From Tubiluchus corallicola (taxonomy: Eukaryota > Animalia > Priapulida): a DNA stretch of 64,000 nucleotides. This document shows, one piece after another, positions 1-64,000 of the stretch. The position numbers were made by a program, and so were the translations under genes. Location of the stretch: positions 186,001 to 250,000 of the forward strand of contig JAQGDQ010000140.1 in the NCBI GenBank assembly GCA_030141605.1, in the 5' to 3' direction. The notes under the pieces were generated by a model, which was not told the DNA's origin, did not search any database, and was given only the letters and a program-made list of their open reading frames with translations. The stretch's first letter is position 1. Every line of letters starts with the position of its first letter.

Positions 1-613
1 CACCAAATTCAACTGCCAGACCAGCAGAAAATGCATTTCACCTTGTAAAGCATATAGTCTGCAAAATATGACCACTTAGTTACAAAGGAATGACTGTACG
101 ACCATTACGACCGTTAGTGAGCTAGAATTTTTTTTTGTACATTTCAACCCAAGATGGTCAGCAGGCACTCAAGCTGCATGATGAACATATACCAAGGAAA
201 ATAGGTGTGCCATAAATAATTTGATCTAGTGATAGTCCTGTCTGCTGACATTTCTAAACAAGTGGCATAGTTGTTGAGTTTATAGGAAAGAATGTTCTCG
301 CAAAGATTTTCACATATAAGAGGCCCGAGCAAAAACCTAAATTTATGAGCACCGCTTTACATCTAGAAATGTCCAGGGTCAGAAACAGCTGCAAAGTGAG
401 TACTGCAAGCAACTTGATTTAGTAAGGATCAATGAAAATGGATTCTGAGAGCAATGGTAAGTCAAAGAGACCAACAGAAAGGTTTTCCTACATTGTCGTG
501 TGGCAACGGTTTTGCTATATTTAATACTTCTCGGATCCGAACACACGCTGACACAAATCAAATGTAAGACTTCTCTCCGACATAATAACACCTGTATAGC
601 AGAGCACATAGTA

Positions 614-803
614 CAGTCAAACTTTTTTTATACTGCCCACTTTGATGCTCTAAATAAGTTGGCATGAAGCGAGTTTGCCATTTTAATGAGGTGCATTAAT
701 GTATATACACATCTATACGAATATAGACATTTTCTTTTGCCAAAAATCTGAGCATTAAGAAAGGTTGGCATTACAAAGGGGGCGTCATAACGAGGTATGA
801 CTG
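614..803. mobile_element. pogo/Tigger-like (Tc1/mariner superfamily) MITE
   Basis: TA|CAGTCAAAC..TTATA at left and TCATAACGAGGTATGACTG|TA at right (imperfect TIRs, TA flanks); an inverted relative lies at 3606-4169. Confidence 0.7.
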
Positions 804-967
804 TATTACAATGGCAAGAAAGTGGTACAAGCTTCTCTTTATTTGCATTAAAGATGATAAGGTAAACTTGGCCGCATTTCAAAGCCAATTCAAGAGCTGT
901 GTTAAGCAGTACGTCAAACACTTACAACTGGATGATGGTCAGAGTGGTATTGCAGAACAACTAGTAG

Positions 968-1082
968 CAGCATCACCAGCTTACAAGCTTAGAGAATCAT
1001 TGTCAGCTTACAAGCTTAGGGAATCATCACCATCGGCTTACAAGCTTAGGGAATCGTCATCAGCTTACAAGCTTAGGAAATC
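968..1082 (+). repeat. ~30-bp minisatellite, 4 copies (core CAGCTTACAAGCTTAGGGAATC)
   Basis: Direct repeats visible in sequence; they produce the SAYKLRES repeats in ORF 811..1137. Confidence 0.85.
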
Positions 1083-1566
1083 TGACAGATCATTAATGAA
1101 CAGTAGAAGCCGAGTTTGGGCTATTGCAGAACCCTGATAAACACAGACATTGATCTCATATTGATTTCATGCACATAAGGCTGCCCTTCATCAATGACTT
1201 GCTATCTGAGGTTGTTGAGACATTGATGATTTATATAGAAATCAGATTGTAGCCTGTACCATATGATTTATAGTTTCGGGGTAGGCCTTTGTGCAAGACT
1301 TTATCAAAAGCTTCAAATCTTGCTGTAGGCAGTTTCATTTGCCATGCTGATTCTGAGTATTATGTTTACTAAAGTGGGTCTGATCTATAATTACTGAAGT
1401 GAGATGCACTTATAAACTCTATGAGGCATACAGAATTTTACTCAATGTTGTTGTTCGTTATTGACATCGTTTGTAACATTTCTCTATAAGTGACGAAGAA
1501 ACCATAGCTGAGACTACAACATTTCCATTATGTTTCTAAACATTACCCATTTGCATAACCTTACTC

Positions 1567-2059
1567 CAGGGGTGTGCAAATTATCTGACTAACCGGGCCA
1601 CATTAAACTTTCCCGCAATTCCTGCGGGCCACAGGCAGTTTGATCAAGGAGCCAAGTACAGAAAGGCCTAATAACGATTTTTTTGGATCCGACCCACGTA
1701 CATCATTACTACTACACCCAAGAAACTATTTTAGAAGTTATTAAAATTTATATTACAAGCCATATATTTCTACTTTCAGGACAGATAGTGGTAATTTCAT
1801 TACAATGCATATTAGTAATGTGTATCACACAGTCTGTGTAGTACAGTGAAATTAAGCTACAACCATCTTGTAAGGGTTAATGGCATCCGATCTAGTAGAA
1901 AAAACTACCCACACTATCTTTGGGATGGTTGCACGGACTTCAGCTGGATACATTCAATTAATCGCCCGGGCCGCACTTTCATTAGGTTGACAAATCTTTT
2001 CGCGGGCCGCACAAATTCTCTCCGCAAGTGGCCCGCGGGCCGTAATTTGCACACCCCTG
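1567..2059. mobile_element. non-autonomous hAT element (493 bp) with 8-bp TSD
   Basis: Perfect 17-bp TIR CAGGGGTGTGCAAATTA / TAATTTGCACACCCCTG; identical 8-bp target duplication CCTTACTC at 1559-1566 and 2060-2067; GCGGGCC subterminal motifs. Confidence 0.93.
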
Positions 2060-2713
2060 CCTTACTCCACCAGATTTTATACTCTGTACTCTCAGTGGTG
2101 GTTATATACTACACATACAAGTTAAACTGTCTTTCAGTGTTTGAGTTTAATACCTACAAAGAATGATTTTCAAATGGTTAAAGGAAAACCGGACGATCGT
2201 TTAGACTCAATTTCATTTAATTTACTGTCCAAAATATACATTTTTTTGCCCATAAAAGATAACAATTGTTCCTTATATTTGAAGAACTAGCTTAGAAAGT
2301 TAATTAAGGGCAATTGAACACAGCTATTGCTTACATCTTCCTGTGCGCATCAAGCACATTTACATAAGTGTTACAGTACTGTTTAAACGCATGCTGCCAC
2401 GAAAAATAGGCTCTGCATCATATGAGGTAAGAACTAACACGGAGCAGTTCACGATCATGCTTATCACGGTACCGCCTTCTATTTGTCGGCCACGCGAATG
2501 TGACAAAAGGCGCGGCTGCCAATCTTAGTAGATTCACTGAGCCACGCGTAGCTTTCAAAGTTTAATGAAATTTGAGTATCCGAGGTAATTATTATTTAAT
2601 CTAAGCTTTAATTTAAAAAAAAGCTATTGTAGTTTTCAATATTTTAGAGTATTCTTTATTCTGAACTAACGTTTACACAATAATCTGGTTTTCCTTTAAC
2701 TTAATTCTGAATA

Positions 2714-3207
2714 CAGTCATACCTCCGTTGTCGAACATCTCTGTGCTCGTACAAATCGGTTTTCGACCAGAAAATTCAAGCTGAAATTGTCTCCGCTCTC
2801 GACCAGAATTTAGGTACCCGACCAACCGCCAAACACATGATGAACGCATGCGCAAAGAGCCGAGCGTAACCGACCGCGCCTGAGAGTAGTCATGTACAAG
2901 ATTTGAATCGCCTAACATCTATAAGTGCTTATTTTTTCTGCCTTTTCATGCAAGAACAATTATGTTTTTCTTTCTAAGTAATTCTATTATGTTTTTCTTA
3001 TCAATTATATCATATCTACTGTTTAAATAAACATTTTTGCATTATTATATTTCGTTTTAGTAATACTTTACAGTTCATTTGGTGCTTGAGTACGGATTAT
3101 TGGCTTTTACATTATTTCTTATGGGAATAAATGATTCGGTTCTCAACCAAATCGATTTTCAAACACTTTTTAGGAACGAATTATGGTCGAAAACAGAGGT
3201 AAGACTG
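2714..3207. mobile_element. pogo/Tigger-like non-autonomous DNA transposon
   Basis: TA|CAGTCATACCTCCGTTGTCGA ... TCGAAAACAGAGGTAAGACTG|TA, about 21-bp imperfect TIRs with TA duplication. Confidence 0.85.
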
Positions 3208-3605
3208 TAATAAAAACGTTGATAGGTGAAAGAATCATGTGTGCATGGTGCAATCAATGAGACCTTGCTAAGGTTGTTGATTCTTGTAATTCATAAATTA
3301 AACTTTTATTTATTTTGTTTTAATAGATGCCAATTGGCTATAAGTTGACTACAAATTGTATTAAACTAGAGAATATAGTTACTTATACAGCATAGCATTA
3401 AGCATCTACAACAGCATTAATAAGGGCCGAAACAGTTTTGAAACACTGTACAAGTACAAACCTAGATTTATGTTAAATAGGATCTAGGTCACTATTATTA
3501 TTATTATAATGAAGACAAAGAAATAAAGACGGACAGCTATGAATAATCATGAATGCAATAATTAAATTAAAGTAGTATGTAAATAAATACATACTATGTG
3601 TCGTA

Positions 3606-4169
3606 CAGTTAAACCGCGTTATAACGCCCCTTTTATAATGCAAACCTCGTTTAATGCCCAAATTTTCTGCGAAACAAAATATTTATATTTGCATAATTAT
3701 CTATACTCTTATATTAATATTCTTGGTATATTTATATATATATATAAGATTCGAGGCTACAGCCCGGACGAGGGCACCATTTGCGGCGATCTATATATCA
3801 AACGAAAGGTCTCGATCTAGTGTCGTGCCATTGATACTTTATTTTTCGAATTGGGCCCACCGGGAGGGAGGGAAGGCGAAAAACCTCCCAAAATGGCCGT
3901 TTTTTGCAAAAAGTTATACGGCTGAGATGTAGAGAACGGGAACGGGCCGAGGGGGTTGCTGGGTATGGATAGATAGCCCGTTCAGCAGTGGGTGTAGTAG
4001 GCATATCTAGAATTTGCGAAAGGGCCACGGGGTCCCGCAACGGGCATTTTCCCAGACCCAACTCGCGATTTTTTCGAAATTATGATTTATGTATTAATGC
4101 AACTCGTTACAATGCCAGTTTCGCTATAATGCCAACACCTTTGCAGTCCCAAGGTAGGAGGTTTGAGTG
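3606..4169. mobile_element. Tigger-like MITE interrupted by a Helitron-like insertion
   Basis: 3606-3699 and 4083-4169 match the reverse complement of the 614-803 element; TA flanks; foreign sequence from 3700 to about 4082. Confidence 0.7.
3700..4082 (+). mobile_element. non-autonomous Helitron-like element (nested)
   Basis: Starts A|TCTATACT (Helitron-type 5' TC); first ~120 bp match 38478-38593; GC-richer interior; 3' boundary approximate. Confidence 0.6.
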
Positions 4170-4242
4170 TATATACCTATGTACAATAACGGAATCATAA
4201 ATAATGCAATAATAATTTACAAGGTAATTTCACATTTCATAC

Positions 4243-4341
4243 CTGAGCATTAAGTATGCGATGGCAACATCTGTGCAGAACTACAGCATAACTGCGTAGC
4301 ATGCTAGCATCTTGCTCAAATACTCCGAGTAATGAACGTGT
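4243..4341 (-). CDS. APPL1: APPL1/APPL2-like adaptor (BAR-PH-PTB), coding exon 2
   Basis: tag|...|gtatga; 99 nt, phase 0-0, TRSLLGVFEQDASMLRSYAVVLHRCCHRILNAQ, closely resembling the human APPL1 N-terminus as I recall it (TRSLLGVFEED...HRIYDAQ); downstream exons lie left of the window. Confidence 0.88.
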
Positions 4342-6053
4342 CTACGAACAATAAATGACATAGTATTAGCAAAGTATAAAACACAGACCATTCATTTTCC
4401 ACTGCGAATATTATACAGTGTGCAAGCAAGATCAGTTAACAGGAAAACGGGAACATTAAAATGACACCATGGTGATGTAAATTTTTACGAACAGCACAAA
4501 CTTTTAAATGAAAACTGTTCAATTTGCATTAAAAATTACATAAAAACAGGTTGAACAAGCCCAAATTATCATTACAATAAAGAAATAAAAGTGTCATCCT
4601 CGCATATTTTGTTATTTTTACTGACTGCACATAATTTATTGCAAAAATTTTTGTAGTTTATTTTTAATTTTATGTGCAAGTTATTCATTCAAATACAAAT
4701 AAAGATGAATAAAGCTAGCACTTGACACTGTAGGAGGCTAGCAAACTTTACAATTATGAAAAACATTTGCGTGCATTAAGTTTAATAAAAAAAACTAATT
4801 TAGAAGTATATATTTGCTATGTTACAATCAGTCTCAAAAATCTGTAAACAACAAGAGTTATAAACAAAATATTAGATAGGCAGATAGATAATTTATTTAT
4901 CACCCTGAATTGTGCAAGTACATAAATCAATTAATAGTTAATACAAACAAAATGATAGAGGAGAACGGGGATGAAAAACCTTAAAATTATCAAATCAGCC
5001 ACGCTTTAGATGGGGTGAATTTAAATTTGAACATAACATTGCAGACAGCATACAAATTTATTAACACCACAACATGACAAAAACAAACAGTACAATACAA
5101 TTCTAATATTAAAAGAAAAGTAAAAAAAGCATTATATGAATGTGTAAGCAACTACATGTAGCATGATGGCAATATGTATATGGATTTCATCATCTTTTGT
5201 TTTTTTAATTAATAACGAAGATTATTTTTATTGTATTAATTACTTATACTAAAACAGCATCAATTTTATACAAATAAAAGATAAATAATAATAATGTGGT
5301 TTAATGCATTTTGGCAGTTTACATTTTTGAAAGTAGAACTGCTATTTTCATAAATTGGTTTTTTATTATCAATTTACAATTAGTGTTTATACAGTTTATA
5401 ACTTGAACTGAACTGACGGAACATTCAGTTTTTCAGATCTCAACATAAAAAAACTTTTTTCTGACATCTTAGGTGTGATCTATATAGTACAGTATTAACT
5501 GGTGAAAGTAAGAATCAAATATATGCAATTCTTCCAATTCTAATATGTTTCCTAGGGGATAGTTTTTTCCAAGACTCAAGTCTGTGTTTGTCACAAATTG
5601 GTAAGTTTTGCATTGCTAAATATTATATTGTATTTATTATCTGCAAGATTTCAGCTAAAACAGTGCAAGTTTATGCACAAAAATAAATCAACAAATCTAA
5701 ATGAAAACAATTGACAAAAATAGTATTTAACAAAATTATTATAAAAATCCTCACAGGTGACCTGGCATAAGCCACAGCTTCTTAGGTCTCCCTGCATTAT
5801 TTCTTTGAAATTTTTAATAAGTGATCATTTTCACATAATTATTTCTATAACTTGTAAATTTACGTGTCAATTAATGTGATTGTAGTACGTGCGTTATATC
5901 AATAAATTATTTCGAATTGAATTTTGATTTTACAGCCCACATAACTATTAGTTCACAAGAGCTTTAATTTGATCATGATTATTCTAATATTTCTATTAAC
6001 GATTTACATTCACAGTTTTGTACAAAAAATTATAAATCTGCAATGGCTCAAAC

Positions 6054-6107
6054 CTGGGGGGCGTCATCGAAGGCATCCTCGAAGTGAAGCTTTGGGATTT
6101 CTGGCAT
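6054..6107 (-). CDS. APPL1: APPL1/APPL2-like adaptor, coding exon 1
   Basis: ATG at 6107; MPEIPKLHFEDAFDDAPQ|gtttga, 54 nt, joins exon 2 in frame; resembles APPL1 MPGIDKLPIEETLEDSPQ. Confidence 0.87.
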
Positions 6108-6390
6108 GGTTTAAACTCCCAATTCGTTTAAAATAACCACAATATCGACTCACTCACAAAACCGGCTTCGCGGCGTTAATACCAATCGATTAAATTCAGC
6201 AATTTTCATAACATTTCCAGCCGAAAGATTTGCATAACTCTTGTCTGCAGCAGCAACTAAATTATTTAGGCAAGCAACTACAAAACAGCTGCCGCGTACC
6301 CATCTAAAACGATCGACTTGCAGCTTCATGCTAGACTTTGCCACGACCATTTCAGTATTGACTTTGTTTCATCATTTCATATATGGAGCA

Positions 6391-6510
6391 AGCAGGTAAA
6401 AATGGCACGGGAAAAATGCCACGGTAAAATTGCTACAGGAAAAGATGACATAGGAAAAATGGCACACATGGAAAAGTAGGTAAAAATGGCAGTGGAAAAA
6501 ATGGCACACT
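6391..6510 (+). repeat. GGAAAAATGGCAC-type short tandem subrepeats, probable transposon end
   Basis: About 7 degenerate copies of GG(A/T)AAAAATGGCAC. Confidence 0.55.
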
Positions 6511-6863
6511 TAGTAAAACAAAGGTTACAGTGGTGTATAAGTATTTTAATTATTCTTACCTCTGGAAAGTTCTGCTTCAACACAGTTTGTTTGGTTGCTT
6601 TTGACAGTTATGGTAGTAAGCCTATTATGCAAAAACTGTCTATTATTGATTATAAATCCGTTTAAAGAACAAATATTTTGTGAGTCTTTTGCTAGCCTAT
6701 ATAATACCATTATTGCTAGCCAATACAATTATCATTTTTTCATTATTACTAACTATCATCCCATTTCTCACCACTACCATCAATATTGTTTATCTTACAG
6801 AATGTGACAACCAAAGGATATTATGAACATAAAAACATAAAATAAGTTCGTGAAATTTACACA

Positions 6864-6869
6864 TTTATT
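6864..6869 (-). terminator. candidate polyadenylation signal of PSMD6
   Basis: AATAAA on the minus strand about 325 nt after the stop codon. Confidence 0.45.
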
Positions 6870-7193
6870 GTAAAGCAAACCAATCAGGCATTGTTAATAA
6901 TATACTTTTTTAACACAATACTTTTTGTAGCATGTTAATTACATGCAAATGAAACTCATCATTTCACAGGCTCCTGAAACGGTGGTTTACAATCATTAAA
7001 ATTTTTACTGAAAAATCAGGAAAACTGAGTAATGAAAAAGTGAGTACAACAGTTTTGCTATTTAATCATGCACTTTGAAGCACTGCCATACTTTAAACTG
7101 CAGCTTGTACTGCCATATGGAAAAAATACTATACAGTTTCAACTGATAAGTAAAAATGTAATAAATATTACATAAAAAGTATTATAAAACACA

Positions 7194-7368
7194 CTAAATG
7201 TTTATTACTCGACTCAGTTTTTGTATTCTGTTCAGCAGAATGTCGCCATGTTTAATCGTCGCTTGGTACTGGTAATTCTTGCTGTCTGGCCTATTAGTCT
7301 CAACAATCCCTCCAACTTTGTCAATCTTACAGTGTAACCGTCCTTGAGCAATAAATCGTGATAGCTCT
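7194..7368 (-). CDS. PSMD6: 26S proteasome regulatory subunit Rpn7, exon 7 (terminal)
   Basis: tttccag| then [57 protein letters not shown]; PCI-domain C-terminus; 175 nt. Confidence 0.96.
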
Positions 7369-8413
7369 CTGGAAAGAAACGAGGAAATTTCACTTGCAAT
7401 CTGCATACTTGCACAATACTGTTGCCAAACTAGTAGTAGTAATAATTTATTGACTGCAACGAGTTATAAGCAGAACAATTTTACAGTCCAATACAGTACA
7501 ATAAGCAGATACAGTTTACCATCCAAACTCTACTTACATAAATAGCAAACAGAAACTAGCTTGATGTATATCAGTTTTGTAACAACACAAAGCAACGTCT
7601 TACAGTCCTTGCTTTAACCTTTAGAGTGCAAGTAAATAAATTTCGTAAACAACTAAAATATAATTCAGGATAATCCTGATGCACATTCTCTGTATTAACA
7701 CATTCATAAATAAAAGGATATTCTGGCTGTACTAAGCCACAGCCACATAATCTGAATGTATCCTAGATCAGCTACTAGTTTCTATACGAAGATTATCAGC
7801 TGAGAGGCAAAGCCTTGTCATCTGTATTTTATGATATTCTTTTACGTCTAATGAAGGATTGGCATAAACAACTAATACACTTAAATCAGGGTTAAGGCGA
7901 TTTCTACACCACAAATTATGATAGGTCTCAATGTCATACACCGAACTACAAAAGCACCATGTTTTGATAAAAAGAGGGGAGACATGAATGGAAAATTCAT
8001 TAATATGTTCATTCGAGTTCTAGCACATAAAAACTAATATGTGTACAACTGTACATTAGCATGTAGTAAATACAGCAAGACATAGAGCTCAAAAATAAAA
8101 TTCTTATTACTACGGATATGTGAAGTATTTAAACATTAATTACAGTGGTGGCGTAAGCTTTCATAATTTCATGGTCTAATTATTTCAAAACTGCCAACTC
8201 AAAAATAGTTTCTTTATTTTATTTACGCCTTCACCAAAAAACATAAAATTAATAATAAGACATTTTCTTTTATGTCACTATGTAACACCCAAAAAAATAA
8301 TTTAAAGTTAACGTAAATTTTGAATTATAAGAAATTAAACAGCTTCATGTTTAAGGATGCCACCGAAATTCCGAAAAAATTTCCCAGAATATTTAAAACC
8401 ACTAGAAACTTAC

Positions 8414-8582
8414 TGATCAATGAAGTTAACTGTAACACCAAAAGCTTCAGCCATATAGTTTAGAGTCAAACTCTGATACGATTCTAACAGCTGTGCATAA
8501 GCGAGAATCCGCATCTCTCTAACGTAGTATCGATAATGGGGGGCAAATAAGCGATCCTCCTTCAACAGAGTTTCAATTTGTG
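8414..8582 (-). CDS. PSMD6: Rpn7 exon 6
   Basis: gcag|...|gtaagt; 169 nt; [26 protein letters not shown]. Confidence 0.96.
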
Positions 8583-10024
8583 CTGCAACAAAGAAAGACA
8601 AAAAGTTACGCGTTAAATTCAAATTAAGATTAACTCCTTCAGGACTGCAAAAGATAGTTGCATTTTGCATCGGTTTATGAAAAACTGCTCTCAATATGCA
8701 AGAATTACGTTATATTTGACAATTTTTGCAGGTTTCTACTTGTCTCACGATGGATCTTCATACAAAATTATATTTGAAATGTATTTGCTTACCATAGACA
8801 AATTAAAAATCGATTTCAGGCGAAAATTTTTTAAAAAGCTTGCAGCAAGTGCAGTGTTTGCACTGTAACAATGTACATATCACTTGTGCGAAATTGACTA
8901 ATGCAAATATTTCAACTATCCAGACACAATACTCTGAAACACTTTGGAATTAAGCATACTCTTGTTAAAAGATGAAACGACCTTAACTTCTCCTTGGCTG
9001 ATCGGTTGGTTTTTCCTGGAATAGCAGCAGAACATTGCACAGCTTGAGCTGTATCAAGCAGGTGATCAATAAATTCAAATAAAAATCAATAAATAGTATC
9101 ACTAATAAATAAAATTATCAAGCGTTTTAGTTCTGTATACTTAAATTGGCTGCTGGTTAATAAAACACAAGTTTGTTTGAAATAATGGTTCAAAAACAAG
9201 TGAGATGCGACAGATAAATATATTACTGTGACAAACATATTTATCTATGCAAGCTGCACATGGCCGGGAAAGTGACACTAAAAATACGGTACAGGGCATT
9301 TGACATTTGTGCGTGAGTATCAAAGTGTATAAAGAGGTTTCTATACTTTGTCAGTATGTTTCAGAATGAAGAGAGCCGTTATTGCCAAACAAAAGTGCAA
9401 GAAAATGATTCGGCGTATGCCAAGTTTATAATTTTACATAATTCTTTTTATCCCCTTCTTTACGCAGTTACATAAATAAACAGAAAAGAAAAGTGAAGTG
9501 ATTTTTAAAGGTAAGCAATAAGCAATTATATGTGCCAAATGCAATATTCCTAGAATAATATACATATGATAATGATAAAAACAAATTTTTCGCATCGATG
9601 CAATAATCGATAATTATCGATATGTATCATTATTGTTAACATTCCTACAGTAGATTTTATGAGAGGAAAATAAGCAAATTTGGATATTAAATCAGTTCCA
9701 CTGGTGAAGGCCGGGATTTTGCTATCTTGTTACTCACTAGCAAGACTTTTCATTGAGTTTTCATTGAACTTAGCAGCTTAACCTGTTATTCGAAAACACT
9801 TACGATAATTATTGAAAATAAAATGACAAAATGATGGTTATTTTATATCTGAACTCGTAATAATGGACCACAAAATTGCATATCAGGGTGAGACAGTTTC
9901 ACATATGGCATAATTTTTACTGAAATACTGTACAATATATCAATAAAAACATCAACTACAGAAATCTTGAAAAGTTGTGCTACGTTTTTTCAATATAAAA
10001 AAGTAAAGTAATAAATGGGGATAC

Positions 10025-10133
10025 CTAAAGACTTGAAAAACTGGTCATACTGGCAGTTGTAAAGTGAAAATAGGTACTGCCTTACTGATGGTATGCCATG
10101 TAGAACCTCCAGTATTTCAGCACCTTTCACTAC
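10025..10133 (-). CDS. PSMD6: Rpn7 exon 5
   Basis: tttacag|...|gtatcc; 109 nt; [36 protein letters not shown] (below the ORF-track cutoff). Confidence 0.94.
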
Positions 10134-12015
10134 CTGTAAAAGTACAAGTTTACTGTAATTGAATTACATAAGCATACAGGATGCAATGCGATAACCTTTT
10201 TGACACAGATTTTTGCTCATGTGCCAGCTAAACAAACGCTGTTTTTTCAACCTTGTTGTACATAGATTTAAATTTAACAAGCTCAAATTTTTGTTTTAAA
10301 CAAACTCGTCTTGCTCTGGTGTGCAGGCTTTGTACAAGGACTGTAGCAGACAATACCAGATAAACAAGCAGTCACTTTTCCATGAGTCATTTAGTAATTG
10401 TTCACTAAGACTACCCATTACACAGTTTGCGTCGTGCAAAAACTACCATGTGCGGGCAAATTTGTCTGTGAAGATGTATGTCAAACAGTTTGTTGCAGAC
10501 AGATCAATATACTGTGCACGACTAATATTAGGTAATAGAAATGTTATAACAAAAATAAAGACAAACAGGACCAGCAGTACTATAAAACTGAAAAATTATA
10601 ACACTAACACTGATTTTGACTCCTACAGGCTATAAAGATGGCCTCCTATAGACTCTAATGAGATTTTAATTATATTCCTACAGCATATCTTCATGCATAG
10701 CATGTCTTAATGTTTATTCCATGTTTTAGCAGAACAACTTCCTAAAAACTAAGCTTAATTGCACATCATGACAAAATGTATCCAAGTCTTTCATGGATTT
10801 ACTTTTAACATTCAGTACTTAATCTTAAACAAGAAAGAAAGAATGTTTGACCATAGGCACACAAGCCAATTTTTCCAGGCAGAGGATCTGAACCACTTTT
10901 GCCTGAAAAATTCAGTGTCTACTTCGAGTCAGGAACTGCCTCACTCCACCCCACGATAAAATGAATGCCCAGATTTCGGGACTTGAATTGGCGGCATGGA
11001 GGAATCTCAAGATTTACTTTTATGAAAAATATTATTTTATTTCTTTCATCATTTGGCGGATGCTGGGAAAAAATGTGTTTACCTGAATCTGGGGGCTCAC
11101 CCCCATGCATTTTATAAGCCATTTTCCATGTTTTATACTAACAGAAACAAAACTAACAACACAAAAACAAAATGACAAAACATGCAGCACTATTTACATT
11201 TTAAAACATAACAACATTTTTAAACAGCCTTTCTATAGATCTAGAGATATCTCAAACAAATTACAGCTACTGTAAGTCCTTGCTTAATGATGCTATTATG
11301 TTCTTGCAAATGAGTTAAACGAAACCAAGGCTTCCATAGAAAGCAATGTAAAAAAATGAGATGCTTTCCAGAGGCAAAAAATAATGCTGCTTAATTCATA
11401 TAAATTAAATGTTTTATGAGTTTTGTTCATATTTTTACTGATTAATTTCTTTGAAATTGCTTGAAACTACCTATCTTTCTTATCAGTACCTAGCTAGCAA
11501 TTTCTCTTTGTTGGCTGGTCCTGAAGCCCTAGGCAGTAGTGGTTGAACACTGCATGGTAAAAGCCATGCCCTGGGGTGGCATTGGGACAACTTCATCTAA
11601 ATGCTGGCTGCTATAGTAACAGGTTACAGGCAAAATTCGCTTATACAAAGCTTGCACCCAGGTGCCTGGAGGCATACATATCGCAAATAGATCTTTCTTA
11701 ACTTACTCAGCACAAATGGCTAACATTTAGCAATCTGTCGGGAAGTAAAAATATAAATAATGTTGTACAGTTCTATGTTAGTAGTGAATGTTTTTAATAT
11801 TATTTAATATATATTAATAACGTATTTTTTAATAATAAAATACTATTTTAATGCTTCAACAAAACTTGTTGCTAAAATAAAAACTTGTTTTGAGCGAAGT
11901 CAAATGAGAAAAAGGTGTCAAATGTTCAAGCACAACATTGCTAAATGGAGATTCATTAAGCGAGGACTTACTGTAGTATAAACTGGCAGGAATGACACGA
12001 TAGCAAGCTACACAC

Positions 12016-12235
12016 CTTTTCTCTCAAGTCTGTCCGAGGGAGAGCTATCATACAAACGTAGACAGTGTACTTGACAAACTGTACATACTCCATCAGCTCA
12101 TAGGAAGTAAACGTTGAGATAGTGTCTAGAAACATCTCAGCAGCTTTCTTAAAATCGCGTATCGAGATAGCATAAATGCCCTGATAGACCTTCAATCGAT
12201 TTCTCCTGTCCCAGTCTCCACCTTCTTCTATTAAC
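12016..12235 (-). CDS. PSMD6: Rpn7 exon 4
   Basis: tttag|...|gtgtgt; 220 nt; [19 protein letters not shown] signature. Confidence 0.97.
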
Positions 12236-13129
12236 CTAAAACATTTCATCGAACAAAATAATAATGAATCAATGACAGAAATCATCGCCTGAGTGATAAA
12301 AGAAATCTGTTATCAATAAACTAGATACAAGATCGAAAAAGTGATTATTGGTAACTTTTCCATTATTTCAAGAGTGAACAAGTAATTAAATTTCATATAT
12401 CATAGTAACTATTACATTAAGGATATTTAGCAGTTGCAAATAAAATTGATAATATGTTTGAATACAACACTTTTACTGTGTGAGTTTCCATGAAGTTTAT
12501 AAGCAAGCAGACTAATTACTAGACAAAGTTTGTAGTGATGGGACATTGGTTACACCTTCATATTCAATAATCTAGTTACATCTGCAATCAAATATAATTT
12601 CATAAAGCTAATTTAGAAGAAAGCAGGCATGCATGAAAACCACGCATTCGTGCTTATGAGAAACCCTCGTGTCTAAGCAGTAGCAACACCATTGCGTTTA
12701 AGCTTTTGCGCAAAGGTAACGCAGCACAATATCATTTGATCATCACATAGCTCATCGCATGATCGCAAGCAATAAAGGCGGTATTTGTCATGCGATTTTT
12801 GCCGATTCTCCAAAAAATAAATTGAAAATGATATTGGTAAAACAATTGATTTAAATTGATCAGCAACATATCATCATCATATATTAATTGATCCCATCAC
12901 TGCAATTTTTTGGCATAACAGGAGTGACAGAGTTTAAATACTATGAAAGCTTCATCGCTTTTGCAATTGTAGTACTACCATCTTCTAGAGAATTTGTGAA
13001 AAAGATCAAGTATAATAAAAAGCAGTGATGCATGTACTCAGATAAAAATCTCTGTAGGACAGTGAATTGAGGATATGATGTAATCCACTCTACATAACTC
13101 CAGGTTAGAAATAAACTAAACAAACAACT

Positions 13130-13759
13130 ACAATAAACTGCATATTGGTTGCAAATTTGGCTGCATATAACTCGAACATCTTGAGACTGAATTATGCTCG
13201 AAAATTTGTTCGAATTATGTTAAAGTACGAATTAGAAGATGTTCATAAGAAAAGAAGATTGAGTCACTCATCAACGTCGGACTCAACACTACAGCCTGTG
13301 AAAACAACACACAGGATCTTTAATCACATATCAAATAAGAATTTTTATGAATGATCACAAACAAAGTGACTGGTCCACGTCTATCGCAGGCTATAGTAGC
13401 ATGGTTAATAGAATTCGGCAAAAATAATTATTGTGATCTACATTATACAATGTTCGTTAAGCCATGTTCTGTGCAGCGTTCTACTAAGGTAATACAAGAA
13501 ATCTTAGCAGTTTTGCTGAAAGAAGCAGTTAATGTGGTACACACTTTCGCGCAGGATTTCTCGCTTGGGAGGCTGTTCGAGACACGCGAGGTAATTTCAG
13601 TCAGATTCAGTACTGGAATTCGGTTCGAGTTGTCCGATAATTCACATTACGTGATGCTCAATAAAGATAAAGGGAATATCTTTTCCACAAGATCCGTTCG
13701 AGATATGCAAGAATTCCATATTCAAGTTATACCAATTCGAGTTAAACGTAGTTTACTGT
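13130..13759. mobile_element. degenerate pogo/Tigger-like non-autonomous element in PSMD6 intron 3
   Basis: Left TACAATAAACTG...TAACTCGAAC, right TTCGAGTTAAACGTAGTTTACTG; repeated TTCGAG subterminal motifs. Confidence 0.55.
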
Positions 13760-13825
13760 TAAGATAAACTATACAACATACCTCACCATTTATCTAGTCT
13801 AAACTATACAAATGACTATACTTAC

Positions 13826-13971
13826 GCTTGAGCTTTCTCTATATTTCTTGTTATGAGATCGTTATCAAGGTAGAAAATACCGATGCGAATGAGATGAAAA
13901 ACTATGTCCATCTTGTGACCGATAGCAACAGTTTTTTCGTACGTTTTACGGAATGCACTCACAGACTCATC
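13826..13971 (-). CDS. PSMD6: Rpn7 exon 3
   Basis: cttag|...|gtaagt; 146 nt; [48 protein letters not shown]. Confidence 0.95.
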
Positions 13972-14385
13972 CTAAGCATAAAATATAATACCATTACAAG
14001 TGCTTTCAAACATGCTATGTTGAACAATTATATTGATTTCATTTAACATTAGCATGTTATTGTTATGAAATCGGTGTCGAAAATAAAATACCTGGCACCC
14101 TACATTTGAAAATCAAGAGAAACATTTTTGAGTTCAGTCTCTGTTTTGTTGACTATTATATAGAATCTGTCAACATGCCACAAACAGTTTTTCTGAATCA
14201 GAAAGAGTTCAAACATATGTTTGATTTGGTAACTAGAAAAAAAATCCCTCAATTGTGATTTCAGCCCCTCCCCCCCTAAGATTAGGGTGATGAGGATAAG
14301 AAGAAAGTGCATTCAAATGAATTTCATGTTTGAAGGACAAATGCAATAAAGAGGTCTAAAATGAATGCAGAATGTTATTACACAC

Positions 14386-14591
14386 CTTGTTTCCAATCTT
14401 GCACAGGTATTCCGCTTTTGCAAGCCAAGCATCTCTCACTTCAGACTCGCCTAGATTTTCCTCAGCATCCTTAATGACATCATCAAGTCTGGTCAATTCA
14501 GTTTTATTTTCCTCCTTGAGTTTGTTAAGCAGTGCTGTGTCAACTTGCCATTTCAGGTCCTTGCACAGTTCTTCGTAAAATACGGACATTG
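14386..14591 (-). CDS. PSMD6: Rpn7 exon 2
   Basis: ttttag|...|gtgtgt; 206 nt; [28 protein letters not shown]. Confidence 0.96.
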
Positions 14592-17494
14592 CTAAAAGCA
14601 AGTAAGAACTATTTAGCTTTATGCTGCTCAGAGATTTTTATCTGAGTACATGCACTAGTCCAGCACATGAAAACAATTCAGATAAAATCCACGTGCAATC
14701 AATCGGCAGTACATATATTTATATAACATTAAAAATTATGATCAGTCTTCTATAGCAGGTGACATAACACGATCAAATCACAAACAGAAGAAAATGGGGC
14801 ACAGAATCAAAACCATTAGCAAAGTTCAGGCAAATCAACAGGACAATCTGGTTCTGAAACGTTTATTTCTAGAAATGCTGCAGTGGTCTAACTCATCAAA
14901 TACAGCATTGTCAAATGACAAAACCAAATTGATGGTATGTTAACATCCTTAAGAAATTACAAAACTGAAAGTATTATAACAACACATTTAACTTTCCTCA
15001 AAACCTTGCTAACAAACCTGTGCCATGTTTGCTGGTTTGTGGTTAACTGTGATGGAAGGTTAAACAACTCATTGATATTTCTGTATACTTTAAAAAAACA
15101 GTATATACATATAATTATTCGCTGTTTATTTAACCCAGAACTAATACTAGTATTATATGAAGAATCTAAAGGCTTGTGGTGCATAGTGTAAAATGTTTTT
15201 GGAAGAATAGAAACTGCATGAACTAGGGAGAATACCAGGTAGGTTGCTCACACCACATATCTTATTCTCAACATAAAAGTTGCCTGCAAAAGCACAACAA
15301 ACACATATTTGGCAACGTTATGTACAAAAGCTCGGAAAGCCAACTGGCCAGGTAAGGTTTTAGCCTACAATTTAGTTGCCTGAGACTGGTTGAAATAAAA
15401 TGTCATGCATACTGGTTAAAATAAAATAAAATAAGTAGGTGATAGAAGTTCAAACTGTAAAAGAAAGAGAAATAAATGAATTTTATATCTGAAATTTAGT
15501 GTGTTCTTTGCATGAGATTAAATTTAATGTTGCAGCAAAAGAATGTAATGCATGACTAACAGATTAGTAGACTAACAGATTAGTAGACTAACAGACTAAC
15601 ATGACATGTACAGTGAAGCTATTTATAACCACAATGATTAGTAAACTAATTAACAATTGAATAAATTAATAATCGTGTACTTGACGACACATTATAAAAT
15701 TAAGAAAAACATTATAAACAAAAGTGAAATCAATCATTTAATCAGCAATAGTTAGTTTTCATACATATGAAAGTGGGAAATGAATAAGCTTGTGAAACTC
15801 TTAAAAATAGCATATACACTATAAGACTTAATATTTTGATAGGGCTTTCACTGAATGAGTTCTTTCAACAGGGTTCAAGCAGCATGGTTTCTAGAGCTGT
15901 AAATAAAACCATATATAAGGTTTGTGTATGACCGTGTGCTTATTTTTTGGGAATATTTAAAGAAAAGAAGAAACCTCAGTTGAGAAATTTTAGTGAAAAA
16001 GGTGTCACAATCCAAAGTAATTAACGCAGGAAATAAAAAGCATTTTTAGGAAAAAAGACAAGCATGAAAACGTTAATGCATGTAATAAACCATTTCTATA
16101 AAAAAATCGCTTTTGCAGAGGCATACAATAAATTTTTTTTAATGGCACAACCTTCGTGTACCTGCACAGGTATCACCATATAACTTCTTAGTTAGAACAG
16201 ACTTAGTGAAATAAAGAATAATTATGTGGATCTATAAATTATGGATAAGATAGGCACTCAGATAGAAGAAATATTTCTAAAAATCATTTTTTGTAGTCAG
16301 TTTTGATAAAAAATAATGCTTTGAATAAAAAAATAATAATAAAACAACTAAGTGGCTGATTAAAAACAGCTCTGATAATGAGTTTGGTTTGAATTTCCAT
16401 GCGCCATGCAAAAGCTGGTAATTTTAACTGTAACACTAACAAAGCGTTCAATGGAAGACGAAATTGAGTAAGTTTAAACTGCCTTTATGTAATGTATTGC
16501 TGTCAGTAACAAAATTTTTCTTAACAATGCGTTTCGTAGGTTGAATTGAATGAATGCCCAAATATTCAATGCCAAACACGCAAACATCACCACAGTAAAA
16601 TTGGCTGTACCAAATTTCCAGTAGCCATTGTTGGCAGATTAAATATAGAATGCTAATATAAATAAAGTCAACGTCATAAATTAATACAATTGGCTACACA
16701 CACATACTAGTCAATGAGTTAAAGGACTTAATCATTAAATATTTTCAATTTTTTTAAAATTTGCTAAGGCATTTCCAAGGAAATTTTCATTTAATGCTTT
16801 AAAACGTAAGAACTGAATAATGAAGATGCTCAGTTTGGAACAAATAACAATAAAAATCATTTCACTGCCACCTATGTTTTTCTTGTAAGGGACGAAAGGT
16901 GGCAGACTGCCGCTTGAGCTCAACAATAAGCACAGTTACCCAGGTTTGTTTATTTCACTGTTATGGCCTTGCAAAAACATTGTCGAAAAGTTTAACAATC
17001 GTGGGATTGTGTTTGCTTCGCAACAAGTAACGCTAAACAGCCAATCAGCATCTGAAGACAGGTACTTTGTATAATATTGTACTGTATAGTACATACTCAT
17101 GCAAAACTGCTTGTTGATAGTCCGTGAAACACATTTAGTCGCTTGCTCTGCAATCTTATAAAATAATTGCGTAAATTATGAATTAGTAATATATTATGAC
17201 TTTTGTGAAAATTGGCTTCTAATTATAACAATGTGCTTACTTGTGTGGTTGTGCACATGTGTGCTTGTATAAGTGCATATATGTGTGCACTATGCATGAG
17301 TACAAATAAAACTAACATTCAATATTAGTGTTTAATAACAAATGGCTATTTATTTACAAGATTCTGTTTAGTAACACACCACAATAAGTTAATGTCAAAT
17401 GCGCAAAAGCCAATGCGGTCCTGTTAAAAACCAACTACGTAGTGAAAGGGTTAATTGAGACGTAGCATGAGTCATCAATTTCTGCTTTACTCAC

Positions 17495-17639
17495 CATTCT
17501 CTTTCACTATTTGTATCAATTCACTTTTCAGCTTATCATTTTTCTTATTCTGAGGTAAACTTAAAAAGAATTTCGTCTGAGCTAGTTCTAGATTTGGGTT
17601 TTTGGCAAGACCTTCTTCTTCCAAATTTTCTGACGGCAT
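17495..17639 (-). CDS. PSMD6: Rpn7 exon 1
   Basis: ATG at 17639; MPSENLEEEGLAKNPNLELAQ...|gtgagt; 145 nt; the seven exons sum to 1170 nt = 389 aa plus stop with all phases compatible. Confidence 0.95.
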
Positions 17640-17727
17640 TTTTCTGATAAATTCACGTACAAACACAAAAACTACAAACGCACAAGGCTACAAACACCGG
17701 CGCAATAGAAGAACTCTTTGTACAATA

Positions 17728-17742
17728 AATTTGCCTCATCAT
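17728..17742 (-). promoter_or_regulatory. candidate ARE (CNC-sMaf / Nrf1-type site) in the PSMD6 promoter
   Basis: ATGATGAGGCAAATT on the minus strand (RTGAYnnnGC with AT-rich flank), about 90 nt upstream of the ATG. Confidence 0.35.
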
Positions 17743-20700
17743 GCTTGTGACGATACGTGCTTTTCTCAATACTTCCTTCGTTGATTGGGGCAAAACTTAT
17801 TGAAGTAATCAGAAATCCATGCTTTCGCGCTACAACAATAAAATTTAGCTTGACCAGACTTGAAGATGTTTATCGATGAAGCCCCCTTTAGCCCTGTTGG
17901 GAAATTATTACAGTTCTTATTTTAATGACTCTGTTTTCAAAATTTAATGCCAAGTGGTTAGTACTGCACTTTGTTTTAACAGTTTCCTGACGTGGGCCCT
18001 CAATTACATTGGACTTCTAGCTCTTTGTCACACAGCAGTAGCCATCTTCATTCGTTTGGTCAATTATAATTATATGGGAAATGATACATTGGCAGTAAGT
18101 CACCTTTTTCCTCCTAATTTCCCCAGAAAGGATATGTTCCAGTTGAGAATTGGCAATCACTACCATCCATATGTTATTCTGTGTACTCTGTCCTTTCGAT
18201 GCTGCCATCACCCTAGTGCCTGGTAAAGCCATTTTGGCAGCATTTTGTTCTTTTCAAATTGCTAAAATTATAACAATTCACTTCTCCGGAAACACGTTCA
18301 TATCTTCGCCTTCTTATTACAGCATATCACTTTGAGTAGCCATTAACTTTGCTTAGAACAATATGTACGAAAAATTACAATATGTCATTGCTATACTTTT
18401 TATTTTACTAAGAGATTGCACCAAGATAAATATCATACTGCTAGTTAGGCGTCTAACAATTGCCCTATGTGATACCTGTACCTTCAAAACAAAGTGAGCA
18501 AAGATTCAGCAGCTTGAATTGCTGTGAAATCTGTAAATGCACTTAGCTAGTATATAATAGCTATATACATTAATGGGAAAAACCAAATGGGAAATTCAAC
18601 ATTACCACGTTTTCATAATTAAAGCCAAAGAGCTAAAGAAATGAGTTTATAAAATCTAAAATGTTGTTTCTTCGGGTGCAGTATCAGTTAATAATTAACA
18701 CAGGACGGAATGGACGGTTTAATGATCATGGTAGCGCTTGTCTGCAAAAGTCAAGTAATGCACAGTATTGATGAAATTTTTTTATCAGGTTCACATTACA
18801 GTGGGCTTATACAAGCCTTTGCTTCTCTAGCCCACTGCAGTACAATTAATATTTTATGATAACGATAGTGTATGAAACATAAGAATTTAATATAATAGAT
18901 GTAATAATTTTGATGTGAATGTGGCTTTATATTTTGTACTGAATGTGATAATAATAATAATAATAATAAGTGGAAGCCTGTAAGGTTGACTGTTCAGACA
19001 AATGCATCAAATCAGCTTTAAATGCCCATATATATATATCACATTTACGGAAGATTTAAGCATTCAAATTAAGATCGTCACTGTAATAAAACAGTAGTTG
19101 CAGCTTAGTAATAATAACAATAATAAACAGACAATAAAATCAGTTGCATTTTAGAGCCATTTAGTCTGGAATTACTCCCATAAAAACTACTGTTAAGAAA
19201 ATTTGGTTAAACCATAATTAATAAGACATAATTTTTCAGTAACAGGTGACAAAAGCAATAACAAAATGAAAAAAAATAAATGCATTTTTGGAAGTTGGCC
19301 CATTTTTAATATAAGCAGTTGAAATTTAAGTCCCTCTTCCTAAATAACTTTTTAAAATTATTTTTAACATTGTGGTATCTTGGAGGAACGTGATATTTTT
19401 AAGAAAAGACAGGATTCGGCAGACTATACTATTCCTATCCACTACGCAACTCTTAGTTGTTCAAGTATTTATCCATGACTGTTTCCGCTTTGCGGCCGAA
19501 GTGGCTAAGCCAGAGAATTAATCCACTTGCAGTAATTTCAGAAATCCTTATCTTATGTAACAGAAAGAATGCTTTGTTATTATGTAAAATATCACATCAT
19601 AATTTTATTTCATAAGATATCATGCACAGTGTCACCAAATTATCAGACGAACAGAATTAAATCTGAAGTGCCTGGAAAGGGTTGTTTTTCTGAATTTTAT
19701 CCAATTAAATTGCTTATAAATGCTTAAACAAATAGTATGATTGGATAGCCAAGATTCTCCTGGATAGAACGATATCTAATTTGAAATCATTTAGTTATGT
19801 CTGTGCTCATATAACAGCAGAAAAGTAACAAGTCTTATGACGTGGTCTTGTAGGCGATAAATAAAGACCGGACCCAATCTTAAATTGTAGAGAAAAAATC
19901 TAGACTGTTAAATATTAAAAAAATGCAATTTTTTTCAAAAATGAGTTAGATGAAAGAGTTATTACCAGAGAAATGCAATTCTGCATTCGTGCGGCTAGTT
20001 CTTCACTGTACATGCATTTCACATTTGCTAGTTAGATGGGGACTAAATTTGTTTTCACCCCTCTACATTGTAATGGTTCAATTCATTACAAAGCTATTGC
20101 ATGTAGATACTGAATAGTAGATACAAAATTGCCTGCAGATAATGGATGAGTTGTTCAGTAGCAGCACAGGCAAACATATCTACCATCTCAGCACCTGCTC
20201 CACAGACCAGTATCACAGGAGATGCAGGACAAGTTTGTTTTAACTAGTTTAATTTTAACTACAAGGTATAATCCACTTATAACGAGGCCCTGGTTATTAC
20301 GAGGAAATTTTGTCAATTTGGAGTCTCGCCAAACATTAGGCTTAAATAATGTATTTAAACCTTAGCTTATAGCAAGGCCCGATATGACGTGATTTTGCTT
20401 ATTACGAGGAAATTTAGAAGTCCTGTGATCATTCTTCCCCTGCATATAACAAGCGCGACTTTTAAAACAATGTGTATCAAATGCAGGCGTGCTGGGTCCT
20501 GGTAAGTCTGCAGCTATGTGCATTGCTCTAATGAAGCAGCTAGCCAGCTACGATGATTCGAGCAAGGAAAGGCGGCCAGTTTGTCAACAAGTTAGGTCGA
20601 AATGCTTATTGTCAAATATACTGCAGCTACATTTTCGTGTTTCTACTAACTGGCAGAGCAGACATCTAGGGTCTTGTGCAGGGATTTAAATGATTACAAC

Positions 20701-22145
20701 GCCCACGCAAAATGCACTCGTCTATCAGCAGCTAGGTCTTATAATGAATCACAGCATTGATTTAGCAACTTACGCGACCATTTTACACAGGAATTTATTG
20801 CATAAATACTGCCTTAATCCTAGAAACAACAGAGTTTACACACTATAAGAGTTGTAAGTTTACTCTTCTATGGTAAAATAGTTGCTAAACAACAGCAGTC
20901 ATTTAAAAACTTGTGTCTGCCTCAAAAGAAAGTGCTCTTTTCATCATTATATCAAATCTGCCTTATAGCTTTCAATTCTATCTTGCACATACACTCAAAA
21001 ATTTGCGCACGCGCGTGCTTGGTGTGTGTGTGTGTGTGCGCACCCATTGCTGACTACAGCGAACAATTTTTCACGGTCCCTTGAAACTCGTTATTTGTGC
21101 ATTATACTGCACTCCTTCAACTTTGGCATTTTGCACAGTTTCTGGAGAAACTTTACAACACGATACAGCCGCATGAACTTCAACACAAGACTGCTTGGTT
21201 GCCTTATATTGGCAGTTTAATACATTACTCACGTTAAGTAAAAATTGACTCACATAAAAACTGTTCAAGTACAGACGATGTAGAACATTAGCTTTCACTT
21301 TAATTTCCTTGAAGTGGATCTCGCAAGTTGTAAGCTCAGAAAATTCACAAGTTTCATGATTAAATAAGACAAAACAAATTATACTCAGAGAATACACTGT
21401 AATCAATAATTAATAATTAAGAGAGTTCATTGGGATATGTCTGCATCACAGACCTGAGATTCACATCATAGTTGCAGGGGTGTGATGTTAAACACACAAA
21501 AGTACGAAAACAGACTTTGGGACATTGATGAAAAACATCTTAGATCAAGCAGAATTCTCTATAGCACGTTATGTTTACCAACGCATACAACAGATTGAAC
21601 CACAAACCACAAAATGAATTCCTGATCTTGCAGTCCTGCACAACTGTCATTGCATGATGATTCAGGAATCATTGGCATCAGTCAAGCAACCAAGCTAGAT
21701 AAACAACCTATAATACGCATCAGAGTCTAATTTTTGCTGCACATTTTTGCTTCTAAAGTGACTTGATACAAAGTTTTTTCACCTGATTCCCACACTGCAC
21801 AAAGAGGTTGTGTTGCATTTGCTTGTACCTCATTAATTTGCATTTTGAACCATAAGTTTTGCGGCAAGTCATATTTGCAAATTCTTTAATTTCGTCAGTG
21901 TCCCATCCTTAAATTGGAGTTTGTTGATTATAAATCCAGTCTTGGAACTAGGAACTGTTTTAAGCTTAACTAACTTCCAGTCAAAGTGAAAGTCTTTTGC
22001 GACTTCATATCCATATGAAAGATCATTCAGAACAATGAACTATGCTGTGATCTTTGCTTGACAACCCAGCAACATGTGCGAAATGTTTATGGCAAATTTC
22101 CAAGGGCATTTTCCTGCTATGTGACATCCAAAAAATTATCGAGAA

Positions 22146-23147
22146 TCACGAATTATGCAGTGGCTTGTGCCTGCTTAACCCGCCAATTTGTGTGAAACTC
22201 TTATGACATACGTCACACTTGTAAGGTCGTTCACCCGTGTGAATCCTCATGTGGATTTTTAAAGAACCAGACTGTGAGAAACATTTCCCACACACCTTAC
22301 ACTCGAATGGTCTCTCACCAGTATGCGTTCGCTGGTGCATTTTTAGACTTGCAAGGCTGGAGAATGCTCTTCTACACCACTCGCACACAAACACAGTCTG
22401 TCGATTGTCCCTCCCGCCAAGCTTTGGTTTTCGTCCTCTTTTAACGACCATCCTAGTCAGCTGCGGTGTCTTGAAGGTGGACATGTGTGCCTCAGAATAG
22501 TGATCCCTTATATTCAGAATTTCATTCTTGTCTGACTGTGGTCTTCGTCCTCTTTTAATAACCGGTCTTGCCAGATGGAAAGCTTCGGAAGATGGAAGTC
22601 GTGTCTCAGAACAGCCATGAGCCAGATTTACAGCTTCGCTTTCATGAGATGAAATTTCACTGAATGGTTGGCCAATTCTAAGCGATGCATCAGCATCATC
22701 CAATACAATGCACTCCATTTCATTGTCAACAACTGGTTTTTGTTCTACCTGTTCATCTGAGCTTTCGTTTGCATCTTGATTTTTGTTGGGAAAGTCATAA
22801 TTGGTGTCAGAGTGTTGCAAACTATACTTTGAACTGAAAATGTCTTCACTATCAGCAACAGCAGGTTCACTATGTGCAGCTGGCTGAGCAGCGTCTTCGA
22901 TCAGGATAGGAGAAACATCACAACAAAATGATTTGCCAGTCAATGATGTCTTTTCAGTTTTGCAAACTGCGTCAGCATCATCAACACCTAAGCCGAATGG
23001 AGAATCATTGACACTGTTGATGTGCTGCCCCTCACTAACCAGTATTTTGCAATGCCAAGCTCTTGTATGAGCAAAAAAAATTTCCTCTGCGATAAAGCAT
23101 TCGGAGCAGGCAGTGCACTTGTAATAGAGAAGCAATTCAGATTCCAT
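22146..23147 (-). CDS. C2H2 zinc-finger protein (N-terminal C2H2-like finger, two AT-hook-like KRGRxP motifs, three C-terminal C2H2 fingers)
   Basis: 333-aa ORF with CTAC..HTRAWH, KRGRRP, KRGRKP and HTGERP-linked fingers; candidate acceptors at 23162/23170 and donor at 23517 for a 5'UTR intron. Confidence 0.9.
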   Translation of the reverse strand: MESELLLYYKCTACSECFIAEEIFFAHTRAWHCKILVSEGQHINSVNDSPFGLGVDDADAVCKTEKTSLTGKSFCCDVSPILIEDAAQPAAHSEPAVADSEDIFSSKYSLQHSDTNYDFPNKNQDANESSDEQVEQKPVVDNEMECIVLDDADASLRIGQPFSEISSHESEAVNLAHGCSETRLPSSEAFHLARPVIKRGRRPQSDKNEILNIRDHYSEAHMSTFKTPQLTRMVVKRGRKPKLGGRDNRQTVFVCEWCRRAFSSLASLKMHQRTHTGERPFECKVCGKCFSQSGSLKIHMRIHTGERPYKCDVCHKSFTQIGGLSRHKPLHNS

Positions 23148-25059
23148 GCTTTCACGTGAGTTCTACAATGCTGCAAAGTACAAATTAAATTACACCTTAA
23201 ATAACATATTATAGTAAGTTTTTGCTTAAGGGTGCCGTTTTGTTTAGTGTCATTTCGTTTTAACAATGCTGATCATTTGACAGCTTTTTTCACATTTTTA
23301 AGTAGTGAAGTAGTGTTGCCTGCAATAGTGTTTTACAAAGAAGCCCTATTACTAAAAATCTTCCCCTATTACTAGAAATAATTTGGCCTACTATAGAGGA
23401 TGATTCACTGTTGGCCATTTGCTAATTGATGGCACTTTCTCACATAGAAATTGAATTCCTCTGATAAAATTAACTCATGTTAAATTGTTGGGCTAACTAC
23501 TGCTGGGTTCAACTCACTTGCATTATGTTGTCTAAAAAACAAAAATAGAACTGCTTCTCAGATAGTGTAGTATCAAGTACTTGTGGCACATGTGGGCAAA
23601 AGAAAATTTTGGTGCCCTACCCTTTTATAAGGCTTTGATTATTTGTTTCGTAGGTGAAGCCACGTTTGTGCATGTTTTTGTGTCCCTGAGCCCCAATTTT
23701 CTTTTTGGACATAACGGGATAAAGACAAACAAATTTTTTCTAAGAATCACCCTGAGTTCGATTTGCAGTAGGCCTGTTGCAAATGACCAGAATAACTCTT
23801 CTATGTGTTCGTCTAGGGATATTACTCATAAGACGACAGTCGCTAAACATTCAGCTCCAGTATTAAAACGTGCAAAGATCATGAAAGATACAAAACACTA
23901 CGGGTTTTCAATAAAATTATTACAATCGGCATTAAGAGAATATAATGCCACTGTTACTCCCAAAATTATCGATCTGCCAAGCCACGTGCTACCCAACAAA
24001 TGCTGTCAAAGTAACAGCATCAACTTTTTTCTAGGGTGTATCCTGCATAGTAATTAAGTCAGCTACGATCTCTGACTAAGCAGTTTTGCTGTAGTTTGAA
24101 AACTTTTTTAATTCCTAATTAATTGGCAATAAACTCTAGAAGAATTATGCGCCTCTCACTCCTGCATCTAGGGACGATTGTGCCCTGCTATACCGAAGTA
24201 TTAAACAGAAATGCAGAAACATTCTGCATGAAGCTTTTAAAATACTGATGCTAGACTTGGATTTTTTTGCGAAAATAACCCAGACAGAAAGCGAGGTTCA
24301 AAAAGTCTAATGTTGTTAATGCTTTAGTGTGTTGTAAAGATGTTTTGGCAGAAAAACGAGAGTCTATGTAACTAACACTAAGATTTTTTCTAAAAAACAA
24401 AAACAAAAACGGAAAAAATGGCACTAGGGAAATAATCAGAAAAAGATACATGTAAGAAAAAAAAACCCGTGTTCATTTGCCAGTTTTTCGTATAACTGAT
24501 TGCTACAGAAATATAATGGTGGTTTACGATCTTAGGCGCAATTTAATTTTGATTTGAATTTCCACTGCCACATTTCTTGCACATTTTACTGATTTAGATC
24601 ACATTCACTTATTTTACTTCTAATCTAATTTATCGTTTAATTTATACTTTTTAAAATTCATAATAGCCTATATGCATAGAAGTAAACAAAAGTACTAGGA
24701 TTAGTGTAAGTTTAAGCTCTATCTTTTCAAAATTCCTATTATAGTATTACTATAGTATAGTATTAATTATCTTTTTCCAAAACTAAACTAAACACAACAA
24801 TAAATATACACACACACATATACAGGCAATAAAAAATCGCCGCTTTGTATTGAGGAATAGTTTCTTGCTGGTTAGAATGGATTTATGCTGGATAAAACCA
24901 TGTATTCCTTGCTCTTTTTAATTTTTAATATTGATTTAACACTTTTCGATTTTTCCTCAACAAATATTATGGAAAATCTTAAAAAGTCTTATTTCCGTTT
25001 AATTCAGTCCCAATTTATTTACAGGTAACACACATGTACGGGATTCGTTCCTTCTAGCT

Positions 25060-25377
25060 CAGTGGTTCCCAAAGTAGGGGTAAATTACCCCCCGGGGGTA
25101 ATATGTTTTTTTGGGGGGGTAACGGGTACCCCTCTGAAAATTTTTAAATCACTCAGTAATGAGCAGGTTCAGTAATTGTAATTCTTGTTTTGGCAACAAT
25201 ACAACAACAACACCTGGAAATTTATTTATGTCACGAGCAAACATAAATAATTTTGCTTGCTTGAGGCATATACGTGTGTTTACTTTTTGAGTTGGAGAAG
25301 TAGTACTAGGTGGGGGTAATGGACACGACCGGGTTTCCCGATTTGGGTAACGGTCCGAGAAAGTTTGGGAACCACTG
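25060..25377. mobile_element. hAT (Charlie-like) MITE, 318 bp, 8-bp TSD
   Basis: TIR CAGTGGTTCCCAAA / TTTGGGAACCACTG; identical TSD TTCTAGCT at 25052-25059 and 25378-25385. Confidence 0.93.
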
Positions 25378-28300
25378 TTCTAGCTCCATCACGAATTAAT
25401 ATTAAAATCAAATAAAAAATAAAAATGCATCATAATAAGCAGGATGGCAACAGTGAAAACATTGTGAGGACGGCAATGATGATGGTGAATTGATGATTAC
25501 AGTAATATGTTGAGAATTATAATGATGACAATGATAATGACAATGGTGACACCATTGACAATAATAAATTTAATAATTTTTAAGAGCAATTATAATGGTG
25601 ACAATAATGATTGTAATGGGTGACAATGACGATATATGACACGCAACCAAGACAAAGGGAACTTAGACAAACAAGAGGCATGAGCTCGAGCTACTTGGTT
25701 AGGCAACGGTTAACCAAGATATTTGAATGTTTAAAGTGTTGAACTAAACAACTATACGATATATATACATGCATCATGATGATCATGGCAATGACAATAT
25801 ATGATTATAATGGTTATGCTAATAAGAAGAACAATGATGACGGCCAATTTAACATTAGGATAACATTACGATAATAATGATATCATAATAATTATTACGG
25901 TAAGTTCATAATCATAATTACTTTTTTCTATTTCGTTAATTTTTCCATCTCTTCCACACTTTGTTTCTAAAATCAACTTTTGTTTCCTCAGCTTCTGCAA
26001 TCCATTTCAGGGTATACTTCTTAGTGAAACAGTTTTTAATAACAATTCTTCTCACGTTCACTACGTATTAAATTTTCTAATTGGGTTAATGGAGTTTTAG
26101 CTTAAGTTTAGAATATTTTTCAAACAATGTTTTCCCCCAACTCAGTATTCTGTATCAGAACTACTTTACTGCAAAGGTAAGCCTGCATAACTTGCGAAAA
26201 AATCCATAAGAGTGCTAAAATTGAATATCTCTTCTGTTCTGAAATATTGTAATGTTGCCTTTCTTTTCGTACACTTGCTAACTACATGTACCTTAAAATT
26301 GATTTGAAAATATCAGGAAGAAAATGTGTAAAGCTCGTTGGTAAGAACAATGAACATGTGATTCTTGACCATATTGTTTTGTGGAATGAGAATGATTTTA
26401 ATGTTAAAGAAAATTGACAGATAACTACATGAAGAATTTGTTTCTCCCACAAAAAGTAAGCCTTCAAGAACAAATTGTTTAAACTTTCATTTGTTCCCAC
26501 TTCAAAGCATTCAAGCTTCAACACTTTTCTATTTTTTAAATTTCTTTTAATTGTTAACGTTTAGATTTATATGTACAGTTGAAGTTAATTACAGTTGCAA
26601 ACTTGTTATGCTAATTATAATCTGGTGCAAAGCATGGTGGAAAATTTTATGTAATATATGACCAATAAACTGTCTGACTCTACATGTGTAAGGCATTAAT
26701 ATTACTGTAGAGAGCAACTCCTACAACTGGACTTCGCGAAGTGAATGTAAGAGGCCTTCGCATCAAATAAAATTAGTAGCTCGTCAAGATTAATTTCTTT
26801 GCGTGTGAACATAATGCAAGTTGATATTTTCGAGTTTTCATGTTTATTTCTGTGATAATTTGTTTAATTTCATTCTCATCAAATAATAATTTAATAATGT
26901 CATAGTTTAGCAGTTTACCACAACTTAAAAATTACAACTTTCAGAGTTTCATTACAGCACTGTGATTTTTTATATTCAAGTAGTGAAATACAGTTATGAT
27001 ACATTATGTACAATACACTACAATCTGATGCTGCAATAACACAACAACATTTGATTTACAGCAAAAAATATAAAAAAACAATACAACATATGCATTTTAC
27101 ATCAAACTAACATTATTAATGAGAAAAAAGCAAAAAATTACTACTGCATAGTTTCGTTTAAGAATTGTTTACTTTTCAGAATTTCAGTTTTAAATCACTT
27201 ATTGTAACTATACTGGATGTTCCAAAAGAAACAGTGCTGTAAAAATATAATAAACTTAATCTGGAGTTCCGCTAATGGGACTTTGTATGGTGTAATACTG
27301 ATATATGTTTGCATAGCTAGCATTAAAGTTTGTTAGTGCACTGTGCACTATTTCTTTTAGAACACCCTGTACAAACTCCATTTTCAAATTACATCTATAT
27401 TTGCAACTTTGAATATGAGTAAAATTTATTATAATTATGAAACTGCTAAGAATGGTCATAGATCCCAGATATTAGCATTCACAGTGATATTGTTTATAGC
27501 AAACAAAGGTAAATGAAAATGTACGTATGCTTACACATCTAGTACACAGAAGTGATGAGTTCAGATATGAGTTCAAATCAAAGAATGATCTTACAACGCA
27601 CAGATCCTGCAGACAGACGCCAAACTCAAAATAATGTGCAATCTCAGCGGTGCCCATTTTTATCTTTAAATTAACATCTAATTGTTATATTACTGACAAT
27701 GACAGCAATACTTGATAATGAAATGTCTTTACACAATTTTTGCTGTAAATAAAACGCTGCAAAAAGCGACCAACGTCCAGATTCAACTTGAAATACACGT
27801 AGTACATCTTTGCAGGCTTTAAGTTTTAACGAAATTATTGTAATGCACTAAAATCCAGTATTTCATTAGTAAAAATACAAAAGTGTGTAGTATAATGCAC
27901 ATCCAAAGGTGCAATAATAATCAATGTTCCATAATTTTTTATATATAATTCATCACTGAAATAAATCCACACCGCATGGCATTAATCATTATCTACTAGA
28001 AATGCTATAACAAAATTCACTTTATTAACATTATTTTAACCACTGCTTTAACTATTACACAGTTTTGCTGTTTCACAATAATTTCTACTTTTAATTAATG
28101 CTGTAACAGATTCTAGTTAAACTCATACTATGTCTGTACAGATTTTGGCATCATGCCAAAAAACAAATTACAATATCCTACACGTACACACCCTTCTACA
28201 TTTCATTTTGCATCTATTCTCAGAGCAAAGAAAAAGTTGCAAATCCAGGAAAATTATCACAGGACATACATGATATTATAACTCATAATCAAAGCTCTAA

Positions 28301-28730
28301 GTTAACAACTTTAAACATTTAAAATGCTCGTTGATTGTCAATAATATAAGTAAATAAAATGCAATACTTCAGAATAGCTGGGTGCAGACGGCTATTGAAA
28401 AATGGGAGGCTCGTCAAAGAACAAGCAAACTTTGTTTGGGGTGTTTAGGCACATTAACGGGAACGTTCATTTTCAATTCAGTATCATAAATCATGAAATT
28501 ATTTCAGATGTTGTTGTGTACGCATCATAAAAATATTGGAAACTGAAATGTGATTAACAAACAATGTAAAATATAACGATGTGATTAACAAACATGCACA
28601 TGCAAAACATAATGAATAAACTTAATTATGTTACACAATTCTAATTCAGCACAAATTTTGAACGAGAAAAAGAACCGGTTTCTGTGTGCCTTGACACCAA
28701 TATCAAGTTATCAGTTATTATCATTAATTA

Positions 28731-28969
28731 GTTAGATTATGACTGTGATTGCCAGAGTGTTTATAAACCATTGTGGTTTACTTTTCAGCAATTATTACTA
28801 ATCGCAGGTAATACTTCGGAGAAAGGAGATGCTGGAAAATTGTGGACAAGTCAGGACTTTTCAGCATAACCATTCTTTCTCCAACTCATTACCCACAATG
28901 GGTAATAAATGTTAAAAATTAAACAGCAATGGTCTATAAACACTCTGGCAATCACAGTCATAATCTAAC
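28731..28969. mobile_element. MITE with ~50-bp TIRs
   Basis: GTTAGATTATGACTGTGATTGCCAGAGTGTTTATA... and its reverse complement at 28920-28969; TA on both sides. Confidence 0.8.
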
Positions 28970-30428
28970 TAAATAAAGATATCGCTAGTAGCCAGGTAAC
29001 TTGAAAAAAGTGTTGTTGTCAGATCATCCTTGTCAAGTTCATAGCCTAACTTATATAAGCAATATGCGTTCTTATGCTCATACACCATAGTTATTGCTAG
29101 CCTATTCAAAAAAGTATAGAGAGACAAGTGAATGATGTCTTACTATCAAATTAATTGTGGGGAAATGCCTTTTTTAATTTTAAGGTCTATTGTAACCAAG
29201 CAGCACCATTAATTACTGGCCCACGATTTTAACAAATTTATAAATACATATACGGAATAAAATTTGTCATAAAAACAATCAAACCAGGGAAATTACCCCT
29301 CAAAATTAAGAAATTACAGAATTATATTATCGACTGAATTGTGGTCTAGTTTCAAAACTTGCAAAAAATGAGCAATTATTTTACATTCACAATTGAGACT
29401 ATATGATCTTAAGCTCATAGTACAAGTTACAAAATTTGATGACATTGCCTGGTGGTCAAGTTAAATGTATTAATGTATTAGAGTAATTTATTCGAAGCAC
29501 CATAGTGCTATGCACATAAAATTTTTTCACAAGTTTATATCAATGCCATCACACATACGAATATTGAACATGCCTAAGTGAAGTGATCGTATTTAACATG
29601 TATCCTATGATTTTGACTGACATAAGTTACCTAACCAGTAGAAACCCATTTTTTTAAAAAAACTACTAATTATGTCCATCGCTAACTGCAATGTCATAGC
29701 AAACAGTATTTCATTCTAAGAAATATCATTTATAGTCACCACTACATCTCATTATAAATTTAATCATGTGTACATCATATACTCTATTTATAAAATTCAA
29801 TACATTTCGTTCTACAGAGCTGTACATGCATTAACGTAATCATTTACAATTATAAAATTATCAATATCCTTTTACAGAATCAATTATAAAAGCTGATATC
29901 CTTGCAAAATAACCTAGTGTTCTGTAACATAATTATCTTGTTTTACAAGTTGTCTCTTTTCCATACTTAAGCTAAAGCTATTAACAATAGCGCAGAGATT
30001 ACGCCAATTGCGTTAAATTCACATTGTACAGGAATATACGTTATAAATGAGGACAGTAATTTTAAATTCACACACATGATCAGATTCAAGTTCTGGGAAA
30101 CAGAACTGTAGACACTTGCTGCTAACACTTTGTCATCATACAGCACTACTTTACTTAGTATTATCAAGCTAACTGCATGTCTCTGATGCTTTTTTTTGCT
30201 TGTACTCCCAACAACTTGTCTTATACCATATTACAATAAAGAACAAGACTAACCAAAGAGCATTTGTTATAAAACTCTGCAATACACATTTTTCCAAGAA
30301 GTTGCTCCATAGACAAGAAAATAAGAAATAAAAAATGGGAGTTTCTATACGCAGAAAGTTAGCAAGAGGCTTGCACAAGCAGGTCTGTACATTGTTCCTA
30401 ATCTGTTATTACAATGGCAGCAACAGGT

Positions 30429-32142
30429 TTATATGGTAAAATAAGGAAAATGATAATCAGGTGGAAATTGTGGCTGAAATTCCATGATTTGTGGTCTGTA
30501 GTCCGATGTCGGAAGTTGCGGCCGCAGATCAGGCCTGAATTCTGGCCGCAGATCAGGCCGAAAGTCCGGACGAATCTCAGCATGCGGAAACTGAGCCCTG
30601 ATTAAGCCAGGGTGTGGACCATGCTGTACCAGATTGGAGTGAGTCAAGTGTGGATGGGCTGGGGGTGGATGTGGATGAGACTCTGAATGTGGAGGTCGTG
30701 GTGGATGTGAAGGAGATTGTGTATGTGGAGGTAGAGCTGGAGCTGACGGTACTTGTGGCAACTGTGCTTTCAGCTCATATTGGGGCAATGCTGCTTCTAA
30801 TTGAGGTGGATGCTGTTTCTGTTCTAACTGGGGTTGACGGGGTTGAGGCGCTCGACGTGGCTTAACATCTGGTGTGCTATTAGCATGCGATTTCTCATGT
30901 TTTCTCATTTTGTCTTGCCGTGCAAATGCTAAACCACAAATACTGCAATTGTATGGCTTAAGACCAGTGTGTGTTAATGCATGTCTTCTCAAGTCACTTG
31001 ATGTCAGAAAAGCTTTTTCACATTTATCACATTTATGAGGTTTTTCGCCTGCATGATTTCTCATGTGTTTACTCAAACCGCTGGACGTTGCAAAAAGACC
31101 TCCACAAAGCTTGCATAAATACGGCTTTTCGCCAGTATGAACTCGTTTGTGCACTTTCAGAGATCCGGACTGTGTGAATCGATTACCACACTCGTCACAA
31201 ACGTACGGTTTCTCACCCGTGTGAGTTCTTTTGTGCACTATCAGCTTAGCTGCTATTTTGAAGTGAATACCGCACTCGTCGCACTGAAAATCTTTTTCTA
31301 AGGAATGGCTCCGTTTATGGCGTGCTAGCTTATCAGCTCGGGAGAATGTTGCCTTGCACACAGAGCAAGTGTATGGCTTCTCTTCACTGTGCGATCTTTT
31401 GTGAATTAGTAACTTATAGCGATTGTAATATTCCTTACTGCAAAGGTCACACTTAAATACTTCTTGAGGTTCTAGACCAGGAGGAGGGTGCCGAATTTGG
31501 ACGTGAGTTTTAAGGCTACTGTACGTGTAAAATATCTGATCACATTGCCTGCAATTAAATGGCTTCGACTCTGAATGAGTTTCAATGTGTTGTTTCAGTG
31601 CTAGTTTTCCCTTCATCTGCTCATCACATATCACACATTTGTACTCACTCATGTCATGGGAAGTTAACACGTGATGGTTAAACTCACTGGCAAGTAAAAA
31701 GGAAGAGTCGCATTGATCGCAATTAAACGGTTTGTCTCCGACATGGATATAATTATGACGCTGCAGTGCAATATTGTTTGGAAACACCAAGTCACACAGC
31801 TCACATTTAAACTGTGTGTGTTCGGGGTGCTTATCACTATAGTGTGAATTCAGGCACTTAAATGTGAAAAAGCTTTCATTGCACAACCTACAATCGTACG
31901 GTTTTTCGCCCGGGTGAATCTTAGCAATGTGACTGTTGAGCTTGTCACGACGTGCAAACGCAGCCTCACACTTAGTGCAAGCAAACGGTTTTTCTCCCGT
32001 GTGAGTTCTGATGTGCAGTTTGAGTGCATAGCTGCGTACAAACACGGCATCACACCAATCACATGTAAATGCTTTCTCTCCAGTTTTCTGTAAATCTTGG
32101 ACAATTTCCTCCAAGCCTATAGAAGCTGCAGCTGAAAGATGA
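30429..32142 (-). CDS. alternative terminal exon C of the multi-cassette zinc-finger gene: 14 C2H2 fingers plus Pro/His/Gln-rich tail
   Basis: No in-frame ATG at the start (ORF track uses TTG); acceptor ttttgttttcag| at 32142, phase 2, in frame with exon 40926-41018; predicted isoform 672 aa. Confidence 0.88.
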
Positions 32143-32524
32143 CTGAAAACAAAATAATTAGCGTGAATTTTCGAAAGAAATTAAAAACGAACAATTGGTA
32201 GCATTTAGTAATATTAATATGGTTGCTCTGCAACTGCGTGAAGAAAACTGTAGAAACTACTGTGCCATAACATACATAAAATCATCACTAGACGATAATA
32301 AAGTTTGAACTGGTTGTTTGCTATCTCACAATAGTTCGGCACTGATGCAAACGAGAGCAAACTTGCCATTTTTATCAAGACTGTATAATTCATATCACAA
32401 GATGCAATAGAGACAAAAGATAATATGTGATCACACAACACTCATGGAAGAAAATATCTCGCTTTTGGCTGTGCACATCCCATTATCAGGTGATCCAGAT
32501 GTAACGCAAAATACTATAGCAGAA

Positions 32525-32568
32525 TACATGTGATTGGTGCTGTGCCGTGTTTGGTACAAAGCTCTGCA
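32525..32568 (-). promoter_or_regulatory. intronic element complementary to the 5' end of cassette exons C and A
   Basis: Plus-strand TACATGTGATTGGTG (32525-32539) and TGCCGTGTTT (32543-32552) are exact reverse complements of 32053-32067 and 32040-32049. Confidence 0.6.
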
Positions 32569-32931
32569 ATAAGAAAAATGACTGGTACCAGTCATCATTA
32601 CATTAGTAAGTAGATCTTAATGTAAACAGTTGAATTTAACAACATTTCTAACTGCACTGGCACACAACTAAAGTAATATTACACATATTTTGATATAAAT
32701 CTAGTATTACTGTCAGTAACTGAAACAACATTCTTGTCAAGTAAACACACAGTGAATTACTATATAACCTTTACATAGTAACTAAGTCTAACTTTTACAC
32801 TGCATAGGAACAGTTAAATTTAAAAGCACCAAAGCAGCACAAAAGAAATGGGGAAGACTAATTGTTCCACACATTTTATTGTAACAGTGGCAGCTGCTAA
32901 ATTATTGCTTCTTGAACTAAACTGTAATGAT

Positions 32932-34561
32932 TTATATAGTGAAATAAGGAAAATGCGGATGGTAATCTGGAGGAAGTTGGGACTGCAATTCCAAGACTTG
33001 TGGTCTGTAGTCCGATGTTGGAACTTGTGGACGCATGTCCGGGCGGAGTTCGTGATGAGGGCGGATTTCTACTTGTTGGAACTGAGGCCTGATCATTTCG
33101 GCTTGTGAAATGTGTGGCGCAAATTCAGGAGGAGGAAAAGTAGGGTGTGGATGCATGTGAGCGGGCGCTGGCGGATGTGCAGGCTGTGACACCGGTGCTT
33201 TTATTTCGAACATTTGTGACTTCACCTCAAATTGAGGCGTACGTGAAGTGTGGCTTCGAGGAGCACGAGATTTAACCTCTGGGGTGCCGTTAACGTGAGA
33301 TTTTTCGTGCTTTCTCATTTTATCTTGCCGAGCAAATGCCAAACCACAGATACTGCAATTGTATGGCTTAAGACCTGTATGTGTTAATGCATGTCTTCTT
33401 AAGTCACTTGATGTAAGAAAAGCCTTCTCACACTTATCACATTTGTGTGGTTTTTCTCCAGCGTGATTTCTCATGTGTTTACTCAAGCCACTGGAAGTTG
33501 CAAAAAGACCCCCACAAAGCTTACACAAATACGGTTTTTCGCCTGTATGAACCCTTTTGTGCACCTTCAAAGATCCAGACTGAGTGAATCGATTACCGCA
33601 CAAGTCACAAACGTACGGTTTCTCACCAGTGTGCGTTCTCCTGTGCACAATCAATTTAGCTGCAATTTTAAAGCGAAGTCCGCAGTCTTCGCACTGGTAA
33701 TCTTTGACAGAAGAGTGAGTTTTCTTATGACGGGCTAGCTTGTCACTACGAGCGAATCTTGCAGAGCATTCATCACAAGGATAGGGCCTTTCACCGGTGT
33801 GAGAACGTTGGTGCACCAGCAACTTGTACCGATGAAAATACTCTTTGTTGCACAGTTCACACTTGTACACTTCTTGAGGTTCTTGACCAGGAGGTGGATG
33901 ACGAAGCTGCACATGCGTCTTGAGGTTACTGTACGTGTAATATACATCCTCAGTGTCAACACAGTGCTTACACTTGAAAGGTTTCTCGTCAGCATGAGTA
34001 TCTATGTGCTGCCGCATGGATACTTTACCGCTCAACTGTTCATCACATATTACACACTTAAACTGGCTTAAATCGTGTGCATTCTTTACATGAGCATTAT
34101 ACTTAGACAGTCTCACAAAGGAGGCATCGCATTGGTCACAGTTATATGGCCTACTCCCACTATGCGTATAACTGTGACGTTGCAAAGCCGTTTTACTCGG
34201 AAACCCTTGTTCGCACAAGTCACATTTGTACAACGCATGCTCAGGATGTGTAGCATTATGATGTATGTTCAGGGCTTTAAACGTGTAAAATGCTTCGTTA
34301 CAAAACTTGCACTCGTACGGTTTCTCGCCTGGATGAACCTTAGTAATGTGATTGTTGAGTTTGTCACGACGAGCAAATGTTGCATCGCATTTGCTACAAG
34401 CGTGCGGTTTTTCTCCTGTGTGAGTTCTGATGTGCAGCTTTAGTGCATAGCTGCGTGAAAACACGGCATCGCAAAAATCACACGAAAATGTCTCTTCACC
34501 GGTTTTCTGCAAATCCTGTACAATTTCCTCCAATCCAAAAGCAGCTGCGGCTGAAAGAGGA
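32932..34561 (-). CDS. alternative terminal exon B: 14 C2H2 fingers plus Pro-rich tail
   Basis: Acceptor ttcctttcag| at 34561, phase 2, (S)PLSAAAAFGLEEIVQDLQKTGE; predicted isoform 644 aa; the ORF extension to 34704 is intronic. Confidence 0.88.
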
Positions 34562-34959
34562 CTGAAAGGAACAAAAACTCTGTAACTAAGTGGTTTTACA
34601 ATACGTTCTCTGAAGGAGCTACACCCAAAAATTAAAAAAATATGGCGAACAAATAAAATATTTTTGCTGTTTTTGTTGGCAAAACCACGTTGGTTAGCAA
34701 TCAACTATCTCCATTACTGTCCTCTAATGTATCAACAAATCTCTGAAAATTAAAGTGGCAGTAAACATTTAAGACGTTAAATACAAAACGAGCAAATTTT
34801 ATGATTTGTGACATTCGATCAATCTTTTATCAGCACATAACAATCAAATACCTATGTAATATTTGTACAGGAGGTCAATTAGCTTATGTTAATCTACAAG
34901 GACATCAACGACAATGTCAACTTGGATTTTTTTGTTCACAAAAGAGTGAACACAACATA

Positions 34960-34993
34960 CAGAAAACCGGAGTTGTGCGATGCCGTGTTTGTA
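34960..34993 (-). promoter_or_regulatory. intronic element complementary to the 5' end of cassette exons B and A/C
   Basis: CAGAAAACCGG (34960-34970) and TGCGATGCCGTGTTT (34976-34990) are exact reverse complements of 34499-34509 and 34459-34473, in nested order. Confidence 0.6.
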
Positions 34994-35609
34994 ATCCGCT
35001 TTGTAGCCAGTTTGCGGAACCACATAATAAACAAGCCATCAAAAAAATCAGAACGGACAAATGTACACGTCACTAGCAGTGTCCAGTTTGAAATTTATTA
35101 ACTAAGATGCACCTTACACTATCAGTCACCCAAACAACATTCATAATTCTAGTTATCATCAAAGTCATCTTCAAATCAACTAATATTGCAATTTGAACAA
35201 ATTTCGATGATTAGCAAAGACTTCTAAAATCATTTTCATACTTAATTCAATTGCTTAAAAGAACAGAGAAATAGTTACTTAAAAATGGAAATATAAATTA
35301 CCTAATGGACTAGACTAGAATGGCTGAAAAATTTTTCAGTTTACTATTGTTAATGAATTTAAAAGAATTCCATAATTTGTGCAACCAAAAAATCTTTATG
35401 CACTAACAAAGATAAGCTGGCTGAAACAATATGCATGAGGCGCAACCAAATTAATTGGCCCTCTTAAGTAATTATATTCGACAAATTATGTGTGAAAAGC
35501 TCATTATTATATGAAAGAAAGCTATTAAATGTACAAAATTTATACAGCAATAAAATCCATCTCTGAATTACAATGCACTGTTCTTACAATAACTTAGTAA
35601 ATATACAAT

Positions 35610-37248
35610 TTAAATTGTAAAATAAGGGAAATGTGGGTGGTAATCTGGGGGAAGTTGGGGTTGTAACTCCATAATTTGGGGTCTGTAGTCTGATGGTTGA
35701 ATCTGAGGAGGCCTAAGATCCGGTCGGAGCTCATGGGGGTGGCGGAGATCAGGGCGGATCTCCGGCTGAGTAAACTGAGGTCTGATCATTTCTGGCTGTG
35801 AGTTTTGCTGCTGCATAAGCTCTGGGTGTGAAAGGTGTGGATGAGAAAGAGGGTGAGGTGGAGGTGGCGGAAGTTGCTGCGGATGTGATACTTGTGGTTG
35901 TTTGATTTCAAACTGGGGTTTGACCTCAAAGCGAGGAGGGCGCGGAGCAAGGTTACGAGGAGCACGAGGTTTAAAGTCTGGTCCGCCATTGATGTGTGAC
36001 TTCTCGTGTTTTCTCATTTTGTCTTGTCGTGCAAATGCTAAACCACAGTGACTGCATTTAAAAGGCTTAAGACCTGTATGTGTTAATGCATGCCTTCTTA
36101 AATCACTCGACGTTAGAAAAGCTTTTTCACATTTATCACATTTGTGAGGTTTTTCTCCCGCGTGATTTCTCATGTGTTTTCCTAAACCACTAGAAGTTGC
36201 AAAAAGACCTCCGCAAAGCTTACACAAATATGGTTTTTCTCCAGTGTGAGTTCTCTTGTGAACTTTAAGCGATCCGGACTGTGTGAATCTATTACCGCAC
36301 AGGTCGCACACAAATGGTTTCTCGCCTGTGTGAGTTCTTTTGTGTACGATTAACCTAGCTCCCACCTTGAACCTAATTCCGCATTCGTCGCATTGAAAAT
36401 CCTTCTCAGAGGAGTGCATTTTCTTGTGCGAAGCCAGTTTATCACTGCGAGCAAAGCTAGAAGGGCATTCGTCACAATGGTACGGCTTCTCACCTGTGTG
36501 AGAACGCTGATGTACCAATAGCTTGTAGCGATTGTAATATTCCTTGTTGCAAAGCTCGCATCTAAACACCTCCTGAGGTGTCTGTCCGGGAGGGGGGTGC
36601 CGTACCTGGACGTGAGTTTTAAGACTGCTGTAAGTGTAAAATATGTCTTCACAGTCTTTACATTTAAACGGCTTGCTGTCCGCATGGGTTTCAACATGCT
36701 GCTTCAGTGCTAATTTGCCTTTAAGTTGCTCGTTGCAAATTATACAGGTGAATTGATTCGTTTCGTGTGCTAACTTATGTGCATTGAATTTTGAGGCCTG
36801 TGCAAATGAGCTATCACACAGATCACAATTAAATGGTTTTTCACCAGTGTGATGAAGGCTATGACGCTGCAGGGCATTTTTGTTAGGAAATCCTTGATCG
36901 CAAGAGTCACATTTGTAAAGAGAATGTTCCGGATGCTTATCATTGTGGTGCGCATTCAGGCACCTAAATGTATAAAACGTTTCGTCGCAAAACTTGCAAT
37001 CGTATGGCTTCTCTCCCGGATGAACCTTAGAAATGTGATTGTTCAGTTTATCACGACGAGCAAACGCAGCCTCACACTTAGTGCAAGCAAACGGTTTTTC
37101 TCCTGTGTGAGTTCTGATGTGCAGTTTGAGTGCATAGCTGCGTACAAACACGGCATCACACCAATCACATGTAAATGCTTTCTCTCCAGTTTTCTGTAAA
37201 TCTTGGACAATTTCCTCCAAGCCTATAGCAGCTGCAGCTGAAAGATGA
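35610..37248 (-). CDS. alternative terminal exon A: 14 C2H2 fingers plus Pro/Gln-rich tail
   Basis: Acceptor ttttcgtttcag| at 37248, phase 2, (S)HLSAAAAIGLEEIVQDLQKTGE; predicted isoform 647 aa. Confidence 0.9.
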
Positions 37249-37997
37249 CTGAAACGAAAATAATCAATAAGAAAAATCTAAAATGCAGCGAAAATCTAAT
37301 GTCACCACCTGAATCCTAGGAACTTGAAAAATCCTGCCTGAAAAGTATGTAGGACACTAAAAAGCACATTGGTTTATTATTTTTTATACTCTTAATTAAT
37401 TCTAGAAATGATTTTACTATCCAAGGGAAAAATTGAATTTGATATACTGCTTAATCAACTGGTGCTTTTCTCTTTAAACATATCAGACCACCGGATGAAA
37501 GCATTTCCAAAAAATGTAGCTAGCAATGACTGATAAATTGCTAGTGAAAATTCATGATAGTTTAAATAAGTACTAAGGTATTAAGTTTTTATACTTGGAC
37601 GACAACATGCTAACTTTAAGCAGAAAATTGCAAAATATTCGAAAAAAATGCACTGGAAAAAATGCATCAAAAATCATTCATTGCCAAAGTATGAATATAA
37701 AAGTATGTTTTGATAAAAATACAAGCAGCAGTGTTTGTAAAACGAGTGAAATGCTTGTAAAATTGCTTGCTGCACATAGTAAAAGCATTAGCCTTGCTAA
37801 AATAAATTGGAAAAGGATTCAGTGCAAAATTGTTAAATATTGTCTGCACTCCGACAATTACTGAAAAAGTTGGTCTTTATTTTCATACAATTTTGCTCAT
37901 AAATAAAAAACATGAAACAATAATTAATACATCACACGTGCCGTATTGATTGCCAAAAAACCAGTACATTTTTAAAATAGGTAGACTAAGCCCAAAG

Positions 37998-38320
37998 TAC
38001 TGATTTTGGATGTTAAAAACCTTCAAAGTTACATGAGGTGGCGATATGCTGCAGATTTTGATGGTCGACCTTAGGGTGCTTGTCCAAACGTTCTTGCAGA
38101 AAAGAAAGGTTTTGCTTTGATTTGCTTGGTTTTTGCACTCCTTGTAAAAAAAACCAGAAAGATGAGCATACACGATGAAGGGTGCAAAAGCCAGGCAAAG
38201 CAAAACCTTGCTTTTCTGCCAGAGTGTTTGGACAAGCACTCTAAGTTCAACAAGCAAGATCTGCAGAACAATGCTACTTCACATAACTTTGGAGACTCTT
38301 TTACCCATCCAAAATCAGTA
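37998..38320. mobile_element. foldback element / long imperfect palindrome
   Basis: Arms about 37998-38143 and 38178-38320 are reverse complements (e.g. GTGCTTGTCCAAAC / GTTTGGACAAGCAC), loop about 35 nt. Confidence 0.8.
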
Positions 38321-38477
38321 AATTATTGTTTTCAAATAGGCATCTTTGCTTTAGCTTTAAGTAACTAATCCCATAAAAATTGCACAATGTTACTCATTTT
38401 GAGGAAAAAACGTGAAAATTTAATCACTCGGTATTTTCATCCCTTCATCACGGAAAATCAGTAAGAATACGTTTGCA

Positions 38478-38593
38478 TCTATATATTAATTCTCTTGGTA
38501 TGGGCTTAATATACATATAAGATTCGAGGCTACAGCTCGGACGACGGCACCATTTGTGGAGATCTATACATCAAACGAAAGATCTCGATCTAG
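38478..38593 (+). mobile_element. short Helitron-like element
   Basis: A|TC ... CTAG|T termini; similar to 3700-3820. Confidence 0.65.
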
Positions 38594-39094
38594 TATATAA
38601 ATAAAAAGGGTTGTACGTTTATCAATGGCCAATACAAAAAGCATACTAAATCAAGATCTTACTCTTATTTAGAATTCTGTGATGAAAATGCGGTGCAAAA
38701 CACTATATGCAAAACGTTAAAAATGATGTGGATATCTTGATGCATTAAAAACGTTTGAAAAAAGTTTTTTCATTGACTCACTGACTCTGTTCTAATTTCT
38801 GGTCACTGATTAAGCATTTGAAGAACAATCAGATCAATTCAGGTTATCACAAAACCTAATTTCAGGTAGATTCTAATAAAAAAATCTGTGTTCAACACTC
38901 AATATGGAAAATCTCAGACACGAACAAGGTGCTTAGCCATAACTTAAGGACAGTGACAAAGTCAAAGCGCATCAAGTGATAGGAAACTCACAATACGTCA
39001 CACATAAATAAAGTGTTTATTTATTTAATTCACAGTTTGATACAGCTCCTCTACAAATATAATCTTCGAATATAACTTTTTATCGCACGTTTAC

Positions 39095-39951
39095 TAGGTA
39101 TGTCACGAAACTCCGACAGAACAGGAGAAATCGAATCCGAATTGAAGCATTAATTCAATTCGATCCGTCTGCGTTACCTTAGGTCTGATCGGATTCGGCA
39201 CAAACTTTTAGAAAATATCCAGTTTAGCCTCGGTTGCAAAGACGATTCAGTGGCGGTTTATTATAAAAGCATTATATATCTCATTTATCTTTAAACTTTT
39301 TTTGCAAAATCCAGAAATCGCTGCCTTTTTTTGATAATTTTGTCTTATTGAAACATGTCAATGGCGCCATGTTCACTTTCAGCATGTGTCAAACTTATGA
39401 AATCCCCTGCAAAAGCATGCACGCATTACGGTTTTTACTGCTAGTTGCAAAAAACGCTAAGATTTTTTGTGCTACTTTGACAGAATGTGGTTTTCGCTAA
39501 CTAAAGCTTAAATGAACATAGTTTTTTTGTCATCCACATTACACAGACTCGGTAAAAACAAGGAATTTTTTGACTAACTGATCATTTTATATTGTTAGTC
39601 ACCAGCAGAAAAAATCTGTTACTGAATAATTAGATCATCTATATTCTTTATTATTGCAGAATTACTGTCACACGTGCTGCTCAGACAGGTCACCTGTAAT
39701 CTTTGTGAAAAACACTGCTGTCTTACCAATCTGCCTTAGTTTAGTTGGAAACTGGGTAGATTCAAATAAGATTCAGCTCAAAGAACTATCAGAAAAACTG
39801 AGATTACAATTCGATTCGGTTGTGAAAATTATTTTAAACTGAGATTTGGATTCAATCAGGATTCGAAAATTATTTTAAACTGGCTTTCAGAATCAAAAAT
39901 TATCATAAAATGAGATCCAGATTCTGTAATTTCAGATTCGTGACATGCTTA
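39095..39951. mobile_element. hAT-like non-autonomous element with GATTC/GAATC subterminal repeats
   Basis: TAGGTATGTCACGAA ... TTCGTGACATGCTTA imperfect TIRs; no clear TSD. Confidence 0.65.
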
Positions 39952-40925
39952 CCAAGCAACTTAAACTTGGTTGCACAAGCTTAGCTGAAAGCTTGGGAAC
40001 CTTTTTTAAATAAAAACCCCAAAAGAAAGTTAAAATACAGCAAAAATTCTGTAAAAATTAGAAATGTTAGCATGCATGATGTAAGGTACATGCAGTATAC
40101 TGTGCAAACTGTAAATGCAAAGAAAGCTGAAAGATTCATAATTATAACGACTGATGATTACAAATGAAATATTTAAGAATTTTTGTTATTTTGGCATATT
40201 AACGATTAGCAATGGCTGATTTTCTGCATTAAAGCATATACAATTTTTACCCATTCATATATGAAATTCCTTGAAAGATGCTAAGCAGATCTAAAAGAAT
40301 TTCAGTCTGAGCCCTGCTAATGACATCTCTGTTATTTGGTAGACCTGAAGAGACCCACAGAGCCACTGTTTTGCAGAAAAACCACACTGGCACTATACTG
40401 TTGAGGAAGGAATAAACATCCAAATAATGCTAAGGCACCTCTACTGGTTCAGTATCTTGTACAACAGAAGTTTACCTTCAAATGACAATGAGTAACAGTC
40501 CGGTCCCACCACAGACAATTGCCATTAATACGAGGCCCAGTCAAACTGCCATGATGTACTAGATTTTGGTTTGCAGTTCGATGAATCGTATGGAAAGTAA
40601 ATCTTATTTCACTACGAAATGGGCCTGCTTATTGAAGTAATCATAATAAATATAGCATTTTTAGTCATAATAACAAAACAAATTCCACAATTTTTTTGAG
40701 TTAGTTACACAGAAAAATGCAAGAGCCACATCAAAAACCTTTCATTGCTGTGTGTTGTAGCACATGGTACGCCACATTTTCTTGGTAGCAAGTACAGTTT
40801 AAAGCAAGGCGATTAGTCTATGAAATACAATATCAAATAAGCTGCAAAATAATCAAGTATGGTGCATGTTGTCACATGTTACCCTATGTCAAAATTTTGC
40901 GAACTCCACAGCAATTAATTTGTAC

Positions 40926-41018
40926 CTTAAAGAATTTGACGTCAGCGACCTTGGCTTCCTAGGTGCTCTCTTGCGTCGGCGGCCTAATGTCAAGGCTGGA
41001 AATTTCCTCTTGTGAAAC
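40926..41018 (-). CDS. shared exon 2 of the multi-cassette zinc-finger gene (basic, NLS-like)
   Basis: ttgttag|...AG|gtacaa; 93 nt, phase 2-2, FHKRKFPALTLGRRRKRAPRKPRSLTSNSL; open frame connects exon 1 to all three cassettes. Confidence 0.75.
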
Positions 41019-42596
41019 CTAACAAGATAAATAAAATTATAATAAATATTTATGTAGGATTTTTAAGTTAACATATTCACACATATCTTTCAAAGCTATT
41101 TTCAGATATACTAAAAAGATAGGCCAGCAACAAAAAAAGTTTTGCTTTTGTCTTACCTCATATGTTCAAAAAAGGAAATTTTTTTTAAAGCTTTGTAAAC
41201 GTTTAAGCTTGAATAGTGAAATATTTAAAATGAATAGTTGAAATATTTCCCACTAGCAGTAATGTTTTAAATTTTTCCAGCAGTAATGTTTTAAATTTTT
41301 CCAATGCACAATTTTTCACCACTTCTTTTTTAGTTTTACATACTAAAATATCGCATGATTATCAATTATTGTATAGTCTATTTTTTGCATCATAAAAGTA
41401 TATGTTCCGATAATTATGATATAAGCGGCAACACTACTCAGCCATTAATACACCAATTTGGCAGAAAATTTGATGCTTTCAACCTCCAATAAAATGAGCA
41501 TCATACAAGATGGCAACCCTGGCCATCTCTAAACTCTACTGGCTTTGTTTGTTCCACTCATTAATAATTCCTTATAGCTTAAAAAAATTAACTGCGACAC
41601 AGACAGTGTATGAAACAAAGCACCAGGTTATGCATTTGTGGGATACGTTTGTTTTCAACAGGTGCAGTGTGTATTTATACAAAGATATTTGATACTTTGT
41701 TATATATATATGACGTCTCTGGGAATGGTTAAATGGTTAACCGACCACAATTGAAAAAGTTTAAACAGTCTCAGCCCTAATAAAAACGTTTAATGCCTTT
41801 AACAGTCTCACAATGATTATTCATTTATTTCAGGAGCTGAATTATAATAAGCCTTAATTTTTAGGTAATATAATTATTTTTCTTCACGTGACATTTCAAC
41901 CTGTTCAGATCATAATTAAAACTCATGCATCTGTAAGAAATTACAGTTTGTACTCCATTTAAATTTCACTTCCTTTAAATTTTATTAAAGAACGTTTTTC
42001 TGTTTATAATTATTTTAACCTGTAATTATAAATTCATTATCTAGATAATGATCCAATACTGCTAGGCAATAGAATCGAAATATCAAAGATAAAAAAAATA
42101 TTTTCTTGTTATAATATTTATTAAACTTTGCACACCAAGTACTGCATGACATAAGTACTTACATAATGCACAAAATTTGGCAGTAAGTCATAAACTTAGA
42201 GCCTACAGTATGCCAACTGCAGCTACCATAAGCTCATTAAAATTATTTTGCATTTAGTCAGATATATTGCAGGATTGTGTAGTCAAAAATGTCAACATTT
42301 TATTGCTTAAAGTGAAAAAGAGTTCAGAATTTGCATCACATTTTATGTAACTTCTTGCAAATTTCCACAGGGTTCTCTGCAGAAACTTCCCGTTTGTGAT
42401 CGCGCACGGAAAAACATGGCGCATCTACTAAAATTTTTCCAATATTTTTGGCACGAGTTTCAGTTGAATGCAATTAGCTCGCGAACTGTTTTCTATACAG
42501 CTACATGCAACGAAACTACAGCAAACACAAATTTGTTCAACATTACCCTCATTTTCAAATAACCGATATTTTAAACACTTATTTCGTCATACTTAC

Positions 42597-42808
42597 TCGT
42601 CAAGAAGAACCTGTGCAGTCTCTTCGTCGGATTTAACGCCTAATCTTTGCTTAACCAACTGCCAGCGATGAAATTCCTTTCCCAGCGATTCTCTAAATCC
42701 TTTTGACTTGATAAAGTTGCGTTTCAATTGATCCAAACGTCGTTTCGACGGAAAATGTCTGTATCTTCGAATAATAGAAAAACCTCCTTTCTTCTTGATG
42801 CCAGCCAT
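42597..42808 (-). CDS. shared exon 1 of the multi-cassette zinc-finger gene; ZNF692/ZNF653-like N-terminal module
   Basis: AAAATGGCT start context; ...RESLGKEFHRWQLVKQRLGVKSDEETAQVLLD|gtaagt; 212 nt, phase 2. Confidence 0.82.
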
Positions 42809-43549
42809 TTTGACGGTTGACGTTCAAGATTCCGGTTAGAAATCTCACAGTAGGAACGCACCGCCAAAATGTCATCGAAGCAAACTGCAGCTATTATCTT
42901 ACAAGTATTTGTAGAATTAGTTATATTCACCGCCAAATAAAAACCAGTAAAAGCTACGTCCGCGCCCTTTTCGTATTTAATAAAATCAAACTACTTACAA
43001 CACTAAAACAAATTTTAATACTCCGAGTAAACGCCAGAAATTAGTAAAGTACGACAGTTCACTTCCAATGGCGCTCCGTATTTTTGTTGAGAGGATACGC
43101 CCTAATCACTCAATCAATGCAGAGCTTTGATCTCAAACTGCCTTCTCCAGTCTGCACCGGAGAGTGACGGAGTACACCATAAGCTTTGAACGTACGAGTA
43201 CAGATTCAGCCAACCTACAATGCCAGCAATCTGTCAAGACATGATTTTAAAGTTGTAAAAAGGAAAATTAATGTTGATGGTCAGATTCTAAAAAAGTTGC
43301 AGCATAGTAAGGAAGCAAAGTGTATAAGATAAAAATTTCGCACTATATTAAAAAGCTCCTAAAATGACAAAATTCACAACAAGTCTTGACATGATACTTA
43401 TAAAGTACAAAAATATATTATTTTTATGATTTTACTACAACTTTGGCAAAATCTTTCGCAAAATCTTCTGTCAGTTGCAGCTTAAAAGTTTATTAAATTT
43501 ACACATTTAAATAAAATATGTTGCACGTGCATTTGCACATCATAGCAAA

Positions 43550-44645
43550 GGCAACCAGCTAGCCAGTCAATCAATCAACTAACTAGCAAAACAACCGAAA
43601 GATCTCCCAACCAACTCACCAACAATTAAACCAATCAATCATCTACTAACCAACCAACCACCTGCCAACCAAAAAACAACAAGCTAACCAATCACGAACT
43701 AACTAACCAACAATCAGTCAATCAGCCAACCAAGTGCTCATCCATCAACCAACAAAAACTAATCGACCAATCGTTATTCTATGCAAACAACCAACGAAAA
43801 AACAGTCAGTCAAACAGTCAAGCAAGCAGCCAAACAAAAACCGGCCGACCAACTCATGGGCGCCGCCAGAGTTAAAAAAATGTCACATACAAGCAGCTAG
43901 GAGCTGTGGGAGCGCTATTAGCCCCTCCAGCGTGGTTCAACGCATTTGCCTGTATTTAAGAAAATTTTGGAGGCCTTGAATGAGATTTAAAATCTGGTAC
44001 ATAGACATCCTCAAATGTGGACAATTCTGCTTTAATAAATATATTTTACCTACATTTACCTCGGTAATATTCATTGTATTTTATTTTAGTAGTCATATAT
44101 CTGAAAAGCGCAAGTTCGTAATACACTGCTTCGGATGACCACTTAAGCTTAATTTGTTTAGTGCCAAGATTATCTACACAGCAAAATGTGGATAGGCAAA
44201 CATAAAGCTGATTTGAGACTGCTAAGTTTACAGCCAACCCACTGGTTCATACAAAATTTAATAAGTTTGCGTGCGTGCTAATTTTTCCCACCGGACACAG
44301 CTAAACGGCAGAACATCTCGGCCACACATGCATTTAACTGCATTTTAGACCATTTTGCGGTTGCTAGAAGCTATTTCCTCAGGCAAGTTCACTAGTTTAA
44401 AACTCATTATTGCGCAAACAAACAAAGGTTAGTGTGTTTCTTGGTTTACTGCTAAAAAATTTTATTTAAGCATAAAAAAATTAATTTAAGAAATTCTGTG
44501 GAAGCACTTGCGGTAGTGCGTCCGCCTGCCGACGCCCGTGGTCACCAACTGACTGACCGACTAGCCACCAACAAACAACGAACCAATCAGCCAATAAACC
44601 AGTCAACCAAGTGAACCAACCGACCAATTGTCCTGTGTCCACCCA
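43550..44645 (+). repeat. degenerate (CAAC/CAAT/CCAA)n low-complexity tract split by an insertion
   Basis: Tetranucleotide-like repeats at 43550-43854 and 44541-44645. Confidence 0.7.
43855..44540. mobile_element. non-autonomous TIR element with GC-rich ends
   Basis: CATGGGCGCCGCCA ... TGCCGACGCCCGTG imperfect TIRs; ACCAACT present in both flanks. Confidence 0.6.
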
Positions 44646-44867
44646 CAAATAACCATAATAACGAAGTAATAAACAAATAAAAAAATGTAAACATAAAGTA
44701 TTATAATAATAATCATCGCGTCTGTTCAAAAGAAGTAAACTTGCATAGGTTGAATTATAAAATGCAACTAAAAGAGAGGAAAAGGAAAAATGAATGACGA
44801 TGGAATAGAGAAATAAATTTAGATTTATTTATTCATCCTTTTAATCCTACAACTATATAATTATATA

Positions 44868-44871
<4 letters not shown>

Positions 44872-44950
<79 letters not shown>
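44872..44950. repeat. (TG)n microsatellite
   Basis: About 39 perfect TG units. Confidence 0.98.
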
Positions 44951-44954
<4 letters not shown>

Positions 44955-45897
44955 TGAAAAATGATAAAAATGAAAATCAGAGATTAGCGCTTAGCGAGAA
45001 AACCTTAAGATAAGAAAATCCTCCATTACCTTACTATAAATGTATAAGATATGTTTAGTAGTCTTTATTACGCTCCTTTGAGCATTTTACTGAAAGAACC
45101 ATTAAATAATATTTTTATTAAGGTGACATAATTTCCGTATTACGTATCTAGGTTACGACCTATCAAATACGTTTAAAGATTTTTATAATTTATTTTAAAA
45201 ATCTAATTCATTGAAATTTTACGCTATTAGGCCCATATAGAGAGACAAATCCAAATTTATTTTCCCGTGACGCTAATGAAATGTATGGCAGCAGAAAATT
45301 TTTTTTAATATTTACGATGACGTAAAACCCTAAGGCGTCAGAATCACAGAAAGTTTTTCCTACTTTCCTCATAATATTTTAATTATTAGCACTGAGAGAT
45401 TTTTACTTAGCAACTTTTACGACAGCAAAAACGCATATGACATCAATAACCGTATTTGGGACACATCGTACTTCATTGGCTGACAACCTGTCACGTGATC
45501 ACTCATTCACAACTCTAGTTAGTGGTGCTCAGTGCTCACGCCACGGCACTAGACGGATAGGAAGCGCAGTATGGAGTGTGTGTAAGGTGCAGCCACGAGT
45601 TTACCTAACTTGCTTTTGATTTGAGACGTTCATTCTGAGTTTGGACTTTGCTATCGTACATTGTAATGACAAGCCACTGCTATGCATCGTTACTGCTAAA
45701 GCTACTAATTATTTTTATGTAGAAGGTTTCAAAGCTGAGCAAAACCGTGTGTTTTCTCCGGGAAATTTTTTTGCAATGTTCAAGGGTTTACGTGAGCAAA
45801 CTATTCAATTTTTGACATTTGGTCGAGATTGATGTTTCTGATACTAGACTCGTGGGTAGTCTAGGAGAGAACGTTTAAGAGCAGCGGAATAAGACAA

Positions 45898-46279
45898 ATG
45901 CCCGAACGAGTGGCTAGTCGCATAATGTCGGTTAGTGCAGAATGGTTACATGAACGGGTCATGAAGCATCGTGATGCGGAAATGCTGGTGGTGGACCTTC
46001 GGTGCCAAAAAGAGTTTTTGGAAGCTCACTTATCCGGCTCCATCAATATGGTTTTGCCCAGTTCAAGTTTAATGCTACGTCGCTTGGCGAAAGGTGCACT
46101 ACCGTTGTCATCATGCATACCATCAAACAAAAGTAGAAGGAAATGGGAGAATACAGTTAAGAAGAAACGACTGGTCGTTTTAATAGACAGCAATGACAGT
46201 CTTCCTTCAGCCGCTATCGACACAGTGCAGAATCGATTGTCACAAGACAACATTTCATGTACATCTGTCTATTTGTCAG
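45898..46279 (+). CDS. DUSP6: dual-specificity MAP kinase phosphatase (DUSP6/7/9, MKP-3 type), exon 1: rhodanese/CH2 domain with KIM
   Basis: LVVDLR..EF..AHLSGSIN, MLRRLAKG kinase-interaction motif; donor tcaG|gtaata; 382 nt, phase 1; DUSP6 vs DUSP7 vs DUSP9 cannot be resolved. Confidence 0.92.
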
Positions 46280-46491
46280 GTAATAGCAATTTATTATTTT
46301 TTAATTTTTCAGTGTGATTGTATTATTTTAAAAGCTAATATTATATTACAATTAAAATCTATCTTATAATTGCTAACTGTTTGATTACCTAAAGGGCTAA
46401 TGTGAAAACGTCATATGGTGAGCACAATAACTATGTGATCGGGCTACATAAGCCTATAATTAAACTTCAAGTTTCTTTTTAACTATTTCAG

Positions 46492-46923
46492 ATGGTTTTT
46501 CAAATTTCTTTGCCAAGTTCCCATCGCTTTGTTCTATGCCAGACCTTCGCTCATGTTCGGAAGAGGAAGTAAACGCAGATGAGGATGATGACTGTCAGGA
46601 GGACTCTACCATCTCTCCGATCATTGGCTTACAAAACTTGCGTATAGAACATAAGTCGCCAAATCCAGACGAGGATGAAACTCCGGACAGTTCGTGCGAG
46701 TTTCCTGTAGAGATACTTCCGTACCTGTATCTTGGGAATGCTAAGAATTCTCGTGATTTAGATACATTGAACAAACACAATATAAAGTACATACTCAACG
46801 TTACGCCAAACTTACCCAATGTATTTGAAGGGAACGGTTTAGTAAAGTACATGCAGATTCCGATCAATGACCATTGGTCACAGAATCTTTACGGATTCTT
46901 CCCAGAAGCTATCGAGTTTATTG
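46492..46923 (+). CDS. DUSP6: DUSP6/7/9-like exon 2: end of rhodanese domain and first half of the phosphatase domain
   Basis: tttcag|(D)[10 protein letters not shown]...[12 protein letters not shown]...[11 protein letters not shown]...[21 protein letters not shown]|gtgagt; the exon with VHCxAGxSRS was not found in the window. Confidence 0.94.
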
Positions 46924-49900
46924 GTGAGTAAATGAGATTTCAGTAATTTCGTTATTTGTTGATTTTGATTGTGATTATGTTTATTATAATATTTTTGTCT
47001 ATTCTAATATGTATAAATATTAAGTGCATTTGTGCGAGTAGTAACTAAAAGAATGACTGTCTGCTTCACCTGAGTCGCAGGGGTAGTAATATTGGCGAGC
47101 CCATGGTGCAGTTTTCGTAGGACGTGGCCGAGAAAGAGGAGTGCAGGATTGAAAAAGAAACGCCGAAGTTATGGTGTTAAAATGTTCTTTTTTCTTTTTT
47201 TGTTTAAATTACTCAGTTAGAACAATAAAGTTTTGTAAAATTAAGACCAACAACTTAGAAGTATGTAATCTCAGCAGACAGTAAAATGAGCCAAACTACA
47301 GACCCAAGTCAGGCATTCATAGCACCACTATGAAATCTTTACCTGTTATCAGGTTTTATGCCTATTGATAAATGTGGACTATGATAAATGATTTTTAGTT
47401 AGTGGTTATTGCCCTAATTTTGCATTATCTAGAATTTACTGTAAGAATAAATTGGGCAGCTTCAATTGGCAAATGTATTCGGCGTAAAAAACTAGTTTTG
47501 GACCCAAGCAGAATTTACACTCGATGTGGCTGTATGATGCAATCTGGTTCTTGCTGCCAGTGTGAACTATGAAACTATGAAAAGCTTATATAGAAATCAT
47601 GATTTATACTTGCTGGATAGACGTCAGTTAAGCGAATACTGTATAGTCATCTTAGAACACAGAAAAATGTTTTCAATATTTTTCAATGCTTAAATTTGGG
47701 TTAAGAATTTTCATTTCAAGGGTTTTACTCACAATCCTGTTAGTACGTGTTCTTAAGTGTAAAGTTAATTAATATACTAAACAATAATACTACTGACTAC
47801 TGAATACCCTTATGGCATTTATAGCCTGAAAATTATATGGTCAGGGAGCTATCTTCTTGCAAGTACATGTTTCTGCTGTCAGGCCATCGGCGATGTTTAA
47901 TCTCTTTTTGCGTAAACAGTCTCCGAGAGCCTCAGTCTAAATTGTAAAGCATAAACCAGTTTTAACTTTGAGAATTGTAAAGTATTACTGGAGGCGGTGG
48001 AGTTGTAGAAACATTTCGGTTGTCTCTACTGTGTCGCGCGAATTGTTAATGAGTTCATTTAAGACGTAGCGGTTTTTGTGGAATTGGTTGATGGCAGTCA
48101 GTCACAATAACATTAACATTACAACTAATTTATATTCAACCCCAACAAAAACCGCCGAGGAAACTATAGCAAAAACTTTTTCGCTCGATTACGATTTTTA
48201 TTTTTGCCATCCTTGTAAGGGTATTTATTTATTTTATGTTATTCACACCCAATGGTATAAAACAATGTACATGTTGGCAAAAAGCATACAAATGCAATAT
48301 TTGCAAGAATAGTGTGGTAAAGACACAAAGAGATGAACTAGTTACATATGTCGATCGCTCTTGTTTCGTGTTCTAATGAGAAAAGTCAGTTGGTTAACAA
48401 AAGTTAATAGTGTGGCGAGCGAGCGCTTACTGCTGTATTTTTATAAATTTACATCCCATTGGTTTGCGTTTCTTATGACCTACCCAAACTATCCTAATTA
48501 AACGCCTGTCGTACTTATTTCTCTGTCTAACTAGTGTATAACTTTGGGCTTTACTCTGGAGGTTCAGGTCAATTTTTGAATTTGTGTACGTGTGATTGTA
48601 TAGTATATTTTGAGTACTTTGTTGAATACTCCTAGATTTTGTAACTTTTGTTAGTCTGTTATCATTGAACTTTGTATTTGTCTTAAGACAAAATGTAACG
48701 TCATAATATGGTGCAATATATTCACCTATATATAATATATAGTGTTTATGCCCGTGATTTAAAGTCCTTATCATGGTCACAGGCAAAAGCATAGCTACTG
48801 TAGCTCACAGTATCTTGCGTGCCATCTTTTGCAATGGCGAGTCTTGCTGACCTAAATAAATCATGTAAACTTACGAGTGCTGATGCGTGGGTGCAGAGGC
48901 GTTTTACGAGTGACACTAACCAGTACAATTTAGTGAATTTACGCCAACGCAAAGTTATTATAACTTGAGTTACGGACCAATAATGCGTAGGGGTGGTGGA
49001 AATATAGAGGCGTGCAGACTTTTATTTGACACAATGAGAATAATTGCAGTAGCCTATAGATATGAAACAATAGCACCAGTAAAAAGAAAACTGAAAAACC
49101 AAAAATCGAAACAGAGGAATCGTAAAAAAATCGTAGCATTTCGGGCCAGTAGCCTCTTACTGTCTTTCATATTATTATTATTTTATTTCGTACCGAATCA
49201 ACAGTCATAATACACACACAAAATATAACAAGGGAGTTAGTATATATAAAACAACATAACAGAAAGAAATTAGTATGCATAAAATAAACAATTTATTAAA
49301 ACGACGAAATGCAGATATTCTTGTAAACATACATTAAAAGCATTAATATTCTTTGCTAGGTATTATGTACATTATAGTCGTTCCTGGTTAGTTGTTAATT
49401 GTCTAGGTATATTGTTTGAAAATCGTTTTATGCAAAATATCACTTAAGTGTATTCACCACCAGGCGTATTTATTTTGATATGGTTTGGAATCTCTCTTGA
49501 TACAGTATTGAGCTTTGAGTGCACGTTTCATGCAAGTACGACTAGCTTTTGTTTTGGTTTCAGGTTGGTTTGCTTCACATCTGCATGTGTGAGGCTGTAA
49601 GCATAACCAAATCTTACCACAAGTCACAAAGTGACTTTACCGTGGAGATGGGGGAGGGGGGGGGTAGAGACATCGTATGCGCTGTAAATAACTCTAAATG
49701 TGCAACGCATTATTTACTCGTATGTCCTCTGCGCTGTGTGTAGGGAGCGTCCAATTCATCATTTTACTATGAATTATCTGACAAATCAATTTCCTCTCGA
49801 CTCATTTCGTCTTGCCACTGGAGATTCCATTTGTGTTCTGGTTCACGGTAGTCCAATATTAAACAATGCCCAAAACAGTTATTTTATCATGTCCACAGTT

Positions 49901-51442
49901 TCATTTTTAATAGCGACAGATTTTCTTCTCAAAAATAGTACATTTTTTTTCACAACATGCTACCATCGCTTGTCTACATTAGCTGACTGATGATTTGTTT
50001 AGTATTTTCTGCAGTCTAGTTATGGAATGTTGCCTGAGGATTTTTTCAGTCAGTTGTAACCTGTAACCACAGTCTTGAAAAATAAAAAGACGTTTAGAAA
50101 AAATATGCAGTGGTCACTGTGTGGGTGTTAACGAAACTTCAAGGAGACAAGAGGTGTGTTTACGGCTGTAGAGATGTCAAAAAATCGCAAATATAATGTA
50201 TTGAGACTTCTGTGTAAGCTATTTTTTGTTTATATCATAATTGGATACCATAATTATTTAATTATACATACATGGCAGTATTATTGTATGTAATGTACCA
50301 ACGCTAGGGGTTGGTTTTTGTTTATTGGCAAAATAGATAAATTAAAATTAACTGAACAGCTTGCAGTTTTGGACTGAACATCGTTAACACGCATTTACAG
50401 TTTTCACGATTTTTATCTACATAAGTTTTATATTTGCAATAATAAGTAAGTGACCAGAATTGGCTATTTACAATACAATATTTACCAATCAATCATTACC
50501 TACGGTGCTACTGTGGTGTAAATAATTGTGGTCTCGGCTGTGAAGTTAAGCAGTGTTAAACTTGATTAGAAACAGAAATGGATGGTGAGCTTCGGAAAAA
50601 ACTACTTCACAGATCTGCGCTTGTCGAGGAAATGTACGTTTGCACTAGTCGGGAAGTCACAAGTAAAGAAGTCACAGGAAAAAAGAAACATTACTAACCC
50701 TAAGTAACCCTAACTCTAAATATTGAACAAAACGTGAATTTTTTCACATACATGTAATGTCGTCATATATATATAGTGTTGTCAATATGTACAAGTCATG
50801 TGTTGCCAGTTAGTAACTGATTTAGTATTTATCTTTTTGGTTTAATTGTTTAAGGTACTTGAATAAATTGTTTGCTATTGTGACAATACATTACATACGT
50901 CTTATCTGCAGTATTTACAGCACTATAAACTTACAGCAAAAACATTCAAACGCCATGCTAGCGTTTCCTGCCCGAAATTTGGGAGGTGGGTTGTAAAGCG
51001 GTTCACGGAAGAGCAGTAACAGCTGACAGGATGCGGCTCCTTCATCAGTACTTTCCAGCTGGTGGCAATCTGTCTTCTCCCACATCAACCACAGGTCACG
51101 TGACCCGGCTGCAGTAAAGTCTGTAAACATCCATGTGGCGCGATTTCTCCTTGGCACTTTAATTCAACTATATTTGTAGTAAAGAATTAACATCTTCCCT
51201 TTTTCTTCCATAAATTAATTCAATAATGAATTAATTGCATATCTTAAATCATCACTAATATATATGTGGCGTAAGTTATGTTCTGGTATTTCCTGAACGC
51301 AATGAATTACTTGGATACACAAATGAAGAAATAGCGCCTATTTAAACGAAATAATAATTTATTGCGCACTGTGCAGACTGTACAGTAACTAAGTGTATGG
51401 TACAGGCTACAATTATTAGTAGTAGACAGGCAACGGTAAGAC

Positions 51443-51550
51443 ACCGGGTGGCGTAGTTCAACGACAGCGTGCTCACTTCCCGCCCGGGAGGTCAACTCCT
51501 GACCGAGTCATACAGAGACGTAAAAATGTATCCAAGTAACGTGCTGGTAA
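51443..51550 (+). mobile_element. degenerate tRNA-derived SINE
   Basis: GGTGGCGTAGT (A-box-like), GGTCAACTCC (B-box-like), followed by GACCGAGTCATAC..AGACGTAAAAATG, reminiscent of the MetaSINE central domain. Confidence 0.55.
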
Positions 51551-52244
51551 TAATAATCGGGACCTTTTTGGAAGTAAGTACTGATTTGCTAGGGAATTTG
51601 ACCTAAAGGAATTTTTTTATTTGTGATTTGTTATTATACGAAGGTGCACCAGCAAAATTGTAGTTCTTTTAGTTTATAGTTGAAAAGGTAACTAGAAAAA
51701 TACTTTGTTCAAGAAATTCTATTTATCGTTCTCATTTATATTATCAAAAATGTTCTTAGAATTGTTAATCCTTGAAATACGTTTTTGTTATTATACCGTG
51801 TTTATTTAAAAAAATCGCAGTTAATTTTGAACAATTTTATTTTTCCCGTTCATGTTCCTTAATAGTAGTGTACCTTGATTTCTTATAATAGTTATCTTGG
51901 CATAATGAAGGCAGTTTTATCAAGCAGGAGTTCACGCTTGGGCTTGGCTGTGCGTATTAGCCTAGGTTAAATACACATCTTTGAGTGTTTGCTTAGAGGC
52001 TTATGAGGCGGATACTGCAATAGATCCCCCCAAGGACTTTTCAAGAACAAATTCATTCATGAACGGCCATGGGGAGGACTCAGAACCCTACCCAAGTAGC
52101 ACACTCCACCTTCAGGCTCCCTCCCTCACTTCTGATGTTCTCAGTGCGTTTTTGATCGCGCAAAATGTAACCTCGTTACTCATTTTTTAAATTAGTGTTT
52201 CGTATGTTTCTAGAATGTAATGTATCATTTATTCCTGTTTGTTT

Positions 52245-52426
52245 GGTGACCGGTATTAAAGTCACTCGGAAAAGAGTCACGGAAAAGTCGCAATTTTGTT
52301 TGATTTTGGCTAGGGTTAGGGTTATTTCTTTTTTTCCTGTGCCTTTTTTCCGTCACTTTTTCCTGTGACTTTTTCCCGTGACTTTTTCTGTGCCCTTTTC
52401 ACCTGTGATTTTTTTACCAAGATTCG
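52245..52426 (+). mobile_element. MITE with AAAAGTCAC subterminal repeats and a TTAGGG-like core
   Basis: Inverted relative at 54868-55050 and a fragment at 50651-50720. Confidence 0.7.
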
Positions 52427-52750
52427 TTTGTTTGTCTGTTAATACGATTCGTTATTACTTTGAATTGTTGCTGAGGAGACGAAAGACAGGAGGCATAATG
52501 GCGTACACGAAATGAACAATTATATTAAATTTAATGCTTTTTGATTTTGCTTTAAGATGGCGTTTAATGATATTTGCATTCATTACTGCTTATCATAAAA
52601 AATTGTGAGTAACAAGATGCTCTGGAACTAAGACCAGACTTGTGCTTGATTTACTTATATTGATGGGTGTTCTGCAGAGAGGGATTCTCAACTTCTTCAT
52701 TTTTCTATTTACTACTTTTTAATTCGACAGTTTATCGAAAAGCACGTCTG

Positions 52751-52797
<47 letters not shown>
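52751..52797. repeat. (CA)n(TA)n microsatellite
   Basis: Direct reading. Confidence 0.95.
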
Positions 52798-52799
<2 letters not shown>

Positions 52800-53758
52800 C
52801 TTGCTGAATATGAAGGATTTTGGGGAAATATTTTTAATGACTTATTTGCATTATTAAAAAACTGTATGCTTGATGTAAAATGTCGCCTTACTTTAAAAAT
52901 AAGTAAACTTATTTATTTGTTGACCGATCAGCTCAACTTACGAACCAACTGTCAGTTATCTGGCTATAATGGAAATGCATTATTTCTAGACAATTAATAT
53001 ATGAGACTGAGTACCATAACTAACATTTATAAATGCCTTGCAATGTATATGGTACGCTTACACTATGTAGGCTTGAAAATAGACGAATTATCGAGGTGAA
53101 TTTATTTACCTATTTCAGAATCTAGTCCGGAAGTGATGGCCTAGAAGAACATAAGATTACATTGTTTGACCATGTAAATACTATGCTATTATGGTCTATC
53201 GATATACAAAAACAGTATAATTCTAGATAAATATTACATTATATGCGCATATAAATGTACATCGCGAGCTGTTTCTAGTCTGTCCTTGCAACGTCAAAAG
53301 TCTATGCACCCAGTCCAGGTTTAGTTCTATAGTTAAATTTACACAGCTATAGACATGGTGGCTATCCCATCTGCATGGTATGTTGACTAACTTGACTTAC
53401 TTGCGGGCATCGGGCTTGCGGATGTGTAGATAACATTAATTACGTCATTGTTTGATTTGCGCAGTCTTTTGCGTAATGTTTTTGTCACGTTATTAACTTG
53501 TCTGGCTGCGCAAATTATATTATTCTTATGAAATTCCTCGCTTGCAATTTACTTCGATGTCTCTACGGTAGTCGGTCATGCGTAAGCCACGCACGTTATC
53601 CTGCAAGTCAGGACGTCGTGGGCGTTCCGTTCTAAAATGATTATGTTGATTACGTTTTGGTTTGCTTATGATTGTGATTATCTAATCTCAGCAAGTTTTC
53701 GTCGGGTTACTCGGTATTGTTTACAAAATTCAGATAGTGAGGTCTAGTAGCGAGGAAT

Positions 53759-54861
53759 TCAGAAACTGATGATCGGAGAAATGTCTGTCAGAAACTGATG
53801 ATCGGAGAAATGTCTGTCCGAAATTGATGATCGGAGAAATGTCTGTCAGAAATTGATGATCGGAGAAATGTCTGTCAGAAATTGATGATCGGAGAAATGT
53901 CTGTCAGAAACTGATGATCTGAGAAATATCTGTCAGAAACTGATGATCTGAGAAATGTCTGTCAGAAACTGATGATCGGAGAAATGTCTGTTAGAAAGTG
54001 ATGATCGGAGAAATGTCTGTCAGAAATTTATGATCGGAGAAATGTCTGTCAGAAACTGATGATCGGAGAAATGTCTGTTAGAAACTGATGATCGGAGAAA
54101 TGTCTGTTAGAAATTGATGATCGGAGAAATGTCTGTCAGAAATTGATGATCGGAGAAATGTCTGTCAGAAACTGATGATCGGAGAAATGTCTGTTAGAAA
54201 CTGATGATCGGAGAAATGTCTGTTAGAAATTGATGATCGGAGAAATGTCTGTCAGAAATTGATGATCGGAGAAATGTCTGTCAGAAATTTATGATCGGAG
54301 AAATGTCTGTCAGAAACTGATGATCGGAGAAATGTCTGTCAGAAACTGATGATCTGAGAAATATCTGTCAGAAACTGATGATCGGAGAAATGTCTGTCAG
54401 AAACTGATGATCGGAGAAATGTCTGTCAGAAGCTGATGATCGGAGAAATGTCTGTCAGAAGCTGATGATCGGAGAAATGTCTGTCAGAAATTGATGATCG
54501 GAGAAATGTCTGTCAGAAGCTGATGATCGGAGAAATGTCTGTCAGAAACTGATGATCGGAGAAATGTCTGTCAGAAACTGATGATCGGAGAAATGTCTGT
54601 TAGAAACTGATGATCGGAGAAATGTCTGTCAGAAATTGATGATCGGAGAAATGTCTGTCAGAAACTGATGATCGGAGAAATGTCTGTTAGAAACTGATGA
54701 TCGGAGAAATGTCTGTTAGAAACTGATGATCGGAGAAATGTCTGTCAGAAACTGATGATCGGAGAAATGTCTGTCAGAAATTTATGATCGGAGAAATGTC
54801 TGTCAGAAACTGATGATCGGAGAAATGTCTGTCAGAAACTGATGATCGGAGAAATGTCTGT
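53759..54861 (+). repeat. 29-bp minisatellite, about 38 near-identical copies (TCAGAAACTGATGATCGGAGAAATGTCTG)
   Basis: Head-to-tail units without spacers; few variable positions. Confidence 0.97.
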
Positions 54862-54867
54862 TCTCTA

Positions 54868-55050
54868 CGAATCCAGTAAATAAAGTCACAAGTAAAAAAG
54901 TCGCAGAAAAAAAAACATAGAGAAAAAATGTAATAACTCTAACCCCAGCCCTAGCCAAAATTAATTGTGATTTTTTTTCTTGTTAGTATTTCTGGCTAAA
55001 ATTGTGACTTTCCCTGTGACATTTTCCCTCTGACTTTCTTACCGATCACC
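54868..55050 (-). mobile_element. second, inverted copy of the AAAAGTCAC MITE
   Basis: Ends CGAATCC.GTAAATAAAGTCAC and CTTACCGATCACC are reverse complements of the ends of 52245-52426. Confidence 0.7.
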
Positions 55051-55281
55051 TATAGAGCAAACAGCAGCAGTTCACCGTTTTCTATACTACAAGTGTAACT
55101 GTTAGATTAACATGAGCATATAGTTGCTCATTAACAATATTTAGACACCTTTTCTAAATACACTCGTTAATGGTTTGATTAATACTAGTCTTGCTTACTG
55201 ATTGTACTCTTTGAATAGTGATTAAGATGTACTCTCTAATGTTATGTTATCTAGTAGATATACTACTAACGTTGTTTGTAG

Positions 55282-55376
55282 TTGACTTGCAAGAGAAGAT
55301 CATAGAACTGACAATAGAGGTGATAGATGATAGTTTTGATAGCAGCGAACCTTGCTTTTATCTTGAAGACCTTTAA
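55282..55376 (+). CDS. candidate alternative terminal exon of the DUSP gene giving a catalytically dead isoform
   Basis: TACTAAC branch motif at 55264-55270, ttgtttgtag acceptor, phase 1 in frame (V)DLQEKIIELTIEVIDDSFDSSEPCFYLEDL*, AATAAA at 55444. Confidence 0.4.
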
Positions 55377-57556
55377 GACTATAGAAGTCTTGACATCTTA
55401 TGTAAATCTTGTGCAAACGAGTCCATCGTGTTTGCACGTGTTTAATAAATTTAAAGACAAAGTCTCTGTTATTCAACATTAGCGTATGTTAAGGAGATCG
55501 CTGTTTGATTTAATAATGTTGATTGGGCCATATTTTGTTATAGTGAATCATAGAAAAGTGTTGATAAGAAGTTGATATCAATGCCATTCATAAATCAACG
55601 CTTTGCAGTGGCGTTTCCTCCAGTAAAAAAGCTTGGTAAACTGGATATGTTATCTTTTCCTTTTTCCACTTTAATTTAGTTCAAAGCTGCAAGTGTTGCG
55701 GCAGTAAACTGAAAGTTCCAACTGTGAAGAGCTAAATAATTCAGAACAGTGTGCCAGTGGAATTAGTAGAGCGCGCATGCGTTATTGGTTTTTGGGATAT
55801 GATTATCTGGTTGCGTGGGATGCATTGAAAGATCTATGAAGCTGTGTTCGGCTTCTAAGCGTTTTTTCCTCCTAATACTTAAGGATGGCTGTGTAATATT
55901 TTAGTCTCTCACAGTCTGTGATGTGACACTAAATTTCATTGCAGTTAGATGTGAAGTAAATTATCTACCTGGCGAGGCGAAGGCATTCTTTAACTTTCCT
56001 TTTTGCAACAATTTGCAAACAGAAAAAAACAACAAATTAACATTAAGAAGCGCAAAGACTTATTTGTCCGCAAACAGTTGATTATTAAAAAGCAAGACTA
56101 AGTTTGTTTTGAGTTTAGTTTTGTTTGTAGACCATTAGTTTTGACAGAGAAGAGATCATGGTGCATGGTTCACTTTTTGTGTCTTTAAAACTACATGCCT
56201 ACATCTAAAAAGTTCTTGTTGCAGTATTACGTATGTTGAAGTATATGCATAATGCATCAACAAACCAGGGCTCCTAGTTAGATTTCAAATATATTAACTA
56301 TGATGAAACTTGTCCATGCTATTGATTTATTGCATCGCTGTTTCTTTTCGTTTTCTGTCTTCGCTTTTTATTGATTTTTTTTCTAGTTCAAAGATGGTTC
56401 TAAAATGACCTAAACCAGGGCCCCGCGCAGACATACAATTTTCAGTTGCGTAATTAAAAGTTACAAAATCTGTAAACGACCAAAGTTTATATGTAAGGAT
56501 TTCGAATCAGTATATAATTTGGACCACATCATGTGTACCCTACGATGTGGGAGTAAGGACTTCCATGTAGATCTGTACAGATAGTGGAACAGGAAATGAC
56601 GTCACTGACGTGTCAAAAAATTTGAGAATAGAAAGGGCCAATTTGCAAACAAAATAACAAATGGGGGTAACGCTGACTGATAAATATAGCCTAATGCATG
56701 TCAAAGTAGGACATGTACTCGTGCAAGTGGCACATAAAAACTTGTGTGAATAAAATTATTGACGTCATTATTGGCGCTGTAACATGGTTTATGAGCCATG
56801 TTTTCGTCTTGTGGTTTTCTTTGGTCTTTCTTCAGCTGTTATAAATGACGGAAATCGATTGTCGGTATCCCAGCGTGCTGTGCGGCGCGGTGCGTGGGAT
56901 TCCAGAATGAGTCATCATCACTACCAGGCTTCATCGTAACCAACTGTAATCATTACAGAGATCTCGTGGGAGTTGTTGAATGGCACTTATGAAGGGAAAA
57001 TTAACTTGCGGCTACCTGCGGTGAGAGTGGGGAGGTCTAAGTAGGAAACCCTTTCAGCTAATTTAAGTTGAAGTGTTCATCGGTTCTTTTTTTCCTTGCC
57101 TATTTTACTATTGGACATCAAATTCGGACTTCAATTTATTTTTACTTTTTTCGTAAATTGTATATAATTGTGTTTCAGTTATGCGGTTCTTGTTTTCGTC
57201 ATTTTATTATCTTTTGTGTGTCTTTGTAATTAGGCGTAAGTTATCTAGCACTATACTTGCTGAAATAAAATAAAAATGAAACTTTTCGTTTATATTTCGA
57301 GTTTTTGTATTTGAACCTTGTATTTCAATTTATCACTTCTTTTGAGCTTTGTAGTGCAATCTGTCTGTACTTGATTAAAATTTTGAGTGCTTGACAGACT
57401 CATCAAATCATAATACGATTTTTTCAAATTCTCAAATCTTGTCTTGTAGAGTGACAAAATCAAATGTTTTGGTAGATCTTTTGCCATCTTTCCGACAAAT
57501 CGTACTCAATGTGTAGGCTACTTGTCATAAACACTTTTTCTGAATGTCGTTTTAAC

Positions 57557-57680
57557 ACAATTTCTGGCACGCCGCAGGGTTTCATACTGTGTCCGGTTTT
57601 ATTTGTTTCATTTACTAACAACCTGCCCGATGTTCTGAATTGTGTCGGCGTGCAATGTTTGTGTTACCCTTGAAGACCAC
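57557..57680 (+). pseudogene. LINE reverse-transcriptase fragment
   Basis: TISGTPQGFILCPVLFVSFTNNLPDVL matches the non-LTR RT motif SGVPQGSVLGPLLFxIYINDLP; degenerate. Confidence 0.75.
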
Positions 57681-59950
57681 GAATATAATAAGTCTGCCTA
57701 CCCAATTGATTATTTAATAGTTTGCGTTGCGATGCTATTGTGCTTTCAAGCCTGTGAAGCAGACTAGTACGTGCATTTTGTGAATGAATGAATAAATGAA
57801 TGAACGCAAGCCTCTCACCTGGCTCACCTAATCAATAACCGATGACTCATCAGTCATTCAGCTCGGTTTGCGGTTTCCCTACTGCGTGGGTGGACGATCG
57901 CTACTGCTGTTTGAACGATTTCTATTGGGGGGAGGTAATCACGTGATCATGCTTCCATATGGCTCTGGTCACAGACATCACGCCAGGATTTGTGATAAAA
58001 TTGGCAATTATTTAATTTAGCCGGAAGTTAAAATCATCAAGTCCGCACACTAATACTCCAATCCTACTGTGCTTTTATAATTAATTAATGTTATTGAAGG
58101 TTTAAGACGACGTTTGCGGATTGTAAATTGGGAGGGATGTCTTTATGTTAGTGGTGGAGAGATTACTTGATTAATTACTAAATTCAAAAGTTCTGATAAA
58201 ATATTCGAAAATGCGAATAATTTGTGATTCAAAAGGATTTTGCAGTGTGGTTGACAGAAACTACACTTGTTGGTAGCTTGACGCTTTTGAAACATTTCTT
58301 GCATTTTTCATTTCTTTATTTTTTTTCTTACGTGCTTAACACTAATAAGTCTAGTTCTAACTTTGTAAAACACACCTTTTACCCAAGCATTCATTTATTT
58401 GCTCGGAATCTTATTTTATTTTAGGCCTCATGCGAATCCGTAACCGTAGTGTAACAATAAAAATGTAACTTATTGATTATTCCTTAATGATTGGCCAAAA
58501 ATTATGATCGTTGACACATAAAGAATTTCTTTTTTACACCGAATTTTTGAATATAAAAGTATCTGCGGAATCCTGTACGTGTGTCTGGCATATGTGCACA
58601 CGCACATTATTGAAAAAAAAACATTTTGTCAGAGAAATAAAATTAAACCCATTATAATTAAGAAAAAATTATTTCTATGTTTACATTAATCTTTTTTAAT
58701 TATTTTTCTTTAAAGATAGATTGTCGCAAGGGGTTATTAGTTTTCATAACAAAGGTCTGGATTTGAAAGTTTTTGAAGATCTCTACGAGGTTCGGATATT
58801 ATAACAGTGAAAACTTGTCGTAACTTGTTATAGGGTGCCAAAGCAACTGTGGTAACAGCCGTTCGGTTATAGGGAGTGGAAGTAGTTGTGGTAACCGCCA
58901 TTTCTCACAGTCATTAGGAGTATTTCACATACCTGAGTAATCGTTAGACTTCCGCTTGACGCCTTGAGCCCACAAAAGAACTGATTATGTATACTTTATG
59001 ATTCCTTGAAGGTGTGCCACTGCCAGCATCAGCCTTTCAAAAGATACTGCAGTTATTTTTCTTGTAATACGTTAAAATAGTTTTTTTTTTGAAAATACAT
59101 TCAGTCTGAGAATACTTGTGCCCTAACCGTGGAATGGGAAGCTAAAAATTATAACTTTAAAGCGAGCACGTTACGGGGAAATTTGAAGTTATTGGATGGG
59201 AAATTTGACTTCTATTCTACAAGTTTTGATAATGATTCATAATAAAAAGATAAAGTGTACGGAGGGAGCACTAAATTTGCCAACGAATTTTCTTCTATTC
59301 TGACAAATGCAAATATTTTATTATTTGCTACAATAATAACATTTTTCTCTTAACTCAGCTAATTAAAAGCATTTAAGAGTTGTGACGCTGTGAGTAGATT
59401 TATTTTAAGACTGTAGAGTGAAAATATGGCCTATCTAGGGTAAGTAAAGGGAACACCTTGAAAACTTTGTCCCTACCCCTCTCCTGGGAAGGGAGGTAGG
59501 GAAGAGGGTGAGTACGGGGTAATATTGTAGGAATTATATATTGAATTGCGACTATTTACATTATTATTGTTGTCGTCATGTATGTATTTTTAAAGAATAA
59601 TTTGTGGTCTACCAGATAGTGCGAGCAAGCGAACGAACAAATAAAACAAAAAACAGATAGCTGAAATAAATCAGTACTCTATTTAAAAGTTAGGAATAAT
59701 CTCTGTAGCTATAAAACCTCCCCCTGCCTAAGAAACTGTGCTGTAGGGGTTGGAATTTCCCATTTATTGCGCTTACAAATCGTTCATGAATTTTTAAAGC
59801 AATGGTAACAGCAATTTACATCCTACCCGTGTCGTTTTGTTTAAGTGAAACCTTTCACTTCATCAAAAATAAATGTTTTTCACTTTCGTTTCATTTTGTT
59901 GGCATGATCAAATCTCATTGTCAAGTTTCACACGATTTCCGAGTTAGTTT

Positions 59951-60468
59951 CATGACTTATTAGAAATCTTTGAAGATGGCTGTCACATACAGTTATTAAA
60001 ATTTCTTTAAAGGTGGCTGTCACATACAGTTATTAAAATTTCTTTAAAGGTGGCTGTCACATACAGTTATTATAATTTCCTTAAAGGTGGCTGTCACATA
60101 CAGTTATTAAAATTTCTTTAAAGGTAACTGTCACGTACAGTTACTAAAAACTTTTTAAGGATGTCTGCCACGTGTTGCTATTAAACATCCTTTCAAGATG
60201 GCTACTATATACTATTATTACAAATCTTTTAAAAGTCTCTGTGCATACAGTTATTAAAAACCTTTTAAAGATGACTGTTACATGTATACAATTATTAAAA
60301 ACCCGTTTAGGATGGCTGCCACATGCAGTTATTAAAACCCTTTAAAGATGGCTGCTTCATAAGTTTTTAAAACCCTTTTAAAGATGGCTGCTACGTGCAG
60401 CTATTAAAAACCCGTTAAAGATGGTTGCCACATGCAGTTACTAAAAACCTTTAAAGATGACTGCTGCA
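59951..60468 (+). repeat. 37-bp minisatellite, about 14 copies (GGCTGTCACATACAGTTATTAAAATTTCTTTAAAGGT)
   Basis: Period 37 measured between GGCTG at 59978 and 60015; left copies nearly identical, right copies diverged. Confidence 0.92.
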
Positions 60469-62816
60469 CAAGTGCATCATTCGTCAAAACTGATGTTATC
60501 CGAAACTTATTCATTTTATGCCCTTTCTTGGAAGGTGAGGCGAAAGTGTGGAACGAGGTGGGCGGAGGAAATCAATCAGGCGTGTGCAGTTTAGTATCTT
60601 TTTGTTGGCTTCGCGTGTGGTGGCAAACAATGGAAATGTTTGGTGAAGCCAGTTCACTGACATGCTCTTGTGTGTACCTAGCTGTCAAAAATCGTAAACA
60701 TTTAGGAAGCTTTCAGCTGAATTTGCCTAGCTATTATTGTCTCATCCATTACAAATATAAATGTGTGCTTTTGCTGTGTTATCTTGTAAATGGCGCTGCA
60801 AATGTGGGTAGGTTTTGATGAAACGCAAATGAGCCGAAAGAAAAAATTAATGAATAAACGAATGAGCTTTCAGTTTCATGCTATTCCCCCAGAAGAGAAA
60901 CCATCTGGAATAGATTAATACACACAGTTACAGGCATTTCGTACTAATAATATGACTAGATAAGAGAATAATAAATAGAAGCTATACAGTGAAGTTTGCT
61001 CGTTTAATGGCTTCATCACGCTACAGCTTTATCTCTATTATTGTCAAGTTTGATGCTCATTCACTGTCTCATTATCTGTACTAACTATCGCTAACTAGGG
61101 CTTCATTAAATAAATTTCAGTTAGAATTGTTCACTACTTACGTGAGCGCGTATTGAATTTCTGGCTGGATTTAATGTTTTGTACTTTGCGCAACTTGTTT
61201 TTTGTACTTTGAATACTAAATCCCGTATAGTCTTGCTAAATTAATTTGAACTTTGAAATACTTGATCAGTTTTTTAGCTACCTCAAAACCTACTTAAAAA
61301 CTCATAAACTTTCTACCATATTAAATAGCTACTATTATAAAACATACTTATTGTATTATACTGTCAAACACGGTCTGTGATATGGACAGATGTAAACTTA
61401 TACGACTTGCCATTTGCTAAAATGTCTATAAGGCGTATAATATCATGAAAGCATTCACTGAAAAATACATAATACGTGAATGCCTTAAAGTGTTGGGCAG
61501 TACTGCTGCAACACTTCTGTGAGTCGTTGATTAAGTGCTTCATTTTTGTTGCTTAAGTTTTTCAGTTTTTATGTACTTATTTTGAAAAATTTACATGTAA
61601 ATTTTGTTTAAAATTACTCTTCTTTAAGAAACTTTATTGAATTAAAATTGAATTGAATTGAATTTCACAGAGAGCATTACTCATTTTTGCACCAACTGCG
61701 AATAATTACTACATTGTATCCCAAAAGTATTTTGCATTGATGTCATATAGCTAAAAATTTTTGTAACATCCGTCTTAATTAAATGCATGGAGGTGCAATA
61801 ATGGTGCTGTCATACTGCACATCCTCTATGTACCGTCTAGCTGCATATTTTACTGCTTTTTATTGCCAACCTCCCCGGCGCCTCCATCCTAATAAAACTC
61901 GCTGAGGGGCAAATTTTTGTTAATAAGAAAGATGCCCAGCTGCTGATAACTTAAACTTATGAAACCCTACCGCTGCGACACTTGTACAGGATGACCTAAA
62001 AGAAAAGTGCTCTAACAAAATGTTGCAGGCATACTAATAATGCATCATGTACAAAGTCCAATATGGCGTACGTCTTAGGCATACTTCCAGCAGTTATTGT
62101 AGTTAATGTAGTATAATCTCTTGCCGTGTAACTTAACACTCAACCTCGTGTGTCTGTGATTTGTCCAGCACATTTCAGTATATCATGTTTTTAGTCATTT
62201 TTTACTGTACTGTTTCTTTTGGAACACTCTGCTTACACGCCTCGGTGACTACTGACTATGGTTGAGCATTGTTAGGAAAATTTGTTGAGCAATTTTCAGT
62301 ATAAAATGTAGGGTATTTCGTATTCTTCAGTGCCCGTATCGTCAGCATCCACGAATTCAATGCCTGTAAGCTCATCTCCCAGGACGTCAGTGCCAGTATT
62401 CCCGGCATCCAGTACTTTGGGGTCTGTATTTACAACCATTGTGCCAGGTACTTCAGTACCCGGCGTAAACGTAATACTCAGTACTTCGGTACCCACAACC
62501 ATTATACCTGCGATGAGGAATGTCAGCCTGTGCCGGTTGCTTCTGTCTGCATTAATTATTATATTTTGGAATTTTTTAACACTTATAGAAGCAGCAACTT
62601 ACCACAGTCGACTCACCATAATACGCAAGTACCACGTGTTATATTAGGAACGAGGAAGGTGATTCTGTCAATTCATCATGGTGGTTAGGTCTGATCTACA
62701 CATGGTGTGATTATATTCGGATACATTTCACGTTTAATGTTATTCTTGTAGCTTCTTAGTCATCCCCTGAGATCCGAACATCAACGCTGATGACATTTTC
62801 TACCTTATCCTGTTTC

Positions 62817-62818
<2 letters not shown>

Positions 62819-62875
<57 letters not shown>

Positions 62876-62920
62876 CTCTCTCTCCCCCCTCTCCTTCTCT
62901 CCCCCTCTCTCTCCTTCCCT

Positions 62921-62974
<54 letters not shown>
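62819..62974. repeat. (CT)n microsatellite
   Basis: Direct reading; explains the ER/SL-repeat ORFs. Confidence 0.98.
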
Positions 62975-62978
<4 letters not shown>

Positions 62979-64000
62979 TGCAGTGGTTTATAGTGAACAG
63001 ATGTTGGATTTTTCCGCGTGCTGTGTCCATGTTTAGTGTCTGGAGAAACCTGCTTTCTTGAAAGCTCACAATCAGAGTACTGAAGCCTGAAGTATGTTTC
63101 TTCTTTTTTTCGGCGAGAGGGGGGTGTTGTTAGCTTGGCCAATGAAGGTCACACATTATTTGAGACTGATGCGTCATATCGTATTTAATATTAATACAAC
63201 TAGCTTTGTCAGAAACTGATACGTGATTTATTATGTTTGCAGGCCTAACCCTATACTTGATGGTTTGTGGAGCTGGTACATCATATATGTTTACAGACCT
63301 GTAAATTCAACAAACTTTGCTTGGATACACTAATAAATAAGACTAGACTTCAATCGGAGGTGATCAAGGAGTAGACTGTTTCTAGTGAAGCTAGTAAAAT
63401 AAATTAGGACAGGTCCCTGCCGCACTAAATAAGCACAGATGGTATTTCACAGTTTAGTGGTCTACCTCAATAAGTGAAGACCAGACATCGGTTGAAGGTT
63501 CACCTATCCACAGATAATTTTATTGTTTATGACGATGTTCTGTGTATCCTTGTGAGACCATATAGATGCAAAGTACGACATTCTGTTATTGACCATATCT
63601 GTTACGTTGAACTGAGTGAATTATCATTTATGTTTACAGGTCTATTTCCAAAAAACAAGGGACGGACTTTAGTGGAGGGGTGGTATATCGTCTATGTTTA
63701 CAGGCCTATAGGCGCTTACATTAATACTCCAATAAGTGCGGAGTAGATATAAATTAAAGTTGATCGTCCTTAGTTTTTATTGTCTCGTATCGTTGTTCTC
63801 TGTTCGCTCGTGAGGCTACAGACACACTGAGCGACATTCTAATATTGAGCAAATCTGTTATCATGGCCCGCGACCATAGATAATCAGTGAATTAACATTT
63901 ATTCGCATGCATGCGAAATGCGCTGGTTTCATATTTCTGAGAAATCAAATTTCAACCGAGATAGAATGCAGTGGTTATTGACGTGCCGACGACGGACTAA

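Follow-up and report, generated by a model that had tools for sequence, protein, structure and literature searches.

In the priapulid Tubiluchus corallicola, the evidence leans modestly towards the first 110 coding bases of a zinc-finger exon, exon A, being an RNA-pairing hub that chooses among three alternative last exons, A, B and C. Within the window (the whole 64,000-nt stretch of DNA analysed), we observe at the DNA level the anatomy of the gene, the complementarity of arm B, arm C and element D (Table 1) to the start of exon A, the excess of this complementarity over chance, its position and its preference among partners.

Table 1. Features of the predicted gene and its pairing elements, in positions of the window
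Feature	Position	Strand	Remarks
Predicted coding exon 1	42597..42808	-	ATG at 42808; phase-2 donor GA/GTAAGT
Element D, intron 1	42213..42235	-	missing from the sequence-only reading
Predicted exon 2	40926..41018	-	93 nt, phase 2 to phase 2; inferred from sequence
Claimed arm A, two pieces	37652..37739	-	present, not above chance
Terminal exon A	35610..37248	-	acceptor TTTCAG/T to stop; 14 C2H2 fingers and Pro/Gln-rich tail
D target in exon A, +8..+30	37219..37241	-	three out-of-frame AG (+11, +17, +26)
Coding hub, exon A +44..+107	37142..37205	-	target of arms B and C
Tract near-identical to exon C (31956-32142)	37062..37248	-	1/26 fourfold sites differ vs 0.60 in rest of exon
25-nt U/G-rich shared element	35118..35142 and 32709..32733	-	21/25 identical; next best in window 17/25
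AATAAA, candidate poly(A) signal, isoform A	35094..35099	-	predicted
Arm B	34951..34993	-	390-430 nt upstream of acceptor B
Terminal exon B	32932..34561	-	14 C2H2 fingers; own arm-B target at 34459-34509
AATAAA, candidate poly(A) signal, isoform B	32875..32880	-	predicted
Arm C	32525..32557	-	383-415 nt upstream of acceptor C
Terminal exon C	30429..32142	-	14 C2H2 fingers; own arm-C target at 32036-32067

A predicted zinc-finger gene with three terminal exons

The minus strand is predicted to hold a zinc-finger gene with two short 5' exons followed by the terminal exons A, B and C, which are likely to be alternative last exons of that single gene. At the DNA level these form a tandem homologous array downstream of the common exons, in which the translated copies are 75-77% identical to exon A; exons 1 and 2 are single copy in the window, and predicted exon 2 encodes a K/R-rich peptide, with 49% GC against 30-34% in the introns. 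The phase-2 joins from exons 1 and 2 to A, B and C are in frame with zero stops and remain in frame with exon 2 left out, and the first Met in the three terminal exons appears only at residue 277, 182 and 164, respectively. A search of sequencing runs listed none of RNA that contains this sequence. Contigs from two runs, X1, which behaves as DNA, and X2, which is RNA only by guess, were compared over 28500-36200 and showed no splice junction there, the uncovered parts being uninformative. X2 contains only B-like and C-like tails, 91-93% identical to those of B and C, and 7/8 and 10/12 of their listed differences fall at third codon positions. A zinc-finger ORF at 22146-23162 was rejected as a fourth last exon, since one of its two nearby AGs is in phase 0 and the other in phase 1 with a stop in frame. 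The nearest named match of the neighbouring gene is from Priapulus (74%).

The peptide of exon 1 carries a short helical motif, G-x4-RW-x2-(L/V)-x3-L-x3-SDEE-x-A-x2-LL, that is also present in shark, catfish and unnamed proteins; searches of Pfam and PDB sequences and with Foldseek gave no match. We dropped a guess that it is a ribbon-helix-helix domain because the structure model of the N-terminus has only two helices (pLDDT 71.6, pTM 0.36). A protein search with the exon-1 peptide confirmed 0/39 candidates and a HMMER search gave 11 weak matches, while the best 120 of 487 matches to residues 1-250 of exon A were all generic (25-40% identity). Searches for an orthologous locus gave 0 of 260 in metagenomes, only 80 generic zinc-finger loci (32-45% identity) in a second metagenome search, which served solely as a control set, and only 2 irrelevant loci in prokaryote genomes.

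The genes lola and mod(mdg4) likewise join a common N-terminal part to alternative zinc-finger 3' exons, with a BTB domain, many exons and trans-splicing, whereas here the N-terminus has no Pfam domain and three 14-finger exons lie in cis. As in these two genes and in chelicerate sDscam, B and C might come from separate transcripts, their arms pairing in trans with an exon 1-2-A pre-mRNA, although we regard this as the least probable of the explanations considered. The same pairings would be workable between molecules, and RNA-pairing-aided trans-splicing has been reported (PMC9258826), but all parts lie in cis, ordered and on one strand, and the A-B and B-C intervals measure 0.8-1.0 kb and are devoid of promoter evidence.

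Complementarity to the start of exon A

All six pairings that an earlier, sequence-only reading of this DNA had proposed were recovered at their stated coordinates, arm C pairing with exon C at 15/15 and 10/10 positions and arm B with exon B at 15/15 and 11/11, correctly nested. Its claim that arm B fits exon A/C better than exon B also held (duplex -60.1 vs -54.7), and the helices with A/C surpassed the proposed 18 and 12 bp, reaching 19 bp (18 Watson-Crick, 1 G-U) and 15 bp (14 Watson-Crick, 1 G-U). In sequence, the pairings of arm C with exons A and C are identical, as had been suggested.

Arms B and C lie far above chance. Against the shuffled controls that the earlier reading had called for (best ungapped helix to the first 200 nt of exon A, 300 dinucleotide shuffles per interval), a helix as strong arose in 0/300 shuffles for the A-B interval, which holds arm B, 3/300 for the B-C interval, which holds arm C, and 0/300 for intron 1, which holds D, compared with 271/300 for the region after C. 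In a scan of 5881 non-exon 50-nt segments of the transcribed strand, arm B ranked first (-59.0, z -8.5) and arm C second (-55.9, z -7.9), the next reaching -41.1. Of the 108 combinations of exon-A tile and interval (intron 2 excluded), the three at -40 or lower all fall in the first 120 nt. Unrelated zinc-finger loci (45 of the 80 fetched, those with at least 800 nt upstream) gave -32.3 +/- 3.9, with a minimum of -38.8, against -51.1 for B, -58.5 for C and -34.8 for A. In local folds, the pairs between each of these two arms and its own exon have a mean probability of 0.93-1.0.

The pairings claimed for an arm before exon A are present (13 Watson-Crick pairs, 2 G-U pairs and 1 mismatch of 16; 11/12), but shuffles of intron 2, where they lie, matched them in 159/300 cases and their mean probability in local folds is 0.00-0.01. 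Because this arm does not exceed chance in shuffles or control loci, the statement that an arm stands upstream of every cassette applies to B and C and is unsupported for A. A second candidate upstream of A, at 37484-37510, was rejected (net -10.3, not above background).

The 25-nt shared element lies about 150-175 nt upstream of each of arms B and C, and a search for its pairing partner found none. The 6 matches from Rfam, all to miRNAs and below threshold, fall on two large hairpins and spare the arms and D. At other places in the window there are isolated long-range inverted matches of -36 or stronger, for example 13028-13054 with 14629-14655 at -47.2, and upstream of the PSMD6 gene we found one antisense match (19/20) to a coding exon.

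Element D, although intronic, pairs with the exons and not with the arms. It forms 23/23 contiguous pairs (17 Watson-Crick, 6 G-U) with exon A and 22/23 with exon C, compared with 19/23 in register with exon B, where opening costs leave no net pairing (+0.9). On the opposite strand about half of its strength is lost, -45.4 falling to -21.8. D might instead do a separate job, independent of the arms, by masking the out-of-frame AGs of exons A and C or by bridging exon 1 to A or C so that exon 2 is skipped. D covers exactly the stretch holding these AGs, D:A pairing loops out exon 2, without which the joins stay in frame, and looped-out exons show lower inclusion (PMC8052449); yet there is no net pairing with B, which retains two of the AGs, and D disappears once intron 1 is removed. 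We consider such a job highly improbable.

That the arms and D are neutral remnants, small functionless inverted templated insertions, is improbable as well, if somewhat less so. Other parts of the window also have short inverted repeats of comparable strength, but here three separate elements target the same 110 nt of the 1.64-kb exon A, their flanks have diverged past alignment, and all 6 non-Watson-Crick positions of D are G-U on the transcribed strand, a pattern partly built in by the G-U-tolerant scan that found D. The exon copies are old, with a fourfold p of 0.50-0.60 and a JC distance of 0.8-1.2 (about one change per fourfold site), and the introns upstream of them do not align, which makes it unlikely that the arms persisted neutrally; in the two core helices that it forms with exon A, arm B retains 34/34 pairs. 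Synonymous change between A and B is not lower where paired (6/17, against 3/12 and 6/22 in the flanks). The tract shared by exons A and C is likely to reflect gene conversion and less likely to be an assembly artefact, since X1 at 31925-31944 carries both A-type and C-type letters (depth 7.9 of 14.6), although the source sample itself may have yielded X1.

Partner preference and predicted pairing states

Arm B covers +44..65 and +88..106 of exon A and arm C covers +76..107, so that both need the same bases at +88..+104 and the element can be occupied by one of them at a time, exclusively so in the folding model. The proposal that the coding 5' end of exon A is the common partner of arms B and C fits the data, and the earlier interpretation as a whole is partly supported. 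Since the arms start at +44, acceptor A itself is left uncovered by them; the pairing of D starts at +8, and only a weak extension across the AG is predicted for it.

An alternative use for such intron-exon duplexes, which span 30-34 bp, would be ADAR recoding of the first finger region, with the arms and D serving as editing-complementary sequences, and ADAR does use intronic partners of exonic sequence. In the duplex with arm C, the A at +93, in an Asp codon, faces a C, but this A pairs with U in arm B and has a 5' G, which is disfavoured next to an ADAR target; moreover, the paired stretch stops before the recognition helix of finger 1 and an arm before A is absent. We find this as highly improbable as a separate job for D.

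After opening costs, exon A is the best partner of arm B (-25.3, against -21.3 with B and -16.1 with C), of arm C (-27.6, against -20.0 with C and -7.3 with B) and of D. Exons A and B differ at 8 sites under arm B, of which 4 match the arm in A alone, 3 in both exons, 1 in neither and 0 in B alone; at the 3 transition sites in its helices, the arm base pairs with both exons in all three. In a reduced folding construct made of short slices joined by artificial linkers, the states leaving the start of B or of C free reached -371.4 and -372.1 kcal/mol and the A-free state -362.4 kcal/mol; the A-free state was least stable in 6/6 settings of linker, flank and temperature, with B-free and C-free within 0.6-6.3 kcal of each other. 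The model thus predicts two nearly equal, exclusive states, each freeing only the exon start of B or only that of C. Because arm C meets the same sequence in exons A and C and the local loop is far shorter, cross-pairing would rest on small energy gaps and timing.

It is unlikely that the arms form only local stems, each pairing with its own exon to tune its own acceptor, the match to A being a by-product of paralogy or gene conversion. The high probability of the local pairs, loops of only about 450 nt and the full Watson-Crick fit of arm B to exon B over 15 and 11 nt would suit such stems, as would the Drosophila Nmnat intron box that pairs with a terminal-exon box around its acceptor (PMC2724269). 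Set against them are the discriminating sites, where one of the 4 that fit only A is synonymous, and the net energies favouring exon A; local stems would also repress the distal exons and leave the proximal one armless, opposing any use of B and C.

We infer for the hub in exon A that each terminal exon is spliced, that the pairings form in vivo and that they act as follows. Should splicing of exon A and cleavage at its own poly(A) signal precede transcription of the A-B interval, isoform A would result as the kinetic default, for which an arm would be unnecessary and none was found. Otherwise arm B, transcribed about 430 nt ahead of its own exon's target, would pair with exon A at +44..+106, covering the 5' end of A, looping out the body of A with its poly(A) signal (the candidate AATAAA sits within the loop that arm B and the start of exon A would close) and bringing acceptor B to within about 390 nt of the stem. 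If arm C took the hub bases instead, arm B would fall back on the start of exon B and only C would be free; each state would leave one start uncovered because two arms serve three near-identical exon starts. While intron 1 persists, D would pair beside the arms at +8..+30 and further weaken acceptor A, and it could act only then, since it is lost with that intron. Only tentatively do we entertain the complete scheme, in which coding 5' ends are the docking sites, the arms toggle between A and their own exon, one start stays free, gene conversion keeps the pairings matched and D ties the choice to intron order.

Relation to known RNA-pairing switches

To our knowledge, competing pairings that choose among duplicated exons have been demonstrated for a small number of genes, mostly from insects. 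Literature searches, with most subscription papers outside their reach, found no RNA-pairing control of zinc-finger last exons, nor this gene. The closest known cases are the balancer pairing of Dscam1 exon 6.1 and the 3' cassettes of Drosophila PGRP-LC, CG42235 and pip. In the Dscam1 exon 6 balancer, Ubs6.1-Dbs6.40, pairing of the first variable exon with intron elements ahead of distal variable exons represses that first exon, favours distal ones and counters a first-come-first-served order (PMC8791459). The same kind of partners, the first variable exon and elements in the introns before distal exons, are complementary here. Unlike in the balancer, the hub here is wholly coding, the exons are 1.6-kb terminal ones with their own candidate poly(A) signals, and a separate intronic docking site-selector pair was not found, no intron-intron pair being among the strongest helices and no intronic docking site lying outside the variable exons. 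In pancrustacean Dscam1, an upstream intronic element, Ubs1, also pairs with variable-exon sequence as D does; Ubs1 lies in the cluster-adjoining intron and targets middle and distal exons (PMC12962786), whereas D is located on the far side of exon 2, a further intron away from the cluster, and has the first exon as its preferred partner.

PGRP-LC, CG42235 and pip share with this gene the tandem 3' cassettes, one common element facing cassette-upstream elements, here those of B and C, and a link to 3'-end formation; their docking sites are described as intronic and uncopied in the cassettes (PMC6191721), unlike the coding hub, which is copied in each rival exon and so gives each arm two possible partners. 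In Nmnat, pairing between an upstream intron box and a terminal-exon box lowers use of the proximal acceptor, but the case involves one stem and two non-homologous acceptors, with competing arms absent (PMC2724269). What appears new is a hub wholly in coding sequence and copied into rival exons, although Dscam1 supplements may list wholly exonic upstream elements.

The three exons, the two arms and the single upstream element fit into 12.4 kb, a system small enough for a full minigene test, which could also address whether distal last exons become reachable through the looping out of a poly(A) signal. A transcription-factor case in another invertebrate lineage would back the model of PMC6071210, in which such switches have evolved again and again alongside exon duplication, and would add a twist outside it, with both partners inside the duplicated unit and one of them protein-coding, so that codon choice and gene conversion would join splicing control. 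If the proposal is true, whole 14-finger DNA-binding arrays would be swapped on one N-terminus, and an element in intron 1 would link the choice of exon to the order of intron removal.

Three zinc-finger exons behind a predicted shared start

The predicted gene (see table) begins with an ATG-bearing exon and a 93-nt exon, followed by three tandem zinc-finger exons, A, B and C; in the window introns have ~30-35% GC and exons 41-49%. At the DNA level, A, B and C each allow an in-frame join (phase 2) with exons 1 and 2, with predicted open frames of ~645-673 codons whether exon 2 is in or out. Each of the three follows a TTTCAG acceptor, shows 14 C2H2 fingers in a pattern count and ends in a proline-rich tail and a stop codon; none has an early methionine, and no second copy of exons 1-2 occurs within the window. 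On this shared layout, A, B and C are likely alternative last exons. Contigs of two sequencing runs, X1 (which behaves as DNA) and X2 (RNA only by guess), contain no splice junction over 28500-36200, the stretch compared. Trans-splicing is the explanation to which we give least credence. The tails of B and C are present in X2 at 91-93% identity, with 7/8 and 10/12 of the listed differences at third codon positions, which suggests, though weakly, that a relative retains both. Exon 1 encodes a two-helix N-terminal motif common to shark, catfish and other proteins, which often carry it twice; it had no Pfam or PDB match, and it may resemble the ZNF692/ZNF653 N-terminus.

Features of the locus and its surroundings (window positions)
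Feature	Position	Strand	Remark
Exon 1, with ATG	42808-42597	-	predicted
Element D	42235-42213	-	intron 1; helix scan
Exon 2 (93 nt)	41018-40926	-	predicted
Exon A	37248-35610	-	predicted terminal exon
Exon B	34561-32932	-	predicted terminal exon
Exon C	32142-30429	-	predicted terminal exon
Poly(A) signals	35099 and 32880	-	candidates, predicted
Arm B	34951-34993		
Arm C	32525-32557		
U/G-rich element, 25 nt	35118-35142 and 32709-32733		21/25 match
Exon C 3' flank / arm C 5' edge	30263-30284 / 32550-32571		19/22 match, E ~0.05
Local hairpin, exon A/C	37129-37143/37064-37078		15 bp, -25.1
Inverted repeat, intron 2	38021-38294		107-nt arms, 79%; MITE-like or hairpin
Inverted repeat	28719-28981		107-nt arms, 83%
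Small C2H2 zinc-finger ORF, downstream	22146-23162	-	probably a gene of its own; phase does not fit exons 1-2
Exons of divergently transcribed gene	45865-46931	+	resembles a MAP kinase phosphatase

Intronic elements antisense to the exon starts

The sequence-only reading had proposed docking/selector RNA pairing with an arm before every cassette. All six of its pairings were found where it had placed them; the arms of B and C exceed chance, whereas the one claimed for A (37652-37739) was equalled by 159/300 shuffles and had a pair probability of <=0.01 in the local fold. Ranked by pairing with the exon start, arms B and C come first and second of 5881 non-exon windows (z -8.5 and -7.9), and they were matched by 0/300 and 3/300 dinucleotide shuffles of their intervals. 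An upstream-pairing measure gave -51.1 for B and -58.5 for C, against a minimum of -38.8 in 45 unrelated zinc-finger loci (those of 80 with enough upstream DNA, several from the same hosts). After exon C no arm rose above chance (271/300 shuffles as good); with the A side also at chance level, arms are thus confined to the two inter-cassette intervals, on the 3' side of the candidate poly(A) signals. Both intervals also carry a 25-nt U/G-rich element, for which no RNA partner was found and which is possibly a protein-binding or 3'-end element. The exon C 3' flank resembles the edge of arm C and may be a decayed arm position past the last cassette.

An all-against-all helix scan over the pre-mRNA (27000-43000) revealed element D, which the sequence-only reading had overlooked. 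D pairs with exon A at +8..+30 (nt from exon start) through 23/23 contiguous pairs (17 Watson-Crick, 6 G-U; -42.5 kcal/mol), surpassed in this region by three helices, all short-range hairpins, and did better than 300/300 shuffles. Its pairing weakens from -45.4 on the transcribed strand to -21.8 on the opposite strand, as expected if D works as RNA. When 27 exon A pieces were tiled against four intervals, intron 2 excepted, 3/108 cells reached -40: those that set D, arm B or arm C against the opening 120 nt. That D instead has a job of its own, hiding the out-of-frame AGs at +11, +17 and +26 or causing exon 2 to be skipped, seems very unlikely. The set of complementary elements is real, non-random and bigger than first described; from the sequence we infer a function in splicing control, and that its members are instead ADAR partner sequences is just as unlikely as the separate role for D.

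Proposed competition for the start of exon A

Once the opening of local structure is charged, exon A is the best partner for D (A -14.7, C -10.5, B +0.9), arm B (A -25.3, B -21.3, C -16.1) and arm C (A -27.6, C -20.0, B -7.3). At the eight A/B difference sites under arm B, the arm fits A only at four, both at three (always by G-U with one of the two), neither at one and B only at none. Since both arms require exon A +88..+104, they are mutually exclusive on A. Folding of a reduced construct with artificial linkers yielded arm B:A pairing once arm B was made. In the full construct, the B-free state (arm B:A with arm C:C, -371.4) and the C-free state (arm B:B with arm C:A, -372.1) lay ~10 kcal below the A-free state (-362.4), and D:A was present throughout. 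A-free was least stable in 6/6 settings, and the gap between B-free and C-free ranged over 0.6-6.3 kcal. Loop-length terms would favour local pairs by ~2 kcal; given the arms' net preference for exon A, a system of local stems only is unlikely.

We lean slightly towards a hub on exon A's coding start (+44..+107, complementary to arms B and C) for which the two arms compete, with A as default. Exon A would be the kinetic default; should commitment to it come too late, one of the two arms would pair with its coding start, covering it, looping out its poly(A) signal and bringing the arm's own acceptor to ~390 nt, while the unused arm would mask its own exon and D would further repress A as long as intron 1 persists. 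A hairpin immediately 3' of the hub could help to keep it accessible.

Age of the pairings and known systems

Fourfold sites differ between copies by 0.50-0.60 (JC 0.8-1.2) and the introns upstream of the copies do not align, yet arm B keeps 34/34 pairs with A in two core helices, which disfavours a neutral origin: an inverted copy of such age would not have survived neutral decay, and three separate recent insertions from one 110-nt stretch are improbable. Neutral remnants are accordingly quite unlikely, even though A-B synonymous change in the paired stretch (6/17) is not below that of the flanks (3/12, 6/22) and the window holds other long-range intron-intron inverted matches of -36 or stronger. 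PSMD6 (Rpn7) has near-perfect intron-intron inverted matches at 13028-13054/14629-14655 (26/27 Watson-Crick, flanking predicted exons 2 and 3) and 11267-11290/11953-11976, and 17850-17869, upstream of its start codon, is 19/20 antisense to coding exon 2 at 14477-14496, a match that also weighs on the neutral side. The intron 2 repeat gave weak, sub-threshold miRNA-family matches, and the repeat at 28719-28981 has very high depth in X1 (DNA) and is therefore a multicopy element.

Over codons 1-62, spanning the paired region, A and C differ at 1/26 fourfold sites, against 0.60 elsewhere, as distant as A-B; this tract likely reflects gene conversion, and X1 (DNA) shows both A and C versions at its end. 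Protein, metagenome and prokaryote-genome searches found no orthologous locus; an exon of the neighbouring proteasome gene is 97% identical to a transcript and 74% to Priapulus, the nearest named among 38 matches.

Published work describes 3' cassettes selected by competing pairings in Drosophila PGRP-LC, CG42235 and pip (PMC6191721), an intronic box pairing within the terminal exon of Nmnat (PMC2724269), and a proposed origin of such systems from an intronic stem, one of whose arms became duplicated (PMC6071210; PMC9013439). No report for zinc-finger last exons was found in main texts, mostly of papers outside subscription. The A/B/C locus would work like these pairings, but in place of an intronic docking site its hub is wholly coding and has been copied into the rival exons.
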